From contig JBLGBK010000001.1 in the NCBI GenBank assembly GCA_047617785.1, positions 1 through 64,000 of the forward strand: DNA of 64,000 nt, given 5' to 3'. The notes beneath the pieces were generated by a model. It had not been told where the DNA came from and did not search any database. It worked only from the letters and a program-made list of their open reading frames with translations. Shown piece after piece: positions 1-64,000 of this stretch. This stretch comes from Colwellia polaris (GTDB taxonomy: Archaea > Nanohalarchaeota > Nanosalinia > Nanosalinales > Nanosalinaceae). The position numbers and the translations under genes were made by a program. Every line of letters begins with the position of its first letter. Position 1 is the stretch's first letter.

Positions 1-301
1 CAAGAACTTTCAATCCTTCAAGTTCGCCCCTTAGACGTGCAGCTAGCCTTTCCTCATACTGATCGCTTTCATGACTGCCTGGGAAACTGCGATTGAGATC
101 TTTGTCTACATAGCGCTTTCCCTGATTAAATGCTTTTTCATTGGCTAGAACCAATTTCACCGATTTTTCAAGGCTGTAATTTCCATTCTTCACTTCTTCT
201 TTAAATCTGCGTATAGCACGAAGCCCACATGCTTCATCACCATGCACCAACCCCACTACGGCTACTTCTGGTTTTCCTTCACCGATTATTTCCGCCTTCA
301 T
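1..301 (-). CDS. Succinylglutamate desuccinylase/aspartoacylase-family (M14-like) zinc peptidase, truncated at the window edge
   Basis: Manual translation, not in the ORF track: MKAEIIGEGKPEVAVVGLVHGDEACG...RYVDKDLNRSFPG. HGDE and DLNRxFPG motifs are present. ATGA overlap with the upstream gene's stop. Confidence 0.85.
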   Translation of the reverse strand, partial: MKAEIIGEGKPEVAVVGLVHGDEACGLRAIRRFKEEVKNGNYSLEKSVKLVLANEKAFNQGKRYVDKDLNRSFPGSHESDQYEERLAARLRGELEGLKVL

Positions 302-1674
302 TGTGATGAGTAGTGTGTTTCCATAGGATTTTGCGAATCCCAAACTGCGCCATCATCTATCGCCAGTGCTTGTTTTAATGCTTCCTCCTGTGTTGATCCG
401 TTTGATGAGAGCCGGTTGTAGATTTCTGCGGAGCGATCGGCTGGTGTTCCGTACTCTATTCTTTCTTCCAGCAAGTCCATGTATCCAGGATCGTCTATAC
501 TCAGTTCTTCAAGCCCCTTTCTTGCCTTATCAATCTCTTCACGTAGAACTGTATCTGTATCTGCTCTTACTACTTGTCCGTTTTTATTGTAAACCATCTG
601 ATCTACAGATAGACCCTGTTTCATTGCTTTCTCTCTATTCTCTAGGACTTCGTCGTACGGCGTGAGCTCCTCTTCGTTTTCCTGCGCATAGGCTATTCTT
701 CCTATCATGAAGCCGTGTACTGCTGTTTCTTCAGCCACCGAGGGCTGCATGGATAGCGGTCGTATTTCAGTTACAATATAATGCTCTTTCGTCCCTCCCT
801 GCTGTTCTTCCTCTTCTACTTTTATTCTAACGTCTTTCCAGTGTTCTCCTATCGCATCGCCGAAGTGATCTGGATCTTCGCCATCATCTTCAAAGAATAT
901 ACCTAGTCTACTGAGGTAATCTTCAGTATCGTCTACGTAACCATCAAGAGGGCCAACTTTGGCAGGAGTTTCGTCCGTATTGTAGTTCATCTCCCAGAGC
1001 TGCATCCGTGTATCAGCGAACCCTGTATCCTTTCCTTCTATAATCCTTGAGTTGCCGGATAAAGCGATTGCGTACGGTAGTGTCATCGCGGCATAGTTGT
1101 TTTTCTCCACTGCATCTTCCCAGCTTTCTGCCTGTATATTAGTCTGCGTGGAACATATCGCAGCCGGTATTGCTGCAGTATTCGGATCTATCTGCTCTTC
1201 TTCTCCGAACATCGGCAGTTCACCTATATGTTGTTCTCTCAGATCATCGAAAGTGTCTACAAGTACGTCGTATCTATCCTTATCTGTAGTCTGTATATCA
1301 TCTACATCTGTAAATGGATGCGTTCCGTATCTTATCAGAGATAGTCCTTGTTCGGCCATTTCTTCCGCTAGCTGGTTGTATCTTTCTCCCAGCGCGTTCT
1401 CCATCTGTTGAAGGCTTTCAAGCTGCATTGGCGGCGTCTGCGTTTCAGCCATTGCCGCACCTAGCTCTTCCTCTGCGAATTCCAGATCCTTAATTGCTTC
1501 ATCTCTTTTATCGTCTGATGCCGGTTCTTCACCATTAAGTACTGCGAATTCGGATTCTATTCCTACTCTCTGCGGTTCGTTGTTACTGTATCTTTCGGGG
1601 TTGGATAGGATTTCTTCTGCATCCTCCTCCAGTAACGGATGGATCTGATTCTGTTTTGACCGGTTTTGACTCAT
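298..1674 (-). CDS. Glutamate--cysteine ligase family 2 (GCS2) / carboxylate-amine ligase
   Basis: VGIESEF, AMAETQTPP, GTHP, STQTNI, ALSGNS, DTR and EIRPLSMQP motifs fit the GCS2 fold. Confidence 0.8.
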   Translation of the reverse strand: MSQNRSKQNQIHPLLEEDAEEILSNPERYSNNEPQRVGIESEFAVLNGEEPASDDKRDEAIKDLEFAEEELGAAMAETQTPPMQLESLQQMENALGERYNQLAEEMAEQGLSLIRYGTHPFTDVDDIQTTDKDRYDVLVDTFDDLREQHIGELPMFGEEEQIDPNTAAIPAAICSTQTNIQAESWEDAVEKNNYAAMTLPYAIALSGNSRIIEGKDTGFADTRMQLWEMNYNTDETPAKVGPLDGYVDDTEDYLSRLGIFFEDDGEDPDHFGDAIGEHWKDVRIKVEEEEQQGGTKEHYIVTEIRPLSMQPSVAEETAVHGFMIGRIAYAQENEEELTPYDEVLENREKAMKQGLSVDQMVYNKNGQVVRADTDTVLREEIDKARKGLEELSIDDPGYMDLLEERIEYGTPADRSAEIYNRLSSNGSTQEEALKQALAIDDGAVWDSQNPMETHYSSQ

Positions 1675-1887
1675 TTTGAATCGCCTTGCTTGGACGTGCG
1701 TAGTTGGGTAATTAGCTTGATTTGTAGATCACCTAGAGAAATTTTGAAGGGAAAAGTATCTAGGCTCAATCTTAGAAGTTATAGAAATAGCTCCCGCTGA
1801 ATACAAACCTGAAGTTGTCGGAGCGTTGATTGAGCATACCCAAACATTTGGTACTTGGAAGTTATAAATGTTGTTCTCGAGCACAGA

Positions 1888-3054
1888 TCAGTTCTCCAGT
1901 GCTTTGATTGCTGCAAGTTCTTCCCCGCTCATGAATCGGACGAATGCCCCACCAGCGATTGATACATGGGAGAAGTCGTCTATTTCATGTCCGAATCGAC
2001 GTATTAGCGATGAAGTGTGCCCTCCTCCTAGTACGGTATAGGCATCAGTGTTTGCTATTGCATCTACTATTGACTTGGTTCCTTCTTCGTGTTCTTCGAA
2101 AGCACCCATGGGACCCTTCATAACAACTGAGTCAGCTTCCTGTATATATTGTGAGAATATTTCGACTGTTTCATCCCCTATATCCCATGTCATTTCGTTT
2201 TCAGGCACCTCATCTACAGAGTAGTTTCCTGAATCCGTTTTGATATCTGCTGGAAGAACAAATTTATCTGAGTACTCTTCTATAAGTTGTTCTAGATCGT
2301 TTCTTTTGTTATGGAATCCGTGTTCTTTTATCCAGTCAACTTTGGTTCCAAGGCTATAACCTTGAACATCGAGAGCTATCTCTCCAGGTATTCCGCCGAG
2401 AAGAACTTTTTCTACATCTTCTATCATCTCCTCAAGCATCCCTATTAAGTCGGACGGTTTTTCTCCTCCAAGTACCATTACGCCTCCTTCAAAATTTTCC
2501 TTTACCTGTGTACAGCCTTTGATCTCTGCATTCATCACGCTTCCAGGATATGATTCGAGATGTTGATTGAAACCAACCATTGACCCGTGGCTTCTATGTG
2601 CAACGGAGAAAGCATCGTTTATATAGATATCAAAGTTATCTGAGAGTTCTTTAACGAATATGTCATCTGCATGGTTTTCAGGAGCTGCGTTCTGAAGTTC
2701 TTCAGACAGGAAACGTATATTTTGAAGCAGAGCTATATCCCCCGGCTCCATACTGGAAATATTATTTGATAGTTCGTTGCCGAAGAACGAGGGAATAAAT
2801 TCGATTTCTTTACCGAGAGAATCTTCGATCATCTCTGCGTGTTTCTCTAGAGATAGAAAGTCGTTGCGCGCAGGTCGCCCCTGATGGGCTACTACTGTGA
2901 CTTTTGCTCCTTTTTCGCTAAGTTCTTCTATTGTCTTCATGTACCTCTCGAAGCGAAGTGTTTTCTGTGGCTCTCCTTCTTCAACAGGAAGGTTTAGATC
3001 GGTTCGCAGCAGTAATTTCTTACCTTCTATATCAATATCTTCAATCGAATTCAT
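1888..3054 (-). CDS. pgk: Phosphoglycerate kinase
   Basis: RTDLNLP, HQGRP, LLQNIRF, NDAFSVAHRSH, GPMGAFE, GGGHT and HVSIAGGA motifs. Confidence 0.97.
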   Translation of the reverse strand: MNSIEDIDIEGKKLLLRTDLNLPVEEGEPQKTLRFERYMKTIEELSEKGAKVTVVAHQGRPARNDFLSLEKHAEMIEDSLGKEIEFIPSFFGNELSNNISSMEPGDIALLQNIRFLSEELQNAAPENHADDIFVKELSDNFDIYINDAFSVAHRSHGSMVGFNQHLESYPGSVMNAEIKGCTQVKENFEGGVMVLGGEKPSDLIGMLEEMIEDVEKVLLGGIPGEIALDVQGYSLGTKVDWIKEHGFHNKRNDLEQLIEEYSDKFVLPADIKTDSGNYSVDEVPENEMTWDIGDETVEIFSQYIQEADSVVMKGPMGAFEEHEEGTKSIVDAIANTDAYTVLGGGHTSSLIRRFGHEIDDFSHVSIAGGAFVRFMSGEELAAIKALEN

Positions 3055-3256
3055 GGCGTTATATTACGATGTAATACATTTCTTTGTTTTTAATGATTTC
3101 AAGTGATTATTTAAAAATCCGTCAAACTAACCAGAATTACCAATGAACGGTGAATGTTTTGGACTGCCTGAAATGGCAGTCACACGGTAGAATCAACACT
3201 CTTTCAAAACCTTCTAGACTTTCTGCTATAAAAATTTCCGATACAGGTGTTTCTAT

Positions 3257-4966
3257 ATGAAAGACTTAACTAGGAAAGTGGCAGAGCTATCCAAAAGAAG
3301 AGGTTTCTTTTTCCAGTCAAGCGAATCCTACGGCGGCGCAGCAGGTTTCCAGACCTTTGGCCCCGAAGGCGCAGAAATTAAGAGAAATATCGAGAACAGC
3401 TGGAGAGAAGCATTCTCAGACAGTCTTGGTCACAGAGAAATTGAAGCACCGACAATTATGCCTGAACCGGTTTTCCAGGCATCAGGTCATCTGGACACAT
3501 TCGACGACATGATAATCGAATGTCCGGAATGCGGAACCAGTTCCAGAGCGGACCACATCGTGGAAGACAATACTGAAATTGAGGAAGCGGAAAGCTTCTC
3601 ACACGAGAAAGTCGAGGAACTGATCAAGGAAAACAACCTTGAATGTCCGGAATGCGGAGAAGATCTGTCGAATGTAGCAGTCGAGGACTTCAACCTGATG
3701 TTTAAAACCAGTATCGGTCCCGGTGGCGGACAGACAGGCTACTTGAGACCGGAGACCGCGCAGGGTATCTTCGTTGAGTTCCCACGACTGAAAGAATATG
3801 CACGGAACCAGCTGCCTTTCGGAATTACACAGATCGGTAAAGCATACAGAAACGAGATCAGTCCGCGAAACGGCCTTGTAAGAGTCCGTGAACTGACTCA
3901 GGCAGAGCTCGAGCATTTTATTGATCCTGAAGAGGATGAGCCTCCAATAGAGGATGTTGAAGATGTTGAATTGAAGCTTTACAGTAGAGATCAGCAAAGC
4001 GCTGAAGACGGCGAACCACAGTTCATGACCGTCAGGGAAGCGGTTGAAGACGAAGTTGTTGAATCTGACTGGATCGCATACTACCTGGGTATAGCAAAGC
4101 AGTGGTACGAATCTATCGGCGTCGACATGGAACGTTTCCGATTTAGGCAGCACCAAAATGATGAACTGTCTCACTACGCAAGCGACTGTTGGGATGCAGA
4201 GTCCCAGGTTGACGGCGACTGGATCGAGATTACAGGTTTCGCATACCGAGGTTGTTACGATCTGAAGAAGCACGACCAGTACAGCCGTGAGGATTACACG
4301 ATCTTCAAGGAGTACGATGAACCGAAGACCGTAGAGAAAAACACAGTCAATCCAGATATGGGATTTCTCGGTCCAGAGTTCGGTAATAAAGCCGGAGATA
4401 TCAAGAAAGCTCTTGAAGAGCTAGCTGAGGAGGATCCCGAAGCATTTGAAGCGGACAAGATTTTCGTCGAAATTGACGAAGAAGAGTATTCCATTCCTGC
4501 TGATAAATGCAACTTCAATGTCGAAGAAGTTACCGAGAATGGAGAGCATATCTTTCCTCACGTAGTTGAGCCTTCCTTCGGTATTGATAGAATGGTTTAT
4601 ACCATTCTAGCTCATGCTTACGACGAAGATGAAGTTGACAGCGAAGATAGAACAGTTATGCGGTTCAATGAGAAAGTTGCTCCAACAGAGGTTGCTGTCT
4701 TCCCATTAATGGATAAGGAAGGTCTCGGGGAGAAAGCCAGCGAAGTAGCTAAGATGCTGAGAGAAAAAGGTTTCTCAGTGAAGTACGACGATACCGGCAA
4801 CATCGGTAAACGTTACAGAAGACAGGACGAAGTTGGTACGCCTGTATGTGTAACGATTGATTACGAGACACTTGAAGAGGATCCAGAGACTGTTACCGTA
4901 AGAGATCGTGACTCCACAGAACAGAAGCGTGTAAAAATCAAGCAGTTAGCGGACGAACTCCGTTGA
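3257..4966 (+). CDS. glyS: Glycine--tRNA ligase (archaeal/eukaryotic alpha2 type)
   Basis: LRPETAQG, YRNEISPR, RVRELTQAELEHF, EPSFGIDR, and IGKRYRRQDEVG in the anticodon-binding domain. Confidence 0.98.
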   Translation: MKDLTRKVAELSKRRGFFFQSSESYGGAAGFQTFGPEGAEIKRNIENSWREAFSDSLGHREIEAPTIMPEPVFQASGHLDTFDDMIIECPECGTSSRADHIVEDNTEIEEAESFSHEKVEELIKENNLECPECGEDLSNVAVEDFNLMFKTSIGPGGGQTGYLRPETAQGIFVEFPRLKEYARNQLPFGITQIGKAYRNEISPRNGLVRVRELTQAELEHFIDPEEDEPPIEDVEDVELKLYSRDQQSAEDGEPQFMTVREAVEDEVVESDWIAYYLGIAKQWYESIGVDMERFRFRQHQNDELSHYASDCWDAESQVDGDWIEITGFAYRGCYDLKKHDQYSREDYTIFKEYDEPKTVEKNTVNPDMGFLGPEFGNKAGDIKKALEELAEEDPEAFEADKIFVEIDEEEYSIPADKCNFNVEEVTENGEHIFPHVVEPSFGIDRMVYTILAHAYDEDEVDSEDRTVMRFNEKVAPTEVAVFPLMDKEGLGEKASEVAKMLREKGFSVKYDDTGNIGKRYRRQDEVGTPVCVTIDYETLEEDPETVTVRDRDSTEQKRVKIKQLADELR

Positions 4967-5039
4967 CTTTCTCACCCTCTTCTTTCTATTCTTAGAAAAT
5001 TGAGAATCCATAAAAGACTGGGACTTGATATTCAGTTTT

Positions 5040-5924
5040 ATGGCAGAATGTGCAGAATGCGGAAAAGAAACTATGAGTTTTACCTGCAGTTATTGCGGGA
5101 AAAGCTTCTGCTCAGATCACAGACTGCCCGAGAACCATGACTGTCAGAAAATGGAGGAAGAACTGGAACGCAAGAAAGAGGAAGACGATAAATGGTTTGA
5201 AGAGAAGCAAGCCAAGAAAGAGAAGAAGACAAAGAGAAGAACACCGCCAAAGAAACCAAGCCTAGCAGAAGACATACTAAATGTTTTCAGAAGCAATATT
5301 ACATACAGTATAATAGCAGTTACCGTAATTTTCTTCCTCTTGCAAAATTTAATACCCGGACTTACCAGCTTGATGATTCTTGAACCAGGCCTAGAAGACA
5401 TTATGCAGAAGCCATGGAGCATATTTACAGTTATGCTTCTGCACGGAGGAGTACTACATATATTTGCAAACATGGTGACCTTCTACTTCTTCGGGAAACC
5501 TGTGGAGAATATAGTCGGAGCTAGAGAAACCTTAAAGCTCTACATTGGCGCAGGAGTTGTAGCAAGCCTAGCCTATGTAGGATTCAATAATATAACACAC
5601 TTGATCAACGGAGCACCTCTTGGACCGGCAGTAGGGGCTTCAGGCGCAGTAGTTGCATTCTTAGGCGTAGTTGCCATGTTATATCCGGAAGCAGAGGTTC
5701 TACTCTACTTCATAGTGCCTATGAAGATCAAGACTGCAGTATATGCTTTCGCAGGTATAGAAGCACTCAACCTCGTCATGAAATTACTTGGGTTTACTCT
5801 TCCGATAATCGGAAACTTTGCAAGTTCAGCCCACCTAGCAGGGCTTTTAGTAGGTCTATGGTACGGTAGAAGGATAAGAGATAAGGCGCGTAGAACTAGC
5901 GTTTTCGACCCACTGTCATATTAA
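5040..5924 (+). CDS. Rhomboid intramembrane serine protease with N-terminal AN1-type zinc finger
   Basis: CxxC...CxxC...FCSDHRLPENHDC zinc finger, HIFANM, catalytic GASG, and AHLAG. Confidence 0.93.
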   Translation: MAECAECGKETMSFTCSYCGKSFCSDHRLPENHDCQKMEEELERKKEEDDKWFEEKQAKKEKKTKRRTPPKKPSLAEDILNVFRSNITYSIIAVTVIFFLLQNLIPGLTSLMILEPGLEDIMQKPWSIFTVMLLHGGVLHIFANMVTFYFFGKPVENIVGARETLKLYIGAGVVASLAYVGFNNITHLINGAPLGPAVGASGAVVAFLGVVAMLYPEAEVLLYFIVPMKIKTAVYAFAGIEALNLVMKLLGFTLPIIGNFASSAHLAGLLVGLWYGRRIRDKARRTSVFDPLSY

Positions 5925-6454
5925 GGAGTTTCACGCGTAGTCTCGTAATAAGTTACGCCGCTTTCTGAGTCAACTACTGCGTAAAGCATTTTCGCCCGGA
6001 TATTGTGCGCTAATCTGACGGTGCGCGAGAGCTCTTCAAATCCTTGTTTCTGTGTTTCATCTACTGCCTGTACAACCCATTTTGTATGCGCACGCTTCCC
6101 TTCCTCTTCTGTATAAGGGTTTGCGCCGCGCGGATAGACGCGGAAGTGAGTTCCGAACTTGAAGCCAGATTTGATTATATAGCCACGATCTCTAAGATCA
6201 TCATATACAGTGTATTTATTCTTGAAATCTTTATCTAGATTTGAGAACTTTGAGAATATTTCTTTTTCGTCCACTTCTTCGTCTTCATCTTTGATCTGGA
6301 TTATATCTCTCTTTGCGAGGTGTGCGGCTTCGACTAACGATAACTCCAGTCGGTCTTCATTTTTCTTGCCATAGTATTTCTCGCTGTAAATCTCTTCGAT
6401 ATCCTCTTCATCCCAGACAAGCACTTGTTTATTTACGAGTTCAGTATCAATCAT
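5921..6454 (-). CDS. endA: tRNA-intron endonuclease (single-unit, alpha4-size)
   Basis: LSLVEAAHL, VYDDLRDRGY, SGFKFGTHFRVY and VRLAHN motifs. About 177 aa. Confidence 0.93.
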   Translation of the reverse strand: MIDTELVNKQVLVWDEEDIEEIYSEKYYGKKNEDRLELSLVEAAHLAKRDIIQIKDEDEEVDEKEIFSKFSNLDKDFKNKYTVYDDLRDRGYIIKSGFKFGTHFRVYPRGANPYTEEEGKRAHTKWVVQAVDETQKQGFEELSRTVRLAHNIRAKMLYAVVDSESGVTYYETTRETP

Positions 6455-6481
6455 AGTTCTCAAGTTGTATGCTTATTGTTT

Positions 6482-7141
6482 TTAGAATTCACTTAAACCA
6501 CTCTGTGATTCTTCCTCGATTATCTTCTCAGCTGAACTCCAAGACCTGCGCGTATCCGAAGGTAGTTCGCCGTTCTCATGGAAGTATTCACGAAGGAATT
6601 CTTTCACAGGAGGATCATGAGGGTACCCTGATCCGAAGTCGTAGCCATACTTTTCGTGAAGCCTTTCAACATGGTTTTCTCTTTCAGTCTTTGCAACTAT
6701 CGATGCCGCGGAAACGATCGGGTATGTGTCGTCCGCCCCGTGTTCTGCAATTATCTCGATATCCTGTAGCTTTGCGGGAAGTTCTGCCTTCACTTTCTTG
6801 ATGTATCTTTCCGGGTTTGGTTCTGGAAGGTCTAGTATTACTTTGTCAGGTTCTGCCCTTTCGATAACGTCGGCGAATGCCCGTGTTTCTATCTCATTTA
6901 AGGTCATTACTTCTCGTAGCTGGTCGATTTCTTCCGCGGTTATCTCTTTAAGGAATTTCTCTCCTTTTTCTTCAAGCTCTTCCTCAATACGGTTTCTCTT
7001 TTTATCTGAGAGTTTCTTCGAGTCCTTTACACCGAGATCAGTGAGGAAGTCTTTTTCATCTTCTTCCAGCATGTATCCACCGATGAACATTGACCCTATT
7101 ACCGGCCCTCTCCCTGCCTCATCTAGACCTAGTACCTTCAT
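6482..7141 (-). CDS. rnhB: Ribonuclease HII
   Basis: GLDEAGRGPVIG, VKDSKKL, VSAASIVAK and GSGYP motifs. Confidence 0.98.
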   Translation of the reverse strand: MKVLGLDEAGRGPVIGSMFIGGYMLEEDEKDFLTDLGVKDSKKLSDKKRNRIEEELEEKGEKFLKEITAEEIDQLREVMTLNEIETRAFADVIERAEPDKVILDLPEPNPERYIKKVKAELPAKLQDIEIIAEHGADDTYPIVSAASIVAKTERENHVERLHEKYGYDFGSGYPHDPPVKEFLREYFHENGELPSDTRRSWSSAEKIIEEESQSGLSEF

Positions 7142-7255
7142 TTCTCTTTAATCACATCAAACGGTTGCTCCCTCAAGAATAAAACTTGACTGATTTAAAC
7201 GGCGAGTTTATCGGCGTTATTTTTTAACAGTAAAATACCCATACTGTTTCAGTTT

Positions 7256-7582
7256 ATGGCGGACAGAGATACTGAGACATACTTGAAAGTGCTGAACTCT
7301 CTACTTGCCGTAGGATTCGTTCTCATGCTGGGAAACTATCTGGGGTTATCTCCAGGAATAACAGGGAACTTCTTTGCCGTAGAGGAAGAACCTAGCTGCA
7401 AATTCAATCACGGAGAAGAAAGCAACTCTATTCCTATGGAGAGATGCTGTTACCATGCCAGCCAGCAACTTAAGATAGGTGAAAATGAAGAAAAATTTTT
7501 CTACGGGTCTCAATACAGGAACTACAGCCTAAATCAGGAAGCAGTAGAATATTGTAGTGAGGAGGATTTTGACATTGAATAA
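7256..7582 (+). CDS. Hypothetical membrane-anchored Cys-containing protein
   Basis: One N-terminal TM helix and four Cys in the outer domain. Overlaps the GH3 gene start. Confidence 0.6.
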   Translation: MADRDTETYLKVLNSLLAVGFVLMLGNYLGLSPGITGNFFAVEEEPSCKFNHGEESNSIPMERCCYHASQQLKIGENEEKFFYGSQYRNYSLNQEAVEYCSEEDFDIE

Positions 7583-8672
7583 ACACGCACACCTAGTTCT
7601 CACACTTCTTCTTATTTCGTCCACTTCAGCGCTGTATTTCTCAGATGAACAAGAAAAGAAGACTGATGCTAGAAACGCCACTTTACCAAGCTTTGAGGGC
7701 ATAGAACTCAATAAATCAGGCAAAACGGTTAACCTAGATTCAATGACAACAAGACAGAAAGCTGCGTTATTGATCGTCTCAACCTCGTATGAAAGTAATG
7801 TTTCAGATAACAGAATAGTCGGAGGAGTACATCTTTCAGCTGCAAAATCTGAAGAAGAATTTAATGAAAGAGTAGCTAGTTACAGAGAAGGAAGACTTAT
7901 TGAGCCTTTGATAACTATCGATTTGGAAGGCTGCATCACCCCTGCAGATTCCTTCAGAAGTTTCAGAGCCTTCCATCACATTAATACAACTGATCAGGCA
8001 TACAGATCAGGTTTAAGACAGGGAGAGTTTCTATCCAATATAGGCGTAGATATCAACTTTTCTCCAGTTGTAGATCTTGAGGATTCGATATGGGGTTGCA
8101 GAAGCTTCCCCGGAAATCAGAGCGCTGTTAGCGATAAAGCCTGCGCTTACATAGAAGGGCTTCATGAAAAAGAGGTGATGGCGACAGCCAAACATTATCC
8201 CGGCCGAACCCTCACAGGAAAAGACCCTCATCATGACATGAAGAATGTAAATGTGACAGAAAGAGACCTCGCTCCTTTCTATGCAACAATGAACTGCAGT
8301 GTCGATGCTGTTATGCCTTCCCACCAAATATCAACTGGCTATGTCAATACTAGAAACCAGCCTGCTGATGTTTCGGAGGTAACAAGGAACAGAATCAGAG
8401 AAAAAGGGTTCGACGGATTGATAGTTTCCGATGCAATCGATATGGGCGGTCTTACCAAATACTACAATAGCAGCGAACAAAGATATATCGATGCTTTTAG
8501 GGCAAACGACGTAATTCTCAATGTTATTGGAGATGTTGAGGATACTGTTGAGATAATCAATACAATTGACAAAGCTGTAGAGAACGATAGACTTGATGAA
8601 AAGTATATTGATCAATCTTTGACGAGATTACTTGAGGCGAAAGGTTGGGAAGTGGAGAGTGACAGAAATTAA
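7575..8672 (+). CDS. Secreted glycoside hydrolase family 3, NagZ-like beta-N-acetylhexosaminidase
   Basis: IDLEG, NFSPVVD, RSF, KHYPG...DPH and FDGLIVSDAIDMGG motifs. Signal peptide LVLTLLLISSTSA. Start is either TTG 7575 or GTG 7557. Confidence 0.88.
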   Translation: MNKHAHLVLTLLLISSTSALYFSDEQEKKTDARNATLPSFEGIELNKSGKTVNLDSMTTRQKAALLIVSTSYESNVSDNRIVGGVHLSAAKSEEEFNERVASYREGRLIEPLITIDLEGCITPADSFRSFRAFHHINTTDQAYRSGLRQGEFLSNIGVDINFSPVVDLEDSIWGCRSFPGNQSAVSDKACAYIEGLHEKEVMATAKHYPGRTLTGKDPHHDMKNVNVTERDLAPFYATMNCSVDAVMPSHQISTGYVNTRNQPADVSEVTRNRIREKGFDGLIVSDAIDMGGLTKYYNSSEQRYIDAFRANDVILNVIGDVEDTVEIINTIDKAVENDRLDEKYIDQSLTRLLEAKGWEVESDRN

Positions 8673-8700
8673 GTTATCCAATGAAGCCTAATTCACACCA

Positions 8701-8708
8701 TTTATAAT
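8701..8708 (+). promoter_or_regulatory. Putative TATA box of tRNA-iMet
   Basis: TTTATAAT lies about 30 nt upstream of the tRNA 5' end. Confidence 0.5.
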
Positions 8709-8739
8709 ATTCACTTGTCGATTCTTTATTACAACCCAT

Positions 8740-8814
8740 AGCGGGGTGGAGCAGTCAGGAGTGCTCGTCGGGCTCATAACCCGGAGGTCCGAGGTTCAAA
8801 TCCTTGCCCCGCTA
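8740..8814 (+). tRNA. tRNA-iMet (CAT)
   Basis: Cloverleaf AGCGGGG/CCCCGCT with A1-U72, GGG/CCC pairs next to the CTCATAA loop, and TTCAAAT T-loop. Confidence 0.96.
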
Positions 8815-9119
8815 TAACTATTCTGACTGACAGTATTGCCAGAACTCTGCGCATTTCTCATTCTGATTTAGCTCGATAAGGTATTCCTCCTTTAGTTTTG
8901 TTTCAGCGCTGTTTTCGCGGTAAGATAGATTCCACTTCACAGTATCCCGACGTTAATGTTGATCATGGAAAAACCAGTTAGTGGTTAAAGATAAATTTCT
9001 GGGAGCGGTGCATTAACTTAAATAAGAGTGTCTGCATATTTTGACTATTGTGTAGGAGTGCATACAACACTCCAATGTTTAAGGGGGAGAAGAGAATAAA
9101 TGAAAAGTGATGAAGAAAA

Positions 9120-9473
9120 ATGGATAAAGTCGGCAACGCATTAATTAGCCTAGTACAGGATCTCTCCAGTATTTCTACAAACGGCCATGCACAGGTCGAG
9201 GTAAACGAAAATCTGTGCAATCCAAAACAGTTCAAGCAGCTTTTCGATTACTTTACACAGGGAACTATTCTAGAACGAATCGATCTTGAAGTAGAGTCAA
9301 CAGGAACAACAGTCGAATGCGGATGCGGATATAACGAACCAGTAAACGGCGACCATTCAGGTTACGTGAGATGTCCCGACTGCGGAAAGTTCGCGGAAGT
9401 CCAGAATCACGCGTATCGTATCAAGAAACCTGATCCTTCCAAAGTTGGAAAAAGACAGAGTATTCGGTTCTAA
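9120..9473 (+). CDS. HypA-like zinc-ribbon protein lacking the N-terminal MHE motif
   Basis: LFDYFTQGTILERIDLEVE followed by CGC...CPDC, which matches the HypA layout. 117 aa. Confidence 0.55.
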   Translation: MDKVGNALISLVQDLSSISTNGHAQVEVNENLCNPKQFKQLFDYFTQGTILERIDLEVESTGTTVECGCGYNEPVNGDHSGYVRCPDCGKFAEVQNHAYRIKKPDPSKVGKRQSIRF

Positions 9474-9526
9474 AGATATAACTACTAAAGATTGTCTTCA
9501 TCCATTAATTCTTGAAAAGCTGAAAT

Positions 9527-9609
9527 GCCGGGGTAGCCAAGTGGCCAAAGGCGACGGACTCAAGATCCGTTCCCGCAGGGGTTCCCGGGTTCAAATCCTG
9601 GCCCCGGCA
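9527..9609 (+). tRNA. tRNA-Leu (CAA)
   Basis: GCCGGGG/CCCCGGC acceptor stem, ACGGA-CTCAAGA-TCCGT anticodon arm, long variable arm, TTCAAAT. Confidence 0.96.
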
Positions 9610-9628
9610 CTAAAACCATCTTCCGACT

Positions 9629-10423
9629 ATGAAAACCAATACACCTGAAGAAGCCGATCTAATAATTCAGAAGCTTCCAAGCGATATGGGCATACATCGC
9701 AACCCTAGGAAGGGGACGCTCAACGCGCCAGAGAAAATACTGGATGACTATAGTTTCGAAAAAGAAGTTTTCATAGACGAAGTTTTTCCTGACGAATTCT
9801 CACTGGAAGAAACACATGAAAATATCGCAGAGAATACTAAAAACCTTCAGAAATACGGCAAACCAATAATTTCTATCGGCGGCGACCATTCGATAAGTTT
9901 CCCTGTTATCAAAGAACTGAAGAAACAGAATCCAGATATGAAACTAGTTTGGCTGGATGCGCACTTAGACCTAAAGGAGAAAGTAGACAATCACGTTTCA
10001 CACGATGTTGTAGCTCGGGAGCTCCTCGAACATGGTTTTTCCGAAGACGAAATATATTTTGTAGGTATCACAAAGATCGATCACGATGAAGAAGCTTTCC
10101 TAGAAGATCGTAAAATTAATGTTTACGAACCGAAAGAGGTTGAAGAATTCAAACGAGAGTTCGATTCAGACGAACAACCTGTTTATCTGAGTGTTGATAT
10201 CGACGTATTGACAGAGAAAGAGGCTCCCGGTACGGGCTACCCCGATGGAGATCTTAGTGTTGAAGAAGCAAAACAGATTATCGGTTTTATTGAGCCTGAT
10301 TTTGCCGACCTCGTTGAAACAGCGCCCCCCCTAGATAAAAAAGAGAAGACTGTAGAAAACTCACAGAAGATTCTCAACAAACTGGTAAGAAATTTCTCCT
10401 TAAATCCACCAGCCAAAGAATGA
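9629..10423 (+). CDS. Agmatinase/arginase-family ureohydrolase
   Basis: GGDHS, DAHLD, SVDIDVL and APGTG metal-binding motifs. Confidence 0.9.
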   Translation: MKTNTPEEADLIIQKLPSDMGIHRNPRKGTLNAPEKILDDYSFEKEVFIDEVFPDEFSLEETHENIAENTKNLQKYGKPIISIGGDHSISFPVIKELKKQNPDMKLVWLDAHLDLKEKVDNHVSHDVVARELLEHGFSEDEIYFVGITKIDHDEEAFLEDRKINVYEPKEVEEFKREFDSDEQPVYLSVDIDVLTEKEAPGTGYPDGDLSVEEAKQIIGFIEPDFADLVETAPPLDKKEKTVENSQKILNKLVRNFSLNPPAKE

Positions 10424-10487
10424 TCCTTGAAGCGAAACCGAATCTACGCGGGAACCGTTTTTGAATCTTGAAACCTATTTGAGTGTT

Positions 10488-12122
10488 ATGAAGCAGATTA
10501 AAACAGAACTAGCTTCAGAACTTGAGAAAATCCTCGGAACAAAAGTAACAGAGGATGATATCGAGAGACCAAAACCGGAGCACGGAGACTTCGCGTACCC
10601 GGTTATGAAGGCAGCCAGCGAACTAGGAAGTAACCCGCGGCAGCTTGCGGAGGAAGCTTCAGAAGAAATTGACGAAATAGAAATAGTTGAAGCAGTCGAC
10701 GTTGCAGGACCAGGATACCTGAACTTCTACATCGACCGTGAAAGGTTCGCTGAGAAGCTTTTCCAGCTACTCGAAGAAGATAATTTCGGGTTTGAAGATA
10801 AAGATACTAAAGTACTGGTAGAATTCTCCTGTCCAAACCTGGCGAAACCGATGCATATCGGACACGTACGTAATAACTGTATTGGAGACTCTCTACAGCG
10901 AATTCTGCGCTTCACAGGATATAAAGTTACTTCAGAGAACTATATCGGCGATTGGGGTACAAAGCACGGCCAGGTGATCTACGCATACAAGCAATGGGGA
11001 TCCAAGGAAGAGTTTGAAAAGAATCCTATGGAGCACATGTACGAGCTGTATGTCAAGCTTCATGATGAAGCAGATGAGAAAGATAAGGATAAAGCCCGTA
11101 AATGGAGCAAGAAGATTGAAGATAGAGACAACGAGGCTTTAGAGCTCTGGGAGATGTTCCGAGAAGCTACAATCAAACACAACAAGAAAGACTACGAACG
11201 CATGGATATTGAGTTTGACCGATGGACTGGCGAATCTGTAGTAGCAGAAGAAGCAGAAGAAATAATTGAAGAAGGCGTTGAGAAAGACATCTTCAAGGAA
11301 GACAACGATGGAAGCGTATACGTTGACTTTGAAGACGAAAAATATCCAAGCACTATCGTGAAACGTAGCGACGGATCTACACTTTACTTATCGCGCGATG
11401 TAGCTAATATCCGAAAGCGTGAACGCGAAGGATTCGATCATAATCTGTACATTGTAGCAAATGAACAGGATCTGCATTTCCAGCAGCTATTTGAGATCGC
11501 TGAGGAGTTCGGCATCACTCTTCCGAGCGAACACATATCATATGGAATGCTTCACCTAGAAGAGGGTTCAATGAGCAGCAGCAAAGGAAACATAATTACC
11601 TTAGATGAGGTTATCGAAAAAGCAGTTGAGAAAGCTGAGGAAATCGAAGGTCGTGATGTCGGAAACTCTGAAGAGGTTGGTTTAGGCGCTATCAAGTATG
11701 CAAACTTGTCTGTATCTCGTCCAAAGGACATTGAGTTCAACTGGGACGAAGTACTAACTTTCGAAGGTGATTCTGGGCCTTACCTCCAGTATACAAATGT
11801 ACGGGCAAAGAGCATTCTACGTGAATCAGATAAAGAACCTGAAGCAGAAGGAGAGTTCACTGATGCCGAACATCGTCTGGTGCGGAAAATTTCTGAGTTC
11901 CCTGAAAAAGTGGAACTTGCAGCAGAACAACGCGAACCAGCAAAGATTGCCAATTACCTCTCAAATCTATGCGAAGAGTTCAACAGCTTCTACCACGAAT
12001 GCCAAGTTGTCGGGGTTGATGAGGAAGTAGAAAAGCGACGCCTAAAGATCGTAGAGTCATTTATAGAAGTTACAAACACAGGTCTTGATCTTCTAGGCAT
12101 TGAAGATCTAGAAGAGATGTAA
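10488..12122 (+). CDS. argS: Arginine--tRNA ligase
   Basis: PNLAKPMHIGH (HIGH), GDWG, MSSSKG and GPYLQY motifs, plus a DALR domain. Confidence 0.98.
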   Translation: MKQIKTELASELEKILGTKVTEDDIERPKPEHGDFAYPVMKAASELGSNPRQLAEEASEEIDEIEIVEAVDVAGPGYLNFYIDRERFAEKLFQLLEEDNFGFEDKDTKVLVEFSCPNLAKPMHIGHVRNNCIGDSLQRILRFTGYKVTSENYIGDWGTKHGQVIYAYKQWGSKEEFEKNPMEHMYELYVKLHDEADEKDKDKARKWSKKIEDRDNEALELWEMFREATIKHNKKDYERMDIEFDRWTGESVVAEEAEEIIEEGVEKDIFKEDNDGSVYVDFEDEKYPSTIVKRSDGSTLYLSRDVANIRKREREGFDHNLYIVANEQDLHFQQLFEIAEEFGITLPSEHISYGMLHLEEGSMSSSKGNIITLDEVIEKAVEKAEEIEGRDVGNSEEVGLGAIKYANLSVSRPKDIEFNWDEVLTFEGDSGPYLQYTNVRAKSILRESDKEPEAEGEFTDAEHRLVRKISEFPEKVELAAEQREPAKIANYLSNLCEEFNSFYHECQVVGVDEEVEKRRLKIVESFIEVTNTGLDLLGIEDLEEM

Positions 12123-12225
12123 TACCAAGAGTTCGTTCAGAGGCACTCTCCCCATACATCATCTTTCTCTATTTACGATCAAGTGAATCGTATTGATTAA
12201 AAATGTGGATGTCAATATATCGGGT

Positions 12226-12432
12226 ATGGGGGAGGAAGACAATTTCTGGATTATCGAACTTTACGATGATGAAACCGCTAATATCTCTGTAATGAGCAAA
12301 GAGGAGGCTGAAGCTATGAAGAAGATAAATGATGACTTCGAGGAATGGCAGATGGAGCCATGTAGCGAGAAGTCAGAAGATGACATGATAGAAATAGCGG
12401 AAGATCACGGTTACGAACACGATCCGTGGTAG
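12226..12432 (+). CDS. Small acidic hypothetical protein
   Basis: Fills the intergenic gap and has a halophilic amino-acid composition. Confidence 0.6.
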   Translation: MGEEDNFWIIELYDDETANISVMSKEEAEAMKKINDDFEEWQMEPCSEKSEDDMIEIAEDHGYEHDPW

Positions 12433-12536
12433 TTAGCCTAAATTCTCATATACCACCTTCAAACTTTTGCGGATAGATGACAAAGACAAGGATGAGGGCG
12501 ACCGTAAATAATTATTTTTGAAAGAAAAATTGCGAG

Positions 12537-12610
12537 TGGCCGAACCCGGATTTGAACCGGGGACAACTTGATCTTCAGTCAAGCGCTCTCCCAGGCTGAG
12601 CTATTCGGCC
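12537..12610 (-). tRNA. tRNA-Phe (GAA)
   Basis: Reverse complement GGCCGAATAGCTCAG...CTTGA-CTGAAGA-TCAAG...GGTTCAAATCC...TTCGGCCA. Confidence 0.96.
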
Positions 12611-12702
12611 TTTGTATAACCATTCTTTGAAAGGTGAGTTTTAAGAAATAAAACCATCATTTCTGCAGAACCATAAAAAATTTGCTTAACAACCATTTTT
12701 CT

Positions 12703-13713
12703 ATGACCGAGGAAAATCCAGCCTCCGACACCAAAGAACATGTAATTCCCGGAACTCAGAAGAAATTCACTGGAGAAGACGTGGAAGGATATGACTTCCG
12801 CGGCGAATTCGACATGACTGAGATGCTGGAAAAATACAGTACAACAGGTTTTCAGGCAACACACTTGAAGGAGGCTATCGATCTCGTAAAAGAGATGCGA
12901 GACGAAGATGCGAAAATATTCCTGACCTTTACTTCAAACATAATTTCTTCAGGTCTAAGAGAGGTGGTCGCATATCTAGCTCGGCAAGACTACGTTGATG
13001 TAATGATTACTTCTGCCGGATCCCATACCGAGGATGTTATCAAGACTAACGACGATTTCAAGATGGGAGAATGGGAAGCTGACGAAGCTGAACTTCGAGA
13101 GAATGGAATCAATCGGCTCGGAAATATCTATGTAGAGTCAGATCACTATGTCTGGCTAGAAAGCTGGTTGAACGAAGATTTCTTCGACGACTTCTTCGCA
13201 GACGAAAAGATTAGAACGCCAAGCGACCTTGCTTACGAACTTGGAGAAGCAGTAGGCGAAGATGAAAATCTTGATGAGTCAGATTCCTTCGTCTATCATG
13301 CTTCGGATAATGACATCAGTATTTACTGTCCTGCGATGATTGATGCAGAGATCGGCGATTTCATGTTCTACTATCGACAAGAGCAGGATGAAGATATCGG
13401 GATTGAGATCCTTGACGACTGGGACAGTCTAATCAACGAGGCGATCGAAGCTGAGAAGACTGGCATCATAGCAGTCGGGGACGGCGTACCTAAGCACCAA
13501 GCAATCATGTCAAACCTTTTCAGAGGCGGCACCGATTACGCTGTATACATTTCTACAGGCATGGAAGGAGACGGAAGCCTATCTGGAGCACCCCCAAAAG
13601 AAGCGGTTTCATGGGGGAAGATTAAGGAGAACACAAAGAACTACACTCAGATAGAAGCAGAGGCCACACTTGTCTTCCCGCTTCTAGTTGCTGAGGCATT
13701 CAAAAAATACTGA
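12703..13713 (+). CDS. dys: Deoxyhypusine synthase
   Basis: TGFQAT, TSNIISSGLR, INRLGN, DGSLSGA and EAVSWGK (catalytic Lys) motifs. Confidence 0.97.
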   Translation: MTEENPASDTKEHVIPGTQKKFTGEDVEGYDFRGEFDMTEMLEKYSTTGFQATHLKEAIDLVKEMRDEDAKIFLTFTSNIISSGLREVVAYLARQDYVDVMITSAGSHTEDVIKTNDDFKMGEWEADEAELRENGINRLGNIYVESDHYVWLESWLNEDFFDDFFADEKIRTPSDLAYELGEAVGEDENLDESDSFVYHASDNDISIYCPAMIDAEIGDFMFYYRQEQDEDIGIEILDDWDSLINEAIEAEKTGIIAVGDGVPKHQAIMSNLFRGGTDYAVYISTGMEGDGSLSGAPPKEAVSWGKIKENTKNYTQIEAEATLVFPLLVAEAFKKY

Positions 13714-13869
13714 TTTAGATGATTTACCGAAGAATCCTGTAAGACAGGGCCGATTGAAGAGAGGAGCTTATGCATATTATGCCAGAGCCTCTCAACACAT
13801 AAGTATAGATATTAGCAACTCTGATATCGAGATATGCTGGCAAAAACCATTGTAAAGAAGTTAAGCATC

Positions 13870-14373
13870 TCACTCTCCGTAATATTCGCTAACAGCAGCA
13901 GCTAGTTTGGCGTTATGAGAGTCATCTACCGGCTTTCCACTATCTATTTTCTGCATCATCTCAATGGTTTCCGCAAATATTGTTACAGGATTATTAATTG
14001 CTTCTTCGGGCTCATTACTGTAGTAGTGTCTTATTCTATCCGCATTAAGCAGTTCCTCTCGGTTATGGTCTTTTCCAAGATATTCTAGATATTTTTTAAA
14101 GTTTTCTGGCTTGGCCCATTTATCATGACTTGATAGAAAGGTCTTAATCTCTGTTTGGAAGGCTTGAGAATCTAACTTAGCTTTATATCCTTCGCCCTCA
14201 TGTTTCATTATTCTTACTTGTGTTAACCTCTCCAATTCTGCTTTGACTGTTGGACTCAGAACTTTTTCTGGCTCCTTCATATTCCAGTTTTCAGCTACTT
14301 CTTCCTGTGTCTTCGGATAGACGAATGATGAAATGTATACCAAGTTCGCCCAATTACCTTCTCTAAACTCCAC
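13870..14373 (-). CDS. Hypothetical protein (possible winged-helix N-terminus)
   Basis: 167-aa ORF with no recognised family. Confidence 0.55.
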   Translation of the reverse strand: MEFREGNWANLVYISSFVYPKTQEEVAENWNMKEPEKVLSPTVKAELERLTQVRIMKHEGEGYKAKLDSQAFQTEIKTFLSSHDKWAKPENFKKYLEYLGKDHNREELLNADRIRHYYSNEPEEAINNPVTIFAETIEMMQKIDSGKPVDDSHNAKLAAAVSEYYGE

Positions 14374-14441
14374 TGTTTGACTTCACTTCCTCTTAATTTC
14401 TATATAACCTGTAGAAGTTAAAATATTCTGGCAGACATTGA

Positions 14442-14741
14442 TTAATCTTTATCCGAGTCAAGTATCCTTGAGATAAATATTTTCAGATAATCAGTGCCGC
14501 CTGCCGCTTCTATAAATTCTTCTGACACCTTATCCGATTCAAGAAAGTTTTGAACAATTTCCTGCCCGGTTCTCCCCGCATCTCTATTCTCGGAGTAATT
14601 ATGCTTAAATGAGGCAAGCTCATCCCCTGAATCATAGACCTTAATTTCTTCCTCTTGATTTACCAGCCGGAAACTACCCTTCTCCATATCCTTATCAAAC
14701 TTGAAGCCGTTTTCTGTCCTCTCATAGTAGCTATTAATCAT
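14442..14741 (-). CDS. Hypothetical protein
   Basis: 99-aa acidic ORF, co-oriented with its neighbours. Confidence 0.55.
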   Translation of the reverse strand: MINSYYERTENGFKFDKDMEKGSFRLVNQEEEIKVYDSGDELASFKHNYSENRDAGRTGQEIVQNFLESDKVSEEFIEAAGGTDYLKIFISRILDSDKD

Positions 14742-14777
14742 AGGAAAAAATTCTAAAAAGAGGTTTTTCAGTTAATT

Positions 14778-15146
14778 TTAAAGCCTTTTAGCCATCTCTT
14801 CAGTCAATTCTGAGATAGAAGAGTGAAGATCTATAGTTTCTAGATCCTTAAGATCTATCCATTCTCCTTGTTGGGGCTCCCCTTCAATAGTAACTTTGTA
14901 AGGCTGCATAGTAACTTCATCACCCTCTTTTTCAAAGCTAGTCTTTAGCTTCTTCTTATATCGTTCGACTTCACAACCGCATCCCGTGACTTCAGAGGTT
15001 ATGCGTTCAGCTACATCCGCTGAAAGCTCTCCTTGTTCACCATGACCCATAGGAACACGGTAATGTTCCTGACTTTCGTTTTTGAGAAGCAGTATCTTTT
15101 GATTGCGTACAATTAAACTTCCAGAAACCTCTTTAAGCATAAACAT
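14778..15146 (-). CDS. NUDIX-fold protein with degenerate Nudix box
   Basis: LIVRNQKILLLK...VPMGHGEQGELSADVAERITSEVTG follows the Gx5Ex7REUxEExG spacing but has lost key glutamates. Confidence 0.7.
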   Translation of the reverse strand: MFMLKEVSGSLIVRNQKILLLKNESQEHYRVPMGHGEQGELSADVAERITSEVTGCGCEVERYKKKLKTSFEKEGDEVTMQPYKVTIEGEPQQGEWIDLKDLETIDLHSSISELTEEMAKRL

Positions 15147-15198
15147 TAATTATCGAGCTTCGTTTATAATGGCATACCTAAATAATAGGATAAATCTG

Positions 15199-15555
15199 TC
15201 AATAACCAAATGCATCACTATCTTCCGCATACTTGCCAGATTCATTATAGAAGCTGGCATTTACTTGTAGACTTTCCCCCGTATAGTCGGATAGCCCTTG
15301 GCAAGGTATTACACTAGCTGCTCCTTGGACTCTTGCCTCTCCTGTACAAACAGACTGATTCCTAAATGAGACCTCAACCTCTGCACTACACTGACTATCA
15401 AATGTTCCAATAGGGACTCCTGGAACACCAAAACCTTCTATATCTCCCTGACATTCAACAGCAACACCTGCCGGTTTATACATTACAATTGCTAATCCGG
15501 CGAAAATCACAATCAAAGTAAGGATAAAAATAGCAGGTCCCAAAAGCCCTCTCAT
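15199..15555 (-). CDS. Orphan pilin-like protein (class III signal peptide)
   Basis: MRG|LLGPAIFILTLIVIF hydrophobic helix followed by a 4-Cys beta domain. Confidence 0.55.
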   Translation of the reverse strand: MRGLLGPAIFILTLIVIFAGLAIVMYKPAGVAVECQGDIEGFGVPGVPIGTFDSQCSAEVEVSFRNQSVCTGEARVQGAASVIPCQGLSDYTGESLQVNASFYNESGKYAEDSDAFGY

Positions 15556-15615
15556 ATATCATAGATTTAGAATATCTCAAATAAATAGATTAAAACTTGG
15601 AAAGAAAAGGTTCAG

Positions 15616-15741
15616 CGCCCAACCCAGGATTCGAACCTGGGACCACCACGTTACTGTCTAATTGCCATTTACGGCTTCAAACAACTTCCAAAGGAAGTCG
15701 TGGTTAACAGCGTGGCGCTCTACCTACTGAGCTAGTTGGGC
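15616..15741 (-). tRNA. tRNA-Asn (GTT) with a 53-nt intron at position 37/38 (15652-15704)
   Basis: GCCCAAC/GTTGGGC acceptor stem and CCACG-CTGTTA[intron]A-CGTGG anticodon arm. The CUGU/ACAG central helix carries two UAA bulges. The spliced product is 73 nt. Confidence 0.93.
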
Positions 15742-15912
15742 TTTGTACATCCGAATTATACCTGAATTCTTATAAACAATTGGCGGCTTCTATAGTCTGT
15801 AATCCTCTGCATAATTGACGCCCTATAAAGGAAATAATACAATATGACCGAGCGATTTCAACCTATTAGCAGCTTCAAGCTCGGCCATATCTCCTAAGAT
15901 CCTTAGAACGTA

Positions 15913-17043
15913 TCAGTCTAAGAATTCTTCATTCTCGATCTTCCTTGGCAGATATTCGTTCGCTACAAACTCTAGGCTGTTAGCTGCCAGCGCCTGCTGT
16001 TCAACTCTTACGCCTTTGTCAAGCATTAGCTGTAGCTGTTTTTGCCATTGTTCATTCTTCATCCATTCGTAGTCTTTGACGTCGTGGATTCGTTTGTAGT
16101 CCTTTGTTGGTCCTCCTCCATCTTTTGGCTTTCCTTTCAGATCTTCTGTTACGTGTTCAAGCCCATATTCCTGAATATCTTCCATTGTCATACCGATGAG
16201 TTTTGCGTCCGGTGTTGCTAGTCTATCGGACTGGAAGGCTAGGCTCATTGATCCTGATTTGAGGACTGAGTAGATGTAGTATCCCCAGGGGTCGCCGTCA
16301 GTGAAGACGTAGACCGGTAGGTCGAGTTCGTTGTGCATCATGTTAATGAGCCTTCTTGCTCCACGCGCTGGTTGTCCTCCTGTACCTATTAGGATTGCGT
16401 TCTGTTCTTCGTGGAAGTCTTCTTCAACCAGTCGGTTAACCATAGCACTGGTCTCGACTACGAGGATGAAGTCTGCATCGTGTTCCTCAAACTCTAGGTG
16501 GTCGACGATAGAGGGTATTGCCATTCCAGCACTTCCCATGCTCATTCCATCGATTACGTCTCCAGAATCATTGATCTTGATTGGTCCAAATAGTCGTCCC
16601 TTTGGTTCTGCGAATAAGTGTAAATCTTCTCGGATCGCTCCTGTCGCGGTCTCGATATCTACTACAACGTTGTTGGATTCATCCTGATCTTCGAAAGTGT
16701 TCTCATCAAGTCCTGGTACGCTGTGTTTTAGCTGGTAGTATACTTCTCGGATTGATGCTGTTCTTCCGTTATTTACCAGTTCTTTCGCCTTGTTTGCAAC
16801 CAGAGTGGTTTGCATGAATTTTCTAGCATGGCTAATGTTCAGGAACTTTCTTGTAGAGTAGCTGTCTCCAAGCGAAAGTCTTCCTTCCTCTTCATCGTAT
16901 TCAACGTTGGATTTAGATCTTACCTGAGTATCAATTGTCAGGTTGTCGCTGTCTTCATTTTCTAGTTGTTTTCTAAGTTTTCTTCCTAGACGGGTTAACC
17001 TGTCTACAGTGGATTCGTCATTTGCTAAGTCTTTCTTTGGCAT
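15913..17043 (-). CDS. top6A: DNA topoisomerase VI subunit A
   Basis: REVYY (catalytic Tyr), FEDQDES, VVE and FTDGDPWG toprim motifs. Confidence 0.97.
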   Translation of the reverse strand: MPKKDLANDESTVDRLTRLGRKLRKQLENEDSDNLTIDTQVRSKSNVEYDEEEGRLSLGDSYSTRKFLNISHARKFMQTTLVANKAKELVNNGRTASIREVYYQLKHSVPGLDENTFEDQDESNNVVVDIETATGAIREDLHLFAEPKGRLFGPIKINDSGDVIDGMSMGSAGMAIPSIVDHLEFEEHDADFILVVETSAMVNRLVEEDFHEEQNAILIGTGGQPARGARRLINMMHNELDLPVYVFTDGDPWGYYIYSVLKSGSMSLAFQSDRLATPDAKLIGMTMEDIQEYGLEHVTEDLKGKPKDGGGPTKDYKRIHDVKDYEWMKNEQWQKQLQLMLDKGVRVEQQALAANSLEFVANEYLPRKIENEEFLD

Positions 17044-17055
17044 ATTAATTCACCT

Positions 17056-18651
17056 CTAAAGTTGTTCTGGGTTGTAGTCGCGTTCGACCATCGCCTGAAT
17101 CTGTTTTTCAATTTCTTCTGGATCTCCTTCGCCGGCTAGCTGTGCGATAGCTGGACCCATCTCTTTTGCGTAGCTTGTAAGCTTTCTCTTCTTCTTTTCC
17201 TGAATTTCTCTTCTTTCTTTTCTCTTGAGATACTTTCCAAGCTTTCTTCCTGCCTCCTGAAGCGCTAGCTTCATTTCTTTCCGGATTGGATCGTAGTTTG
17301 CTACGGCCTCCTTTCCTTCCGATGTGAAAGGCACCCATACGGATGCGATGTGGATTGAGATATAAAGCGGTCCTTGTGGCCGACCTCCTGACTGGCTTAT
17401 ATTGTATCGGCTCCAGTCAACGCTTTCTACAGCTTTTGTGGTTACACAGCTACTTTTCTTGTATAGTAGCGGTACTTTGTTTGCGTAACGGAGTTCGTTG
17501 TAGCTTCCTTCATCTTCAATGTCTCCTCCCCACGCAAGTCCTACTTCTACCTGGAAAGGATTACCCTGGTAAACTTTCGGTTTACGGGTGACTGCTTCCG
17601 TGAACTCTGGATTAAGCTCTTTCTTCAGTCCTTTCAGCATTAGATCTTCTCCAACAGGCGATAGACAGTCAGTTGGAGGGCTCTGAAGGTCAACTCGCTG
17701 TGCGGCTTTCAGTATTTGCTCTACTTCATCTTTGTCGAGCGTGTTTGGCCTTCGACCATCTTCTATATCTGCTTCTTCGCAGATTGCCTCTGCACTGGTT
17801 CTTCCTACGCGTGTAAACTCGTTCTGTAGAAAGCTGGAGATTGTGCGTGCCGAGCTGTTGTCGATCATTCTCAGCATCACTCCCAGTTCGACTCCATGAG
17901 GGTGCGGTTTGATTTCCTTAGGCTTCTCTGGTAACTGCTTTGAGACACGCGGATACTCTATCTTGTTTCCGTCTGGCTCTCTAAGAACAACTCTTGCGTA
18001 CGGATTCATGATTGCTGTGTGCTTCAGGTAGTTGCGTACGCTGTGATGACCATGTGTGTACTTGGCCTCAATATTCATCTCGATTGTGGTTCCGTGATCA
18101 AAGTAATAGTCTTTGTCGCCCGGGAACTGATCGCTTTCTGGATCAACTACTTCATCTTCCATGATTTCTGGTTCATTAGTTTCCGTATCAATGCGGACTA
18201 CGAACTTGTGGCATGGTTCGCCTTCCTGTTTTGAGTATATTGTTACTGGTTCTCCCGTTGTCAGCTGTGCGTACATAGCCGATGCGGAGATTCCGATTCC
18301 CTGCTGTCCACGGCTCTGCTGTAGCTTATGGAACTTGGATCCGTAAAGTAGCTTTCCAAAGACTTTTGGTATTGTTTCACGGTCAAGTCCGATTGCGTTA
18401 TCTCGAATCTCGACACGACATTTCTTATCATCATATTCGTCGACTAGAACATGTACTTCTGGCAGTATGTCGTCTTCCTCGCATGCGTCCAGCGAGTTAT
18501 CTACTGCTTCTTTTACTACTGTTATTATGGATTTTTGTGCATTTTCGAATCCAAGCAGGTGCTTGTTCTTCTCGAAGAATTCTGCTACCGATATTTCGCG
18601 ATGGTCAGATTCTTCTGGCATTTCTTCTTCAATTCCGTTTCCGTTTGGCAT
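17056..18651 (-). CDS. top6B: DNA topoisomerase VI subunit B
   Basis: EAVDNSLDA, FGKLLYGSKF, SRGQQGIG (GHKL ATPase) and VPFTSEGKE. Confidence 0.98.
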   Translation of the reverse strand: MPNGNGIEEEMPEESDHREISVAEFFEKNKHLLGFENAQKSIITVVKEAVDNSLDACEEDDILPEVHVLVDEYDDKKCRVEIRDNAIGLDRETIPKVFGKLLYGSKFHKLQQSRGQQGIGISASAMYAQLTTGEPVTIYSKQEGEPCHKFVVRIDTETNEPEIMEDEVVDPESDQFPGDKDYYFDHGTTIEMNIEAKYTHGHHSVRNYLKHTAIMNPYARVVLREPDGNKIEYPRVSKQLPEKPKEIKPHPHGVELGVMLRMIDNSSARTISSFLQNEFTRVGRTSAEAICEEADIEDGRRPNTLDKDEVEQILKAAQRVDLQSPPTDCLSPVGEDLMLKGLKKELNPEFTEAVTRKPKVYQGNPFQVEVGLAWGGDIEDEGSYNELRYANKVPLLYKKSSCVTTKAVESVDWSRYNISQSGGRPQGPLYISIHIASVWVPFTSEGKEAVANYDPIRKEMKLALQEAGRKLGKYLKRKERREIQEKKKRKLTSYAKEMGPAIAQLAGEGDPEEIEKQIQAMVERDYNPEQL

Positions 18652-18680
18652 TGTATCTCCTCAAAAAATTGGTTTGTACT

Positions 18681-19184
18681 CTACTTTTTGATTTTATCTT
18701 GGTTCTTTTCAAGGTAGTTGTAAGCTGTGGAATGACTGCTACCCTTTAAAAGGATGTTAATAGCTTCGACAGCCACTTCTATGTTCTGTGCATGTCCTAT
18801 GACTCCAATAGTCTTTCCGTAGACTGAAATCTGTGTTTCAGTCATTTTCTCGACATGTCTACGCGCTTCGCCGTCTCTTCCGATCACACGACCTTTAAGT
18901 CGTTCAAGATCGTTGTTTGTATCAGCGAAACGATTGATATCTATTAGATGGAGGACATGCTGTTCTTGAACCAGGTCTAAGGCTTTTTTCGGATTGAATC
19001 CTCGTCCTATCGCCTTGATTACCTGTTCCGCAGTCATCTCATCCAGAGGTTCACCTTCTATCTTGACCGTGTTACCTTCAAGGCTGATATCGCAGTCGGT
19101 CATGTCTTGAAGCTCTTCCTTGGTCTCTCCCTGGCTTCCGATTACTACGCCGACGCGTTCCTCTGGTATCCTTACCTGTTTCAT
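18681..19184 (-). CDS. KH-domain rRNA-processing protein Dim2/PNO1
   Basis: Two KH motifs (VIGSQG, RVIGRDG) and AIGRGF. Conserved neighbour of RIO1. Confidence 0.93.
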   Translation of the reverse strand: MKQVRIPEERVGVVIGSQGETKEELQDMTDCDISLEGNTVKIEGEPLDEMTAEQVIKAIGRGFNPKKALDLVQEQHVLHLIDINRFADTNNDLERLKGRVIGRDGEARRHVEKMTETQISVYGKTIGVIGHAQNIEVAVEAINILLKGSSHSTAYNYLEKNQDKIKK

Positions 19185-19245
19185 TAAACTGTATAATTGG
19201 ATTCTCTGCCAATCTTTTTATACCTTGGAAGAGGTTGAAAACCCG

Positions 19246-20013
19246 TTATTCCTGCTGTAGAACCGTTTGAAACGCTTCTTCTTCATCTATCTGCGCTCCC
19301 TGTCGACGGAAAAAGTTGGCGACATTTTCGATATCTCGCCTGAGTAATTCCTCTGCTTCTGGGTGCGTATTATGTACTCCTTGCGAAAAATCGATCCATA
19401 CGAGTTCGGATTCATCAGTCACCAGAACATTATATTCCGATAGATCACCATGGACCAATTTTTCCTCACGCCAAAGCGATTCTATGCTGTTAAGAACTAC
19501 TTCAAACGCTTTTTCAGGATTATCGATCGCTACATCTTTCAATTTAGGGAATGGAGAGAATCCTCGCCCGATAAATTCCATGACTAAGATATTTTCTTCA
19601 AAAGCTATCGGTTTCGGGCATTTGAGAATATTAGATGCTTTTTTCAGATTCTTGAACTCTTTCTTACACCATTCGTTGATTACAGATCTTCTATCATCCT
19701 TGAAGTTTCTGAAGCGTTTATCCCCACGCAGATAGTTTTTCATGTTGCGGAAGCTACCCGCCTGCGTCATGTAGATCTTTACCAGAACTCTTTCCTCGTT
19801 GTAGGTGTCAGCTAGAAATACCACCGATTCTTTTCCCGACTCAATTGTCCCATACATCTTCTTGATAACTTCCCTCTGTTTCAGTTCGAGAAGTGCATCC
19901 ATTGTCTGGTCATCCAAGACATTTTCAATTGCCTTACGTGCTTCAGACGTATCGAACATTCTCCGGCTTTCTTCTCGCCATCTTTCATCGAAGTCACGCG
20001 GGTCCTTGTTCAT
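19246..20013 (-). CDS. rio1: RIO1 atypical Ser/Thr kinase
   Basis: SGKESVV, VKIY, LVHGDLSEYN and IDFSQ motifs. Confidence 0.96.
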   Translation of the reverse strand: MNKDPRDFDERWREESRRMFDTSEARKAIENVLDDQTMDALLELKQREVIKKMYGTIESGKESVVFLADTYNEERVLVKIYMTQAGSFRNMKNYLRGDKRFRNFKDDRRSVINEWCKKEFKNLKKASNILKCPKPIAFEENILVMEFIGRGFSPFPKLKDVAIDNPEKAFEVVLNSIESLWREEKLVHGDLSEYNVLVTDESELVWIDFSQGVHNTHPEAEELLRRDIENVANFFRRQGAQIDEEEAFQTVLQQE

Positions 20014-20454
20014 CTATTTTTCCCTCGTGTATCTCCTGTATAGAAGTACTGCCAGAATTGATGTTCCAAGAGTTACAATCCAGAAATACCATGCGTTTAA
20101 TGGATTAGCAGCTATCAGATCGACAAATATTTCTGCAGTGTTGAGGCAGCTTGATTCCGAGCTCACTATTGAATTAAACTCTTTAGAGCTTGCAGTACGT
20201 GCAACCTGACATAATCGGTCGTAAATTAGCTTTTTGGAAGTCAGAGAGATTAAAATCGATGAAGATACGAATCCCGCCGCCCCTGATGCAATTTCTCTAG
20301 GTGTTAAATTATTCATGTATACCTGGTAGAAAGCAATTAAAGCTACTCCGAGCAGAAATGCAAAGCCTGTAGACTTATCCAGAAGAACTGCAATTATCTG
20401 TGGAAGTACTATTGCCAGAGCGCTGAACGCGATATTGCTGTTTCTTGAATTCAT
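20014..20454 (-). CDS. Hypothetical membrane protein (about 4 TM)
   Basis: Hydrophobic helices. Sits between aIF-1A and RIO1. Confidence 0.6.
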   Translation of the reverse strand: MNSRNSNIAFSALAIVLPQIIAVLLDKSTGFAFLLGVALIAFYQVYMNNLTPREIASGAAGFVSSSILISLTSKKLIYDRLCQVARTASSKEFNSIVSSESSCLNTAEIFVDLIAANPLNAWYFWIVTLGTSILAVLLYRRYTREK

Positions 20455-20478
20455 AGAGCAGAAATTAAAGAAAAGTTT

Positions 20479-20787
20479 TTAAAGGAATTCTTTGATTTCG
20501 TCCAGGTAACCTTTGTCTTCGAGAAGTTCTGTTTCTGCGTTACTGTAACTCTCAATGATGTCTCCTTTTTCGTCGCCCTGGATATCCCATGGTTCTACGA
20601 GCACTAGACTGTCTCTTTTGACCCATAGTCCTCTTTTCTTGCTGCCTGGGATTCTGCAGATTCGTTCTTCTCCGTCGGTACAGTAGACGCGATATTTTCC
20701 GCCTCCTTCCTTTCGGAGTACTATGCCTAGTACTTCTCCGTCACTTGGACGGCGTACTCGGCGTGCTTCTTGTTCTTCGTCAGACAT
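20479..20787 (-). CDS. eif1a: Translation initiation factor aIF-1A
   Basis: CTDGEERICRIPG, WVKRDSLVLVEPW and KGDI motifs. Confidence 0.95.
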   Translation of the reverse strand: MSDEEQEARRVRRPSDGEVLGIVLRKEGGGKYRVYCTDGEERICRIPGSKKRGLWVKRDSLVLVEPWDIQGDEKGDIIESYSNAETELLEDKGYLDEIKEFL

Positions 20788-20843
20788 TATATTACATATT
20801 TATAGAGAGAACTCTTTTAAAAACCAGAGAATTAATTAGCCAA

Positions 20844-21524
20844 TCAGCTTATACGGACTGATACAACGTTTCTGTAGACTTCTTCGCCGTTTTCCTCACC
20901 TATTAGCTCGTAGGATCTCTTAATGTCTGGATCATAACGGTCTCTTAACATCGTGAGGATCTGCTTGTTCATGTCTTCTGTTGAAAGATAGAAATTGTAT
21001 CCGTGATCGGTTTCATCGATGTTGGCAAGGAAGTTTTTCCTATTCCTATTGGTTATCTCTGCTGCTTTATCTGCTATTGCATTTGAGACGTTCTCCAGGT
21101 CTTTTTCACCTCTTAGCTGGATTTTCACCTTGTAGAATCCTCCTTGGAAACGCGAACAGTCCTCACACTGGTCTTTCGTGAAGTTGATACGTGTCGTGTA
21201 TTCGTCCTTAATTTCTCCTTTGAATGCATGGACTTTGACATACATCTGTTCGTCCTCTTCCCAATACTGCAGTTCGAAGCGAACACTTTCCTTACCGTAT
21301 TTTTCGAAGGATTTCAGCAACTGCTCCTCAACTGTGTACTCTTCTATCCATTGACCTTGATGTTTCATCCGGCCGCAGACGCTGCATACTTCTATCTCTA
21401 CTTGATCCGGGATTTCAAGCAGATCGTTTTTATCTGGGTAGCAGTCGGCGCATAGTTTTTTCTCTTCGCCGTACAGTTGGTCTGTTTCCTTGCCGCATCG
21501 CGGGCAGAATTTTGATAGTTCCAT
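20844..21524 (-). CDS. NMD3 family ribosome biogenesis protein
   Basis: Four CxxC pairs and GFYKVKIQLR. Confidence 0.9.
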   Translation of the reverse strand: MELSKFCPRCGKETDQLYGEEKKLCADCYPDKNDLLEIPDQVEIEVCSVCGRMKHQGQWIEEYTVEEQLLKSFEKYGKESVRFELQYWEEDEQMYVKVHAFKGEIKDEYTTRINFTKDQCEDCSRFQGGFYKVKIQLRGEKDLENVSNAIADKAAEITNRNRKNFLANIDETDHGYNFYLSTEDMNKQILTMLRDRYDPDIKRSYELIGEENGEEVYRNVVSVRIS

Positions 21525-21576
21525 AGTGGTGAAATAAGTGGTGAAGCTTATAATCCTATAAAAAGTTCCTGCAGTC

Positions 21577-21921
21577 TTAAGAGAACTTTATCTGATCTCC
21601 TTCCTTAACTTCCAGTTCTTCAAATGATTCCAGCAGATACCGGTATTTACAGTCAGGGCTATAGAGCTTCCAGGTCTTTGGATTTGATGTCCAGGGTTCT
21701 GCCTTCTGAATATCTATAACTCGTTTATTTTCATCTAGAAAGTACAGCCAGAGCGGTTTTGATAGAAGCATCATGTCTATCCGTGCTTTAGTTGGCTCAG
21801 AGAACTTGAAAAGCATCTTACCTTGTTTACGGAAGCTTAATCCCCATGATCTCGTGAGGAAATTGTCTGCAATATCCACAGTTATTTCTCTGTTTCCTAC
21901 TTCCACTTTCTGAGTTTTCAT
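21577..21921 (-). CDS. DUF192 family protein
   Basis: IADNFLTRSWGLSFR, MLFKF, FLDE and YLLE pattern. Confidence 0.8.
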   Translation of the reverse strand: MKTQKVEVGNREITVDIADNFLTRSWGLSFRKQGKMLFKFSEPTKARIDMMLLSKPLWLYFLDENKRVIDIQKAEPWTSNPKTWKLYSPDCKYRYLLESFEELEVKEGDQIKFS

Positions 21922-21926
21922 AGATT

Positions 21927-22808
21927 CTAGAGTTTTGGCCCGAGAATTCCATCCTCTCTTAGGCAGTCTTTGAGTTTTAGTTCATCGTAGACGTCTTTTA
22001 GGTCTCCTTCCAGGTCTTTTTCCGTTCTGTATGTTTCTGGCTCTTCAACCCAGCCTTTTTCGATGTAACGGCTCTCGTAAAACCTCTGTTTGTTGATAGC
22101 TTCTAGGGCTTCCTGAGCTGGTTCAAAGGAGACTATAGTAGCCCCCCATCTTAGATGGTCTAAATCATCGAGCATCATCATAGTTAAAAGGAGTAGCGGA
22201 GGGAGAAGTGATGACAGGGTTTGGAAGAAAAGTGAACCATCTCTTAGCAGCAGGACACTCACCGTTATGATGCTTGATAGAATTATAAGTACTGCCCATT
22301 CCAGTTTCATGAGGCCTTCTTTTCCTATTGAGGAAAGCTGTGAACGTGCGCTACCTGCGCTGCTTTCTGCATCTAGAAGCTGCGTATAGATTGAGCTGTC
22401 TCGATCGTTGAACAGAGTTACATCCGAAATAGTATTGGTTACGACTTCGAAATATCTTTCCTCTTCTTCAACGCTGTCCCAGGATATCATTGTAAACGCG
22501 ATAAGGAATTTCTCCATTCTGTTCTCAAATTCTTCTTTCACTTTATCATTTCCCTCCAGCCTTCTCATGTTGGTAATCATTCCGAGCAAAGCTGAACGGA
22601 ATATTGCACTTTCTCTTCTAACTGCAGTAAATTTATTCCACATCTGGGTTATGAAGAATCCTATTAACAATCCGAAAAGTATGCTTGTAACACTTAATGC
22701 CAAGCTTAGGAGCTCAGTGATATCTCTGAAAATCGGGAGGAAATGAGAAAGAGCTGCGAAAATTGCAATCGAGAGCAGGAATATCTGCCAAGTCCGTTTA
22801 TTTCTCAC
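21927..22808 (-). CDS. 4-TM membrane protein, DUF4239/bestrophin-like
   Basis: Two TM helices, SILFGLLIGF...W...RE, a helical cytoplasmic insert, two more TM helices, then DLD. Confidence 0.55.
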   Translation of the reverse strand: MRNKRTWQIFLLSIAIFAALSHFLPIFRDITELLSLALSVTSILFGLLIGFFITQMWNKFTAVRRESAIFRSALLGMITNMRRLEGNDKVKEEFENRMEKFLIAFTMISWDSVEEEERYFEVVTNTISDVTLFNDRDSSIYTQLLDAESSAGSARSQLSSIGKEGLMKLEWAVLIILSSIITVSVLLLRDGSLFFQTLSSLLPPLLLLTMMMLDDLDHLRWGATIVSFEPAQEALEAINKQRFYESRYIEKGWVEEPETYRTEKDLEGDLKDVYDELKLKDCLREDGILGPKL

Positions 22809-22847
22809 AGGATCAGTTGTAAATTCTTTCTTAATAAAGCCCGCTTA

Positions 22848-23144
22848 CTAATAGTTAAAGGCTTCTTTGTTGTAGTAAGCAGTCATTAAGACGAATACTG
22901 CTCCCAGGAAGAATACTGATGCTGTTAGGATGTCTTTATTTAGATTTATATCCATTATCAGTGTTGCTATGAATCCTACATAACCCATCATGAATACTAC
23001 TATGAATACTGATAGTATATCCCATGCTTCCTTTACGCTTCCCGTCCCCAGTGTTTTTCTAAGCTTTCTTGCCTGGTAAAGTCCGTATAGAAGCACAAGT
23101 AATCCTGCGAAGGTTAGTGCCAAGCTGAGAGCTGTTGTAGTCAT
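22848..23144 (-). CDS. Small 3-TM membrane protein
   Basis: Three hydrophobic helices, in an apparent operon with both neighbours. Confidence 0.7.
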   Translation of the reverse strand: MTTTALSLALTFAGLLVLLYGLYQARKLRKTLGTGSVKEAWDILSVFIVVFMMGYVGFIATLIMDINLNKDILTASVFFLGAVFVLMTAYYNKEAFNY

Positions 23145-23146
23145 AA

Positions 23147-23401
23147 TTATTCCTCTATGTTCTCTGGCTTTATATCCTCAAGATTTTGGCGCGCTAGGGT
23201 ATAAGCCACATCCCCCATGACATTGTGATAGTTTTCAATAAGATCGGCTAGTTCGTCTTCTTCGCCATCAAAAGACTTGACTTCTTCATCTTCTAGCTCT
23301 ATATTCTCATTCTTCTTGGCTATCCCGAATGCTGCCTGACCTATTACTCCTTTGTAAGCTTCCAGAAGTTTATCTGCTGCTTCATCATATTTATCGCTCA
23401 C
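23147..23401 (-). CDS. Small protein with internal duplication
   Basis: LLEAYKGVIGQAAFGIAKKN and LIENYHNVMGDVAYTLARQN are repeats. GGTGA SD precedes the GTG start. Confidence 0.7.
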   Translation of the reverse strand: MSDKYDEAADKLLEAYKGVIGQAAFGIAKKNENIELEDEEVKSFDGEEDELADLIENYHNVMGDVAYTLARQNLEDIKPENIEE

Positions 23402-23763
23402 TTATCTATCACCGGTTGAATAACAATTTGATCTAGGTAAATAAAAACACCTTCATAATATGAGGAAAAGAAGTTGCTCAGGTTCGAATACAAAACCTTG
23501 TGAGTCTTCTTCACCTTCGAATTCTTTCGTTCTCTGCCGCTGTCCTGTAAAAAAGTATCAAATAATTTCCTTGCTCTGGTAAAGCAGAATGATGCTTTTG
23601 TCCGACAATACCTGCTTCTTCACGGTAATCAACACCCTGGACCTCAGAAAATATCTCCGTACCGGCTTCAATCGGAAAAATATTCCAAACCATTCCGCTT
23701 AGTGACGTAATCACTCATACAGCCCAACAAAAACGAGAAAAAATTTATCCCCTGAAAATAGGC

Positions 23764-23781
23764 AGAACGCCCGCACGGGGA
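23764..23781 (-). repeat. att-like copy of the tRNA-Arg 3' end
   Basis: AGAACGCCCGCACGGGGA versus AGAACGCCCGCACAGGGA at 25647-25664 (17/18 identical). Confidence 0.8.
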
Positions 23782-23901
23782 CTCCTACAATCCGTAAACA
23801 AACTAGGTCACACAGAGGGTAATTACCGATTAAAACTCCGTCTTTTATAAGTGATTCACAGAGTTTCGTTCACCAATTCAAAGTTACAAGCAATTCTCTA
23901 G

Positions 23902-25128
23902 CTATTCGTCGTCTTGAGCCACTGTTCCCGTAAGGCTAATTTGTCTAGTTTCTTCATCCTCAAAGCTCATATCTTCTTCCTCTAATATATCTAGCAGATC
24001 CTGGCACTTGTAACGCTTATTTCTTCTCCTTTCTCCAACTTGAGAAATAATTTCGTCTTCAACAAGCTCTTTCACAACCCTATTAGCAGTGTTATAACTC
24101 ATATTTTCTGTATCAGAGGACATATCATTGATCGTGAATACCGGCTTCTCAAAAATAAATTCAACAGCTCTTACATACGAATCCGATCTTCCTTCCTCTC
24201 TCATCTTAGTAATATAGCTCTCACGCAATTCATCGATCTTCTTAGCCCTTTCTAGCGCGTCTTCAGCCTGTTCTTTTATTCCCTTCAAGAAATATTTTAG
24301 CCAGTCGTCAAAGTCACCTTCCTGACTCAAATCCAGCAAATGATCGTAATAACCCTGGCGATTCTTGTTAAAGTAGGCGCTCAGGTAGAGAAGTGGCTCA
24401 GAAAGCTTATCTCGATCCATCAGATAAAGCAGAATCAGCAGCCGTCCTATTCTCCCGTTCCCATCTGCAAATGGATGGATGGCCTCAAACTGGTAGTGGA
24501 TTAGACCTACGTTAATTAAATCAGACATTTTAGGAGGGTTGTCTATGAATCGCATCAGATCCTCCATGAGCCCTTCTACTCTATCGGGAGCAGGAGGGAT
24601 GTAAGTTGCCGTCTCTAGATCTGTACCTCCAATATGATTTTGGACATTACGGAATGTTCCTGCGTTAATGTCAGAGCCCCTCTCTGGAGTAACATCGTCT
24701 AGAAGAATTTCATGTAGTTCTTTAATTAAATCTAGATCTATGCCTTCCCCTTCTCTTATTTTCTTTTGTCCGTATTCTAGAGCCTGCGAATAATTCTTAA
24801 CCTCTTGTACGTCCCCTACCCGGTCGGTAACCTCTTCATCGACTTCATACTGATAGAGATCCGTCAGAGATGCTTTAGTTCCTTCAATTTTAGATGATAA
24901 TACAGCCTCTCTCTTCATGTAAGGCGAAATAAGCAATTGGGGATTAGGCAGGTTTCTACCTGTTCCAGAAAGATTACCTAAAGCGGATTCAGCTTCAGCC
25001 AAATAGAAAAGCGTCTCTTCACTAAGGTTGAGATCATCAAGGCTTCTAACCAAGCCTTTAGGTATGTAAAACGGGTAACCTCGAGATTGATCCACTCTAC
25101 CCGGACCGCTAAAGGTTTCTGGCTCCAT
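23902..25128 (-). CDS. Fic-domain AMPylase (class II, with C-terminal HTH)
   Basis: Intact HPFADGNGRIGR motif, N-terminal inhibitory SSKIEG motif, and a C-terminal winged helix. Confidence 0.95.
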   Translation of the reverse strand: MEPETFSGPGRVDQSRGYPFYIPKGLVRSLDDLNLSEETLFYLAEAESALGNLSGTGRNLPNPQLLISPYMKREAVLSSKIEGTKASLTDLYQYEVDEEVTDRVGDVQEVKNYSQALEYGQKKIREGEGIDLDLIKELHEILLDDVTPERGSDINAGTFRNVQNHIGGTDLETATYIPPAPDRVEGLMEDLMRFIDNPPKMSDLINVGLIHYQFEAIHPFADGNGRIGRLLILLYLMDRDKLSEPLLYLSAYFNKNRQGYYDHLLDLSQEGDFDDWLKYFLKGIKEQAEDALERAKKIDELRESYITKMREEGRSDSYVRAVEFIFEKPVFTINDMSSDTENMSYNTANRVVKELVEDEIISQVGERRRNKRYKCQDLLDILEEEDMSFEDEETRQISLTGTVAQDDE

Positions 25129-25451
25129 AGCTTATTTTCATGATACAACTAATAAAAACCTTATTACCAAATCGACACCGATTTGAAAATAAGAAGCGAA
25201 AAGAATATAAACTCCTCTTATTCTTAGCCCCACTCATGAGTACAAGAGTTCTTTTATCCCCAAAAGCAACAGGTTATGAAAATAATACCTCATATTATTT
25301 TCAATTTGAAGATAAACAAATACCGGCATCAACAACCTGTAATTATGACCATTCATGACCACCGCATAATCGAAAAACGAAAGAAAAACAGGACAAAGAG
25401 AGAAGCACCCTTCGATAGCGTACATGCTGAACCAGATAAAATAAATGAAGC

Positions 25452-25592
25452 TTATGAAAAAGTGAAGTCTGAGTCAGAGTTACCGCGTATTAGAAGTTCT
25501 TTGTCGCTTTCAGATACGCTAGGACCGGTTTCTATCTGGTTTTGTATACGTTCTAGAGTTCTTGAGCGGTTGTGGATGTCGCCTTGGGTCAT
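25452..25592 (-). pseudogene. Probable N-terminal remnant of an archaeal tyrosine integrase
   Basis: Manual translation MTQGDIHNRSRTLERIQNQIETGPSVSESDKELLIRG resembles the start of tRNA-targeting (SNJ2-like) integrases as I recall them. It begins about 60 nt from the tRNA 3' end. Confidence 0.5.
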
Positions 25593-25650
25593 GTTTCACA
25601 GTTCTCTACCCACCTTTTACTGTGACCGAATTGATTTACGGAATGTAGAA

Positions 25651-25722
25651 CGCCCGCACAGGGATTTGAACCCTGGATCTGCACCTCCGCAAGGTGCCGT
25701 CTTTCCACTAGACCATGCGGGC
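25651..25722 (-). tRNA. tRNA-Arg (GCG)
   Basis: Reverse complement GCCCGCA...GCACC-TTGCGGA-GGTGC...GGTTCAAATCC...TGCGGGCG. Confidence 0.93.
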
Positions 25723-25769
25723 CTGTAGAAAAGAAGATTTCATCTCATTTTTAAATAGGATTGCCGTAT

Positions 25770-26249
25770 TTACTGGTGTTCGTTTTCTTTCCAGCCGAAG
25801 GCTTTGCGCCATATCACGGATGCAATACAGTAGTGTTTGAAGGCCATTAGGCTTGCCACTATTGCCATTGCAATACCAAGCATCTGCCCTAGTAGTATCC
25901 TGTTCGTGTAGAATGCGTATGCTGTTGCAGACACCCATAGAGCGGCGATTAAGCACGCGAATCTTCTTGGTGCTTTGTTTGGCGGCAGTTTTGCTGTTCC
26001 AGTCGATCTGCGGATTACATAATTGTAGAAGTACCCGAAGGGGGTATGTGGGAGTAGCACTCCAAGGAAAGCTATTGGCGCGAGTGTTGCAAATATTAAG
26101 TATGATTGCAGCAGTGTTCCGATGATGGCTCCTGTCAAGCATACTGCGGGTGCGAGGCGGAGCCAGTTAGCTGTCTCATCTAGCGTTTCTGGATCTATAT
26201 TGCAGTATCCCTGTACCCGCAGTTTATCTTCGAGTTTTTCCGATACCAC
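25770..26249 (-). CDS. DUF4395-like membrane protein
   Basis: PF...Y, PRRFACLIA and YCIAS pattern, with four hydrophobic helices. Confidence 0.75.
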   Translation of the reverse strand: MVSEKLEDKLRVQGYCNIDPETLDETANWLRLAPAVCLTGAIIGTLLQSYLIFATLAPIAFLGVLLPHTPFGYFYNYVIRRSTGTAKLPPNKAPRRFACLIAALWVSATAYAFYTNRILLGQMLGIAMAIVASLMAFKHYCIASVIWRKAFGWKENEHQ

Positions 26250-26470
26250 TGTATTAAACTTTGTTTTCCGGTTTTACATTAGTTTTCTCCCAATCTTTCC
26301 TACAGGTTTTTAAAGGAAAGCCAATATAATGCGTTTTGAGAGGTTATCTGCAATGGAATTTATTGAAAAGATCAAGAGAAAACTTAGTGGCCTTTTCTAG
26401 AGCGTCTAACCTTCCACGTTTTCATCTTACTACTTATTTTTAAATCTTGGAATTCTCTTTGATTGTTATT

Positions 26471-26725
26471 ATGGGAAAGATTTCATGTGTATACAAAGTT
26501 ATGCCGGAAGATGCTGAAACCGATCTAGAATCAATTAAGGATCAGATCCGAGATCTGCTTGATGTCCAAGATATGGGAGAGGAAGAAGTTGCTTTCGGTT
26601 TAAAGGCAGTCAAAGTTTCCTGCATCACAACAGATGAAGAAGGAGGTACTGACGCTGTTGAAGAGCAGCTAGAGAAACTGGAGAACGTCCAGAGCATCGA
26701 ACTTGAACACTTCGACAAGATGTAA
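26471..26725 (+). CDS. ef1b: Elongation factor aEF-1 beta
   Basis: KVMPE, EEVAFGLKAV and EGGTDAVEE motifs. Confidence 0.95.
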   Translation: MGKISCVYKVMPEDAETDLESIKDQIRDLLDVQDMGEEEVAFGLKAVKVSCITTDEEGGTDAVEEQLEKLENVQSIELEHFDKM

Positions 26726-26774
26726 GAACCAATTTTTCTACAACGCATATCTGTTCTTCTATATCTTTTTTAGT

Positions 26775-26912
26775 TTAAAAACTCATTTTTCCTCCGTTAC
26801 AGGCCTTGCAGCCATGATCAAGTTTGCATTTCGAGCAGATCATTGAGCCGCAGACACCACATTTCGTTGTTGCCTTGTTCTGGCCGCAGTTTTCGCAGAG
26901 TGTTTCCTGCAT
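26775..26912 (-). CDS. 45-aa zinc-finger microprotein (4x CxxC)
   Basis: Manual translation MQETLCENCGQNKATTKCGVCGSMICSKCKLDHGCKACNGGKMSF. Below the ORF-track length cutoff. Confidence 0.8.
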   Translation of the reverse strand: MQETLCENCGQNKATTKCGVCGSMICSKCKLDHGCKACNGGKMSF

Positions 26913-26956
26913 GGTTACTGTTTAAACATTCACTTCAATAATTCTTTGGCACGGAT

Positions 26957-27979
26957 ATGGGAGTAAATCTTGGAGAACTAGTTGACAGGAAAGAAATTGA
27001 TTTTGCAGATTTAAACGATAAAGAAATTGCTGTAGACGCTATGAACACACTTTATCAGTTCCTATCAATAATAAGACAGAGAGATGGGACTCCGCTGAAG
27101 GATTCCTCCGGAAAAGTAACCTCACATCTTTCAGGGCTTTTCTACAGGAATATTAACCTTGTAGAGAACAATATACGGCCAGTATTTGTATTTGACGGTA
27201 AAGCTCCTGATCTAAAGGAGAAGGAAACTACAAAGAGAAGGAAGAAGAGGGAAGAGGCGCGTGAAGAGTGGAAGCGATTGAAAGAAGAAGGTAAAATTTC
27301 AGAAGCATACTCTAAGGCAACACAGTCCTCTAAAGTTACAGGAGACATGATTGAGGAATCAAAAGAATTGCTCGACGCTATGGGGTTAGCTCACGTTCAG
27401 GCGCCGAGTGAAGGAGAGGCTCAAGCTGCACACATGGTTAAACAAGATCAGGTTTACGCAGTCGGAAGTCAGGACTGGGACTGTCTGATGTTTGGCGCAG
27501 ATAGAATGGTGAAGAACCTGACTACACGGAAAAAGAGGAAAACTTCCTCAGGAGGTCAGAAAGAGATCTCTACAGAATTAATTGAACTTGATAATGTTCT
27601 TGCGCAGCTTGAGATAACGCATGAAGAGCTGATCTGGATGGGGGTATTAATGGGTACCGACTTTAATCCGGACGGTGTACACGGTATCGGCCCTAAGACT
27701 GCTTTGAAGATTGTTAAGCAGAACGATAGCTGGGAAGAGATTACGGAGGAGGATAAGTTTGAATGGGGGTCTGAGAACAGTCCTGAAGCGATTATCGATT
27801 TTCTGAAGAACCCTCCCGTTGTTGAAACAGATTACAGTTTCTCAGATCCAAACCCAGATAAAATTAGGAAGATACTTGTAGAAAAACATGATTTCTCTGA
27901 GGATCGCGTGAATTCAGGTATAGAGAACCTGGAAAAAGCATTAGAAAGCCGCCAATCTGGTTTAGACAGCTTTACATAA
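26957..27979 (+). CDS. fen: Flap endonuclease 1
   Basis: YQFLSIIRQ, APSEGEAQA, SQDWD, GTDFN, GIGPKTA and C-terminal PIP box QSGLDSF. Confidence 0.98.
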   Translation: MGVNLGELVDRKEIDFADLNDKEIAVDAMNTLYQFLSIIRQRDGTPLKDSSGKVTSHLSGLFYRNINLVENNIRPVFVFDGKAPDLKEKETTKRRKKREEAREEWKRLKEEGKISEAYSKATQSSKVTGDMIEESKELLDAMGLAHVQAPSEGEAQAAHMVKQDQVYAVGSQDWDCLMFGADRMVKNLTTRKKRKTSSGGQKEISTELIELDNVLAQLEITHEELIWMGVLMGTDFNPDGVHGIGPKTALKIVKQNDSWEEITEEDKFEWGSENSPEAIIDFLKNPPVVETDYSFSDPNPDKIRKILVEKHDFSEDRVNSGIENLEKALESRQSGLDSFT

Positions 27980-27986
27980 AAAATAG

Positions 27987-29393
27987 TTAATCAGTAACGT
28001 TAGTACCTCTTGTTTCGCGGAGCTCTTTCAAAATAAGCTGCATCATTTCGCTGTGCTCCTGGTAACCTTCACGGAGTTCATCAATCTGTTCCTGTTGTTC
28101 CTCGATTTCATCTAGTAAAGCTTTAACGTCATGTTCATCAATTCCTTCGGATTCGTTGCTCCGATCTATGACGTCAGCTAGATTTTCGTTTAGTGTTTCA
28201 ATTTCTGAAGACATTCTGTCGACAAATTCCGATACATCTGTGTTTTGCTCAGTTTCTTCGTCCTTTCTGCCCCGGAGTTCTTGGTATTCGTCTTCAGATA
28301 GCAGTTTGAGCTGTGCAAGATCGTCGAAGTCGTTGAATATCCATTTGAAGTCTGATACCATGTCTTTCAGGGCTTTGACCTGCTTCTCGAGCTTCGATAC
28401 ATCTCTTTCTTCTTCCTGTTTCTCTAGTTCCTCTACCTTGTTCTGAAGATTCTCTACGTCGATAAGCAAGTCGTCGAATTTGCGTGCTTCGACTTCTTCT
28501 AAGCGTTCAACTATTTCGTTGTTCTGTTCTTCAAGCTCTTCGTGACGCTTTTTGATAGATTCAACTTCTTCAAGACCTTCTTCAAATTCGTTGTTCTGCG
28601 TTTCAAGTTCGTCTTGTCTTTGTCGAACATTATCTACTGTTTCTTTCAGATCTTCAACCTCACCTAGATGTTTCTCTAGTTCGTCAAGTCGTTCTTCATC
28701 GACTTCGGATTCTATGTCTTTGAGATCACTGTCTATATCGTCTCTTAGACCTTCAATTTCGGCGTTTAACTCTTCTTTAATACTGTTGGTTTGCTCCTGT
28801 ATATCTTCTACATGAGCGGTTAACTGCGCTTCATCTACTGATTCTTTATCCTCAAGTTCGTTGATCTGGCTTTCCAGTTCTTCTCTCTGCTGGTCGGTTT
28901 TCTTCTTTAGATCTTTGATAAGACTTGTCTTTTCTGCTAGAGTATCTTTAATTTTTTCAAGTTGTTTCGGATCTACGTTGGAACCTTGATCTTCATTTTC
29001 AAGTTCTTTCAGTCTTTTTTCAAGTCGTTCAACTTTATCTGATTGATCCGTGTTTTCGGATTCTTCGATCTTGTGTTCAAGCTCATCTACGCGTTCCTGT
29101 AGTTCTTCATAGTCTTCTCGGGGAACAACGTCTTCATAATTAGATTGTTCAGGCTCGGCGCCTCCTTCTTCATCTATTTCTTCAGAGGTATCGCTTTCTT
29201 CAACTTCTTCTGTGTCTTCTTCAGTTTGGTCTAGAAGGTTTTCTGAGTCTTCTTTAGAAGCATCTTTTTCTTCTTCAGATTCTGTTTCCTGCTGCAATGA
29301 CTGATTTACTGTTGTCTGTTCTTCTTGTTCCTCTTCAACAGTGTTTTCCTCTTCTTCTGTGTCGTCGCTTCCGAAAATTACGTTTTCAGCCAT
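27987..29393 (-). CDS. Long acidic coiled-coil protein
   Basis: Disordered acidic N-terminus followed by continuous heptad repeats. No ATPase motifs. Confidence 0.75.
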   Translation of the reverse strand: MAENVIFGSDDTEEEENTVEEEQEEQTTVNQSLQQETESEEEKDASKEDSENLLDQTEEDTEEVEESDTSEEIDEEGGAEPEQSNYEDVVPREDYEELQERVDELEHKIEESENTDQSDKVERLEKRLKELENEDQGSNVDPKQLEKIKDTLAEKTSLIKDLKKKTDQQREELESQINELEDKESVDEAQLTAHVEDIQEQTNSIKEELNAEIEGLRDDIDSDLKDIESEVDEERLDELEKHLGEVEDLKETVDNVRQRQDELETQNNEFEEGLEEVESIKKRHEELEEQNNEIVERLEEVEARKFDDLLIDVENLQNKVEELEKQEEERDVSKLEKQVKALKDMVSDFKWIFNDFDDLAQLKLLSEDEYQELRGRKDEETEQNTDVSEFVDRMSSEIETLNENLADVIDRSNESEGIDEHDVKALLDEIEEQQEQIDELREGYQEHSEMMQLILKELRETRGTNVTD

Positions 29394-29469
29394 TACAGTG
29401 TTCGCCTCTTGCAAGAAAATTATCCGTTAAGAGTTAAAAGTGTTTATTTACTTAACCGCAACAACACGT

Positions 29470-29916
29470 TTAGCGTTCGCTTAACTCTGTTTTCAGAACC
29501 TCTGAAAGAGAAGCCATATCCGAAGTTAACTCGCCAACAGTTTCCTCAAGCTCTTCCAAGCGCCGGTTTACTTCCGGAGCAGTATTCTGGTTAACCTTGT
29601 CAGCAACAGATTCAACATCGTTTTCCAGCTCCTCAAGCCTGTTCTCAAAGTCTTCAACACCATTTCGACTTTCAAATTCCCTTTCAAGTGCTTCTAATCG
29701 GTTGCTCATAGCCTCTTGGTGAAGAGTTTCATTATGATAGTTAATCTCCAATTCTTCGATCCGTTGCTCAAGTTCTGCGACTCTTTCCTGAACCTGAGAC
29801 TCCTTATCCACAATCATCTCTTCCAAGTTCTGTAGCGTCTCGTTTGTAGATTCCTGAGGCTCATCATGCTCATCAATATGCTGCTTCACTTCCTGTATAT
29901 TGTCAGAGATACCCAT
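29470..29916 (-). CDS. Coiled-coil protein with RLEELE-type repeats
   Basis: Likely start is MGISDN. Repeats RVAELE, RIEELE, RLEALE and RLEELE. Confidence 0.75.
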   Translation of the reverse strand: MGISDNIQEVKQHIDEHDEPQESTNETLQNLEEMIVDKESQVQERVAELEQRIEELEINYHNETLHQEAMSNRLEALEREFESRNGVEDFENRLEELENDVESVADKVNQNTAPEVNRRLEELEETVGELTSDMASLSEVLKTELSER

Positions 29917-29979
29917 TGCTGTATCTTGTGTTTGGTGATGCGTTGTTAATAAATCCTCCAGAACCACAATAAAGTAAAC

Positions 29980-31419
29980 ATGGAGAAAACTCTTCTGGTA
30001 GTCATCGACGGATTCGGAGTAAGAGAAGAAATACAGGGAAACGCAGCAAAGCAAGCAGACACACCAAACCTCGACAGACTCAAGCAACAATACAACTACG
30101 CCGAATTAGACGCATCCGGACCTGCCGTAGGATTACCTGAAGGATTCACAGGCAACTCAGAGGTTGGTCACCTACACCTAGGAGCGGGTCGAACAATACC
30201 ACAGCGACTCACCAGAATAAACAAAGCAATCGAAAATAACAAACTTCGTGAGAAAGAAGCACTGAAAAATGCGTTCCAGAGAGCGGAGGAAAAAGAAGTA
30301 CCAATCCATCTCGCCGGAATTATCAGCGACGGAGGAATCCACGGCCACATAGACCACCTGAAAGCCCTTCTCGAGATATCCACAGAATACGATGTAGAAG
30401 TAAATATTCACTGTTTCACAGATGGAAGAGATGTGTCCCCAAAGTCAGCGGAGAATTTCCTAGATCAGATTAAAGAATGGACAGAGGATTATGGCGGTGA
30501 TATTGCCACAGTTATGGGTAGATACTATAGTATGGACCGCGACCATAACTGGGATCGAACATACAAAGCTTATCAGGCAATGGCGGAGGCAGAAGGTTTT
30601 GAATTCAAAGACCCCTATGAAGCGCTTAACGAGACGTATAAAGAAGATGATTATGACTATTTCATACAGCCCTCAGTAAGCGAAAACTACTCTGGTATGG
30701 AAAATAATCATGAAATTGTTTTCTATAACTTTCGTGCCGATCGTGAAAGACAAATTGAAGAGGAACTGGTTGCCGATGTTAATCCTGACGAATATGAAGA
30801 ACCAGTTCATCCGAATTTTACTTCTATGTTCCGTTACGAGCATGAAATAGATAATCCTGTAATATTTGAGAAGAAGATAGTAGAAAATACATTAGGAGAA
30901 GAATTAGAAGAAAGAGGTTACTCGCAGCTACGTGTTGCAGAAAGCCAGAAAAGACCGCATGTCACATTCTTCTTTAATGGGCAGAGAGAGTTGAAATTCG
31001 AACACGAAGAACGTCACTTCGTCGAATCTGACAAGATTAAAGCTTACGACCAAAAACCAGAGATGCACGCAGACGACATCACAAACGTAGTGCTAGAAGC
31101 AATGGAAAAAGGTAAAAAGGATTTTATACTACTTAATTTTGCTAACTGTGATCTCGTTGGACACACAGGAGATCTTGAAGCAACCATAACCGCTGCAGAG
31201 ACCGTTGATAAGAATATTGGCAGACTAGCTGACAAGTTAGAAGATACAGATTACAATTTCATTATAACTTCTGATCATGGGAACTGCGAGGATATGGGAA
31301 CAGAAGATAGCCCTAACACTTCTCATACTACGAACCCGATACCAGTCATTTCAGATCACGAATTCAAGTTTGAAGAAAAAGAGATATGGGAGATTAGAAA
31401 ACTGGTAGGGACGAACTAA
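29980..31419 (+). CDS. gpmI: 2,3-bisphosphoglycerate-independent phosphoglycerate mutase
   Basis: DGFG, GNSEVGH, DGRD, NFRADR, DLVGHTG and SDHGN motifs. Confidence 0.97.
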   Translation: MEKTLLVVIDGFGVREEIQGNAAKQADTPNLDRLKQQYNYAELDASGPAVGLPEGFTGNSEVGHLHLGAGRTIPQRLTRINKAIENNKLREKEALKNAFQRAEEKEVPIHLAGIISDGGIHGHIDHLKALLEISTEYDVEVNIHCFTDGRDVSPKSAENFLDQIKEWTEDYGGDIATVMGRYYSMDRDHNWDRTYKAYQAMAEAEGFEFKDPYEALNETYKEDDYDYFIQPSVSENYSGMENNHEIVFYNFRADRERQIEEELVADVNPDEYEEPVHPNFTSMFRYEHEIDNPVIFEKKIVENTLGEELEERGYSQLRVAESQKRPHVTFFFNGQRELKFEHEERHFVESDKIKAYDQKPEMHADDITNVVLEAMEKGKKDFILLNFANCDLVGHTGDLEATITAAETVDKNIGRLADKLEDTDYNFIITSDHGNCEDMGTEDSPNTSHTTNPIPVISDHEFKFEEKEIWEIRKLVGTN

Positions 31420-31646
31420 CCAGGGTCCTCCCAACTAGCGGTATTACATTCTGAAGGTGCTTCATCTTTAGCAGCAGTATCTCCGTTTTCGTATTCAGCC
31501 TTAAGAAGTTGGCAGCTGGCATTGTTGCTTCTATCTTCAAGAAATCCTGAGAAGCTGTCAGATTCTCCTTGAAGCATGAATAATAATACTACTGCCGTGG
31601 CCATCAGTACAACCACGGCTATAACAATCTCAAGAGTTTTGTCCAT
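31416..31646 (-). CDS. Small pilin-like protein lacking a basic leader
   Basis: MDKTLEIVIAVVVL hydrophobic helix plus a Cys pair. Confidence 0.7.
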   Translation of the reverse strand: MDKTLEIVIAVVVLMATAVVLLFMLQGESDSFSGFLEDRSNNASCQLLKAEYENGDTAAKDEAPSECNTASWEDPG

Positions 31647-31655
31647 TATTTACCA

Positions 31656-31937
31656 CTAACAGGCAAGTGTTCCTTCGTCCTCTCCAAGATTTACTCCCTG
31701 TGGAAGTTCGGAACTTGAAATGTCGCTTGGACAGTTTGCAGGCACAGAAATAGTTTCGCCAGATCCTGCGACACTACACTGCGATCGTATAGCTGTGTCA
31801 CATGCGCTGTCGCTGACATCACTAGTACCTCCTCCTATTCCCTGATTAAAGGCGAATATAAGAGTTAGTGCTGCCATCATTAATACTGAGGCTGCAATGA
31901 TAAGGAATAGTATTTGAGATAAACCTTTTCTAGCCAT
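31656..31937 (-). CDS. Type IV pilin-like protein
   Basis: Class III signal MARKG|LSQILFLIIA and four Cys. Confidence 0.85.
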   Translation of the reverse strand: MARKGLSQILFLIIAASVLMMAALTLIFAFNQGIGGGTSDVSDSACDTAIRSQCSVAGSGETISVPANCPSDISSSELPQGVNLGEDEGTLAC

Positions 31938-32042
31938 ATAAGCTACTTTGGAGATGGCGGTATAAAAATATGGCGAATTTCTCTGCGAAAACCGGAAATA
32001 AAAGAAGAACTATGTAGGAGGGAATAGACTCCTCTCTAAAAT

Positions 32043-32336
32043 TTAAGATTGTGATAGGTTGAGTTGGATGCTTGAAACGTTGAGCTCGTCTTCTTCGTCT
32101 GTCTCAATCTGGTCGGTTCCTGTCTCGATGTTATCTACCTGAACATCTTCTAGGAAACGATTCTTTACGATCTCTACTACATCTACTGCACGGCTAATTG
32201 CTTTTCCTCGTGCTTTAACGTGAACCGTTTCATGCCCTTCGGAAAACTGAGTTACTACAGCCAGAACGTAGCTGTAAGCAGGTTTAGAACCGACATATAC
32301 TGTATTGTCATCGTCTTCTGGTTGGTTGTCTGCCAC
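32043..32336 (-). CDS. albA: DNA/RNA-binding protein Alba
   Basis: VYVGSKP...YVLAV and [16 protein letters not shown] motifs. Confidence 0.97.
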
Positions 32337-32382
32337 TACTAAATCACCTTAAACCGGGTTTATGATTTCATTGTTTTATATG

Positions 32383-33609
32383 TTAGTTGGATTCAGCATC
32401 ATTCTGAAATTCTTGGAAATAGCTATCTACGCGAAAACTTAATCTCTTCCAGCCTTCTTCAGTAACCACTCTATTTGCTTTGTCAACCATTTCTATAGTA
32501 GCTGTAGAATTAGTAGGTTCTATCTTGACTTCGATATCGTATTCATCATCTAAGCAGTGAGTTTCATCAGCGTCGTCACCATCGTGATCATGATCACCAT
32601 GACAATTACAGTTACCTACCTCCTCCTGGCTGTAGTACGCAGAACCATCATAATTCGTGCTATATTCTCCGTAATCTAAATCCAGCGTATAATCTCCAAG
32701 ACTAAAGTTGCCTTCGATCAATGAATCTCCAGGTATCCAGGGTATATCTACTCCTTCACCTACGCCTGAATAGAAACTGGAGGTTACGTTGGAATCTACA
32801 TCATTTACTGTTTCAGACTCCAGAGAAGACCAATCATCATCGTCTGGCGAGCAAACGTTTTCCTCAGTGTTGGTAACACTTCCAACTGTTCTCCACTCTC
32901 TCTGAATATCTTTGTAGGCCCTAATAGTCTGGTTAGCCATTATAATATAGCGATTTGCTCTAACCTGCTCTGTTGTAGCAAAACCTATACCTCCTGTATC
33001 AACGTATCGAGTGGAACCTGCAGTAAAATCGCATTCCACTTCTAAGGGTGCAGCTTCCGGAACCGGGAAACCAAACCCGCCTTCTGGAACCTGATAGTCT
33101 ATCTCAGACCCTATCTCCACAGGAATACTGTTTCTATTATCCTGCATCGCCTCAAATAAGTCGAATTTATCAGGATAAACGTCAGCGGTATATTGTATAT
33201 CCGGTATTTGACAAGTCTGGCTTCTTGAAGTTTGACCATATCGGTTGTTGAAGTATTGTGTAGTTCCTTCCTCTAAATCAGCTACAATACGATACAATTG
33301 AGAAGTATGGGATTTGTCAGCTGAAAAGGCGTCATAGTGCCATTCTATCTCCTCTCCACCACCTTCTTGTCCTAGTTCGTATGATTTCTGATTTAGAGAA
33401 TGATAAGCCCCCATAGGAACATAATTATAGAAATACATATCTGCATATGACTTGGTTTCAGAGACTCTGCTCACGTCAGTAAGGGTGTTAGAAAGTTCAG
33501 TACTAAATATTTCTGTTATGGGAAGTGAATTCATAGCCATTATTGCAGAAATAAGGAGAAGCACTATAAACGGTATTAATTCCTCACCGCTCATTGAACC
33601 TTTTTTCAT
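32383..33609 (-). CDS. Large minor pilin-like protein
   Basis: MKKG|SMSGEELIPFIVLLLI leader and a 408-aa acidic body with a His/Asp loop. Confidence 0.75.
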   Translation of the reverse strand: MKKGSMSGEELIPFIVLLLISAIMAMNSLPITEIFSTELSNTLTDVSRVSETKSYADMYFYNYVPMGAYHSLNQKSYELGQEGGGEEIEWHYDAFSADKSHTSQLYRIVADLEEGTTQYFNNRYGQTSRSQTCQIPDIQYTADVYPDKFDLFEAMQDNRNSIPVEIGSEIDYQVPEGGFGFPVPEAAPLEVECDFTAGSTRYVDTGGIGFATTEQVRANRYIIMANQTIRAYKDIQREWRTVGSVTNTEENVCSPDDDDWSSLESETVNDVDSNVTSSFYSGVGEGVDIPWIPGDSLIEGNFSLGDYTLDLDYGEYSTNYDGSAYYSQEEVGNCNCHGDHDHDGDDADETHCLDDEYDIEVKIEPTNSTATIEMVDKANRVVTEEGWKRLSFRVDSYFQEFQNDAESN

Positions 33610-34217
33610 TACGATGAGACACCTACATCATAAATGTTCTGCGAGGTTTGTGTCCATAAAGTTATCTCTGCAACTTCTCCTTCTGCAATACTCAAGGGAT
33701 AGGTAACCCGGGAAAAAGATCCTGGTTGATAATCCTCCGGCGCTCTCACTACTAGCGGTTCAATATCTTTATCTGCTGGACCCTGTATCTCAAGATAGTA
33801 ACCGATAGTATTAGGTCCTTTTCTCCAGTATTGATCCATCTTATATTCCAAGTAGGTTTCTATATCTTCTCTTACCTCTTCGCGAGATACTTCTACTGTG
33901 CCCGATCCCGAGGCGTCAGATATGTATATCTCATCTTCCTCACTTGAGAAGTACAAAGAGATAACTTCATAAGCTGTATAGTTGCCGTAAGTTTCTCCGA
34001 CCTCTCCTGAACGCCACATGTAATCGTTCATAGTTGTCGTTACGACCGATCTTTTTCGAAGTTCCGCTAATTGATAGCCTACATCCTCATCCACTTGGGT
34101 TTCAACAACGTTGTCTCCAGGTACAGTCATGATTAGATAGACAAAGATCGAAATCATTACAGCAGACATGAAGAGTATTGTTGAGACGAGTAATCCTTGT
34201 GCTTTCCTAGATTTCAT
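33609..34217 (-). CDS. Pilin-like protein
   Basis: MKSRKA|QGLLVSTILF class III signal. Confidence 0.8.
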   Translation of the reverse strand: MKSRKAQGLLVSTILFMSAVMISIFVYLIMTVPGDNVVETQVDEDVGYQLAELRKRSVVTTTMNDYMWRSGEVGETYGNYTAYEVISLYFSSEEDEIYISDASGSGTVEVSREEVREDIETYLEYKMDQYWRKGPNTIGYYLEIQGPADKDIEPLVVRAPEDYQPGSFSRVTYPLSIAEGEVAEITLWTQTSQNIYDVGVSS

Positions 34218-34722
34218 AGACATACAACCTCGCAGGTAGTAGAGGGTTGCCTCTAGCCTCACGTACTAAGAGAACAGGGCTGAATACAGCTTGATCTCGG
34301 TATTGTGTTTTTTCTTCATCGCAGTTCAGCTCCCTAACGTTAGTGGCTTTTTGGGCAGGGTCTTCAAGAGGCGAGATATAGAACCCGAATTCTTCGCCGT
34401 CCAGAGCTTCAACTCTCGGCAAATAGCAATGGCCATTATTCTTCTTGTATCCAATATCATCTTCGCTTTCTGCCTGCCTAGTAAAATATTCTACAGGCAG
34501 CATCGCTCTTCTTCTGTTATAGTTGTAATCAAGAGTATAATCAGAGCTTAAAGAAAGAGTATTCTCCATTATAGCTGATCTCTTAAAGTCTCCCTGATTA
34601 TAGCTATCAATATTTACAGAAACACTATTTAAACCGCCTAGATACATTTGAAGAACTATGGCTAAGCCTGTAAGGAGCATTATTGCCAAAACTATTGCTT
34701 CAGGAGCATCATAGGAAATCAT
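34207..34722 (-). CDS. Pilin-like protein lacking a basic leader
   Basis: MISYDAPEAIVLAIMLL N-terminal helix, in the pilin operon. Confidence 0.7.
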   Translation of the reverse strand: MISYDAPEAIVLAIMLLTGLAIVLQMYLGGLNSVSVNIDSYNQGDFKRSAIMENTLSLSSDYTLDYNYNRRRAMLPVEYFTRQAESEDDIGYKKNNGHCYLPRVEALDGEEFGFYISPLEDPAQKATNVRELNCDEEKTQYRDQAVFSPVLLVREARGNPLLPARLYVYEI

Positions 34723-34724
34723 AG

Positions 34725-35120
34725 CTAACAGGGCTCCGATTTAATATCAAGCACTGAAGACTCTTTACTCAGACACAAAACCGATTCCACTTCAGTATAT
34801 TCATTTTCACCGTTAACCTCTGTAACGTCAAGATTTTCCAGCGGAACGCTGCCCTCTTCGTCTTGATACTTTACAAATATTTCTCCATTTTCATATTTAT
34901 AGCTAAACCCGCTCATTTCTATCTCTATATGACCCTTTGGCACTGAATTTAGAACAAAAGCAGCATTAGCTATTCTTTCAGTGCGTAAATCCACCGTTTG
35001 CTCCTTAACATAATCGCTGGTATAAGTTTGAACACCATAGGCTATAGCAAAAAGGAACAGGGCTATAAACACCATCGCCAGTATAAACACAGGCTTATCA
35101 GACTGAGCCTTTCTAGTCAT
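34725..35120 (-). CDS. Pilin-like protein
   Basis: MTRKA|QSDKPVFILAMVF class III signal. Confidence 0.8.
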   Translation of the reverse strand: MTRKAQSDKPVFILAMVFIALFLFAIAYGVQTYTSDYVKEQTVDLRTERIANAAFVLNSVPKGHIEIEMSGFSYKYENGEIFVKYQDEEGSVPLENLDVTEVNGENEYTEVESVLCLSKESSVLDIKSEPC

Positions 35121-35577
35121 CAGCACGCATGAACACCGTCGCTTGATTATTTTCTACTTCACCTGTGATAGTTATTACCCATTTGCCCGAACCTATAGAG
35201 GTATCACCAGTCCTAGTATTTTCAAAAACATAATCGCAAGAACCCGAAAGCTCTGCTGAACCACTACTATTATCAGTCTGCCAGTTAAATTCGTCATTAG
35301 AAGGATCAAATGTCAATGTATCGATCTGTGTAAGCTCAATATCTTCATCCGTAGAAGTTGAAACAGTTGACCGGCTTTCAGAAGCCACATCCGAGCATTT
35401 ATTCTCAGCACTAGGTATCAAATTATCCTCAATAGCCGCCACATCTTCATAATACGCAGTTTGACCTCCTATTCCTGCGACAAAACTATTCAATACACCC
35501 ATACTTAATAGAGAAATGAACAAACCTATCACCACAAATACTACTGCCGCAGGACCAAAACCTTTTCTATACTGCAT
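35113..35577 (-). CDS. Pilin-like protein
   Basis: MQYRKG|FGPAAVVFVVI class III signal. Confidence 0.8.
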   Translation of the reverse strand: MQYRKGFGPAAVVFVVIGLFISLLSMGVLNSFVAGIGGQTAYYEDVAAIEDNLIPSAENKCSDVASESRSTVSTSTDEDIELTQIDTLTFDPSNDEFNWQTDNSSGSAELSGSCDYVFENTRTGDTSIGSGKWVITITGEVENNQATVFMRADD

Positions 35578-35794
35578 ACTCTTCATAACTCTCTGCATCA
35601 TATCCTATATCGCATGCTTGATCAGGATTTTCTGGGTTTTGAAAAAAGCAATCATAACCCTGATTTAATTCAGAGCCCGTGCCATCTATATCTTCTCCAG
35701 CATCGCCAATTACCGAACTAACAAGACCAACAACTAGAGCTATTACTGTGAGACCAAGAACAAAAAGTAAAACAGTATATATAGATATCCTCAT
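35567..35794 (-). CDS. Small pilin-like protein with minimal leader
   Basis: MRISIYTVLLFVLGL helix and a C-terminal Cys pair. Confidence 0.65.
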   Translation of the reverse strand: MRISIYTVLLFVLGLTVIALVVGLVSSVIGDAGEDIDGTGSELNQGYDCFFQNPENPDQACDIGYDAESYEEYAV

Positions 35795-35953
35795 CTAAAA
35801 AACACCTGTAGAGATATTTATTTGATCGGAACCGAAGGATTCAGCTCCAGAAAATCCATTTGAGACCAAAGATAGAATAACTGCTACCGTAGCAAGACCA
35901 ATTAACATTACCACCAAAGTTGTCATACTAAAATTGAAGCCCGGTCTTGACAT
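35795..35953 (-). CDS. 52-aa Flp-size pilin-like protein (not in ORF track)
   Basis: MSRPG|FNFSMTTLVVMLIGLATVAVILSLV. Its stop abuts the next ATG. Confidence 0.75.
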   Translation of the reverse strand: MSRPGFNFSMTTLVVMLIGLATVAVILSLVSNGFSGAESFGSDQINISTGVF

Positions 35954-35988
35954 AGTAAACAATTATCTAAACCCAAACATAAGCGTTG

Positions 35989-36144
35989 TCATACGTCAGG
36001 AAATACTATAGAGTCAACAAATCCTGAAGCCAGCTCAGTAAACCACCCATTAAAAGCAGCGTAAACAGCTGCAATAATCAGTAGTACTAAAACTATTTTA
36101 GACATCGTTGATACAGACATGTTCTGTGCTTTTCTTGCATTCAT
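35989..36144 (-). CDS. 51-aa Flp-size pilin-like protein (not in ORF track)
   Basis: MNARKA|QNMSVSTMSKIVLVLLIIAAVY. Confidence 0.8.
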   Translation of the reverse strand: MNARKAQNMSVSTMSKIVLVLLIIAAVYAAFNGWFTELASGFVDSIVFPDV

Positions 36145-36151
36145 AACCAAA

Positions 36152-38341
36152 TCACGTTTCCAACTCTATATCTCTCACTTGAACTATAGGTTTTTCTAGG
36201 CCCGGATAATGGGCTGGCGTCCAGGTCTCAAATACTAGCCTAGTAAAGTCTCTATTGGTCTCCATGGTCTTTGTCAATTCCTGACCCCCTCCCTGAATAT
36301 TCCATACAATCTCACCAGAATTCTTAGTCAATGTTACAGTATATATCTCATCCCTCTCGTAAGTCATATCTGTTTCACTATAATCTTGGTTTTCGTAAGA
36401 GCTTCCATAACTAGAACCTGACTCACTTTCGAAGTACCATATAGGAGGTTCGCCCTGCGCATGCGTATTAATGTAAGTAACCGTTTCTCTTCCAGGTCCT
36501 TTCTGCGCATCTATTTGAAAATGCCCTCTCTCTTCAAACTCAAGTTCCATTGTAATAGTCTTTGAACCTTCTGGTATTTCACCATCCCAAGTTACATAGG
36601 CTTCTTGATCTACATTCTGCGGATTAAACCGGAAACCTATTCCAGAATCATCAATTAGACCATTTTCGCTGCTTGGATTTGGAAAAGCCGAGTCATACTC
36701 ATCAGTTATATCCCTCTTTGGATCGTAAGTCGAAGACCAGCTGTTACTTCCCGAATCACAACTGTAGGTATAGCCATTAATGCGAGTCTGTGTTTCTGCA
36801 TCCTCCGTACATGGATACCACATAGCATTAAACTGGCCAGACGGGTTAGCGCATAGCAGATCACCGTACATCTCATTGTCTATACTGCCATCCCGATATG
36901 AGACGAGTAGAGGAGAAGCCGACTCAATATTAGATCCGTCAAGATAGATATTGTTATAGAACTCTCTATTCTCCTCATTAAGATTTTCAGTGTATATATC
37001 CGTCGAATACAACGGCGGTAATTCGCCTTGAGCATTTATTGTTGCGCCTTTTTTGAACCTAACAGTACCAGCAGGATTCCCTATCTTCACATCACAAGAA
37101 CTCGCCATATTACCTTCAAGTTTTGCTCCCTGGAGGTCAAATACGCGATAGTTAGATGCAGTTCCCGTTATCCTCAAATCTTGGCCCGGCGCAGCTGATG
37201 ACGGCACAACGCCATTAAAGTCGATATTACCGTCTTCACAAGAGCCTTTACTGGTTATCTCTATATAAGGGAATCTTTTAGCCAGAATTAAATTTTCTCC
37301 AGCCTCGCCATCATTTGTTGGAGACTGCTTATTAGTCTGTATATAACCCTTATCGCCCGGACATAAAACGACATAACTCTCCATACTCCTTCTTGCCGTG
37401 TTCAAAGCAGAAGCATCAATATATATAGCGTCAGATTCTAGCGATTCACCGGTACGGTCAGTCCAACTACTGCAATATATACTATCTGAGAAATCGCCTG
37501 GCATGCTACCGGCGCCCTCTAGAAACATAGCTCGAATGTCTCCAACTTGAGGCTGGAAATAGAAAGTAAAAGCATCCCCGGAACCGATATACTCTGCATC
37601 AAAGGATTCAGAACCAGCAAACCATCCAATAGCACCTCCAACAGTGCCTCCAACAGCCCCTCCCACTATAGTACCTCCAATAGGAAGAACAGCCGTTCCA
37701 ACTGCGGCTCCAAGACTTGCCCCTGTATAAAATCCTACTCCGCTGGCAACACTGCCTACTACAGCTCCAGCGTCTCCATCTTCAATATCGGACTGAGTAC
37801 AGCTTTGGGAAATTCGATCTTCAAAACTTCCTCGCGCTGCACCTGCTATCCTGCCTTTTTCAAGCCAAACTTCACCAGCAGATTCATCAAGTATTATAGG
37901 TTCTTCAGAAGTTACTTCAAAATTTACTTTAGAATATTTGCCTTCCATATCGTTTCCGCTCTCTCCTGGTTTTATCTCTTCCCCAGGACGCGCCCACGTT
38001 TCGGAAGCTCCTTGACACTCCGGAGTTTGACCTAGATAAGTATGGGCTAGACCGGGATACCCTCCATCTTGGTTTTGCTGCTGTACGTTTTCACAACTCA
38101 CAGCTCTTTGATAAGAGAACTTAGCAGCATCTGATATAACCTCTTTAGCACTTGCCTGTTCCGTTTCTTCAACATCTACAGTGTAATCTACATTTCCTTC
38201 AATTAGGTTAAAACCTTCTTTTATAGAGCTTCCTAGACCTCCGCTTACAACCGTTGTAGAAACTACAGACAAAGTTAATAGGCCTAGAAGGATACCTCCA
38301 ACCATTCTAATACCTGCTCCTTTCTTTTTTTGCGTTAACAT
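36152..38341 (-). CDS. Giant pilin-like adhesin with an internal glycine-zipper hairpin
   Basis: MLTQKKKG|AGIRMVGGILLGLL leader, many Cys, a GxxxG zipper, and a beta-rich C-terminal domain. 729 aa. Confidence 0.75.
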   Translation of the reverse strand: MLTQKKKGAGIRMVGGILLGLLTLSVVSTTVVSGGLGSSIKEGFNLIEGNVDYTVDVEETEQASAKEVISDAAKFSYQRAVSCENVQQQNQDGGYPGLAHTYLGQTPECQGASETWARPGEEIKPGESGNDMEGKYSKVNFEVTSEEPIILDESAGEVWLEKGRIAGAARGSFEDRISQSCTQSDIEDGDAGAVVGSVASGVGFYTGASLGAAVGTAVLPIGGTIVGGAVGGTVGGAIGWFAGSESFDAEYIGSGDAFTFYFQPQVGDIRAMFLEGAGSMPGDFSDSIYCSSWTDRTGESLESDAIYIDASALNTARRSMESYVVLCPGDKGYIQTNKQSPTNDGEAGENLILAKRFPYIEITSKGSCEDGNIDFNGVVPSSAAPGQDLRITGTASNYRVFDLQGAKLEGNMASSCDVKIGNPAGTVRFKKGATINAQGELPPLYSTDIYTENLNEENREFYNNIYLDGSNIESASPLLVSYRDGSIDNEMYGDLLCANPSGQFNAMWYPCTEDAETQTRINGYTYSCDSGSNSWSSTYDPKRDITDEYDSAFPNPSSENGLIDDSGIGFRFNPQNVDQEAYVTWDGEIPEGSKTITMELEFEERGHFQIDAQKGPGRETVTYINTHAQGEPPIWYFESESGSSYGSSYENQDYSETDMTYERDEIYTVTLTKNSGEIVWNIQGGGQELTKTMETNRDFTRLVFETWTPAHYPGLEKPIVQVRDIELET

Positions 38342-38523
38342 AATGATAAACTCGTTTGATCCGCCAATGTTGAGAAAAGGCCTTGTAAGATAGTGCAAAT
38401 CCCGTTTATACCTAAGCTTTCAAATATGGGACCTGATAAACCCAGCAACAGAAGACCGACTAAAAGCGCTAGTACTAGTTTAAGCACAGTATCTGTCGGT
38501 AGGCTGCTGGCACCTTTCCTCAT
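38335..38523 (-). CDS. Small pilin-like protein
   Basis: MRKG|ASSLPTDTVLKLVLALLV. Confidence 0.8.
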   Translation of the reverse strand: MRKGASSLPTDTVLKLVLALLVGLLLLGLSGPIFESLGINGICTILQGLFSTLADQTSLSLC

Positions 38524-38566
38524 ATTAGTTTAGGCGTATCGTTCATATAAGGGGTTTTTGGTCAAA

Positions 38567-38710
38567 TTAACTGATAGCGCTATCAAGAGCTTGCTGATAT
38601 ATCTGCTCAACAACCCGATCTATGGCAAAAAGAAGAAGAGCGACAAAGGCAATAGCCACGCCGAACTTCACTAATTGATCTAAAGTAAATCCTGAGGAGC
38701 CCTTTCTCAC
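38567..38710 (-). CDS. 47-aa Flp-size pilin-like protein (not in ORF track)
   Basis: GTG start overlaps the platform gene's stop (GTGA). MRKG|SSGFTLDQLVKFGVAIAFVALLLF. Confidence 0.75.
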   Translation of the reverse strand: MRKGSSGFTLDQLVKFGVAIAFVALLLFAIDRVVEQIYQQALDSAIS

Positions 38711-40872
38711 GATAAACCACCGCCTATACCCGTAACGAGTCCTCCAAACATTAGACTTATCATAAGAACTGTTATAGTATAGAAAACCATGCCAGAGATC
38801 ATGACTTTGCCAATAAAGAGATTCTTATACGTAGGATCTTCTCCATGAGTAATCTTCATGTAGAAAGTACCTAGTATATACAGAAGCTGTAGGAGATAAA
38901 TTCCTACAACAAACTGCAGTAGTTCTGGCGGAATAACCGAATCCAAGTTATCTAGGAAGCCCAAGCCCGCTCCCGAAGCTCCTGATTGCCCGGCAGGAAG
39001 ATTTCCTTGAGTCTGTGTAAAAGTCTCTCCCAGAGAATACAAGGCAGTAATTATTGTTTGACTCATTCCTACAGCAACACCTGAAATAACAGGAGCTAGC
39101 ATATAGGCAAGTAACTGTATTGTGGTGGTTGTATCCTCCATCAAATCATTTAGTTGTTCTTGCGTATCGTGTATATTCTTCAAATAGCGAGAAATCGTAG
39201 TCATCGCTGTAGCGGCCATTTTATTTCCTTTCTGAGAAGAAGAAAGGACTGCCCGCATTATTGTTTGAATGGTCTGGCTAGGATAATCTCGTATTGCTCC
39301 GTAGTCCTCATCAAAAAGCGATTCTTCAAAGGTCATACCCATTCTTCGGATATTGTTAGACGCATCCCGAAATAGATTAGAGATTTCCATATCCGAAGTT
39401 GACTCTGCAGCTTTCTCAAGAGCGAGTTCTACCGGAGTACCACCTGATATTTTATTCCCTAACTCGAAAAGCGCATTGGGGAACTGGCTTTCTATCTTCT
39501 CAATATCAGACTCCGCCGCTTTTCTTTCCGTATTTCCTAAAAGCTTAGAGACTCCTATACCAAGACCTAAACCTAGAGTTATAGACAAACTCCTGAGAAG
39601 CATAGGTAGCGGTGCAGCGCTTTCTCCTGAAAGAAATATCCCTGGTACTTGAGCAGGATCTAGATTATCCACGGGGTAAAAAGCAGGGAACGAGATATAC
39701 CCTACGATACCGTAAAAAGAAACTACGAGAAATATAGAGAGTCCAATACTCCAAGTTGGTATAGATAACTTACGGCCAGCCAACTCAAAATGATAAACTC
39801 CTCTTTTTGGCATCAAATTTTCATCTGAAGGCTTGGACTGTATGGTAGGAGGACGGCTGCTTAAAGTTTTCTGCATGAAAACATACAGGAAAACCGGCAG
39901 CAAGATATTAAATATTATTATTAGATGTAAAGGAGATATTACGCCTCCAAGAAAGGCTGATATAAGAGGAAGCATTATCATACCTAAAACAGGCAGCATA
40001 GCACCCATTGCGTTTATTATCATAACCGGAGTCTCTAAATTCTGAGCATAGTGTTTCATCTTCTCCTTTGTACCGCCTAATATATTATCAATAGCATCTT
40101 GAAGCAAGTTCTCTCTCCTATGAGTATTAGATTCATTTATAGCTACTTTAATCATATTTAAAGACTCTAAATAGTCGTCATTATAGTTCTTCCACCGCCT
40201 AGTATACTCTTCAAGCGATTCATCTACAGAGCTATATTTACCAACCTCTACATCCCACAAAACCTGCTTTAAATCATTTGAAATAGGGCCCTCTAGATTT
40301 AGAGCCGCGAACCTAATAGCACCTTCTAAATTAGGTGATTGCCTGAGATAAACCACCATATAAAGTACAGAAAATATTATATCACCACTACTACGGATAA
40401 CCTTGTTTTTAGCATCAAATATAGGCTTATAGAAAGTGTATACAGAAAGACCAATAGGTACAGAAAGCGCCACAACCATAAGAGATACAGGTATGATAGC
40501 GCCTAACATAATGTTTACTCCAAACAAAACCATCCAAGCAAAGAAAGAGATTACTGCAACACCAACAGTTGCAGATAAAACCATTCCCGGGGTTAAATTC
40601 CACCCTAGAAGACGTAGAGGAGGATTAAGTTTTTCCTGCATGCCTTCATCAGCACTCAAGCTTAGATATGAAGCCATAGAAGCACATAAACTCTCATACC
40701 GAGTTCTCTCCTTGGAATCTTCTTCCTCCTCCTTAAAATCTTTATACCGCTTTGAATAGAGACTATGACGATCGTAATCATAAGGAGGAAGCTCCATATC
40801 CTGATCTATATCATCCAGAATGTCCTTAATATCCTCCTTCTCGTCCTCACTAAGACCCTCATCATCTCTCAA
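38707..40872 (-). CDS. Type IV pilus/T2SS membrane platform protein (FlaJ/TadBC/GspF-like, two repeats)
   Basis: Multi-TM protein with two cytoplasmic T2SSF-like domains (NLEGAIRFAA; IESQFPNALFELG...GTPVELAL). Directly downstream of the ATPase. Confidence 0.88.
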   Translation of the reverse strand: MRDDEGLSEDEKEDIKDILDDIDQDMELPPYDYDRHSLYSKRYKDFKEEEEDSKERTRYESLCASMASYLSLSADEGMQEKLNPPLRLLGWNLTPGMVLSATVGVAVISFFAWMVLFGVNIMLGAIIPVSLMVVALSVPIGLSVYTFYKPIFDAKNKVIRSSGDIIFSVLYMVVYLRQSPNLEGAIRFAALNLEGPISNDLKQVLWDVEVGKYSSVDESLEEYTRRWKNYNDDYLESLNMIKVAINESNTHRRENLLQDAIDNILGGTKEKMKHYAQNLETPVMIINAMGAMLPVLGMIMLPLISAFLGGVISPLHLIIIFNILLPVFLYVFMQKTLSSRPPTIQSKPSDENLMPKRGVYHFELAGRKLSIPTWSIGLSIFLVVSFYGIVGYISFPAFYPVDNLDPAQVPGIFLSGESAAPLPMLLRSLSITLGLGLGIGVSKLLGNTERKAAESDIEKIESQFPNALFELGNKISGGTPVELALEKAAESTSDMEISNLFRDASNNIRRMGMTFEESLFDEDYGAIRDYPSQTIQTIMRAVLSSSQKGNKMAATAMTTISRYLKNIHDTQEQLNDLMEDTTTTIQLLAYMLAPVISGVAVGMSQTIITALYSLGETFTQTQGNLPAGQSGASGAGLGFLDNLDSVIPPELLQFVVGIYLLQLLYILGTFYMKITHGEDPTYKNLFIGKVMISGMVFYTITVLMISLMFGGLVTGIGGGLS

Positions 40873-40879
40873 AGAAAGT

Positions 40880-43144
40880 CTACACCTGCTGTTCCAGCCA
40901 TTCTTCCCATCTAGCCATTATCCTTTCTGTTTCTTGACCGCCATACTCCTTCCTGACATCTTCAGCGATGGTATGATATTTCTGATTTGCTTTTACAACG
41001 AACTCTGCCTCCAGTAATTCATCATTACCGGTTTCGTCGGCTTTGTCCGCAATCTTCTGTTTCATGTCCTTCCGCAGTTGTATATTGTCCCAAACAGCCT
41101 CCCAGTTATTCTTCCACTCACGTATATTAGAAGCAATACGGTTCAGAATCAAAGATTCCCCATTTAGAAGTGTATCTGTCGGCACAAGTTCATCCTTGTT
41201 GCTGTCGTAACGCATAAGTTCGACAAAGGCATTTTCCTCTTCTGGATCATCCGTCCAAGATTTTCGAACCTCTGTAATCCCTGTTACGCGTCTATAAGTC
41301 TCCAGTCCATCTGGACTGCGGATCTTATTAACGGAGACGATGATATCTGTAGCCTTAAATGACGTCTTTGGCACACCAAGATCGTTAACAACACGGTCAA
41401 ATACAGAGTAAGCGTCTTCTCCGTGAATTGTTCCGCCGACAAAGTTTGCTACTGCTCCTACACGCATAGCCTCGTAAAGTGCTTGAGCCTCATCTGAACG
41501 CACTTCTCCAATAACAAGCGCAGAATCTCCTAAACGCAGCGAGGTACGAATTGCTTCATCAGCTCCTAGCTCGCTTTCATTCTGGGTAATTACCGACTGC
41601 GACTTCATACGTTCAACATTGTATCCCAAATCCTTCATCTGCGGTATAGGAAGCTCCAATGTATCCTCCACCGTGACTATTCTATGGTTCTTCATAATTT
41701 CAAGCATGGAAGCTGACAGTATAGATGTTTTTCCAGCTCCACGTGTTCCAGCAAATAGTACAGACCTGTTTCCGTCCACTATGAAAGACAAAAGCGCTGC
41801 TCCGAGAGAGTTTATCATACCGTTGTTGACAAAAAGCGGTAGCGTCCATGCTCGGGAGCGGTGTCGCCTGAAAGCAAACGCTAACCCCTCAGGCGAGAGA
41901 CTCTCCTGAATTACCGCTACTCGTGCTCGTCCTCCTTCAACCTCGGTCTCAGTATCCAGTACCGGGTTGGCTTCGTCAAGCGGCCGACCTGACTGTATTC
42001 GGAACCGGGTTGCCCACGACTCCGCCTCATCTCTCGTAGGTATCAGATTGGTTTTGCACTCTTCATAGTCCTGATGGCTGATATACATCGGCGAGTCGCC
42101 GATAGGCGAGTTGATGTATACATCCTGAACTTTTGGATCTGATAGAAGTAGCTCAAGAACTCCAAGCCCGGAAGTATAACGGTTTAGGATGCTTGTTAGC
42201 TGTTCAAGCTCGTCTCTATCCAATTGGATGTTCATCTGTGCCGCGATGTCTCGAAGCATATCCTTACCAATATTCTCGAATACATCACGCATACGATCCG
42301 GTTGTGCGAACTCTCCAGATTCAGGTTTGTGCGACGCCATATAGCGCCGTGCAGCATCCAGTAGCTTGTATTTCTCCTCTGAAAGGTTAAATTCCGGAGG
42401 ATCAATATGGTAAACCGGTCGTGTTTTACCCGGCACCCTGTAAACCGTGACTTCTACATCGTTGTGTGCTTCGTATCGGTCAATTTCTTCCCCTTTTTCC
42501 GGAGGCAGACTCATAAACTTCGTAAGCATAAAGTTTGGCCGGACTAGCGGATGGAAGAACTCTCTGTATACGTCTCTGTCGCCTATATGGAATCCTGTTA
42601 TGTAATCCTGTGCCTGATCTATTATCTGGCATTCTTCCAGTCTTTGTCTTATTGGATTTATAACATCCTGCACGAAGTATTTATTGCATCGCTTCTGTTG
42701 CGGATATCCATCTTCCATTTTCTGTTTCATATGGCGCTCTTTTCTCTTCAGTTTGACGTAGGCGCCTACTGGGTCTCTTCTTAACTGATCTAGAACTATT
42801 TTCTGTACTTCAGGCAGTTCGGATTGGTATAGTTCGCTGCATTTGTTTCTTTGTATGTCTTGTGAAAGATATCCTTGGTTTGCGATGTCTTCTATTGCTT
42901 TCGATATTTCTCTGAGCAGTTCTATCTGTTCTTCGGTGTATTCGTAGTCTCTAGATTCTGATAGTACTACTGATCTTGCTCCCGGCACTTCTTCCAGTAT
43001 ATCTACTACTCTACCCATTACTTCAGGATAGTCTTCTATTGAGGCGCCGTATACTGATCCGAGAGTGTTTACTTCTACTGTGCCGCTTTCTTCGTCATAT
43101 TCGTAGTCGAAGATGTCTTTGTCTGAAGGTGGCATACCAAGCAT
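40880..43144 (-). CDS. Type II/IV secretion ATPase (FlaI/TadA/VirB11 family) with long N-terminal extension
   Basis: Walker A GTRGAGKT, Asp box VEDTLEL, Walker B LVIGEVR and His box GTIHG. Confidence 0.95.
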   Translation of the reverse strand: MLGMPPSDKDIFDYEYDEESGTVEVNTLGSVYGASIEDYPEVMGRVVDILEEVPGARSVVLSESRDYEYTEEQIELLREISKAIEDIANQGYLSQDIQRNKCSELYQSELPEVQKIVLDQLRRDPVGAYVKLKRKERHMKQKMEDGYPQQKRCNKYFVQDVINPIRQRLEECQIIDQAQDYITGFHIGDRDVYREFFHPLVRPNFMLTKFMSLPPEKGEEIDRYEAHNDVEVTVYRVPGKTRPVYHIDPPEFNLSEEKYKLLDAARRYMASHKPESGEFAQPDRMRDVFENIGKDMLRDIAAQMNIQLDRDELEQLTSILNRYTSGLGVLELLLSDPKVQDVYINSPIGDSPMYISHQDYEECKTNLIPTRDEAESWATRFRIQSGRPLDEANPVLDTETEVEGGRARVAVIQESLSPEGLAFAFRRHRSRAWTLPLFVNNGMINSLGAALLSFIVDGNRSVLFAGTRGAGKTSILSASMLEIMKNHRIVTVEDTLELPIPQMKDLGYNVERMKSQSVITQNESELGADEAIRTSLRLGDSALVIGEVRSDEAQALYEAMRVGAVANFVGGTIHGEDAYSVFDRVVNDLGVPKTSFKATDIIVSVNKIRSPDGLETYRRVTGITEVRKSWTDDPEEENAFVELMRYDSNKDELVPTDTLLNGESLILNRIASNIREWKNNWEAVWDNIQLRKDMKQKIADKADETGNDELLEAEFVVKANQKYHTIAEDVRKEYGGQETERIMARWEEWLEQQV

Positions 43145-43177
43145 TATTATTCGGGGTTTGCTAAATTAAAAGATACG

Positions 43178-43588
43178 ATGCCCGATCAAAACTTGATCAA
43201 TCAGTTAGTCACTCGAGTGAATGATTTTAACCGGCGGATGAGAGATCTTGAGGAGAAAATTCGGAACCTCACTGCACGTGTCAATACTCTAGATGACACA
43301 ATCATGAATAAGACGAAGACATTAAACACCGACTTGCAGGAGTTTGAAGACGATCTAAGCGAGGTCAGAGACCGTATAGCGAACCTAGAGGTTGATGTAA
43401 AAGAGATTAACCGTGAAAAGAGGAAATTTGTCAGTAAACAGGAATTAGAAGAAATGGAGAACTACATGGATCTAATGAACCCTGTAAACTCGAATTTTAC
43501 AACTGAAAAGCAGGTCGAGCAGAAGATAGATGATAAAGCACTCAATAAAGATGAAGTTGAATCTTTAATTGAAAAGAAATTGAATTAA
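43178..43588 (+). CDS. Coiled-coil protein divergent from the ATPase
   Basis: Heptad repeats RMRDLEEKIR and RIANLE. Confidence 0.75.
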   Translation: MPDQNLINQLVTRVNDFNRRMRDLEEKIRNLTARVNTLDDTIMNKTKTLNTDLQEFEDDLSEVRDRIANLEVDVKEINREKRKFVSKQELEEMENYMDLMNPVNSNFTTEKQVEQKIDDKALNKDEVESLIEKKLN

Positions 43589-43647
43589 AAATGAATGATT
43601 TAATAACGGAAGAAACCAAAAATGTTTACCAGAGGTAGCCTTGATAT

Positions 43648-44529
43648 ATGAAGTTTGAACTATTTGGACGCCTAGGAGATAACAACGGCCAGCAAGATCA
43701 AGAGGAAGGCGGAAATAACGGTTTTAATGCCGGATTCGGAGAAGAAGATTTCCAGACCGGTGGAGACTTAGACCGTACAGTTCAAAACATGTTTGATCAA
43801 GGTTATTCTGAAGACGAGATAAAAAGCGAGTTACAGGGACAATATGCCGAAAACGAGATAACTCAGTCGATTAATCGAGTGGTTACCTCATCGGCCACAG
43901 GAAACAACAATAGTAATGATGGACCTGAACCAATGACACCATATCAAGGAGATGAAGGCGCAGTAAGTCCTATGGACGAAGGCTACAGTCAAGACAAAAA
44001 CGAAAATGGAGGCGGCAATGAAATGAATAACATTAACCAGAACACCCAAAATGATAATATGATGCAAGAACAACAAAACCCTCAGCAGCCGCAACAACCC
44101 ACACAGCAAAGCGGTAGGCAGGGCCAAGGTAACTATAATGCGTCAGGAAATGTTGATCCTGCTGTAGAGGAGTTAATTGAAACAATTATTGCTGAAAACT
44201 TCGAGAAAGTTGAGGCAGAATTCCATAACGTCTACGATGAGCTTGACACGTTTGCAGAAGAGATTGAGGATTTAAAGCAACGTGTTCACGATCTTGAGGT
44301 TCGTGATGACGAAGATCAACAGCAGTTTGTACAGAAAATTGACGAAGTTGAAGAACATATCGATGAATATGAGTCCCGTATCGGCGGGCTGGAAAAAGCT
44401 TTCCAGCAAGTCCTACCGTCGCTAGTCGACAATGTCAGAGAGCTTACTGATCTTGTACAAGAACTGAAAGATGAAGGAGAAGTAAGTGAAGGCGACTTTG
44501 AAGATATGGACGTAGAAGATCTCCAGTAA
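43648..44529 (+). CDS. Protein with small helical domain, Q/N-rich linker and C-terminal coiled coil
   Basis: QGYSEDEIKSELQ helical motif, QQPQQP linker, then EELIETIIAE...RIGGLEKAF. Confidence 0.75.
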   Translation: MKFELFGRLGDNNGQQDQEEGGNNGFNAGFGEEDFQTGGDLDRTVQNMFDQGYSEDEIKSELQGQYAENEITQSINRVVTSSATGNNNSNDGPEPMTPYQGDEGAVSPMDEGYSQDKNENGGGNEMNNINQNTQNDNMMQEQQNPQQPQQPTQQSGRQGQGNYNASGNVDPAVEELIETIIAENFEKVEAEFHNVYDELDTFAEEIEDLKQRVHDLEVRDDEDQQQFVQKIDEVEEHIDEYESRIGGLEKAFQQVLPSLVDNVRELTDLVQELKDEGEVSEGDFEDMDVEDLQ

Positions 44530-44598
44530 AAACCCTCTACTCCAACTACTTCTTTCTGGATTTTATATTTTCTTAGCTAATTCTTTTACAGAAAAACT

Positions 44599-45117
44599 CT
44601 ATTCTTCTGAAGAAGATCTAGCTGTCAAAGCAACTACGCCTAGTATCAAACCGAGTACAAGAATAGGCATGACGAACTCTTCAAAGAATCGTTCCCAGTT
44701 CTCTATCTGAGGGATAAACTGGGATAGATCAAAGAAAGAGGCTATAATACTTAGAAGCGCTACTGAAAATATACCAGCTCCAAGAAGGAGCGGCATAGAT
44801 CTATCATTCTCCTGCAGCTTTTCAAGGTCGTAACCCGCAACTCCTAATACAATCATTAGCCCTATTACTGCAAAAATAGCAAAAGTTGTAGCTGCGACAA
44901 CATTAGTAAGCAGCCCTGCCGGTATGAAAAGATATGCGCCTCCTCCCGCCATAAAGGCTATTGCCAAGGATATAGAACCATTAACAAATTCGTCTTCGCT
45001 AATAAAATGGTATTTCTCAAGTACACCATAGCTCACAGCTAGAACAAGCAGCCATGGGAAGAAAAAGCGGAAAACCTGCATCTCTACCATCGACTGAATA
45101 ATCGATTCGAATGCCAT
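44599..45117 (-). CDS. Multi-pass membrane protein (shared module, copy 1)
   Basis: FFFPWLLVLAVSYGVLEK...NGSISLAIAF. About 5 TM helices. Confidence 0.75.
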   Translation of the reverse strand: MAFESIIQSMVEMQVFRFFFPWLLVLAVSYGVLEKYHFISEDEFVNGSISLAIAFMAGGGAYLFIPAGLLTNVVAATTFAIFAVIGLMIVLGVAGYDLEKLQENDRSMPLLLGAGIFSVALLSIIASFFDLSQFIPQIENWERFFEEFVMPILVLGLILGVVALTARSSSEE

Positions 45118-45118
45118 T

Positions 45119-45718
45119 TCACTCCCCTCCAACAGGTTGGAATAAATCGCTGAGTTTAGGTCCGCTACCTTCACCTGGATCACTTAATGTCCAGTATATT
45201 ATACCTGCTACAACTAGTATCCAGATCAAGCCAGAGTCAACCACGTAGGATATCATCTGTTGAATAGCCTGATTGTTTATGTTATCAGGTATAAACAGCT
45301 GTCCTCCTCCAGTTATGAAGAATGCTAGTATAACGATACCTGTTAATATTATGCCGTAAATTCCTTTGCCAGGATCATCTTTAGTTCCTACATCTAGACC
45401 TATAAATGCTAGTACTACAAGCAGACCGAGCAATCCTACAACAGTCAAAGCTATTGTGCCAAGATATTCAACAAAGAATTGCTGGTAAACAGGATTACTA
45501 ACTAGGAATTGCGCTACGAAGAACGCAAACACTACTGATAGTATAGCTGCGAAACGGTTATCATCTTCGTTTTCCTTGAAAAGAGGTATTCTCTTCAAGG
45601 TAAGAAAGAATAAAACATAGGTTACCACGAACGGCAGGAGACCTGAGAAGAATCCTTGTTCGCCCATTATTTGTAGAAGGTTGTTGAAGCCTCCTGTTGC
45701 CGCTTCGTGGCTGCTCAC
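45119..45718 (-). CDS. Multi-pass membrane protein (shared module, copy 2)
   Basis: LLPFVVTYVLFFLTLKR...NRFAAILSVVFAF. About 5 TM helices. Confidence 0.75.
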   Translation of the reverse strand: MSSHEAATGGFNNLLQIMGEQGFFSGLLPFVVTYVLFFLTLKRIPLFKENEDDNRFAAILSVVFAFFVAQFLVSNPVYQQFFVEYLGTIALTVVGLLGLLVVLAFIGLDVGTKDDPGKGIYGIILTGIVILAFFITGGGQLFIPDNINNQAIQQMISYVVDSGLIWILVVAGIIYWTLSDPGEGSGPKLSDLFQPVGGE

Positions 45719-45723
45719 TTTAC

Positions 45724-45981
45724 TTATTCACCTTGCTGTTCTAGGTAGTGGCTTACTTTTCTGTTCATGAGCCATAGTTCTCTACCGATTATCATCAGTG
45801 CAAGCATTGTAATCCATGGCTGGATATCTCGTCCGAATGATACCAGTGTGTCTGCCTGTGATGAGTAGAGTGCAGTCCATAGTGCTGTTGCTATTGCACC
45901 TACTGACAGAATCACGATTACAAATTCGTCTAGTACATTTTCTACATTGTATAGGTAGTTTCGGAATCTTTCTAGATTCAT
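45724..45981 (-). CDS. Small 2-TM membrane protein
   Basis: Two hydrophobic helices, tightly spaced in the operon. Confidence 0.7.
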   Translation of the reverse strand: MNLERFRNYLYNVENVLDEFVIVILSVGAIATALWTALYSSQADTLVSFGRDIQPWITMLALMIIGRELWLMNRKVSHYLEQQGE

Positions 45982-45982
45982 T

Positions 45983-46120
45983 TTAGAAGCCTCCTCCCAT
46001 TCCCATGCTGTTCTTACGCATATTCATAACTTTTGCAATTACGAAACCGGCTGCCACTCCGATTAGAAGTACATCAGGATTGGCCATTGCGCCGCTCATT
46101 ATTTGTTCCATTAGTGCCAT
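45983..46120 (-). CDS. 45-aa single-TM microprotein with Gly/Met tail (not in ORF track)
   Basis: MALMEQIMSGAMANPDVLLIGVAAGFVIAKVMNMRKNSMGMGGGF. Its tail encodes a GGAGG SD for the next gene. Confidence 0.75.
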   Translation of the reverse strand: MALMEQIMSGAMANPDVLLIGVAAGFVIAKVMNMRKNSMGMGGGF

Positions 46121-46171
46121 GGTTTTTCTTTTCCTCTAGTAATGCTGTTTATGTGCTCCTTGTTTAAATAA

Positions 46172-47215
46172 TTAAACCGGGGCTGCCTTTTGATTCATAG
46201 AACCCTCCATACCCGTAGAAGGCTTTTTCCCGGATTTGTTGGTCTGGGTAACTTCTAGATGAGAAGCATAGTCTTGATCGAGAGAATCATATTCAAAATT
46301 GTCTTTTGTTCTATAATGTATGTAATCGGCTATCTCTTCATTTATATCGATCTCAGTTGAATACTCTTCGTTTATTGCTGTACCCATATCCGAATTGACT
46401 TCTAATCCAACTATTTCCCCCTCGGAAGTCTTCATATAGTCAAATGCTGCTACTTCTAGTCCTTCCGTTGCATCTAGTGCGGCATCTATTTCGTAGTCAA
46501 ATATTTCCCCTGAATCTGTGTAATTTCCTCCGTTTGAGAGGTTATTCGCAAATCCTGCACCATTCTCTCTAGCTGCTATTTCTAGGACAGTTGCATCTTC
46601 TCCATCTCCTAGAACTATTGCCCTACAGTCCTTTACATCTTCATGGTCTATTGCCTCTTCTAATCTATAACTATCATTTTCTAGCTCTTCAATATAGGAT
46701 TCAAGATTGCTTTCTTCCTGAAGTTTTCTAACACCATTGCCACAGCAGTTACGAGAGGGCTTGGCAACTACCGCATTTTCTTCAATTATTTCGAATGCCT
46801 CTTCATCATTAAACTCTTGTGTCATTCGAACATTTTCATATTCCGAGAATTGTTGTTCTAAGTAGTCTGCAGTTCTGTTTTTGTCTTTATGATACCAAGA
46901 AACGTATGGATCTTGGATAAATCCTGTTTCCGTCTCATTTTCAATTCTCTTGAGATCTGCTACAGTTTTCTTTTGTTCTTCTTCATTCATGCCTGCAGTG
47001 AACATTTTATGCCTGTAGAAGACGGATTGGTCTTGCAGTTTATCAATTTCACCTGCAGATAGATCGGTTACTTTGAAGCCATCCTTATCTAGCTGGTTAA
47101 TTGTCTTTCTTCTTGTCGGCGTGTCTACCTGTCCAGCGTATAAAATGTCGGCATCTTCGGTATCGGTAGAAGACAGTATTCTATCAGACTTGCTTTGGAA
47201 CAACCAGCCAAACAT
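46172..47215 (-). CDS. RimK/LysX-type ATP-grasp ligase
   Basis: VAKPSRNCCGNGV, DCRAIV, FANNLSNGG, AAFDY and LEVN motifs. Confidence 0.85.
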   Translation of the reverse strand: MFGWLFQSKSDRILSSTDTEDADILYAGQVDTPTRRKTINQLDKDGFKVTDLSAGEIDKLQDQSVFYRHKMFTAGMNEEEQKKTVADLKRIENETETGFIQDPYVSWYHKDKNRTADYLEQQFSEYENVRMTQEFNDEEAFEIIEENAVVAKPSRNCCGNGVRKLQEESNLESYIEELENDSYRLEEAIDHEDVKDCRAIVLGDGEDATVLEIAARENGAGFANNLSNGGNYTDSGEIFDYEIDAALDATEGLEVAAFDYMKTSEGEIVGLEVNSDMGTAINEEYSTEIDINEEIADYIHYRTKDNFEYDSLDQDYASHLEVTQTNKSGKKPSTGMEGSMNQKAAPV

Positions 47216-47247
47216 AATTAGTTATTCGACAGTAAAAATTAAGTTGA

Positions 47248-48816
47248 TTATGAACCAAGAACTTCATCAACAGCATCAATCCCCTCATCTAATTTTTTCA
47301 GAATCTCTTCATCATCCTCAATCTTATGCTCTTCGGTCATTAACATGCCTTTAAGAATATTTACAGTATCATCTTTCACCGAATCAATACTATCTCGCAA
47401 ATTAGCTGAAGTAGTCAAGCCACCTACCTCGCTTGCAACCTCACTGCATATATCATCTATAAGATCGTCAACACTATCAGAGTTATTCTGAAGCATATCC
47501 ACCATATTTTGTATATCGCTAGGGTTCTCTATTGCCAACTCATGCTTAACTCTTCTCTTAGCTTCTTCCAAATTGTCCTTTATATCTTGTAGCTCGGATT
47601 TATCCTTCTGTAGGTGATTTTCCAAGTACTCTATGTGCTTATTCATAGTTCTGTGATGATCGAATAATTTACGATCCTCCACTTCCCTAGCAGCCTCTTT
47701 TATAACTTTTTCTTTGTCTTCTGCCTCCTCAACCTCTTTTAAAAGCTTCTTTAAGGCTTTTACAGACCTAACAATCTCTTTAGTATCAGCTATAAGACTA
47801 TTGAGCTCATCATCAAGCACAGCAACATCATGCTCATCCTTAGACTGTATTCTATCAGCAGCCGATCTTATTTCAGTTATATCGTGTAAAGCAGCTTTTA
47901 AACCGAAATTTTTGTACTTATCAGGTAAGTCTTTGCTTCCTAAGTCGGAGTTGCTATTCTGAAATAGATTCTGTCCATTAATCACATCGCCCTCAGTATA
48001 ACCAGAGCCCGTATTCGCTTTGTTGTAAAGTAGTTCTAGAGCATTTCGAAAGTTATTGATTCTTGCACCAACCTGTCTGTAACTGGCTGAACTGCCTCGC
48101 CCCGGATTATTTACCGCGTCTATAATAGCATTGATATCTGAATTAATATCTTGCTCAGACTGATGAATTGCCGGTTCGATATGACTGTAAGCACTTTCAA
48201 TATCGTCTACTGCCTCCTCCAAGTCTACTGCGTTTTTAGAGGCGTTACCCCCGTTACCGTTCCCGCCACCTCCTATATTATTTAGCTCTTGTCTTGCATC
48301 CTTTATCTCCTGTAGGCCCTGATTCAATGCTTTACCCGTCTTCCCAGTTGTCCAAGCCACTCCTGCTGCACCCCCTCCGAGAACAGAAATAAGAAGTGCT
48401 ATCACCCCAAAAACCAGGGCTACTACAAGAATCTGTTGGATATCCCAGATCAGTCCTAAAGGCTCTATCCAGTGGCCGGCCCCCATCATAGATATTATTA
48501 GGAGCAGTGATAGGACCGCAAGCAAGTTTCTTTTATTTTCAGCTTGACCTATGCCTCCAGATTCTAGATTGAACAGTTGTTGAAGATCAAACTTGACTAC
48601 TAGCTTCTTTAGAATCATGTAAACTGATACCCACAGAAGACCAAAAGTAGCTGCTATGCCGATATTATGCATTAAACTACCTGACTTAAGACCTACAAAA
48701 GAAATAATACCCTCAAATGAAGATAATGAAGTCTCTTGACCATGTGAAGCAGCGGTAAAAGACACCAAAAAATATGTCAGACCCGCAATTAAGGCAGATT
48801 TTAGTTTAGTTCTCAT
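47248..48816 (-). CDS. Signal peptide + 3-TM module + long helical/coiled-coil domain
   Basis: Likely start is MRTKLKS, with TAA-SHG. The N-terminal half is paralogous to 49828-50565. Confidence 0.75.
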   Translation of the reverse strand: MRTKLKSALIAGLTYFLVSFTAASHGQETSLSSFEGIISFVGLKSGSLMHNIGIAATFGLLWVSVYMILKKLVVKFDLQQLFNLESGGIGQAENKRNLLAVLSLLLIISMMGAGHWIEPLGLIWDIQQILVVALVFGVIALLISVLGGGAAGVAWTTGKTGKALNQGLQEIKDARQELNNIGGGGNGNGGNASKNAVDLEEAVDDIESAYSHIEPAIHQSEQDINSDINAIIDAVNNPGRGSSASYRQVGARINNFRNALELLYNKANTGSGYTEGDVINGQNLFQNSNSDLGSKDLPDKYKNFGLKAALHDITEIRSAADRIQSKDEHDVAVLDDELNSLIADTKEIVRSVKALKKLLKEVEEAEDKEKVIKEAAREVEDRKLFDHHRTMNKHIEYLENHLQKDKSELQDIKDNLEEAKRRVKHELAIENPSDIQNMVDMLQNNSDSVDDLIDDICSEVASEVGGLTTSANLRDSIDSVKDDTVNILKGMLMTEEHKIEDDEEILKKLDEGIDAVDEVLGS

Positions 48817-48826
48817 AAATCTATCT

Positions 48827-49819
48827 TCAATTATTTTGTGCTGATTGAGATACCTTTTGCCACATTTCAGATAATTTGTTAATAGCCTCTTGCTCGCCCT
48901 GCTCTTCAAGAGTCTTAAACTTGATCATTTTCTCTAGTTGTTGATTTATAGATTTCATACCTTCTTCTAAAGTTTCTAACTCACCTACAATCTCTTCAGC
49001 TTCCTGGGATCGGTCAGTCTTACTTGCTCTTCCAGGTCCATCTGTTGATGTCTGTACACGTTCTTTTACAAGAGGTTCAAGCCGCTGTTTTATCTCTTTG
49101 AAAAGTTTCTTATCTTCAGTAAGATCTTCCTTCAGCTCTTGTATTTCCTCTTTATTCAACTGTGCTTCGTCATTTATAGCCGAGTCTACCTCTTGGAGTT
49201 CCTGAGCAAGTCTTTGCGCCTTATTGTCCATATTGCTGTAGTGCTCTTCTGCAGTACTCTCAGCACCATCTGCTTCTCTAAGTAGTCCAAGAACATCATC
49301 ATAACCTTCTTGCTGGGCTATAGTTCTCAGACCCTCCTCGATATTCCTTATCTTGTGAAGCTGATTCCTAAGTTGTGCCATAGACTGAAAAGTAGCATTA
49401 AGTTCAATTACGTCTTCAATAGCCTCCTCTACTTCAATCTCAACATCATACTGCTCCTCTTGAAAATTATCTTGAAAATCACTAAGAGCATTTGCAGCAT
49501 CACGTACTCTTTCAAGTTGGTCATGGAGATAGTTGAGGAGCTCATCTTGAGATCTGGATTGCGATTCTTTCTTTATGTCTTTGTTTATCGCTACAAAATC
49601 CTTATGTATCTCTTTAAGATCTCTTAACTCTTTATTTTCATCCTGCATAACTTGCTTGGCTGCTTGTTTTATTTCTTCAAGCCGTTCGATATCTTCTGTT
49701 ATCTCTTTTTCAATAAATTCTTCCATTTCTATATCTTTTTCCAAAGCTTGTTCTAATGATTCTGCCGCCTCATAAAGCTGCTGATGGATTTTCTCTCTAT
49801 TGGGATTATCTTCTGACAT
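48827..49819 (-). CDS. Soluble coiled-coil protein
   Basis: All-helical and heptad-rich. AGGTG SD lies before ATG 49819. Confidence 0.75.
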   Translation of the reverse strand: MSEDNPNREKIHQQLYEAAESLEQALEKDIEMEEFIEKEITEDIERLEEIKQAAKQVMQDENKELRDLKEIHKDFVAINKDIKKESQSRSQDELLNYLHDQLERVRDAANALSDFQDNFQEEQYDVEIEVEEAIEDVIELNATFQSMAQLRNQLHKIRNIEEGLRTIAQQEGYDDVLGLLREADGAESTAEEHYSNMDNKAQRLAQELQEVDSAINDEAQLNKEEIQELKEDLTEDKKLFKEIKQRLEPLVKERVQTSTDGPGRASKTDRSQEAEEIVGELETLEEGMKSINQQLEKMIKFKTLEEQGEQEAINKLSEMWQKVSQSAQNN

Positions 49820-49827
49820 TATAACAC

Positions 49828-50565
49828 CTAAAGACTGTTTGAACAACCACTGCCATTACACGTTTTAGCACTCTGTGGATTTAATTTATAACAATTTGAA
49901 CACACTTTAAAGCCTAAGCTATTAGCTGCGCTCGCATATTTATTGCCTGCTTGATTTACATATTTATTGGCACCAAAAACGCTTTTTGCACTACTAGCAT
50001 ATTTTTTAGCTCCGTTGACTCCACGCTTAGCAGCACTAGATACTCCTGCTTTGTCTAGACCATCTTTAGCTTTTCCTCCGCCCCATGCAAGAGCCTTTCC
50101 GGAGGCACCCACGGAGGCTAAAACTCCTGCGCTACCGCCTCCGACGACAGCTATAACAAGTGCAACTATTCCAAACACTAGTGCTAGTAAGAGAACCTGT
50201 TGAATAGTCAGTAGGACGTTGAAGTATGTATGTGCGCCCGTCATCATGACTATCACAATTAAGAGAGATAGTATTGCCCCAAGGTTTCTACTACTTCCTC
50301 CACTGCTTCCTATTGTGCTGCTACTTCCGCCCATGTTGAACAGGCTTTGCAAGCCAAACTTGTTTACCAGCTTCTTTATAATTAGATAAACTGCGAACCA
50401 CATCAGACCGAAAGCTGAGGCAGACGCTACTAGTTGACGCCAATTTTCAGTAGGGAGCGGTATCTGTGTGAGAAGACCGAATAGACCTCCTGATTCGCCA
50501 TGAGATGCAGTTGCTATAGAAGTGAAGGAGATAAGAAGAGAGGTTAAAATGGTTTTTTTGTTCAT
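49828..50565 (-). CDS. Signal peptide + 3-TM module + basic tail with zinc ribbon
   Basis: ATA-SHG and a C-terminal CSNC...CNGSGC zinc ribbon. Confidence 0.75.
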   Translation of the reverse strand: MNKKTILTSLLISFTSIATASHGESGGLFGLLTQIPLPTENWRQLVASASAFGLMWFAVYLIIKKLVNKFGLQSLFNMGGSSSTIGSSGGSSRNLGAILSLLIVIVMMTGAHTYFNVLLTIQQVLLLALVFGIVALVIAVVGGGSAGVLASVGASGKALAWGGGKAKDGLDKAGVSSAAKRGVNGAKKYASSAKSVFGANKYVNQAGNKYASAANSLGFKVCSNCYKLNPQSAKTCNGSGCSNSL

Positions 50566-50602
50566 GCAGTAGTTAATCAGCTCCTTCTTTAAATTAATTT
50601 AC

Positions 50603-51055
50603 CTAAAATACTGCTTTCACGATCATATAGACAACTACTAGCCCTGCACCAATGAATAGTATATATGTCAGCCCTCCAAATACGATGAAAATCAATTCGT
50701 TTATATCCTGGAAAAGCTTCGTAGGAACTAGCATCAATGTCACGGTCAAAGCTATAAGCGTCGCGTACTTGTTTCGCTGTTTCCTTTTAGCCTTTTTATC
50801 CTGAGCCCATTCATCATCAGGGCTTAAAGCAAATTTTAGCGCCTGCTTTAGTCCTATCTGGAAGATGAAAAATATTAGTAGAAACGGAGCAACTAGCTCT
50901 GTAAGCAGCTCAACATTCGATTCATAGTGAGGTATCTGAAAATTCTCATACGGATTGTCAGTTCCTGTCGAGCCATGAAAAGATGCTGCTGCTCCAGAAA
51001 CCATCAACATCAGGAATATGAGACTATAGAAGGCTTTAGAAGTCAAAGTCGTCAT
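50603..51055 (-). CDS. Signal peptide + 3-TM module protein
   Basis: Likely start is ATG 51055 after GGAGGTGA. AAA-SFHG and APFLLIFFIF...NKYATLIAL. Confidence 0.72.
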   Translation of the reverse strand: MTTLTSKAFYSLIFLMLMVSGAAASFHGSTGTDNPYENFQIPHYESNVELLTELVAPFLLIFFIFQIGLKQALKFALSPDDEWAQDKKAKRKQRNKYATLIALTVTLMLVPTKLFQDINELIFIVFGGLTYILFIGAGLVVVYMIVKAVF

Positions 51056-51302
51056 CTCCCATGTCACCTCCCATATCAGCATCCATACCGCCACCGCCGC
51101 TTCTGATATGTTGGAGATACGTAGGAAGCATCTCATCAATAATAAATCCTGCAAGCAAACCAGTAGCGGCTGCAACCGCATATTCTCCTGCAAATGGCTG
51201 TAATCCAACCATCTTTGCAAATGACTCTCCCGTCACGCTAGCAGCAGCTAGTCCGGATGCGGCGGAAGCGGGGAAGGCTAAGAATTTCCAGGGATCGTTC
51301 AT
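51036..51302 (-). CDS. Small 2-TM protein with Gly/Met/Asp tail
   Basis: Ala-rich helices, GLLAGFII, and tail GGGGMDADMGGDMGDDDFDF. Confidence 0.72.
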   Translation of the reverse strand: MNDPWKFLAFPASAASGLAAASVTGESFAKMVGLQPFAGEYAVAAATGLLAGFIIDEMLPTYLQHIRSGGGGMDADMGGDMGDDDFDF

Positions 51303-51386
51303 GTAGTACTATTCCCTTAACATAAATTTAAATATAAATTATCGACAGGTCTTCAAAGAAGAGATAAAGGAAACATGTAGGACTGC

Positions 51387-51929
51387 TTACTGAGGTGATT
51401 GCGTACCCTTCAACAGTTTCTTTATTGAGACCAAAGTTTGATCTGCTTGACTTTGGTGCTCATCTACTTGCTGAATAATCTTGGCAGTCTCCTGCATATC
51501 ATTTTCAGCGATTTTCTCATGCTCAATCTCTCCTTTAATACGTTTCTCAATATCAGAAATCTCGTTTTCTAGACTTTCAGCTTCTGATAATGCAGAATCA
51601 AGGTCCTCTCGCAGCCTATTTATCTCCTGCTGAACCTGATCATTATTATTTCCTCTCAAATCGTCCCATAGACTCTTAGACTGTTGTTGAGCTTTCTTCT
51701 CCTTTAAATCAGAAACTATCTCGCCAATTTCCTTTTCTTTCGCCTTTAAATCCTCAAGTTTTTGCTCGGCGTCTTCGGCTTCCTCAACAACTGTGTGATC
51801 CATCTGTATAGTCTTCTTCATCTCCTCGATTTCTTCCTTGGAGTCCTTTATAATCTGCTCTAATTCTTTTTTCTCTTCATTTTCTCTTCCTATTGCCGAA
51901 TTAATCGTACCCATAACATCTCGATCCAT
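51387..51929 (-). CDS. Coiled-coil hairpin protein
   Basis: Two long helices joined by SLWDDLRG. GAGGT SD upstream. Confidence 0.75.
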   Translation of the reverse strand: MDRDVMGTINSAIGRENEEKKELEQIIKDSKEEIEEMKKTIQMDHTVVEEAEDAEQKLEDLKAKEKEIGEIVSDLKEKKAQQQSKSLWDDLRGNNNDQVQQEINRLREDLDSALSEAESLENEISDIEKRIKGEIEHEKIAENDMQETAKIIQQVDEHQSQADQTLVSIKKLLKGTQSPQ

Positions 51930-51982
51930 AATTGTAACCTCTTAGTGAAACTTACCAAATCACGCCTTATAAAGATTTTCTA

Positions 51983-52219
51983 TCAAGAATTACGAAATTT
52001 TCCAAGTCTTTCTAGCGTTTCCAGAATACCCCATGCGTAGATTACCGATTCCCATGCACGTATATAGTCTTCTTCCTCAAGAAAGTGAGAGGTATCATCA
52101 CGGTAGGCGAGGACATTCTCCATCTGTTCTACATCTTTATCTCTGTCTTCAAGCCTACCTTCAAGGCGTTCCAACCATTTCTCTGTTTCTTGTTTAAGCT
52201 TTTCCTGTGTCTTGTTCAT
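51983..52219 (-). CDS. DUF357 family protein
   Basis: AYRDDTSHF...YAWGILE. Conserved neighbour of dph5. Confidence 0.85.
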   Translation of the reverse strand: MNKTQEKLKQETEKWLERLEGRLEDRDKDVEQMENVLAYRDDTSHFLEEEDYIRAWESVIYAWGILETLERLGKFRNS

Positions 52220-52914
52220 CGGAAGTCTTCCAAGTTTTCTTCTTCGACGTGCGAGGTTTCGCCTATTATTATAATTGAATGAGGAGGTTCACCGGAAGCA
52301 GAAAGTTCTCCAAGTTCTCCGACCTGAACCGATTGACTGTCAAGATTAGAGCGCTCAAAGAAAACAGCTTCAGCCTTTTCTAAGTCAGAGTCCATCTCGA
52401 TCAGTTTCTCCGCCGCTTCATCAGCAGAGTAATCGATATCAAGCAGAACCAGCGTGTGAAGCCCTATTGAATCGTTCTTCTCGATATAATCAGTTATAGA
52501 GCCTGGTTTCATGTTTTTAGGAAGAGTAACTGTTCTTCCAAACTTGTATATACTGAGGCCTGTTTCAGCAATACCTGTGAAGATTGACGGCGCGTGCACT
52601 ACATTTGTTTCCAACCCCTGTTTTTCTGCACGTCTTTTGATATCAAAGTGTGTTGTGGCGGTTAATGCATCGCCGGAAACTAGGAAGGCTGTTTCTTGTT
52701 CTTTCGCTGATTCAACTATTTTGTCTTCTTGCTCCACTTGCTCACGTGTAAGCTTCTCAATCTCTTTACCCTTCTTTTCTTCGATCTTTTGCAAATCTAC
52801 TGTCTCCGTGTTAGTATAGAACTCTGCAAATACTTTTTCTGAGTTTTCTATAGCATTCAGTCCTTTTACAGTTATTTCATCGTTGTCAAGCCCTAGGCCT
52901 ATGAGGTGGAGCAT
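52216..52914 (-). CDS. dph5: Diphthine synthase
   Basis: LIGLGL, EFYT, GDALTATTH, YKFGRTVT and GLHTLVLLD motifs. Confidence 0.96.
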   Translation of the reverse strand: MLHLIGLGLDNDEITVKGLNAIENSEKVFAEFYTNTETVDLQKIEEKKGKEIEKLTREQVEQEDKIVESAKEQETAFLVSGDALTATTHFDIKRRAEKQGLETNVVHAPSIFTGIAETGLSIYKFGRTVTLPKNMKPGSITDYIEKNDSIGLHTLVLLDIDYSADEAAEKLIEMDSDLEKAEAVFFERSNLDSQSVQVGELGELSASGEPPHSIIIIGETSHVEEENLEDFR

Positions 52915-52974
52915 TATAGATTTAATCAGTTATGTAACTGTTTTTAATTAGTTGGAGCGAAGAGGTTTTACACA

Positions 52975-53994
52975 TTGAACCAGGAAAAAATTGAGGAAAA
53001 AGCAGCAGGACTTTTCGAAAGACAAGGATTCGAAGTCGAAAAGAGCAGTAATAGGTTCAGCGCTGTAAAAGATAAAAACAAATTAGAGTTTCAGGTTTTC
53101 TCCTCAGAAAAATACAGAATAGAAGATGTTGAAGAGAAGGCGGAGGATGTAAACACCGTTTTCGTTGATGAGGAATTGAAGGATATCGATGTTGAAGGTA
53201 AAGTATCAGTTCTGAAAGATGAAGAAAATAGTAAAGATTACGATCTGCCTAGTTTCGAGTTAATCGGCGATATAGCGGTTATAAACGATCTTGATGGGCG
53301 GGAGGAGAAAGACGTTGTTGAAGGTATCAAGGAGAATCACCCTCATATTGAAACTATGCTTCTTAAGGAGGAACAACTTTCTGGAGAGTTCCGTGTAGGA
53401 GAGTACAGAAAACTTTACGGAGAGAGTACAGAAACAGTGCATACCGAGTTCGGAGTTGATATCAAGGTCGATCCGACAAAAACATATTATTCAGAGCGTT
53501 TCTCAACGGAGAGAAGACGTGTAGCTAAGCAGATAGGGTCAGGAGATAAGGTTCTTGTAATGTTTGCTGGCGTCGGACCGTTCGCATTGATCGCTGCAAA
53601 ACATTCAGAAGCAGAAAAAATAGTTGCAGTTGAGAAAAATCCTGAAGCCTGCGAATACCTGAAAGAAAACATAGAGTTAAACAACTATGAGAGCAGGATA
53701 GAAGGCTATTGCGGAGATGTAGAGAATATTCTGCCAGAATTGAATAAGAAGTTCGATCATATAGTAATGCCTCTACCAGGAAAGGCCAATGAATTCCTAA
53801 AGATAGCAGAAAAAGCTGCCTCAGAAAATGCAACGATACATTACTATCGTTTCATGGAAGAAGATAGAGAGGAACAGCTAAGAGCAGAGATCAGCGATAT
53901 CCTGGATAGAGGTTTCAGCATCAAGGGAATCGTGGAATGTGGTGAGAAAAGTCCTTCTACCAAAAGAGTTTGTGTCGATATAGAACTCGAATAG
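52975..53994 (+). CDS. trm5: tRNA (guanine37-N1) methyltransferase, Trm5/TYW2 (Met-10+) family
   Basis: IGDIAVI, GEFRV, YYSERFSTER, MFAGVGPF and MPLP motifs. Confidence 0.9.
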   Translation: MNQEKIEEKAAGLFERQGFEVEKSSNRFSAVKDKNKLEFQVFSSEKYRIEDVEEKAEDVNTVFVDEELKDIDVEGKVSVLKDEENSKDYDLPSFELIGDIAVINDLDGREEKDVVEGIKENHPHIETMLLKEEQLSGEFRVGEYRKLYGESTETVHTEFGVDIKVDPTKTYYSERFSTERRRVAKQIGSGDKVLVMFAGVGPFALIAAKHSEAEKIVAVEKNPEACEYLKENIELNNYESRIEGYCGDVENILPELNKKFDHIVMPLPGKANEFLKIAEKAASENATIHYYRFMEEDREEQLRAEISDILDRGFSIKGIVECGEKSPSTKRVCVDIELE

Positions 53995-54042
53995 AAATAA
54001 AAAGCTTGGCTCAAATAGTTGTTATCAAGAGGTAATTACAAA

Positions 54043-54618
54043 ATGGCAACTAGACGCGAGATTCTAGCCGGAGTAGGTTTGGCAGTCGGCGGAGGAACAG
54101 TGGCTCTTGCAGGCGATCACGTAGCAGAAAATTACAAGTTACAAGACCCAATTGACATAGACCTAAGATCTCCATTAACAAAGAAGCGAGATAATGGAAA
54201 AACCCCTGTAGATAACCACTCTGATTTTGAAGGTGGTGATCCACCAAGTAACGTCGAAGATGGCGACAACAATGGTAACGGGGAGCGCTACGAAGACGAC
54301 GACAGCGACTCTACTCCATGGTTCGAGACGTATGACGTAGGGGACTTCACAGAAGACCTGTATAACGAATCTGATTATTCAGTTGCAGTCACAAACGACT
54401 TCCTGCTTGATGCCTACGAAGAAGGAGGCGAAGAAATATACAGAGCATTAGTCGAAGATGACGAACTAAAAGTAAATGACAGTGGCCCAGCGCACCTCTA
54501 CAACGACACTCCCGGACTAGGATACTCCGAAGATTTTGGAGGCAAAGTAGAGACGCTAAGCAGAGAGGACGAATTAGAAGAGCTTCTCGAAGACTACGTC
54601 GAAGAAGAATTAGGATAA
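54043..54618 (+). CDS. Acidic protein with twin-arginine (Tat-like) signal peptide
   Basis: MATRREILAGVGLAVGGGTVALA|G. GAGGT SD upstream. Confidence 0.75.
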   Translation: MATRREILAGVGLAVGGGTVALAGDHVAENYKLQDPIDIDLRSPLTKKRDNGKTPVDNHSDFEGGDPPSNVEDGDNNGNGERYEDDDSDSTPWFETYDVGDFTEDLYNESDYSVAVTNDFLLDAYEEGGEEIYRALVEDDELKVNDSGPAHLYNDTPGLGYSEDFGGKVETLSREDELEELLEDYVEEELG

Positions 54619-54730
54619 ATTCTTCTGCACCACAAACATATTTTTACTACATTTTCTTTCCTTAATTTCTAGCCACTATAGACAACGAATATAAAATTTA
54701 GAGCCTGTTATTAGACTTGAGTGATAAATA

Positions 54731-55738
54731 ATGCCACTAGGTAGATTGATTTTTGGGCAAGGCGGATTAATTGCTATGGACAAAGCCGGGAAAGCTGCCG
54801 AAAGACTTGCAGAATATCTTGAAGACGAACAGTATGATTCTGTCAGAGTGGATAGACACACAATTGATAGACCTGGCTCTTCCGAGGAAGACTATAGCGA
54901 AACCAATCTAATACCTAAAGAAACATATGATACTGTTTTCATACCCGAAGGACAGGAGCCAGGTTTAGTTCCTGTAGAAAACTATACTATTTTTAGTCAA
55001 AACCCTGAAGAAAACAATAAAGGAGGTGACAATATCATGACAGAACTTGAAAGCGACTATTTCCAAGAACGTGGAGCATCCGCAGTAGAAGCAATAGAAG
55101 GCGACTCCGCAGACGATTACAGCGATGAAGAACTTGAAGCATACGGTGTTGCTCTAGATCTCTGGCTAGCAGAGAACGGACAAATTGAAGAAGTTTCAGA
55201 CGGAGACCTTGCAGCTTACGCTCAAGATCAAGGGCTTCTGACAGAAGTAATGGCTGCCAAAGAAACATATCAAGACCATCTCAACCTCGATGGAGCATAT
55301 GAAGAGCTCCTAGATCAGACGGAAGAACGAACAGGAGACGCTGGACACGCAGTAATCGAAGTACAGCAGCTAGAGTACTTTGTTGACCGTATGTCCGAAG
55401 GAACAGAAAGAGTAGCACAGGCTCACGAAGAAACAGAACCAACCTATGAGCTACTACGAGAAACTCTCTCAAGCGGTGCAGACACTATCGACACAGCTGT
55501 TGACCGACTACTATCCGCAGGAGAATCCAAAGGAGTAGACATGGGTCGACCAGAAGATTTAGAAACAGACATAGAGTATCTTCAGATCCTAAACCAGTCA
55601 ATTGACGATGCTGAAGAAGAACTAGAGAACAGACAGGAAGATGGAGAAGATATAGATTTTGAAAGACTCAGACGGCTCGAGGAGCGAACACAAGACAGAA
55701 AAGGAATGGGAGAATCTCTAGATCGACTTGAAGATTAA
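54731..55738 (+). CDS. Acidic helical hypothetical protein (start uncertain; strong internal start at 55037)
   Basis: Long ORF with AGGAGGTGA at 55021-55029 before the in-frame ATG 55037. Confidence 0.65.
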   Translation: MPLGRLIFGQGGLIAMDKAGKAAERLAEYLEDEQYDSVRVDRHTIDRPGSSEEDYSETNLIPKETYDTVFIPEGQEPGLVPVENYTIFSQNPEENNKGGDNIMTELESDYFQERGASAVEAIEGDSADDYSDEELEAYGVALDLWLAENGQIEEVSDGDLAAYAQDQGLLTEVMAAKETYQDHLNLDGAYEELLDQTEERTGDAGHAVIEVQQLEYFVDRMSEGTERVAQAHEETEPTYELLRETLSSGADTIDTAVDRLLSAGESKGVDMGRPEDLETDIEYLQILNQSIDDAEEELENRQEDGEDIDFERLRRLEERTQDRKGMGESLDRLED

Positions 55739-55839
55739 AAACCAGTTCTGCTCCTTTTTCTCTATATTTTTTACAAAACATTGTACCGGGAAAAATACCC
55801 ACACAAAAATAATTTAACTTTTACTACTCATGAATAACT

Positions 55840-56493
55840 ATGAGCTCTGACAATTCAGATCCTATAGACGACTTATATGACGAGACTGTAGATCAGACAG
55901 AAGAACGTGAGAGCTTAGCAGGAAGACTTCTTGAGAGATATAAAGGATACAGAGAAGGACTCTCCGAAGGCGGCATTAGCATCCAACAGACAGGTCTCAT
56001 AAATATTGCTCGAATAGGAGACGATAGAGAAGAAACAACAGAAAGTCAAGAAGAAACTGGAGAGACACCAACCCGAAGAGACTTTATGAACGGCGTCAAA
56101 AAGACAGGTCTTTTACTTGCAGGCGGTGCAGCAGCCGGAGGAGCCGGAGCAGCAGTATGGGAGGCTTTTGACGAGGACGAAGACACAATATATAATATAG
56201 TCAACAACTACGAAGACGGAGAAGATTCTCCTCCACCATTATACACAGAGTCCTTAGACTACAGAAGCGAACTTGTAGTAGAACAGTTCTTCCAAGATAA
56301 TGAGGGCGCTCTAGGAAGAGAACTCACTCCCGGAGATATAGAAATTGGAGAGAACTATTTCGAAGGAGATTTCGAGAACGGTGAAAGGCTAAATTATGAA
56401 GAAGAGAACAGCTTCAACGAAGAAGAAGTCAAATACATGAATTCTATTGAAGATGAAGAGGATTTAGAGCACGCATTCAACCCACTTTTCTAG
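55840..56493 (+). CDS. Acidic protein with an internal twin-arginine motif and TM helix
   Basis: TRRDFM...LLLAGGAAAGGAGAAVW, after about 77 extra N-terminal residues. Confidence 0.72.
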   Translation: MSSDNSDPIDDLYDETVDQTEERESLAGRLLERYKGYREGLSEGGISIQQTGLINIARIGDDREETTESQEETGETPTRRDFMNGVKKTGLLLAGGAAAGGAGAAVWEAFDEDEDTIYNIVNNYEDGEDSPPPLYTESLDYRSELVVEQFFQDNEGALGRELTPGDIEIGENYFEGDFENGERLNYEEENSFNEEEVKYMNSIEDEEDLEHAFNPLF

Positions 56494-56577
56494 AGTTTTT
56501 ACTCACGAGTAACAAAAGGTATTTAAAGGTTGGCGCTCCAGTTAGTACTACAATACTACAACAGGTGAATAACTAAA

Positions 56578-57933
56578 ATGTCAACCAGCGGAAGCGGAAG
56601 TCCAGGATCTAGCAGCACAGGAAGCTCCGGATCCTCATCATCAATAAACCTAACAAGAAGAAAAGTACTTGGCGGGATCGGTGCAGCAGGCGGCGCAGCA
56701 GTCGGAGGATGGCTACTGTCTCGAGATTCAGATATACCAGGATATGAAGATCAATCGGAATTCGACGAACACACAAGAGTTCTTCAAGAAGCTGAGAAAC
56801 AGCTAGCAGAAGTAAGTAATGAATACGATAATATTCAGAACAAAGAGCTAAGCGATCTGCTTCAAGGAGAAACAATGCGTGTAGGCCAGTCAACAGAACT
56901 GAACAGCACCAACTTCTTCGATGCAGACAGTCATGACCTGACTTATTCTGAGAACCCCTCATCCACAGGAGGAGAACTACCTAACGACGTAGTCCAAGAT
57001 CCTGCGTACATGCTATCCTTCGAAGGAGAAGGAAGCACATTCGAGATAGTAAACGGTGATGGAGACACAGAGGCATCAGAACAGCGATTTACGGCCTTTG
57101 ATGGAACAGACATAGGCCTGGACTTCGAGAGCGATATTGTTGAAGAATACGGGATGCAGATTGAAAGCGACATAGAAGCAGCTCAGAACGCATTTAAAGG
57201 CGCACAAGGCGCAAGAGTGATGGTTCCAACAACACTCTCAACTCAACAGCCAGTAGTCAATCCGGCGACACTTGAATCAGCTCTAGACGATATAGAGGAA
57301 CTCGAAGAAGATCTAGAAAACACCTACGAAGAAGCAGTAAGCAAAGGAATGGAAATCGACCAATACCAGAATGAACTAACAAACGGTCTCGAAGATGCAG
57401 AAAAGAGAAAAGGAGTCTTCGGAGTCAGCGCATTCGGTGGCGGCGTAGAAGACAAACAACAGGCAGAACAGCTACTCGAAAGAACTAACGAACTCAACAC
57501 CGAGTACCAAGACTTCACCACCAATGTTGCAGCCAACCTTGCTGAAACCAGAGTAATGAAGGAAGCAGTAAGCAGAGCTTACAACCGATCTGAAGAGATT
57601 TTCAACAATTCAGAGTACAGCAGCATCTTCCAAGAAGTCGAAGTTGAAGGAGAAGACATGACCGGAGTCAAGCTCGGCGAAGTTAGAAACTGGGATTCAA
57701 TCGACAACCAAGCAATGGGCGACGACAACTATCTCCAAGGCGAAGCTGATGACCTAGGACTAGATGCAAACGAAACAGGAAAAATGGTCGTAGTCTACGA
57801 TGGAGAAGATACTTATCTCGCTAACCCAGAAAACGGCGAGTACACAGAATCACACCTACCAGACGGACCTGACGGTCAAGATCTGTTCGAAGACATCAGC
57901 GACGGCGTCTACGACGGATCACTTGAAGGCTAA
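56578..57933 (+). CDS. Acidic coiled-coil protein with twin-arginine signal
   Basis: Ser/Gly-rich leader, then TRRKVLGGIGAAGGAAVGGWLL. AGGTGA SD upstream. Confidence 0.75.
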   Translation: MSTSGSGSPGSSSTGSSGSSSSINLTRRKVLGGIGAAGGAAVGGWLLSRDSDIPGYEDQSEFDEHTRVLQEAEKQLAEVSNEYDNIQNKELSDLLQGETMRVGQSTELNSTNFFDADSHDLTYSENPSSTGGELPNDVVQDPAYMLSFEGEGSTFEIVNGDGDTEASEQRFTAFDGTDIGLDFESDIVEEYGMQIESDIEAAQNAFKGAQGARVMVPTTLSTQQPVVNPATLESALDDIEELEEDLENTYEEAVSKGMEIDQYQNELTNGLEDAEKRKGVFGVSAFGGGVEDKQQAEQLLERTNELNTEYQDFTTNVAANLAETRVMKEAVSRAYNRSEEIFNNSEYSSIFQEVEVEGEDMTGVKLGEVRNWDSIDNQAMGDDNYLQGEADDLGLDANETGKMVVVYDGEDTYLANPENGEYTESHLPDGPDGQDLFEDISDGVYDGSLEG

Positions 57934-58010
57934 ACACCTTCACTCTACTTTTTCTTTTTTACGTGAATAAAACAAAATAATCTCTATCACAGCGCGGTGA
58001 AAAAATACTA

Positions 58011-61000
58011 ATGAAAAAACAAATTCTAACAATTCTAACAGCACTCCTTTTCGTAAGCAGTGCAACAGCAGCACAACTAACGGTATATCTAGAAGATAGC
58101 GGAGGCAGCCCTGTAGAACAGGGAACAATTACAGTTGAAGGTATAAACAACAATTTCTACGAAACAAAAGATACTGGCGACGACAGCTACTCCAGCTTCT
58201 TTGACCTCCCTGCAGGAGAAAAATACCAGATTTCAGCAGAAACAGATACATTATCAGGATCTACCGAGAGCGTGGTTAACGATGGAGATGGCGTAACGTT
58301 AACACTTACCGACGACGGGAGCGGTGGAGGAGATCCTGGAAACGAGGGTGATGTATTCAGCATCACAGAAGTAACAGCAAGCAATTTCGAGCCAGAGAAA
58401 GGTGAGGAAACAGAGCTTAGAGCAAATATACAGAACAACTGGGATACTCAGGAAGAAACAACAGTTCAATGGTATGCGGTCGGTAATGGTGAAGAAATTA
58501 ATCTAGGAAGTAGAGGCAAAGACATACAAGGAGGAGAAACAGAAACTCTTAGAAGATCAATATCATGGCAGCAACTAAAAGACAAAGGGCTAGAAGTAGG
58601 AAACAAATACGATCTCAAAGCAACAGCAGCAGACAATACAGGAGAAATCATAGATGAGAGAACAGGAGATACTGCTTACATTGAACTTCAGCCGTACGAA
58701 CTAGCAGATCTTAAGGTTTACGTAGATGATGAAAACGGAAATACGGTTAATGACCCAAAGGTAATCGTAAGCAGCGCAACTTTTTCAAAGACTATAGATA
58801 ACCAAAACAACCCTGAATTCGAAAATCTGGAACCAGGCTCCTACGGAATTGACGTTGAAAAATCCGGCTACCAGACTGTAGAGAGAACCGTAGAGCTGGA
58901 ATCGGGTCAGAACGAGGAACGCTTCACTCTTGAATCAACTGATAGCAATAACCCTGTAGAGATATCGGAATATGGTGCAGATTATCGTGGTTCCGGAAAA
59001 GTGCGTTTCAATCTGAAACTGAACCAGGACGTAGATAATGATTACAGCTGCAGAGTAAGCGAAAACAACCAGATTACAGAACGTGATACACAGGAAAACA
59101 ATGGCGGAATCATGGAAAAAGTTTCAGGAAGCAACAAACGTTTCAGAGTCGATCTATACTTCGAGGAAGGAGACTACACTCGATACCTAGGCTGCATGAA
59201 TGAGAATGGCGAACAGATTACAGACGCCAAAAAAGTAGAATTCTCAGTAGATTTAGATGATGACATATCTGTTTCACCAAACTACCCAATCAACAACGAC
59301 GAAGTCGAGAACCCTGTAGAATTCTCATGGAATGTAGACAACTCCCAAAACATTGATCTTGAATACGATCTTGAGATAACAGATGATAACGGAGACACCG
59401 TAGAAACAGTAGATGGAATAGATGAAACCACTCATACATTAGATAATGACCTGAAAACTGGAGATTACGAATGGAGTGTAGACGCAATTGATAACAACGG
59501 AGATGTAAGAGATAGTTCAAGCAAGGCCTCATTCAAAGTAGTAGACGATAGCGAGTACGAACTTGAAGCAGATTTCGACTACAGTCCTTCCAGTCCTGAA
59601 GAAGGCGAGGCAGTAGAGTTTGAGTCAACTAGTTCCGGAGATATAGAGGAATGGAACTGGGACTTTGACGATGGAAACGTTGATGAAGGAGAGACCGTAA
59701 CACATACTTTCGATGACGAAGGAGAGTACCTTGTTGAACTTGAAGTTGACGACGGAGAAAACACAGATACAGAGACAAAGCTTGTTGAAGTAGGTCAGCA
59801 AGCCGGTGCATGTAATATTGACGTCGGCGATCTGCATGTTGATCCGGAAAAGATTCCTACTGGAGCAGAAAGCGAAGTCTCAGTAACAGTAGAGAACAAC
59901 GGACAGGAACAAGATATCGTAGTAACCTTCGAAGTCAACAGCGATGAACATAGCGTAGAAGAAGACACTCTGGAAAGCGGAGAAACAGAAGAATACAGCA
60001 TAACAATAAGTCCTGAAGACGATGTTGGTCTCCGAGCAATAGTTGAAACTGATGGCAGCGGCGACAATCCTTGCAGCTACTACAGATGGGATCGAACGGA
60101 CTACCTACCCGTCTACCAGGCTGGTACGAACAACGATGCAACATTCAACTTCAACGTTGAAGATGATGATGGCGACGAACTTGAAAACGTTAGAATAAGA
60201 GGAGAAAATGGAGAAACTTTCACACGTTACACAGATGATGATGGTGAAGCTTCAGCTGACGTTGAAAGAGGTACATACGAGATAACAGCATCCAAACCAG
60301 GCTATGAGTCAGAGACAAAGACACGGACAATCGATAGCGGAGAAACAAAGACAGTTGACTTCACACTTGATAGAAAAGAAGATGCAGAAGACATCGGAGA
60401 ACTATCAATACTGACAGAAGACCTTGACGAAGAACCTATCGAAGATGTACAGATAACCGCAGAAAATGGAGATGATGAAACAGAGTATACTGACGAAAAT
60501 GGTAGAGCATTCTTCTACCTAGAAGAAGGTGACTACACAGTAACAGCAGAGAAAGACGGCTACCACACCCAGACCAGAGATGTAGAGATCGAGGCCGGTG
60601 AAAGAACTCCTGTGCTGTTCAAGATGACAGATGAAGACGAGGACAGCGTAAGGATAACCAACCTCGATTATTCCGATACAGTATGTAGAGGAGACACGCT
60701 AGAAGTAACAGTCTCAATAGCAAACAGCAGAGATTCCGATGAACTAGTAACCTTCCGGGGAGAAGGATTAGGATCAGACTCTAAAAGAAGCGTAGTCACT
60801 AAGAAAGGAGAGACAATAACTCGAATAATGAGATTCACAAACGTACAGGGTTCAGGCAACCAAGATTTCACAATATCAATCGATAACTCTGTACACGACT
60901 TACAGACAGGAACAGTTGAAGTAGAACGCTGCGGATTCGAAGAACCAGATCAGGAGGCCACCGGATTAACAGCCGAAGTAAGTCCACGAACCGTTCAAGT

Positions 61001-61832
61001 CGGCGAAACAGTCAGAGTACAAGGATTTGTCGATGGTATCAGAGGTTCAGCTGAAGTAAAAATTGAATCTAACGGAAACACTATTGCAAGAACCAGCACA
61101 GACAGATCCGGTTACTACTCAACCTACACTAGGTTCAACAGTCCTGGAACAAAGAATATTGAGGTAAGTTCAGGGGGGCTTACACGTTCAAGAACTGTTG
61201 AAGTACTTGCAACCGCAAACGTTGGAGGGATTTACTCTCCAAGACAGGTTTTCGAATCAGAAGAGTTCGAGATATGTGCAGACGTAAGTTCACAGGTTCA
61301 GGCAGATGTAGTACTGCTCAGAAACGGAGAAGTAATCGAATCAAAGAAAGGTAACGGTCGCGTATGCTTCACTACAGAAGCAGGTGAACCGGGAACAGCG
61401 ATTTACGAAATTAGAGCTCTAACAAGCGGAACAGGAGGAAGCTCAACTAAAAGCATCGAAGTGCTTGAGCAAGGTAACGAGGTCGAAAGCTTCCCTGATC
61501 AGTTAGCATCTGTTGAATCCGGAGGGAGTATAGCACGTGTTGAACTCTACAACACAAATGATGATCTGAGAACTTACGATTTAAGTCTTTCAGGTATCGA
61601 TGAGAGATGGTATTCGCAATCAGACGATACGGTGAAGTTGAGCAGTGGTGAGAGAGATACTGTTTACTTCTATCTGACACCACGAGCAGAGGGAGAGTAC
61701 CGGCCAACTCTGAGAGTAGATTCGAATGGAGAGACAATCTACGACAATGAGATAATCCTTGAAGCAGAAGGAACAGATAGACCGCAGAGGGTAGGACTTG
61801 TTCAAAGGATTATTCGTTTCTTTACTTGGTAA
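58011..61832 (+). CDS. Large secreted multi-Ig-domain surface protein (PKD, PEGA/carboxypeptidase-regulatory-like, CARDB-like)
   Basis: Sec signal ...SATA|AQ, PKD motif WNWDFDDG...HTF, and repeated GxYxxxxxKxGY motifs. Confidence 0.85.
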   Translation: MKKQILTILTALLFVSSATAAQLTVYLEDSGGSPVEQGTITVEGINNNFYETKDTGDDSYSSFFDLPAGEKYQISAETDTLSGSTESVVNDGDGVTLTLTDDGSGGGDPGNEGDVFSITEVTASNFEPEKGEETELRANIQNNWDTQEETTVQWYAVGNGEEINLGSRGKDIQGGETETLRRSISWQQLKDKGLEVGNKYDLKATAADNTGEIIDERTGDTAYIELQPYELADLKVYVDDENGNTVNDPKVIVSSATFSKTIDNQNNPEFENLEPGSYGIDVEKSGYQTVERTVELESGQNEERFTLESTDSNNPVEISEYGADYRGSGKVRFNLKLNQDVDNDYSCRVSENNQITERDTQENNGGIMEKVSGSNKRFRVDLYFEEGDYTRYLGCMNENGEQITDAKKVEFSVDLDDDISVSPNYPINNDEVENPVEFSWNVDNSQNIDLEYDLEITDDNGDTVETVDGIDETTHTLDNDLKTGDYEWSVDAIDNNGDVRDSSSKASFKVVDDSEYELEADFDYSPSSPEEGEAVEFESTSSGDIEEWNWDFDDGNVDEGETVTHTFDDEGEYLVELEVDDGENTDTETKLVEVGQQAGACNIDVGDLHVDPEKIPTGAESEVSVTVENNGQEQDIVVTFEVNSDEHSVEEDTLESGETEEYSITISPEDDVGLRAIVETDGSGDNPCSYYRWDRTDYLPVYQAGTNNDATFNFNVEDDDGDELENVRIRGENGETFTRYTDDDGEASADVERGTYEITASKPGYESETKTRTIDSGETKTVDFTLDRKEDAEDIGELSILTEDLDEEPIEDVQITAENGDDETEYTDENGRAFFYLEEGDYTVTAEKDGYHTQTRDVEIEAGERTPVLFKMTDEDEDSVRITNLDYSDTVCRGDTLEVTVSIANSRDSDELVTFRGEGLGSDSKRSVVTKKGETITRIMRFTNVQGSGNQDFTISIDNSVHDLQTGTVEVERCGFEEPDQEATGLTAEVSPRTVQVGETVRVQGFVDGIRGSAEVKIESNGNTIARTSTDRSGYYSTYTRFNSPGTKNIEVSSGGLTRSRTVEVLATANVGGIYSPRQVFESEEFEICADVSSQVQADVVLLRNGEVIESKKGNGRVCFTTEAGEPGTAIYEIRALTSGTGGSSTKSIEVLEQGNEVESFPDQLASVESGGSIARVELYNTNDDLRTYDLSLSGIDERWYSQSDDTVKLSSGERDTVYFYLTPRAEGEYRPTLRVDSNGETIYDNEIILEAEGTDRPQRVGLVQRIIRFFTW

Positions 61833-61835
61833 AAT

Positions 61836-61860
61836 CATCGCTGGTTTTGAGCCAGCGGTG
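61836..61860 (+). terminator. Hairpin immediately after the stop codon (terminator or mRNA stabiliser)
   Basis: CATCGCTGGTT-TTG-AGCCAGCGGTG forms an 11-bp stem with 2 GU pairs. A T tract follows about 6 nt later. Confidence 0.55.
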
Positions 61861-61920
61861 GTTAAATTTTTTCACTACTACAAATTGATATAAAAGATTT
61901 ACTCGATGTGTTATTAACAC

Positions 61921-63678
61921 GTGACAATTATGAACTCGAAAAGTTCCAAACTTGGAATACTATTCGCACTATTAACTCTTACAACAACAATGGCTGCAGC
62001 CAGTCCAGCCGAAATGTACATATTCCCTGGCGAATCTGACGTCAGAATTGATTCATTTACAGAATACGAGGTAGAACTTGAGAACACAGGAACCACAGAG
62101 GACGTTTACAGCATTTCATCATCTAGCTCCGAAGTCACAGTTGAACCTTCGAGAGCACCTACCGAAGGCACGTTAGCTCCGGGCGAAAGCACAACACTTA
62201 ACGTCTGGTACAATCCAGACACTGACAGAGAAGCCGGAGAGCATTCTTTCACTATTGAGGCCAAGTCACGTGCCTCAGGCGAGACATATACCGTACAAGG
62301 CATAGCAAACGTAATTAGAGGTCACGACGTAGCAATTACTGGCTCTGCAAGCAAGGTCGCTTGCCTCGGAGAAAAGGCTCAATACCAGTTCACAGTAGAG
62401 AACCGTGGAATGCAGCCTGAAGAATTCCAGCTAACAACAGAAAGAGGAGAGATCTCTCAGAGCAGAGTAAACCTTCAGGAAGGAGAATCGAGAACAGTCA
62501 TAGTGACAACTTCTTCAAAAAGCGAAGTCGACACAAACTTCAACGTAATAGCTGCATCAACAACCAGTTATGCACAGAGCATAAAGACTGTTAACTTCCA
62601 GGCAGAGACCTGCTACAATTCTGAAGTTAGCGTAACACCTCAGAACCGAGAGACAGCTGCTTACACAGAAGCAGAGTATGATGTAACAGTTAGAAACCTT
62701 GGAACAAAAGCAGACACATTCACACTTTCAGCTTCCAACGGCGACTTCAGCAGCAACCAGATAGAAGTCGGTGCAGAAAGCACGGAGACAACCACGCTCA
62801 GATACACACCAACAGAACTCGGATCACAGAGCATCAAAATAACTGCAGAAGGACTTTCAACAAGCAGTCAGACAGTACAGCTTGAAGCTTACAACGGAAT
62901 GGAAGTAGACACTTCCTTCAGTCAGAGCAGCTACACAGTCTGCGAGAATGAAGAAACAACTGCAGAAGCACAAGTTACAAACACAGGAGAGGCAACAGAC
63001 ACATTTACTCTATCAACAAACAAAGGTGCACTTCAGACAGAAGAAGTCGAACTAGCACCAGAAGAAACAGAAACAGTAGAAATTGACTTCAGCGGAAACA
63101 ACTATGAAGAAGGAAGCAGCACAACTGTAAACCTAGAAGCAGTTTCACAGACATTTGAAGAAACAAGCAGCACCTCAGAAACATCTCTCAACGTAGAGAA
63201 CTGCTGGGATCTAAAGATGAACGTTGTACCAACAGTACTGAGCGCAGGAGAGAACCGAAGCGCAGTATTCGAAGTCAAGCTGGAGAACACAGGTACAAAA
63301 GAGAACACCTACGCATTAGATCACGAAGGACCTGACTGGGTATCAGTAAGACCTGAAGAAGTAACAGTAGCAGCAGGAAAGACTGGAACAGCATATATCT
63401 ACGCAGGAATCCCTTACGAGAAGAAAGGACAGGTTCAGATCACAGCGGAAGCAGTAGGAACAAACGTCACAGAATCAGAAGACGTAACACTTGTAGTAGG
63501 TAAAGAAGTAGAAGATGCAATCCGGAACGGAGAAAACAAAGTAACAGGCTCGTTCACACAGAACCTCTCTGACACGGTCAAAAAACTTGGAAACTCCAGC
63601 TCACTGGTCAAACTGCTCGGAGCAATCCTAGCAGGGCTACTTCTCACAGGAATCATCCTTTACCGGGAAACCCGGTAA
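61921..63678 (+). CDS. Membrane-anchored surface protein with about 5 Ig-like repeats (COG1470/NEW3-like)
   Basis: Signal peptide, repeated NxGxxxDxF/YxL...GES units, and a C-terminal TM helix with basic tail. Confidence 0.85.
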   Translation: MTIMNSKSSKLGILFALLTLTTTMAAASPAEMYIFPGESDVRIDSFTEYEVELENTGTTEDVYSISSSSSEVTVEPSRAPTEGTLAPGESTTLNVWYNPDTDREAGEHSFTIEAKSRASGETYTVQGIANVIRGHDVAITGSASKVACLGEKAQYQFTVENRGMQPEEFQLTTERGEISQSRVNLQEGESRTVIVTTSSKSEVDTNFNVIAASTTSYAQSIKTVNFQAETCYNSEVSVTPQNRETAAYTEAEYDVTVRNLGTKADTFTLSASNGDFSSNQIEVGAESTETTTLRYTPTELGSQSIKITAEGLSTSSQTVQLEAYNGMEVDTSFSQSSYTVCENEETTAEAQVTNTGEATDTFTLSTNKGALQTEEVELAPEETETVEIDFSGNNYEEGSSTTVNLEAVSQTFEETSSTSETSLNVENCWDLKMNVVPTVLSAGENRSAVFEVKLENTGTKENTYALDHEGPDWVSVRPEEVTVAAGKTGTAYIYAGIPYEKKGQVQITAEAVGTNVTESEDVTLVVGKEVEDAIRNGENKVTGSFTQNLSDTVKKLGNSSSLVKLLGAILAGLLLTGIILYRETR

Positions 63679-64000
63679 TCAATTTTTCTTTCTACATTCT
63701 CTTTATCTTCTTTCCTTATCACTAAACTATCAACTAGGCAAGACTAGAACTAGGTAAAGACACTTAGTCCTTAGAACCAACTCTTTGAAGTATAGAGAAC
63801 CTATATAGAAATAGAAGAGTCCTCTGAAGATGTGGATGCCTCTAAGGGAAAATAGCTTATTGTTCACAAACAACAATAGACTGTTAGATACATCAAGAAG
63901 ATCTAGTTTATCTAAAATACCTAGGATAAAAGAAGAAAAAAGAAAAGTCCTGATTATCGTGGTTGTACCTCGACCACTAGACTATCACTAATGTAGTATC

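Follow-up and report, generated by a model that had tools for sequence, protein, structure and literature searches.

A glycine-zipper hairpin resembling those of phage tape-measure proteins in a modular pilin-like protein of a nanohaloarchaeal type IV pilus operon

INTRODUCTION

What is the role of a glycine-zipper stretch within a large pilin-like protein of an archaeal type IV pilus operon? This question is raised by a 729-aa protein (P0001) encoded in a window of 64,000 nucleotides (the whole stretch of DNA that was analyzed), for which a preliminary description had proposed a pilus-tip subunit that inserts into the host membrane as an anchor or pore. In the preprint of Hamm et al. (bioRxiv 10.1101/2023.02.24.529834), the attachment and connection of DPANN archaea to their hosts are presented as unexplained, and 'cytoplasmic bridges' and invasion as processes whose proteins are not identified. 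The DPANN type IV pilus loci that it reports in Nanohaloarchaeota are similar to the present locus, in that an ATPase and a TadC-like platform lie beside coiled-coil genes, and its account of these loci mentions neither this large subunit nor a glycine zipper. The locus analyzed here is a concrete, testable candidate for DPANN host attachment: the fastest-evolving subunit of its conserved pilus operon pairs a predicted glycan-binding fold with a phage-type hydrophobic hairpin, and the tape-measure protein, a carrier of such hairpins, precedes phage DNA through the host envelope.

RESULTS

A conserved pilus operon with one rapidly diverging subunit

The coordinates of all features are collected in Table 1. 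In support of the pilin-like character proposed in the preliminary description, genes for a T2SSE ATPase and a T2SSF platform protein lie in the operon of P0001, and the gene order was kept in all eight related genomes (8/8). The ATPase, which also matched the NCBIfam FlaI model (E 7.6e-41, under the curated cut-off), was 76–79% identical in the eight genomes and the syntenic platform protein 55–66%, whereas the identity of P0001 was only 24–35%. The ten downstream ORFs had N-terminal helices with KD values of 2.1–2.9, preceded in several cases by [KR][KR][GA], and a Peptidase_A24 prepilin peptidase was found to be encoded in the genome (33.4 bits, above the cut-off). For the 62-aa ORF upstream of P0001, weak matches to DUF7554 (E 0.0038) and UpsA (E 0.062) were obtained, both under the cut-off, together with a tblastn match at the equivalent operon position in two of the eight genomes. 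A promoter and terminator scan with a bacterial consensus returned counts at the shuffle level, and no RNA data set was among the 17 sequencing runs listed for this sequence. The gene order and identities show that the type IV pilus operon is conserved in nanohaloarchaea and that P0001 is its large subunit, which diverges rapidly.

Table 1. Features of the pilus locus, with positions in the window
Feature	Position	Strand	Evidence
93-aa pilin-like ORF (MARKG/LS..), candidate filament subunit	31656..31937	(-)	syntenic in 8/8 genomes, 35–60% identity
408-aa pilin-like ORF (MKKG/SM..)	32383..33609	(-)	syntenic in 8/8 genomes
217-aa pilin-like ORF (..SRKA/QG..)	33609..34262	(-)	syntenic in 8/8 genomes
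171-aa ORF, N-terminal hydrophobic helix	34207..34722	(-)	syntenic in 8/8 genomes
133-aa pilin-like ORF (..TRKA/QS..)	34725..35126	(-)	syntenic in 7/8 genomes
162-aa pilin-like ORF (..YRKG/FG..)	35113..35601	(-)	tblastn match in 1/8 genomes
75-aa ORF, N-terminal hydrophobic helix	35567..35794	(-)	tblastn match at equivalent position in 1/8 genomes
Modular pilin-like protein P0001, 729 aa, stop codon included	36152..38341	(-)	ORF; fixed operon position in 8/8 related genomes
P0001 residues 558–729: predicted ConA-like lectin/glucanase beta-sandwich (fold match from ~535)	36155..36670	(-)	structural alignment of predicted model
P0001 residues 377–557: variable middle region	36671..37213	(-)	pLDDT <50; missing in some relatives
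P0001 residues 247–372: conserved N-domain, second half (GSG..F.F, R270, C290, LCPGDKGY, C327, C368)	37226..37603	(-)	invariant or near-invariant columns; pLDDT mostly >80
P0001 residues 192–243: glycine-zipper hairpin	37613..37768	(-)	composition, GxxxG counts, phage-type module profile, PHROG matches
P0001 residues 40–190: conserved N-domain, first half (C83, C109, GND.EG motif, C181)	37772..38224	(-)	conserved columns; pLDDT mostly >90
P0001 residues 1–33: class III-like signal (MLTQKKKG/AG) and hydrophobic N-terminal helix	38243..38341	(-)	KD 2.08
62-aa pilin-like ORF (MRKG/AS...)	38335..38523	(-)	stop overlaps start of 729-aa gene
47-aa pilin-like ORF (MRKG/SS..., hydrophobic helix)	38567..38710	(-)	KD peak 2.35; sequence reading without homology support
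Polytopic membrane platform protein (T2SSF/TadC-like), 721 aa	38707..40872	(-)	Pfam T2SSF E 1.7e-6, above cut-off
Type IV filament assembly ATPase (T2SSE/FlaI/TadA superfamily), 754 aa	40880..43144	(-)	Pfam T2SSE E 6.3e-17
Two coiled-coil protein genes (136 aa, 293 aa), divergent, beside ATPase	43178..44529	(+)	coiled-coil family matches, all sub-threshold

Architecture of the 729-aa protein

P0001 has 729 residues when translated from the ATG and 748 when translated from an upstream TTG. Its N-terminus, MLTQKKKG/AGIRMVGGILLGLLTLSVV, consists of a basic leader ending in [KR][GA] and a hydrophobic helix, and a K-G-[hydrophobic] start was common to most of its relatives. AF2 predicted a helix at residues 10–33, continued as a helix at residues 35–50, and then an alpha/beta domain. 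The reading of P0001 as a pilin-like protein with a class III signal is consistent with this class III-like N-terminus, with the pilus operon and with the prepilin peptidase in the genome. The acidic body that had been claimed was also borne out by the residue counts (111 D+E versus 49 K+R); the term 'disulfide-rich', however, was an overstatement, as we counted 10 Cys in 729 residues, four of which (C83, C109, C327 and C368) showed ≥90% conservation across 109 relatives.

When the conserved N-domain was compared with solved structures, matches covered the N-terminal helix alone (Z ≤4.3; Foldseek E >0.8), and no usable match to residues 40–375 was obtained in the ESM Atlas (structure rows, TM <0.3). 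As modeled, the N-domain matches no solved fold, and a new fold is not claimed. The middle region that follows is deleted in the relatives P0003 and P0004. The C-terminal domain (residues 533–729) was aligned by VIA-align with Z values of 10–13 to a module of the sialidase BT_1020, PL7 lyases, legume lectins and galectins; the best match was 5mqs_A (Z 13.0, rmsd 3.4, 160 aligned), and Z values of 11–12 were obtained for PL7 lyases and legume lectins (Foldseek E 6.9e-6). On this predicted model, which has a pLDDT of 80–95, the C-terminus of P0001 is assigned a ConA-like lectin fold and is a putative glycan binder. Pfam rows of the relatives were below threshold and serve as leads only (CofB beta-repeat, E 0.082; Sialidase-like CBM, E 0.18).

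The glycine-zipper stretch

The zipper comprises 52 residues that are rich in G (33%), A (17%) and V (17%) and include no D, E, K, R, H, N or Q. Its first arm carries the ladder G203-G207-G211-G215 and its second arm the ladder G227-G231-G235-G239-G243, and between them lies the turn LP220IGG, with the single, central Pro of the stretch (P220). We compared P0001 with 2000 shuffles of its own sequence and found that neither its longest uncharged run (54 residues; shuffle mean 22, maximum 46) nor its 11 GxxxG steps per 52-residue window (shuffle mean 3, maximum 7) was reached by any shuffle (0/2000 for each). The uncharged stretch of about 50 residues with serial GxxxG and a central Pro, as first noticed, is accordingly real; it had been located at 37612–37770, which is 1–2 nt off and out of frame with respect to the positions in Table 1. 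When the 787-kb genome was checked for further zippers in all six frames (3763 ORFs, each ≥60 aa), the scan returned only the present one and a GSGT low-complexity frame.

Sequence similarity to the hairpins of phage tape-measure proteins

A search of 1.8 billion proteins with P0001 as the query gave 115 hits, about 105 of which were family relatives and 10 of which aligned to the zipper alone. For 7 of these 10 proteins, PHROGs assigned matches to tape-measure or tail-lysin families, and Pfam identified a TMP_3 tape-measure protein and an eCIS-core protein among these 7. The similarity of the zipper to each of the 10 proteins was order-specific (z 7–15), and none of 500 composition-preserving shuffles reached it. 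P0001 itself matched phrog_14486 (E 3.4e-5), phrog_794 (tail length tape measure, E 4.5e-4) and phrog_3405 (E 9.6e-4), in every case over residues 183–249.

A profile of the phage-type modules placed the module core at residues 201–246 of P0001, with eleven invariant columns that include P220 and both Gly ladders. Among solved structures, this profile matched chain 9ki1_g, annotated as 'Probable tape measure protein', at an E-value of 9.9e-7, and P0001 scored 49.9 bits against the profile of ten modules. Since P0001 had served as the query for gathering these modules, the profile-based matches carry some circularity, and its own 49.9-bit score is circular. The motif common to P0001 and to phage tape-measure proteins and tail-associated lysins (PHROG 794, 14486, 1047 and 23574; 9ki1_g) can be written as G-x3-GA-x2-G-x3-G-x4-P-x6-G-(x3-G)x4, which spans about 46 residues and is uncharged inside. 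In both cases, the protein that carries the module is ejected or exported and not kept in the membrane of the producer, which for P0001 is a prediction. The two also differ: the module of P0001 lies internally, inserted into a globular pilin head, and that of tape-measure proteins near the C-terminus, the flanks are acidic in P0001 and Lys-rich in the phage proteins, and P0001 has neither a TMP domain nor a long helical ruler, with no match to TMP families outside the zipper in Pfam or PHROGs.

Other searches with the zipper were negative within their scope. As a single sequence compared with solved structures, it retrieved only TIM22, at an E-value of 5.8, and the rows of the module profile to the prion protein and to filovirus GP2 fusion-loop peptides (E 0.16–0.8) were not significant. 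No tblastn match was obtained among 50,697 phage records, probably through low-complexity masking, and of 162 hits in a pattern scan of IMG/VR, 0 were confirmed by tblastn. Judged by its sequence pattern, the zipper is a module of the helix-Pro-helix type and belongs with the hydrophobic, Gly-rich hairpins found in phage tape-measure proteins. The preliminary description had placed it among the zippers of membrane-inserting proteins, and this holds in that its nearest relatives occur in tape-measure, tail-lysin and eCIS-core proteins, which are believed to enter target membranes, whereas its likeness to Cdz and VacA is one of motif only.

A variable loop with a conserved insert

The zipper is an insert of 46–52 residues at a hypervariable surface loop of the N-domain, located between C181 and the GSG..F.F strand, where 0 to ~70 inserted residues were found among 109 relatives. 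Its absence from orthologs had been named beforehand as an observation that would speak against a membrane role, and the outcome was mixed: a Gly/Ala-rich insert was present in 14 of 102 family representatives (4 of 20 species loci) and missing from the other 88 (16 of 20 loci). Since most orthologs lack the insert, it cannot be the core mechanism of the family, and its role must be dispensable for the pilus. We estimated that Gly/Ala-rich inserts were gained or lost at least five times. At E <0.01, the phage-type profile recognized only six family members (P0001, P0002, P0091, P0084, P0093 and P0004); the remaining Gly/Ala-rich inserts, of 30–43 residues, are not recognizably the same module.

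An alternative account is that the site simply tolerates low-complexity sequence, drifting into Gly/Ala-rich filler that has no particular function, and that the likeness to phage modules is a convergence of composition and periodicity. The range of insert lengths, the repeated gains or losses, the failure of the profile to recognize most inserts and the low AF2 confidence over the region (pLDDT 30–46) are all in accordance with such drift. However, in a homologue of 67% overall identity, 38 of the 52 zipper residues (73%) were identical and both Gly ladders were kept. Moreover, in a variant contig of 99.4% identity, 4/4 differences within the zipper were synonymous, compared with 4/9 outside it, and when a divergent relative was compared at the DNA level, few segments retained an identity of 80% or more, the second arm being one of them. 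These substitution patterns point to purifying selection on the zipper insert in this lineage. Neutral drift is also hard to reconcile with an order-specific similarity to ten unrelated proteins that share an invariant Pro and eleven invariant columns, or with an uncharged run of this length in an acidic protein, and we regard it as quite improbable.

Even without a membrane role, these results bring together more than 100 archaeal pilin-like proteins in one modular family, whose modeled N-domain has no counterpart among solved folds and whose hotspot loop has repeatedly acquired Gly-rich inserts. They also define a sharp zipper module (invariant Pro, two Gly ladders) that occurs both in phage tail proteins and in a surface protein of an archaeon.

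Structure and membrane character of the hairpin

Neither AF2 nor ESMFold gave any secondary structure in the zipper (pLDDT 30–46). A hairpin buried in the fold, which had been raised as a possible objection, was rejected on the basis of these values in both models. An oligomer prediction with four copies of residues 183–252 gave a score of 0.03 (mark, 0.42), with a partner pLDDT of <50. The two arms had KD values of 0.9–1.3 and contained 26–45% Gly, compared with KD values of 2.1–2.9 for the N-terminal helices of the operon, and a pair of standard membrane anchors was rejected by this comparison.

A less conventional anchoring in the membrane of the producer was weighed separately. The hairpin could form two spans or a re-entrant wedge there, so that P0001 would be a three-anchor surface or basal component, such as a cell-bound adhesin or an assembly primer, and would not be a subunit that departs from the membrane. 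The topology is allowed, because an out-in-out hairpin leaves both flanking domains outside, the arms (20–27 residues each) are long enough to cross a bilayer, and the best 19-residue KD window (1.67) reaches the range of the weakest platform helices (1.43–1.54); furthermore, the 2TM Gly-zipper lipoproteins SlyB and YfgH are reported to reside in their producer's own membrane (bioRxiv 10.64898/2025.12.22.696046). However, the window with this KD maximum extends across the Pro turn, no K or R occurs in what would be the cytoplasmic turn, and the zipper is flanked by acidic sequence on either side. In addition, most orthologs have the same N-terminal anchor without the insert, and some inserts of other relatives (30–36 residues) are so short that they cannot make two membrane spans. 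Anchoring in the producer's membrane is thus considered unlikely.

We also considered a protein-protein element, in which the Gly faces would pack on the N-terminal helices of neighboring minor pilins at the end of the filament, on further copies of P0001 or on a chaperone-like partner, and would stabilize or cap a tip complex without lipid contact. Exposed hydrophobic helices are also present in at least nine other products of the operon, and GxxxG ladders are described as classic surfaces for the packing of helices (Kim et al. 2005). The role of the hydrophobic regions of tape-measure proteins is reported to be disputed: the second region of TP901-1 is dispensable, and chaperone binding, not membrane insertion, has been proposed (PMC5099701). 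Against such an element, most orthologs lack the insert and yet belong to the same conserved operon, and no partner was identified. Such a contact would usually co-vary with its partner. The balance of these observations makes a pure packing role doubtful.

DISCUSSION

We are highly confident in the descriptive account of P0001 as a pilus-operon subunit with a class III-like signal, a Cys-containing N-domain, a lectin fold and a hairpin insert of the tape-measure type in a surface loop, that is, as a modular minor pilin or adhesin. For the function of the insert, the best reading, which we adopt tentatively, is that the hairpin, carried by a lectin-bearing minor pilin, inserts conditionally into a target membrane. 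Its Gly content appears too high, and its hydrophobicity too low, for arrest in the translocon of the producer; the hairpin would, for that reason, be exported with the rest of the ectodomain, remaining flexible or masked on the pilin head. The lectin domain would then bind glycans of the host haloarchaeon, after which the hairpin could partition into the host membrane, where several copies would probably zip through their Gly faces. The outcome would be a membrane foothold for the pilus and possibly a local breach. A tip location is suggested by the bulk of the protein and by analogy with other modular pilins. The sequence similarity described above suggests that the pilus may engage the host membrane through the hairpin.

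The likeness to membrane-permeabilizing effectors bears on this preferred reading. The T6SS effectors Tde1 and Tse4, the T7SS proteins LXG-T2 and TelE, CdzC/D and VacA are proteins delivered to another cell and, like P0001, have an uncharged segment with serial GxxxG. For Tde1, experiments are reported in which the glycine zipper is needed for permeabilization of the target membrane and for translocation, and this zipper is said to resemble the C-termini of tape-measure proteins (PMC10240207). Similarly, LXG toxins with a glycine zipper are reported to damage membranes, with permeabilization of the target membrane by LXG-T2 observed experimentally (PMC12955049), and a trans-envelope channel formed by Lambda gpH* has been described (PMC12617516). 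The likeness to effectors is limited to the motif, as no sequence match of P0001 to effector families was obtained; unlike the effectors, P0001 has no visible toxin domain or immunity gene, and its delivery would be by the pilus. With 729 aa and no Bacteriocin_IIc match at E-values up to 1, P0001 also falls outside the Cdz-type class IIc bacteriocins.

A bolder version, which we judge improbable, is that a phage-derived penetration hairpin arms the DPANN pilus: after docking by the lectin, several copies of the hairpin on the tip adhesin would insert, anchor the symbiont and locally breach or fuse the haloarchaeal bilayer as a first step to the cytoplasmic bridges or invasion observed between DPANN archaea and their hosts. 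If this were true, the patchy and repeatedly gained inserts at one loop would represent lineage-specific weapons tuned to different hosts.

Among known pilins, PilC of Streptococcus sanguinis (PMC9934059) is similar to P0001 in having a class III signal, a pilin-type helix, a bulky ConA-like lectin/glucanase module and a gene in a pilus operon, a likeness of architecture. P0001 differs from PilC in that it belongs to an archaeal system, has a 300-residue N-domain without a match to a solved pilin or other fold and carries the glycine-zipper insert. Among Pfam families, the best match of P0001 was Gly-zipper_Omp (PF13488), which likewise has two GxxxG-ladder arms around a turn; residues 203–239 scored 15.6 bits (E 0.016), under the 25-bit gathering threshold. 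P0001 is unlike the SlyB/YfgH 2TM lipoproteins in that it has no lipobox and its organism has no outer membrane, and a SlyB chain was listed by neither the single-sequence nor the profile search of solved structures. In the 16 relatives scanned for PF13488, the top score was 19.2 bits (P0084).

A glycine zipper within the pilin-like protein P0001

The preliminary description had quoted a glycine-zipper peptide from P0001, a modular pilin-like protein, and had proposed that it inserts into a host membrane. The peptide is real; the coordinates assigned to it were out of frame, being 1–2 nt off, and the positions in frame are listed in the table. Gly makes up 33% of the zipper, and Ala and Val 17% each; the zipper contains 11 GxxxG steps, a single Pro (P220) and no charged or amide residues. 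We compared these properties with those of 2000 shuffles of the protein, and found that the uncharged run spans 54 residues (shuffled mean 22, maximum 46) and that the 11 GxxxG steps per 52 residues exceed the shuffled mean of 3 and maximum of 7. None of the 2000 shuffles reached either value, which confirms the zipper. Outside this segment the protein is acidic, as previously described (D+E 111, K+R 49). A survey of the 3763 six-frame ORFs of 60 aa or more in the assembly (787 kb, 96.6% complete) found no other true glycine zipper.

Features in the window and in related loci
Feature	Position	Strand	Remark
T2SSE/FlaI/TadA-type ATPase	40880-43144	minus	Same strand as P0001, directly upstream
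T2SSF-type platform protein	38707-40872	minus	Same strand as P0001, upstream
P0001 ORF	36152..38341	minus	729 aa from ATG; 748 aa from upstream TTG
Glycine zipper	37613-37768	minus	P0001 residues 192-243
Lectin-domain loop	36354-36458	minus	P0001 residues 629-663
Gap after P0001 gene	35795-36151		357 bp
Terminator-like hairpin	36072-36056	minus	Scan consensus is bacterial
Acidic coiled-coil protein	27987-29414	minus	475 aa
Acidic coiled-coil protein	29470-30090	minus	206 aa
Surface-protein-like ORF	47248-48909	minus	553 aa
Surface-protein-like ORF	49828-50565	minus	245 aa
T2SSE-family ATPase, G000 (genome of the window)	C5:21958-22599		About 1.6 kb from prepilin peptidase gene
T2SSE-family ATPase, G000	C3:56039-56737
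T2SSE-family ATPase, G000	C1:41348-41881
T2SSE-family ATPase, G000	C10:2704-3141
Large-subunit copy, L022 (G040:C1)	9523-10503		Tandem pair, complete genome
Large-subunit copy, L022 (G040:C1)	12318-14057		Tandem pair, complete genome
ATPase piece, L029 (G026:C3)	1769-3250		Query residues 1-496
ATPase piece, L029 (G026:C3)	4721-5515		Query residues 490-754

P0001 in a conserved pilus operon

Between the platform and P0001 genes lie ORFs of 47 and 62 aa, each with an MRKG start followed by a hydrophobic helix. Seven further ORFs of 75 to 408 aa are located 3΄ of the P0001 gene, each with an N-terminal hydrophobic helix (KD 2.35–2.89), which is preceded by [KR][KR][GA] in five of them. A Peptidase_A24 prepilin peptidase is also encoded in the genome (33.4 bits, above the cut-off). 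Two coiled-coil protein genes flank the ATPase on the side away from P0001, and recall those described at conserved DPANN pilus loci (bioRxiv 10.1101/2023.02.24.529834).

A homologue search with P0001 against 1.84 billion representatives (E up to 0.001) returned 115 matches, of which about 105 were true relatives and the other 10 matched solely through the zipper. Of 70 genomes of the phylum, 25 contained a relative, as did 23 of the 49 genomes in the family group of the window; because a single protein served as the query, a genome counted as lacking a relative is one in which that query found none. One relative, P0007, is listed in NCBI under Candidatus Nanohalococcus occultus (phylum Nanohalarchaeota) as a hypothetical protein, and a frame near-identical to P0001 is present in another genome of the family group. 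We further compared stretches of 14–20 kb from each of eight related genomes. The order ATPase, platform, P0001 homologue and then homologues of the 133-, 171-, 217-, 408- and 93-aa ORFs was kept in all eight, and identity was only 24–35% for the P0001 homologue (ATPase 76–79%, platform 55–66%). P0001 therefore has a fixed place in a conserved pilus operon but evolves very fast, a pattern expected for a subunit that is exposed and contacts partners.

Several minor observations concern these loci. The four T2SSE-family ATPases of the genome represent a heavy investment in type IV filaments for 0.79 Mb. A terminator-like hairpin lies in the gap after the P0001 gene, and the pilin-like genes downstream of this gap may be transcribed as a unit of their own. 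Two very acidic coiled-coil ORFs, whose family matches were all sub-threshold, lie a few kb beyond the pilin cluster on its downstream side. At locus L022, one operon contains two tandem divergent copies of the large subunit, the second with a Gly-rich insert of 32 residues. At L029, the ATPase ortholog was matched in two pieces about 1.47 kb apart, and this gap may be an intein or other insertion.

Predicted structure of P0001

AlphaFold2 models were computed for full-length P0001 (109-row alignment, mean pLDDT 65.6) and for residues 1–375 (91 rows, pLDDT 77.1, pTM 0.74). An N-terminal helix (residues 10–33, extended by 35–50) is predicted to precede an alpha/beta N-domain (residues 50–190 and 250–370, pLDDT mostly >90). 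Within this domain, Cys83, Cys109, Cys327 and Cys368 are conserved in at least 90% of the 109 rows, and C181 and C290 are also widely kept among relatives. No solved relatives of the N-domain were found (VIA-align Z ≤4.3 on the helix only, Foldseek E >0.8), although such a lack of matches does not establish that the fold is new. The middle region (377–557) was poorly predicted, and a C-terminal beta-sandwich was predicted confidently. The model of residues 533–729 matches the ConA-like lectin/glucanase fold (5mqs_A, Z 13.0, rmsd 3.4 Å, 160 aligned residues; Foldseek E 6.9e-6), with PL7 alginate lyases and legume lectins at Z 11–12 and galectins at Z about 10. Modular minor pilins, among them PilC of Streptococcus sanguinis, are laid out in a similar manner: PilC combines a class 3 signal and a pilin moiety with a ConA-like lectin module, and models place it at the tip of the pilus (PMC9934059). 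The bulk of P0001, taken alone, suggests that it may also sit at the tip.

Because both AlphaFold2 runs left the zipper region without secondary structure (pLDDT 30–46), the hairpin is not buried in the predicted fold, in keeping with the original proposal. The two halves of the N-domain meet at the base of the insert in the models, so the insert ends would lie close together, in a hairpin-like arrangement.

Similarity of the zipper to phage tape-measure modules

In Pfam, P0001 matched Gly-zipper_Omp at residues 203–239 below the cut-off (15.6 bits, cut-off 25). Among the 10 zipper-only proteins, this family was passed by two, with a third just under the cut-off, and TMP_3 tape-measure, eCIS-core and LRAT/NlpC were matched by one protein each. 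In PHROGs, 7 of the 10 matched tail tape-measure or tail-associated lysin families, and residues 183–249 of P0001 themselves matched phrog_14486 (E 3.4e-5), phrog_794 (‘tail length tape measure protein’, E 4.5e-4) and phrog_3405 (E 9.6e-4). The similarity of the zipper to these modules is more than compositional, because local alignments of P0001 to each of the ten outscored all 500 composition-preserving shuffles (z 7.1–14.6). When the modules are aligned together, eleven columns are invariant (G203, G207, A208, G211, G215, P220, G227, G231, G235, G239 and G243). The profile of the aligned modules reached one significant solved chain, 9ki1_g (‘Probable tape measure protein’, residues 586–639 of 690, E 9.9e-7); with P0001 alone, no match to this chain appeared at E up to 10. 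Since P0001 served as the query by which the modules were collected, its own profile score of 49.9 bits is circular. Family members recognised by the phage-type profile (E <0.01) were P0001, P0002, P0091, P0084, P0093 and P0004; in the same scan, the remaining Gly/Ala inserts of the family were not recognisably the same module. As a curiosity only, the module profile A4 gave non-significant rows against solved structures (E 0.16–0.8), in which fusion-loop peptides of filovirus GP2 resemble the GAAIG..IP..G turn and the glycine-zipper segment of the prion protein resembles the GAVVGGLGG arm.

Distribution and variation of the insert

When 109 relatives were aligned with MAFFT, the zipper fell between the conserved Cys181 and a conserved GSG..F.F...R strand, a segment with 0 to about 70 extra residues. 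After 7 rows with poor N-domain coverage were dropped, an insert (uncharged run of at least 28 residues, Gly plus Ala at least 35%) was carried by 14 of 102 rows; of 20 species-level loci, 4 carried one. On an N-domain tree inferred without the insert columns (quick IQ-TREE search, SH-aLRT support only), the trait requires 9 changes, at least 5 of which are forced by well-supported branches, and it was more clustered than expected by chance (1/500 shuffles as low). As regards conservation among orthologs, which the preliminary description had named as a check, Gly-rich hydrophobic inserts do recur at one loop, but the hairpin is absent from most orthologs, and because of this absence the zipper cannot be the core mechanism of the family.

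The same patchiness would suit a merely tolerated loop, which we consider the least likely reading; sequence variation bears on it. In P0002 (67% identical), 38 of the 52 zipper residues are unchanged, and the Pro and the two Gly ladders are retained. Among contigs from four public runs aligned to the P0001 gene, an 8.7-kb contig was a 99.4% variant with 13 differences: all four within the zipper were synonymous, and five of nine outside it were non-synonymous. Four of these five (R663T, E656G, S647N and Q629E) fall within residues 629–663, a low-confidence loop of the lectin domain that possibly governs specificity and is diversifying. A divergent contig, with 84% DNA identity over 37550-37702 (spanning arm 2), had 25 differences; among the 13 listed, 10 were synonymous and 3 conservative (G236A, V234A and T233A). 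Although the numbers are small, these results suggest that the hairpin is under purifying selection and that the lectin loops are changing.

Possible role of the hairpin

The two arms (about residues 192–218 and 224–243) are each of bilayer-crossing length, with KD values of 0.9–1.3 and 26–45% Gly, compared with KD values of 2.08–2.89 for the ten N-terminal helices of the operon and 1.43–2.43 for platform helices; the zipper window with the highest KD (1.67) lies across the Pro turn. This turn, LPIGG, is without Lys or Arg, and the flanks are acidic on both sides, unlike translocon-set hairpins with a cytoplasmic loop and like hairpins that push their tip through the bilayer from outside. From what is established for halophilic proteins, 50 uncharged residues exposed on an otherwise acidic ectodomain would be expected, in saturated brine, to be strongly driven into lipid, into partners or into contact with their own copies.

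Anchoring in the producer's own membrane seems unlikely with such a turn; glycine-zipper lipoproteins do reside there (bioRxiv 10.64898/2025.12.22.696046). A protein–protein packing element is similarly improbable; phage TP901-1 can infect without one of its tape-measure hydrophobic regions, and such regions have been proposed to bind chaperones (PMC5099701). We counted both reports against insertion into a target (host) membrane. This insertion is nevertheless the best-supported reading, held tentatively, and is supported by analogy with three systems: Tde1, whose glycine zipper is required for permeabilisation and translocation and resembles tape-measure C-termini (PMC10240207); those LXG toxins that carry a glycine zipper, which harm membranes (PMC12955049); and Lambda gpH*, which builds a channel across the envelope (PMC12617516).

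Pilins with a lectin module, glycine zippers and pilus loci of DPANN archaea are each already known. We found no account of their combination, a tape-measure-type zipper within the head of an archaeal pilin-like adhesin: a full-text search of literature outside subscription journals yielded no description, in the text available, of a pilin carrying such a module, and no literature on glycine zippers together with DPANN. The hairpin is a concrete candidate, with a role predicted from sequence, for host-membrane engagement by a DPANN archaeon, and the weight of this finding is tempered by the patchy distribution of the insert. Under target-membrane insertion, the hairpin would be exported along with the ectodomain and displayed by the bulky lectin-bearing minor pilin; glycan-mediated docking would then be followed by insertion, in which the association of hairpins with one another along their Gly faces would probably help.

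Elsewhere in the window, the neighbouring ORFs of 553 and 245 aa are similar over about 180 N-terminal residues. This part has a signal-like start and contains a pair of hydrophobic segments as well as a GGGAAGV/GGGSAGV stretch. The tails that follow are unrelated, and the two ORFs appear to encode paralogous proteins of the membrane or the surface.

Follow-up and report, generated by a model that had tools for sequence, protein, structure and literature searches.

Three of four consecutive genes in the genome of a nanohaloarchaeal symbiont encode very acidic proteins with signals of the twin-arginine translocation (Tat) type, and the genome encodes no Tat translocase. To our knowledge, Tat signals have been thought meaningful only where that translocase exists. 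Here, a reduced symbiont clade has lost tatAC and keeps Tat-type signals on fast-evolving, putative surface proteins beside S-layer genes. Because the machine is lost while the tags stay under selection, something other than the cell's own Tat must read them; either Sec or a further factor would do so in the salt-rich cytoplasm, or host machinery would take part, and each outcome matters for how DPANN symbionts assemble their host-contact surface. The reading we favor, with roughly even confidence, is that p1, p3, and p4, the three proteins in question, belong to the symbiont's own surface and are tethered in its membrane, which they would enter independently of Tat and probably via Sec. The genome under study (G000) comprises 787 kb in 22 contigs, is 96.55% complete, and contains 863 genes; the window, i.e., the whole stretch of 64,000 nucleotides that was analyzed, includes the following features. 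The open reading frame (ORF) calls were simple, taking the most upstream start, and the positions of the Arg-Arg pairs given below depend on those starts.

52975..53994, + strand: trm5/TYW2-type tRNA methyltransferase (PF02475, E 2.7e-47), the conserved anchor of the locus
54043-54618, + strand: p1, ORF call, 191 residues from ATG; an upstream TTG start at 54019 is possible
54731-55738, + strand: p2, ORF call, 335 residues, acidic and helical, without the Arg-Arg motif
55840-56493, + strand: p3, ORF call, 217 residues
56578-57933, + strand: p4, ORF call, 451 residues
58011..61832, + strand: surface protein of 1273 residues; Sec-type signal composed of KK and a strongly hydrophobic stretch; PKD, PEGA, and CarboxypepD_reg domains
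61921..63678, + strand: Ig-like surface protein of 585 residues with a Sec-type signal (PF22544, E 1.6e-19), the second conserved neighbor

As stated in the preliminary description, three of four adjacent, strongly acidic orphan genes carry TRRxxL/M followed by a Gly/Ala-rich h-region. By the ORF calls, p1 to p4 are co-directional neighbors on one strand; each has a pI of 4.05 (D+E 22-27%, K+R 5-8%), and none matched a Pfam family at E ≤ 0.1. With Pfam and NCBIfam together, p1 to p3 remained without a family, and the cluster proteins of relatives matched coiled-coil noise only. The N terminus of p1 reads M-A-TRREIL, with the arginines at residues 4-5 (54052-57), followed by an 18-residue uncharged Gly/Ala-rich run at residues 7-24 (hydropathy 1.84, Gly+Ala 0.56). 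In p3, an acidic N-terminal part of 78 residues lies ahead of the pair, the motif TRRDFM occupies residues 78-83, with the arginines at 79-80 (56074-79), and the Gly/Ala-rich run at 89-107 sits behind a KK (hydropathy 1.57, Gly+Ala 0.68). In p4, 25 Ser/Gly-rich residues precede TRRKVL (arginines at residues 27-28; 56656-61), which is followed by a 19-residue Gly/Ala-rich run at 30-48 (hydropathy 1.47, Gly+Ala 0.58); the conserved domain of about 400 residues has a helical middle part. Conserved C-terminal domains were likewise evident in p1 and p3 when homologues were compared. Each of the three proteins has one uncharged segment of 18-19 residues, borderline in length for a membrane span, with RR or KK on its N-side, and Cys, and with it a lipobox, is absent from the signal region. 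The extra N-terminal segments on two of the genes, p3 and p4, are as described previously, and they are real because no ATG, GTG, or TTG codon occurs between codon 1 and the arginine pair. Tat-signal predictors are limited to an N-terminal window of about 35 residues, inside which the pairs of p1 (residue 4) and p4 (residue 27) fall, while that of p3 (residue 79) lies beyond it, unlike in the haloarchaeal Tat class. Searches of the ESM Atlas with p4 yielded nothing usable (best feature score 0.76; Atlas model pLDDT 0.46; TM ≤ 0.27), and profiles of p4 and p3 run against PDB sequences matched only coiled-coil noise (E ≥ 0.013) or nothing.

Judged by motif and composition, the signals of p1, p3, and p4 are of the Tat type. 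All three carry the Arg-Arg motif, and the runs behind it are weakly hydrophobic and Gly/Ala rich (hydropathy 1.47-1.84, Gly+Ala 0.56-0.68), whereas the Sec signals of the neighboring surface proteins have hydropathies of 1.97-3.11 and Gly+Ala of ≤ 0.35. The curated Tat-signal model TIGR01409 matched residues 25-44 of p4 (56650-56712) with 18.2 bits against a cutoff of 16.7 and scored 22.2 bits on p4 in a separate search; it stayed below the cutoff on p1 and p3, and the Pfam TAT_signal model (PF10518) gave no match on p1 to p4. In control genomes, TIGR01409 found matches in 11/11 Tat-positive and 0/3 Tat-less cases, and at least one match above the cutoff was present in 17 of the 30 relatives that lack both tatA and tatC. 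A six-frame scan of the genome with the pattern [STNG]RR.[FLIVMA][LMIVF] plus an uncharged hydrophobic stretch returned nine matches, five in low-complexity or antisense-looking frames and four in plausible acidic genes, i.e., p1, p3, p4, and an RR protein with a lipobox (C8:803-2074). The occurrence of three of these four signals within four consecutive genes of 863 exceeds chance (p ~1e-4; 193 of 2,000,000 permutations). A housekeeping RR-lipoprotein with a dedicated transporter would have offered an internal control for Tat-independent export, but the C8 protein, the one remaining RR signal of this genome, is likewise without known relatives.

Two known systems resemble these proteins in part. 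The N terminus of the Rieske Fe-S protein is an uncleaved Tat signal-anchor, and Rieske needs Tat and carries a cofactor. With the topology proposed here, p1, p3, and p4 would have the same plan, an arginine pair plus a hydrophobic helix as an N-in anchor with the globular domain outside, and the Rieske N-terminus model PF10399 weakly matched the G007 homologue of p1 (E 0.0031); unlike Rieske, they belong to no cofactor-binding family, and their organism lacks Tat. The haloarchaeal Tat signal peptides and lipoproteins of the TatFind/TatLipo class (Storf et al. 2010, PMC2945643) likewise combine S/T-R-R-x-hydrophobic-hydrophobic with a weak Gly/Ala-rich run on very acidic secreted proteins. The likeness extends to the lipobox in four p4 homologues and the C8 protein and to the TIGR01409 match of p4, but the genome here is without TatA and TatC, and p1, p3, and p4 are without Cys or a clear signal-peptidase site.

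The Tat translocase is absent from this genome. The earlier observation that the window holds no tatA or tatC extends genome-wide: PF00902 and PF02416 had no match in the 96.55%-complete assembly, and clade-specific HMMs (based on four TatC and five TatA sequences from relatives and run with --max on all six frames) reached best E values of only 2 and 0.76. The RNase J gene of G006 and G018 has tatA-tatC immediately upstream; the corresponding site beside the RNase J gene of G000 (C3:45114-46430), in mid-contig with 130 bp to a divergent gene, holds no tatAC, and the site is also empty in the closed Tat-less genomes G008 and G020. TatC was detected in 0/3 genomes of the genus and in 10/41 relatives, which bears out the earlier suggestion that many relatives lack Tat and agrees with the patchy tatC reported in PMC9765267. 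According to the passages on tatC in PMC9765267 and PMC10266531, some family members within the Nanohaloarchaeota encode TatC and others lack it, and these passages make no mention of Tat-type signals persisting in Tat-less ones. PMC10266531 notes TatC without TatA in one genome, whereas in our set a small tatA ORF adjoins tatC in 9/10 TatC-positive genomes. Apart from any signal-peptide predictions that supplementary tables may list, our literature search turned up no description of such signals in nanohaloarchaea without Tat. Four closed genomes (G008, G019, G020, and G058) encode RR proteins of this kind although tatA and tatC are missing from them. G022 has a TatA at a contig end and no TatC, G014 has a TatC and no TatA, and both were treated as ambiguous; G010, with 13 Tat-signal matches and no tatAC, was left out of the Tat-less counts, its expected tatAC site lying off the contig end. 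A Tat substrate is one whose own organism has TatA and TatC, and G000 has neither; its own export machinery includes SecY and an EMC3/DUF106 insertase. The label "Tat signal domain-containing protein" in such genomes does not imply Tat export.

The arginine pair, on whose conservation the earlier proposal depended, is kept in homologues of all three proteins (p1, 4/4; p3, 4/4; p4, 13/14). For p1, only the homologues from G007, G008, and P0014 (60% identity) were counted, all with RR; a wider p1 "family" with proteins of G001, G002, and G005 was set aside as partly an artifact of Thr/Pro-rich low-complexity linkers, which in p1 relatives lie behind the hydrophobic run. In p3 homologues, R79 and R80 are invariant (4/4), with an N-terminal part of either 78 or about 38 residues. 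In the p4 family, a lipobox Cys takes the place of the anchor in 4/13 members, and 13/14 retain the pair, across C-terminal domains whose conservation goes as low as 24-37% identity. Searching 70 genomes of the phylum with the p4 alignment revealed homologues in three, all without TatC and TatA and one of them closed. Between Tat-less genomes, the RR codons of orthologues differ synonymously (e.g., AGA AGA, AGG CGT, and AGG AGA in p4), which indicates, at the codon level, purifying selection on RR rather than decay, although AGA to AAA (Lys) is a single-step change. Elsewhere in G000, dibasic flanks are RR in only 7/58 cases, and Lys (6.0%) outnumbers Arg (4.5%); a generic positive-inside rule fails to account for RR over KR, RK, or KK.

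Orthologues of trm5, found in 33/41 relatives, were used to retrieve the loci in synteny. Tat-positive and Tat-less relatives alike, closed Tat-less ones included, have a hypervariable RR-anchored cluster between trm5 and the S-layer-like genes. Among acidic proteins in the 6.5 kb downstream of trm5, compared in 20 relatives and G000, Tat-less genomes have 20 Gly/Ala-rich segments (18 after RR, 1 after KR, and 1 after neither) and Tat-positive genomes have 4 (3 RR and 1 KR), counts that are not independent since the genomes are related. The best 12-residue Kyte-Doolittle hydropathy of these runs is 1.05-2.07 (mean 1.56) in Tat-less genomes and 1.38-1.82 in Tat-positive relatives; because the former are no more hydrophobic, there is no sign of adaptation to Sec/SRP. 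The presence of tatAC varies even inside genus g20 (G021 with, G056 without), and all three genomes of the genus of G000 lack Tat while keeping RR in their own, unrelated cluster proteins. The segment counts and the absence of Tat from all p4-bearing genomes indicate that the signals work independently of the cell's own Tat.

Downstream of the cluster, the 58011..61832 protein resembled S-layer glycoproteins weakly (NF052345, E 1.7e-8, well short of the cutoff), and its orthologues follow the RR cluster in relatives as a conserved neighbor; the 61921..63678 protein has orthologues in G016, G004, G003, G023, and G058. Upstream, the earlier placement of the cluster about 2 kb from a pilus/coiled-coil locus fits the block of membrane/coiled-coil genes without assigned function that ends at 51929, but not the pilus-type ATPase and platform genes at 38707-43144. 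Lipobox proteins are the usual form of haloarchaeal surface lipoproteins. Given the lipobox homologues of p4, the Thr/Pro-rich linkers in p1 relatives, and the Ig/PKD neighbors with Sec signals, p1, p3, and p4 are probably extracytoplasmic.

We propose that p1, p3, and p4 are anchored by an uncleaved Tat-type signal, with Arg-Arg on the cytoplasmic side followed by the Gly/Ala-rich helix of 18-19 residues, and that their very acidic C-terminal domains would lie outside, close to the S-layer-like products of the adjacent genes, where they could serve at the surface or in host contact. p2 and the N-terminal part of p3 would remain cytoplasmic, and the locus would constitute a fast-evolving surface module that most relatives share. 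With both TatA and TatC missing, insertion must be Tat-independent, and its most probable route would be SecYEG, perhaps with the DUF106/Oxa1-type insertase. RR might be retained because it sets the topology of a weakly hydrophobic helix or because a recognition partner reads it. Against the Sec route stands the weakness of the hydrophobic runs (mean 1.56) relative to the neighboring Sec signals (1.97-3.11). In haloarchaea, moreover, RR-to-KK changes block the export of Tat substrates, so a Tat-type signal is not expected to take Sec by default.

The same weakness of the runs as a distinct class, together with selection specifically on RR and the TIGR01409 matches in 17/30 relatives without tatA and tatC, would also suit a so far unrecognized receptor or translocase of the symbionts' own that reads RR and the Gly/Ala-rich signal. 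We consider this unlikely, a new machine being a costly assumption in very small genomes.

The preliminary description had suggested effectors for the host's Tat pathway. Its premise stands, and neither of the conditions named there as refuting it holds, in that the symbiont lacks Tat and RR is conserved among homologues; delivery into the host would be a further, hypothetical step. Proteins of Tat-less nanohaloarchaea might enter the cytoplasm of the haloarchaeal host through a contact channel and be exported and displayed by host TatABC, or host-derived membrane with Tat complexes might serve the symbiont. Tat-type signals under selection in cells without Tat, and runs showing no shift to Sec-type hydrophobicity, fit such handling; in addition, PMC10266531 proposes that nanohaloarchaea use giant surface proteins to inject yet-unknown effectors, and PMC7443923 reports that the host membrane is occasionally breached. 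However, the RR cluster occurs in tatAC-bearing relatives too and is embedded among the symbiont's surface-protein genes, p3 has a cytoplasmic-type domain before its anchor, and p2 has no signal. The N-terminal extensions, previously taken as possible delivery signals, lack specificity as delivery signals, since some 50 residues precede RR on cargo encoded beside tatAC in Tat-positive relatives as well. The position of the cluster next to S-layer-like genes with or without tatAC, the lipobox homologues of p4, and these extensions favor the simpler surface-protein reading, and we regard host Tat handling, whether after transfer or via host-derived membrane, as improbable. If true, proteins of the symbiont would sit in the envelope of the host and act there as docking sites, and a symbiont would for the first time be seen to direct proteins into the Tat pathway of its partner. 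Co-cultures of nanohaloarchaea with their hosts have been established in several cases, and genetic tools are at hand for Haloferax (PMC7443923; PMC10266531).

Enteropathogenic E. coli (EPEC) Tir is a translocated receptor, a pathogen protein inserted in its partner's membrane as a docking site. It offers an analogy for the host-display idea only; here, the analysis showed neither injection system, chaperone, nor host localization for the proteins.

Similarly improbable is that the proteins are not exported at all, the Gly/Ala-rich stretch being a part of cytoplasmic coiled-coil proteins that is flexible or binds membranes peripherally, with RR attaching to acidic lipids. RR comes after residue 79 in 8/19 dibasic-flanked segments of Tat-less genomes, the N-terminal parts resemble signal-less neighbors, and the runs are just 18-19 residues long and Gly rich; nevertheless, lipobox homologues, Thr/Pro-rich linkers behind the run in p1 relatives, linkage to surface-protein genes, and scores above the cutoffs of curated Tat-signal models argue for export. 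Slightly less probable still are decaying relics, i.e., motifs inherited or transferred from Tat-positive nanohaloarchaea and not yet eroded, on proteins that may be nonfunctional or mislocalized. The variation of tatAC within g20, the hypervariable cluster, and the sporadic p4 family (3/70 genomes) are consistent with gene flow, but the ORFs are intact, RR outlasts the divergence of the C-terminal domains, one Arg codon has replaced another within Tat-less lineages, and RR is kept in unrelated cluster proteins throughout the Tat-less genus. That tatAC is present but unassembled or too divergent for detection, making the proteins ordinary Tat substrates, is very improbable: the 22-contig, 96.55%-complete assembly and the example of G010 would allow it, but the syntenic site is intact and empty, the clade-specific HMMs had no match, TatC was detected in 0/3 genomes of the genus, and closed Tat-less genomes encode the same kind of protein.

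With respect to the favored surface-protein reading, p2 has neither a signal nor a hydrophobic segment and is probably a cytoplasmic partner, as judged from its sequence. Its resemblance to p3 is local and weak, limited to the N-terminal part of the latter (33% over 46 residues, E 0.003). Paralogy among p1 to p4 was ruled out, with BLASTP matches either weak or restricted to the signal region. Separately, a single coiled-coil family supplies both signal-less and RR-anchored neighbors in G007 and G019.

Four ORFs, p1 to p4 (54043-57933), run in one shared direction downstream of a trm5-type methyltransferase gene in G000, the 0.79-Mb genome of the window, which encodes an acidic proteome, and three of them carry a twin-arginine (RR) motif.

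52975-53994, trm5-type methyltransferase (PF02475), directly 5' of p1-p4
54043-54618, p1, M-A-TRREIL start, then an 18-residue uncharged Gly/Ala-rich run
54731-55738, p2, without a hydrophobic segment
55840-56493, p3, acidic N-terminal part of 78 residues, then TRRDFM and a 19-residue Gly/Ala-rich run
56578-57933, p4, 25 Ser/Gly-rich residues, then TRRKVL and a 19-residue Gly/Ala-rich run

Each protein has a pI of 4.05 and an Asp+Glu content within 22-27%, and no Pfam family was matched by p1, p2, p3 or p4. As neither p3 nor p4 has an alternative start codon between codon 1 and RR, translation of the motifs implies translation of the extensions. When G000 was scanned in six frames for an RR motif with an uncharged hydrophobic stretch, nine matches were obtained, four of which lie in plausible acidic genes, i.e., p1, p3, p4 and an RR-lipobox protein on another contig; the location of three of these four within four consecutive genes (p ~1e-4) confirms the clustering of RR signals noticed in the preliminary description. 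The cut-off of the curated Tat-signal model TIGR01409 was passed by p4 and by neither p1 nor p3. Residues 1-25 of p4 (56578-56652) form an uncharged Ser/Gly/Asn-rich tract, kept in composition and not in sequence; such a tract is present in 7 of the 13 aligned p4-family members and also in G058. The only other Tat-type signal in G000, that of the RR-lipobox protein, lies outside the window at C8:803-2074 (-); this acidic protein of 423 aa has SRR, a Gly/Ala/Thr-rich run and a lipobox, LAGC, and neither an NCBIfam family nor known relatives were found for it.

No match to TatC (PF00902) or TatA (PF02416) was detected in G000, which is 96.55% complete, with both models matching in 11 of 14 control genomes. 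HMMs of our own, based on relatives' proteins (four TatC, five TatA) and run unfiltered on every six-frame fragment, gave best E values of 2 (TatC) and 0.76 (TatA), and TatC was found in 0/3 genomes of the genus. Both genes, with tatA adjoining tatC, occur in 9 of 41 related genomes, TatC alone in one and TatA alone in one, at a contig end. In G006 and G018, the pair immediately precedes the RNase J gene; in G000, this gene (C3:45114-46430, TIGR00649) has a divergent neighbour at a distance of 130 bp, midway along an 87-kb contig, an arrangement shared by G008 and G020, closed genomes that are Tat-less, i.e., without tatA and tatC. In 9 of the 10 TatC-positive genomes (G003, G006, G012, G016, G018, G021, G023, G030 and G040), a small tatA ORF (56-96 aa where read) is directly beside tatC, and the "TatC only" annotation published for one cultivated nanohaloarchaeon, as given in the accessible text of PMC10266531, might stem from an overlooked ORF of this kind. 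G010 has 13 TIGR01409 matches and no tatAC; because a contig end cuts its RNase J gene exactly where tatAC would lie, the pair is probably present but unassembled.

A p4 profile search of 1.84 billion representatives returned 11 proteins. Across the 13 aligned p4 sequences, which share 24-86% identity, R28 never varies and R27 is kept in 12, the exception being a KR; the closed genome G058 encodes one more homologue, whose RR follows 25 Gly/Asn-rich N-terminal residues. RR is likewise found in all four p3 homologues, behind an N-terminal part that is 78 or about 38 residues long, and in the p1 homologues P0014 and those of G007 and G008. The Arg codons vary synonymously among orthologues, all from Tat-less genomes (AGA AGA, AGG CGT and AGG AGA in p4; AGA CGC versus AGA AGA in p1), and a single change (AGA to AAA) would turn AGA into Lys. 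Because Lys is more abundant than Arg in the G000 proteome (6.0% versus 4.5%) and RR makes up only 7 of 58 dibasic flanks ahead of hydrophobic runs elsewhere in G000, RR retention is not accounted for by composition. The preliminary description had suggested that the RR proteins could be cargo addressed to the Tat pathway of the haloarchaeal host, provided that TatC and TatA were missing from the full genome and RR was conserved among homologues: neither gene was found and the syntenic site beside RNase J is empty, and RR is conserved in all homologues of p1 and p3 and in all but one (KR) of p4.

Of 41 relatives, 33 yielded a trm5, which served as the anchor for reading 6.5 kb downstream in 20 genomes of the family. 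Usually, trm5 is followed by a few very acidic proteins, which diverge beyond recognition between genera, and then by a surface protein of ~900-1500 residues and one of ~580 residues, both carrying Sec signals. Tat-less genomes (G000, G001, G002, G005, G007, G008, G013, G017, G019 and G020) have 20 Gly/Ala-rich segments (Gly+Ala at least 0.42) at this locus, preceded by RR in 18, KR in 1 and neither in 1, and Tat-positive genomes have 4, preceded by RR in 3, KR in 1 and neither in 0, these counts coming from kin genomes with simple ORF calls. An additional RR segment (Gly+Ala 0.38) is found in Tat-positive G021, two segments in G022, of ambiguous Tat status, and none at the trm5 locus of G003, G004, G010, G015 and G023. 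The frequency of RR, 18/19, exceeds the G000 background with a Fisher p of 5e-11, or 1e-9 without the G000 proteins, values in which kinship of the genomes overstates independence. By simple ORF calls, 11 of the 19 dibasic-flanked segments have RR no further in than residue 45, and 8 have it past residue 79. Closed Tat-less G008, G019 and G020 show the textbook motifs RRNFLQ, RRDFAK and RRQFLK plus one RR-lipobox signal; cluster proteins of G007, G020 and G008 pass the TIGR01409 cut-off, and a G007 protein that of PF10518, a second Tat-signal model. Mean hydropathy of the segments is 1.56 in Tat-less and 1.66 in Tat-positive genomes, compared to 1.97-3.11 for the adjoining Sec signals, and the weak hydrophobic runs give no sign of a move towards Sec-type hydrophobicity.

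In a census of 41 genomes with TIGR01409 (E<=0.05), matches were found in all nine tatAC-positive genomes and in 18 of 30 without tatA and tatC (17 above cut-off); among control genomes, only the 11 with TatC had matches. Seven Tat-positive genomes of the family have 31 matches, of which the trm5 cluster accounts for 2 and the surroundings of tatAC (within about 10 kb) for 11. In nine Tat-less genomes there are 21 matches, the trm5 cluster holding 11; this tally sets aside G010 and G011, and five further Tat-less genomes have zero matches. Therefore, Tat-positive relatives possess tatAC plus nearby cargo, and Tat-less genomes lack that set and have kept the RR proteins encoded after trm5. The tatAC genes and cargo look like a present-or-absent island adjoining RNase J, missing as a whole from G000. 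Likely cargo surrounds tatAC at G006:C6:3000-18000 and G018:C1:83000-98500, and also in G003, G012, G016, G021 and G023; in cargo encoded beside tatAC in G006 and G018, about 50 residues precede RR, and this extension is helical in two proteins. G031 and G035, from another family of the order (genus g27), have 7 and 6 matches and neither tatA nor tatC, so orphan Tat-type signals reach beyond the family of the window.

Judged from sequence, there is about an even chance that p1, p3 and p4 are envelope proteins of the symbiont itself, tethered by an uncleaved Tat-type signal, with Sec as the probable route. In favour of an envelope location, four p4 homologues have a lipobox Cys exactly at the position of the uncleaved run of p4, Thr/Pro-rich linkers follow the hydrophobic run in p1 relatives, and the conserved neighbours of the cluster are Ig/PKD surface proteins. 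Haloarchaeal lipoproteins are mostly Tat substrates, according to the accessible text of PMC2945643. The three proteins would have their N-terminus inside and the signal as membrane tether; p2, and likewise the part of p3 ahead of RR, would lie on the cytoplasmic side, because of weak p2-p3 similarity and family links in G007 and G019. G000 encodes SecY and a DUF106/EMC3-type insertase, which together may provide the default insertion route. Three tandem lipobox proteins with Sec-type signals (single Lys, strongly hydrophobic run) extend from 63954-64000 to G000:C1:66611 (-); thus, G000 holds both Sec-type and RR-type lipoprotein signals.

A novel RR-reading factor of the symbiont's own is rather unlikely, and no candidate gene for it was identified. 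Dependence on host Tat, also unlikely, fits the retained Tat features and the general proposals of effector injection in the accessible text of PMC10266531, but the cluster is also present in Tat-positive relatives and sits among surface genes. That the RR proteins are cytoplasmic or peripheral is improbable to a like degree, given their lipobox homologues and Thr/Pro-rich linkers. Conserved domains, synonymous turnover of Arg codons and retention throughout a wholly Tat-less genus make RR relics quite improbable, and a tatAC missed in G000 is barely credible given the closed genomes and a syntenic site that is intact and empty.

The patchy distribution of Tat is already known, that of TatC in the phylum being published (accessible text of PMC9765267 and PMC10266531). 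In the article texts searched, we found no report of Tat-type signals persisting under selection in Tat-less members or concentrated at the trm5/S-layer locus. On the other side of trm5, 38707-43144 (-) encodes a type IV pilus-like ATPase (PF00437) and platform protein (PF00482), followed at 43178-51929 by a block of membrane and coiled-coil proteins without assigned role. Both G056 and G058 have an orthologue of 50603-51220 ahead of dph5-trm5; that of 51983-52219 is found in G056 only.
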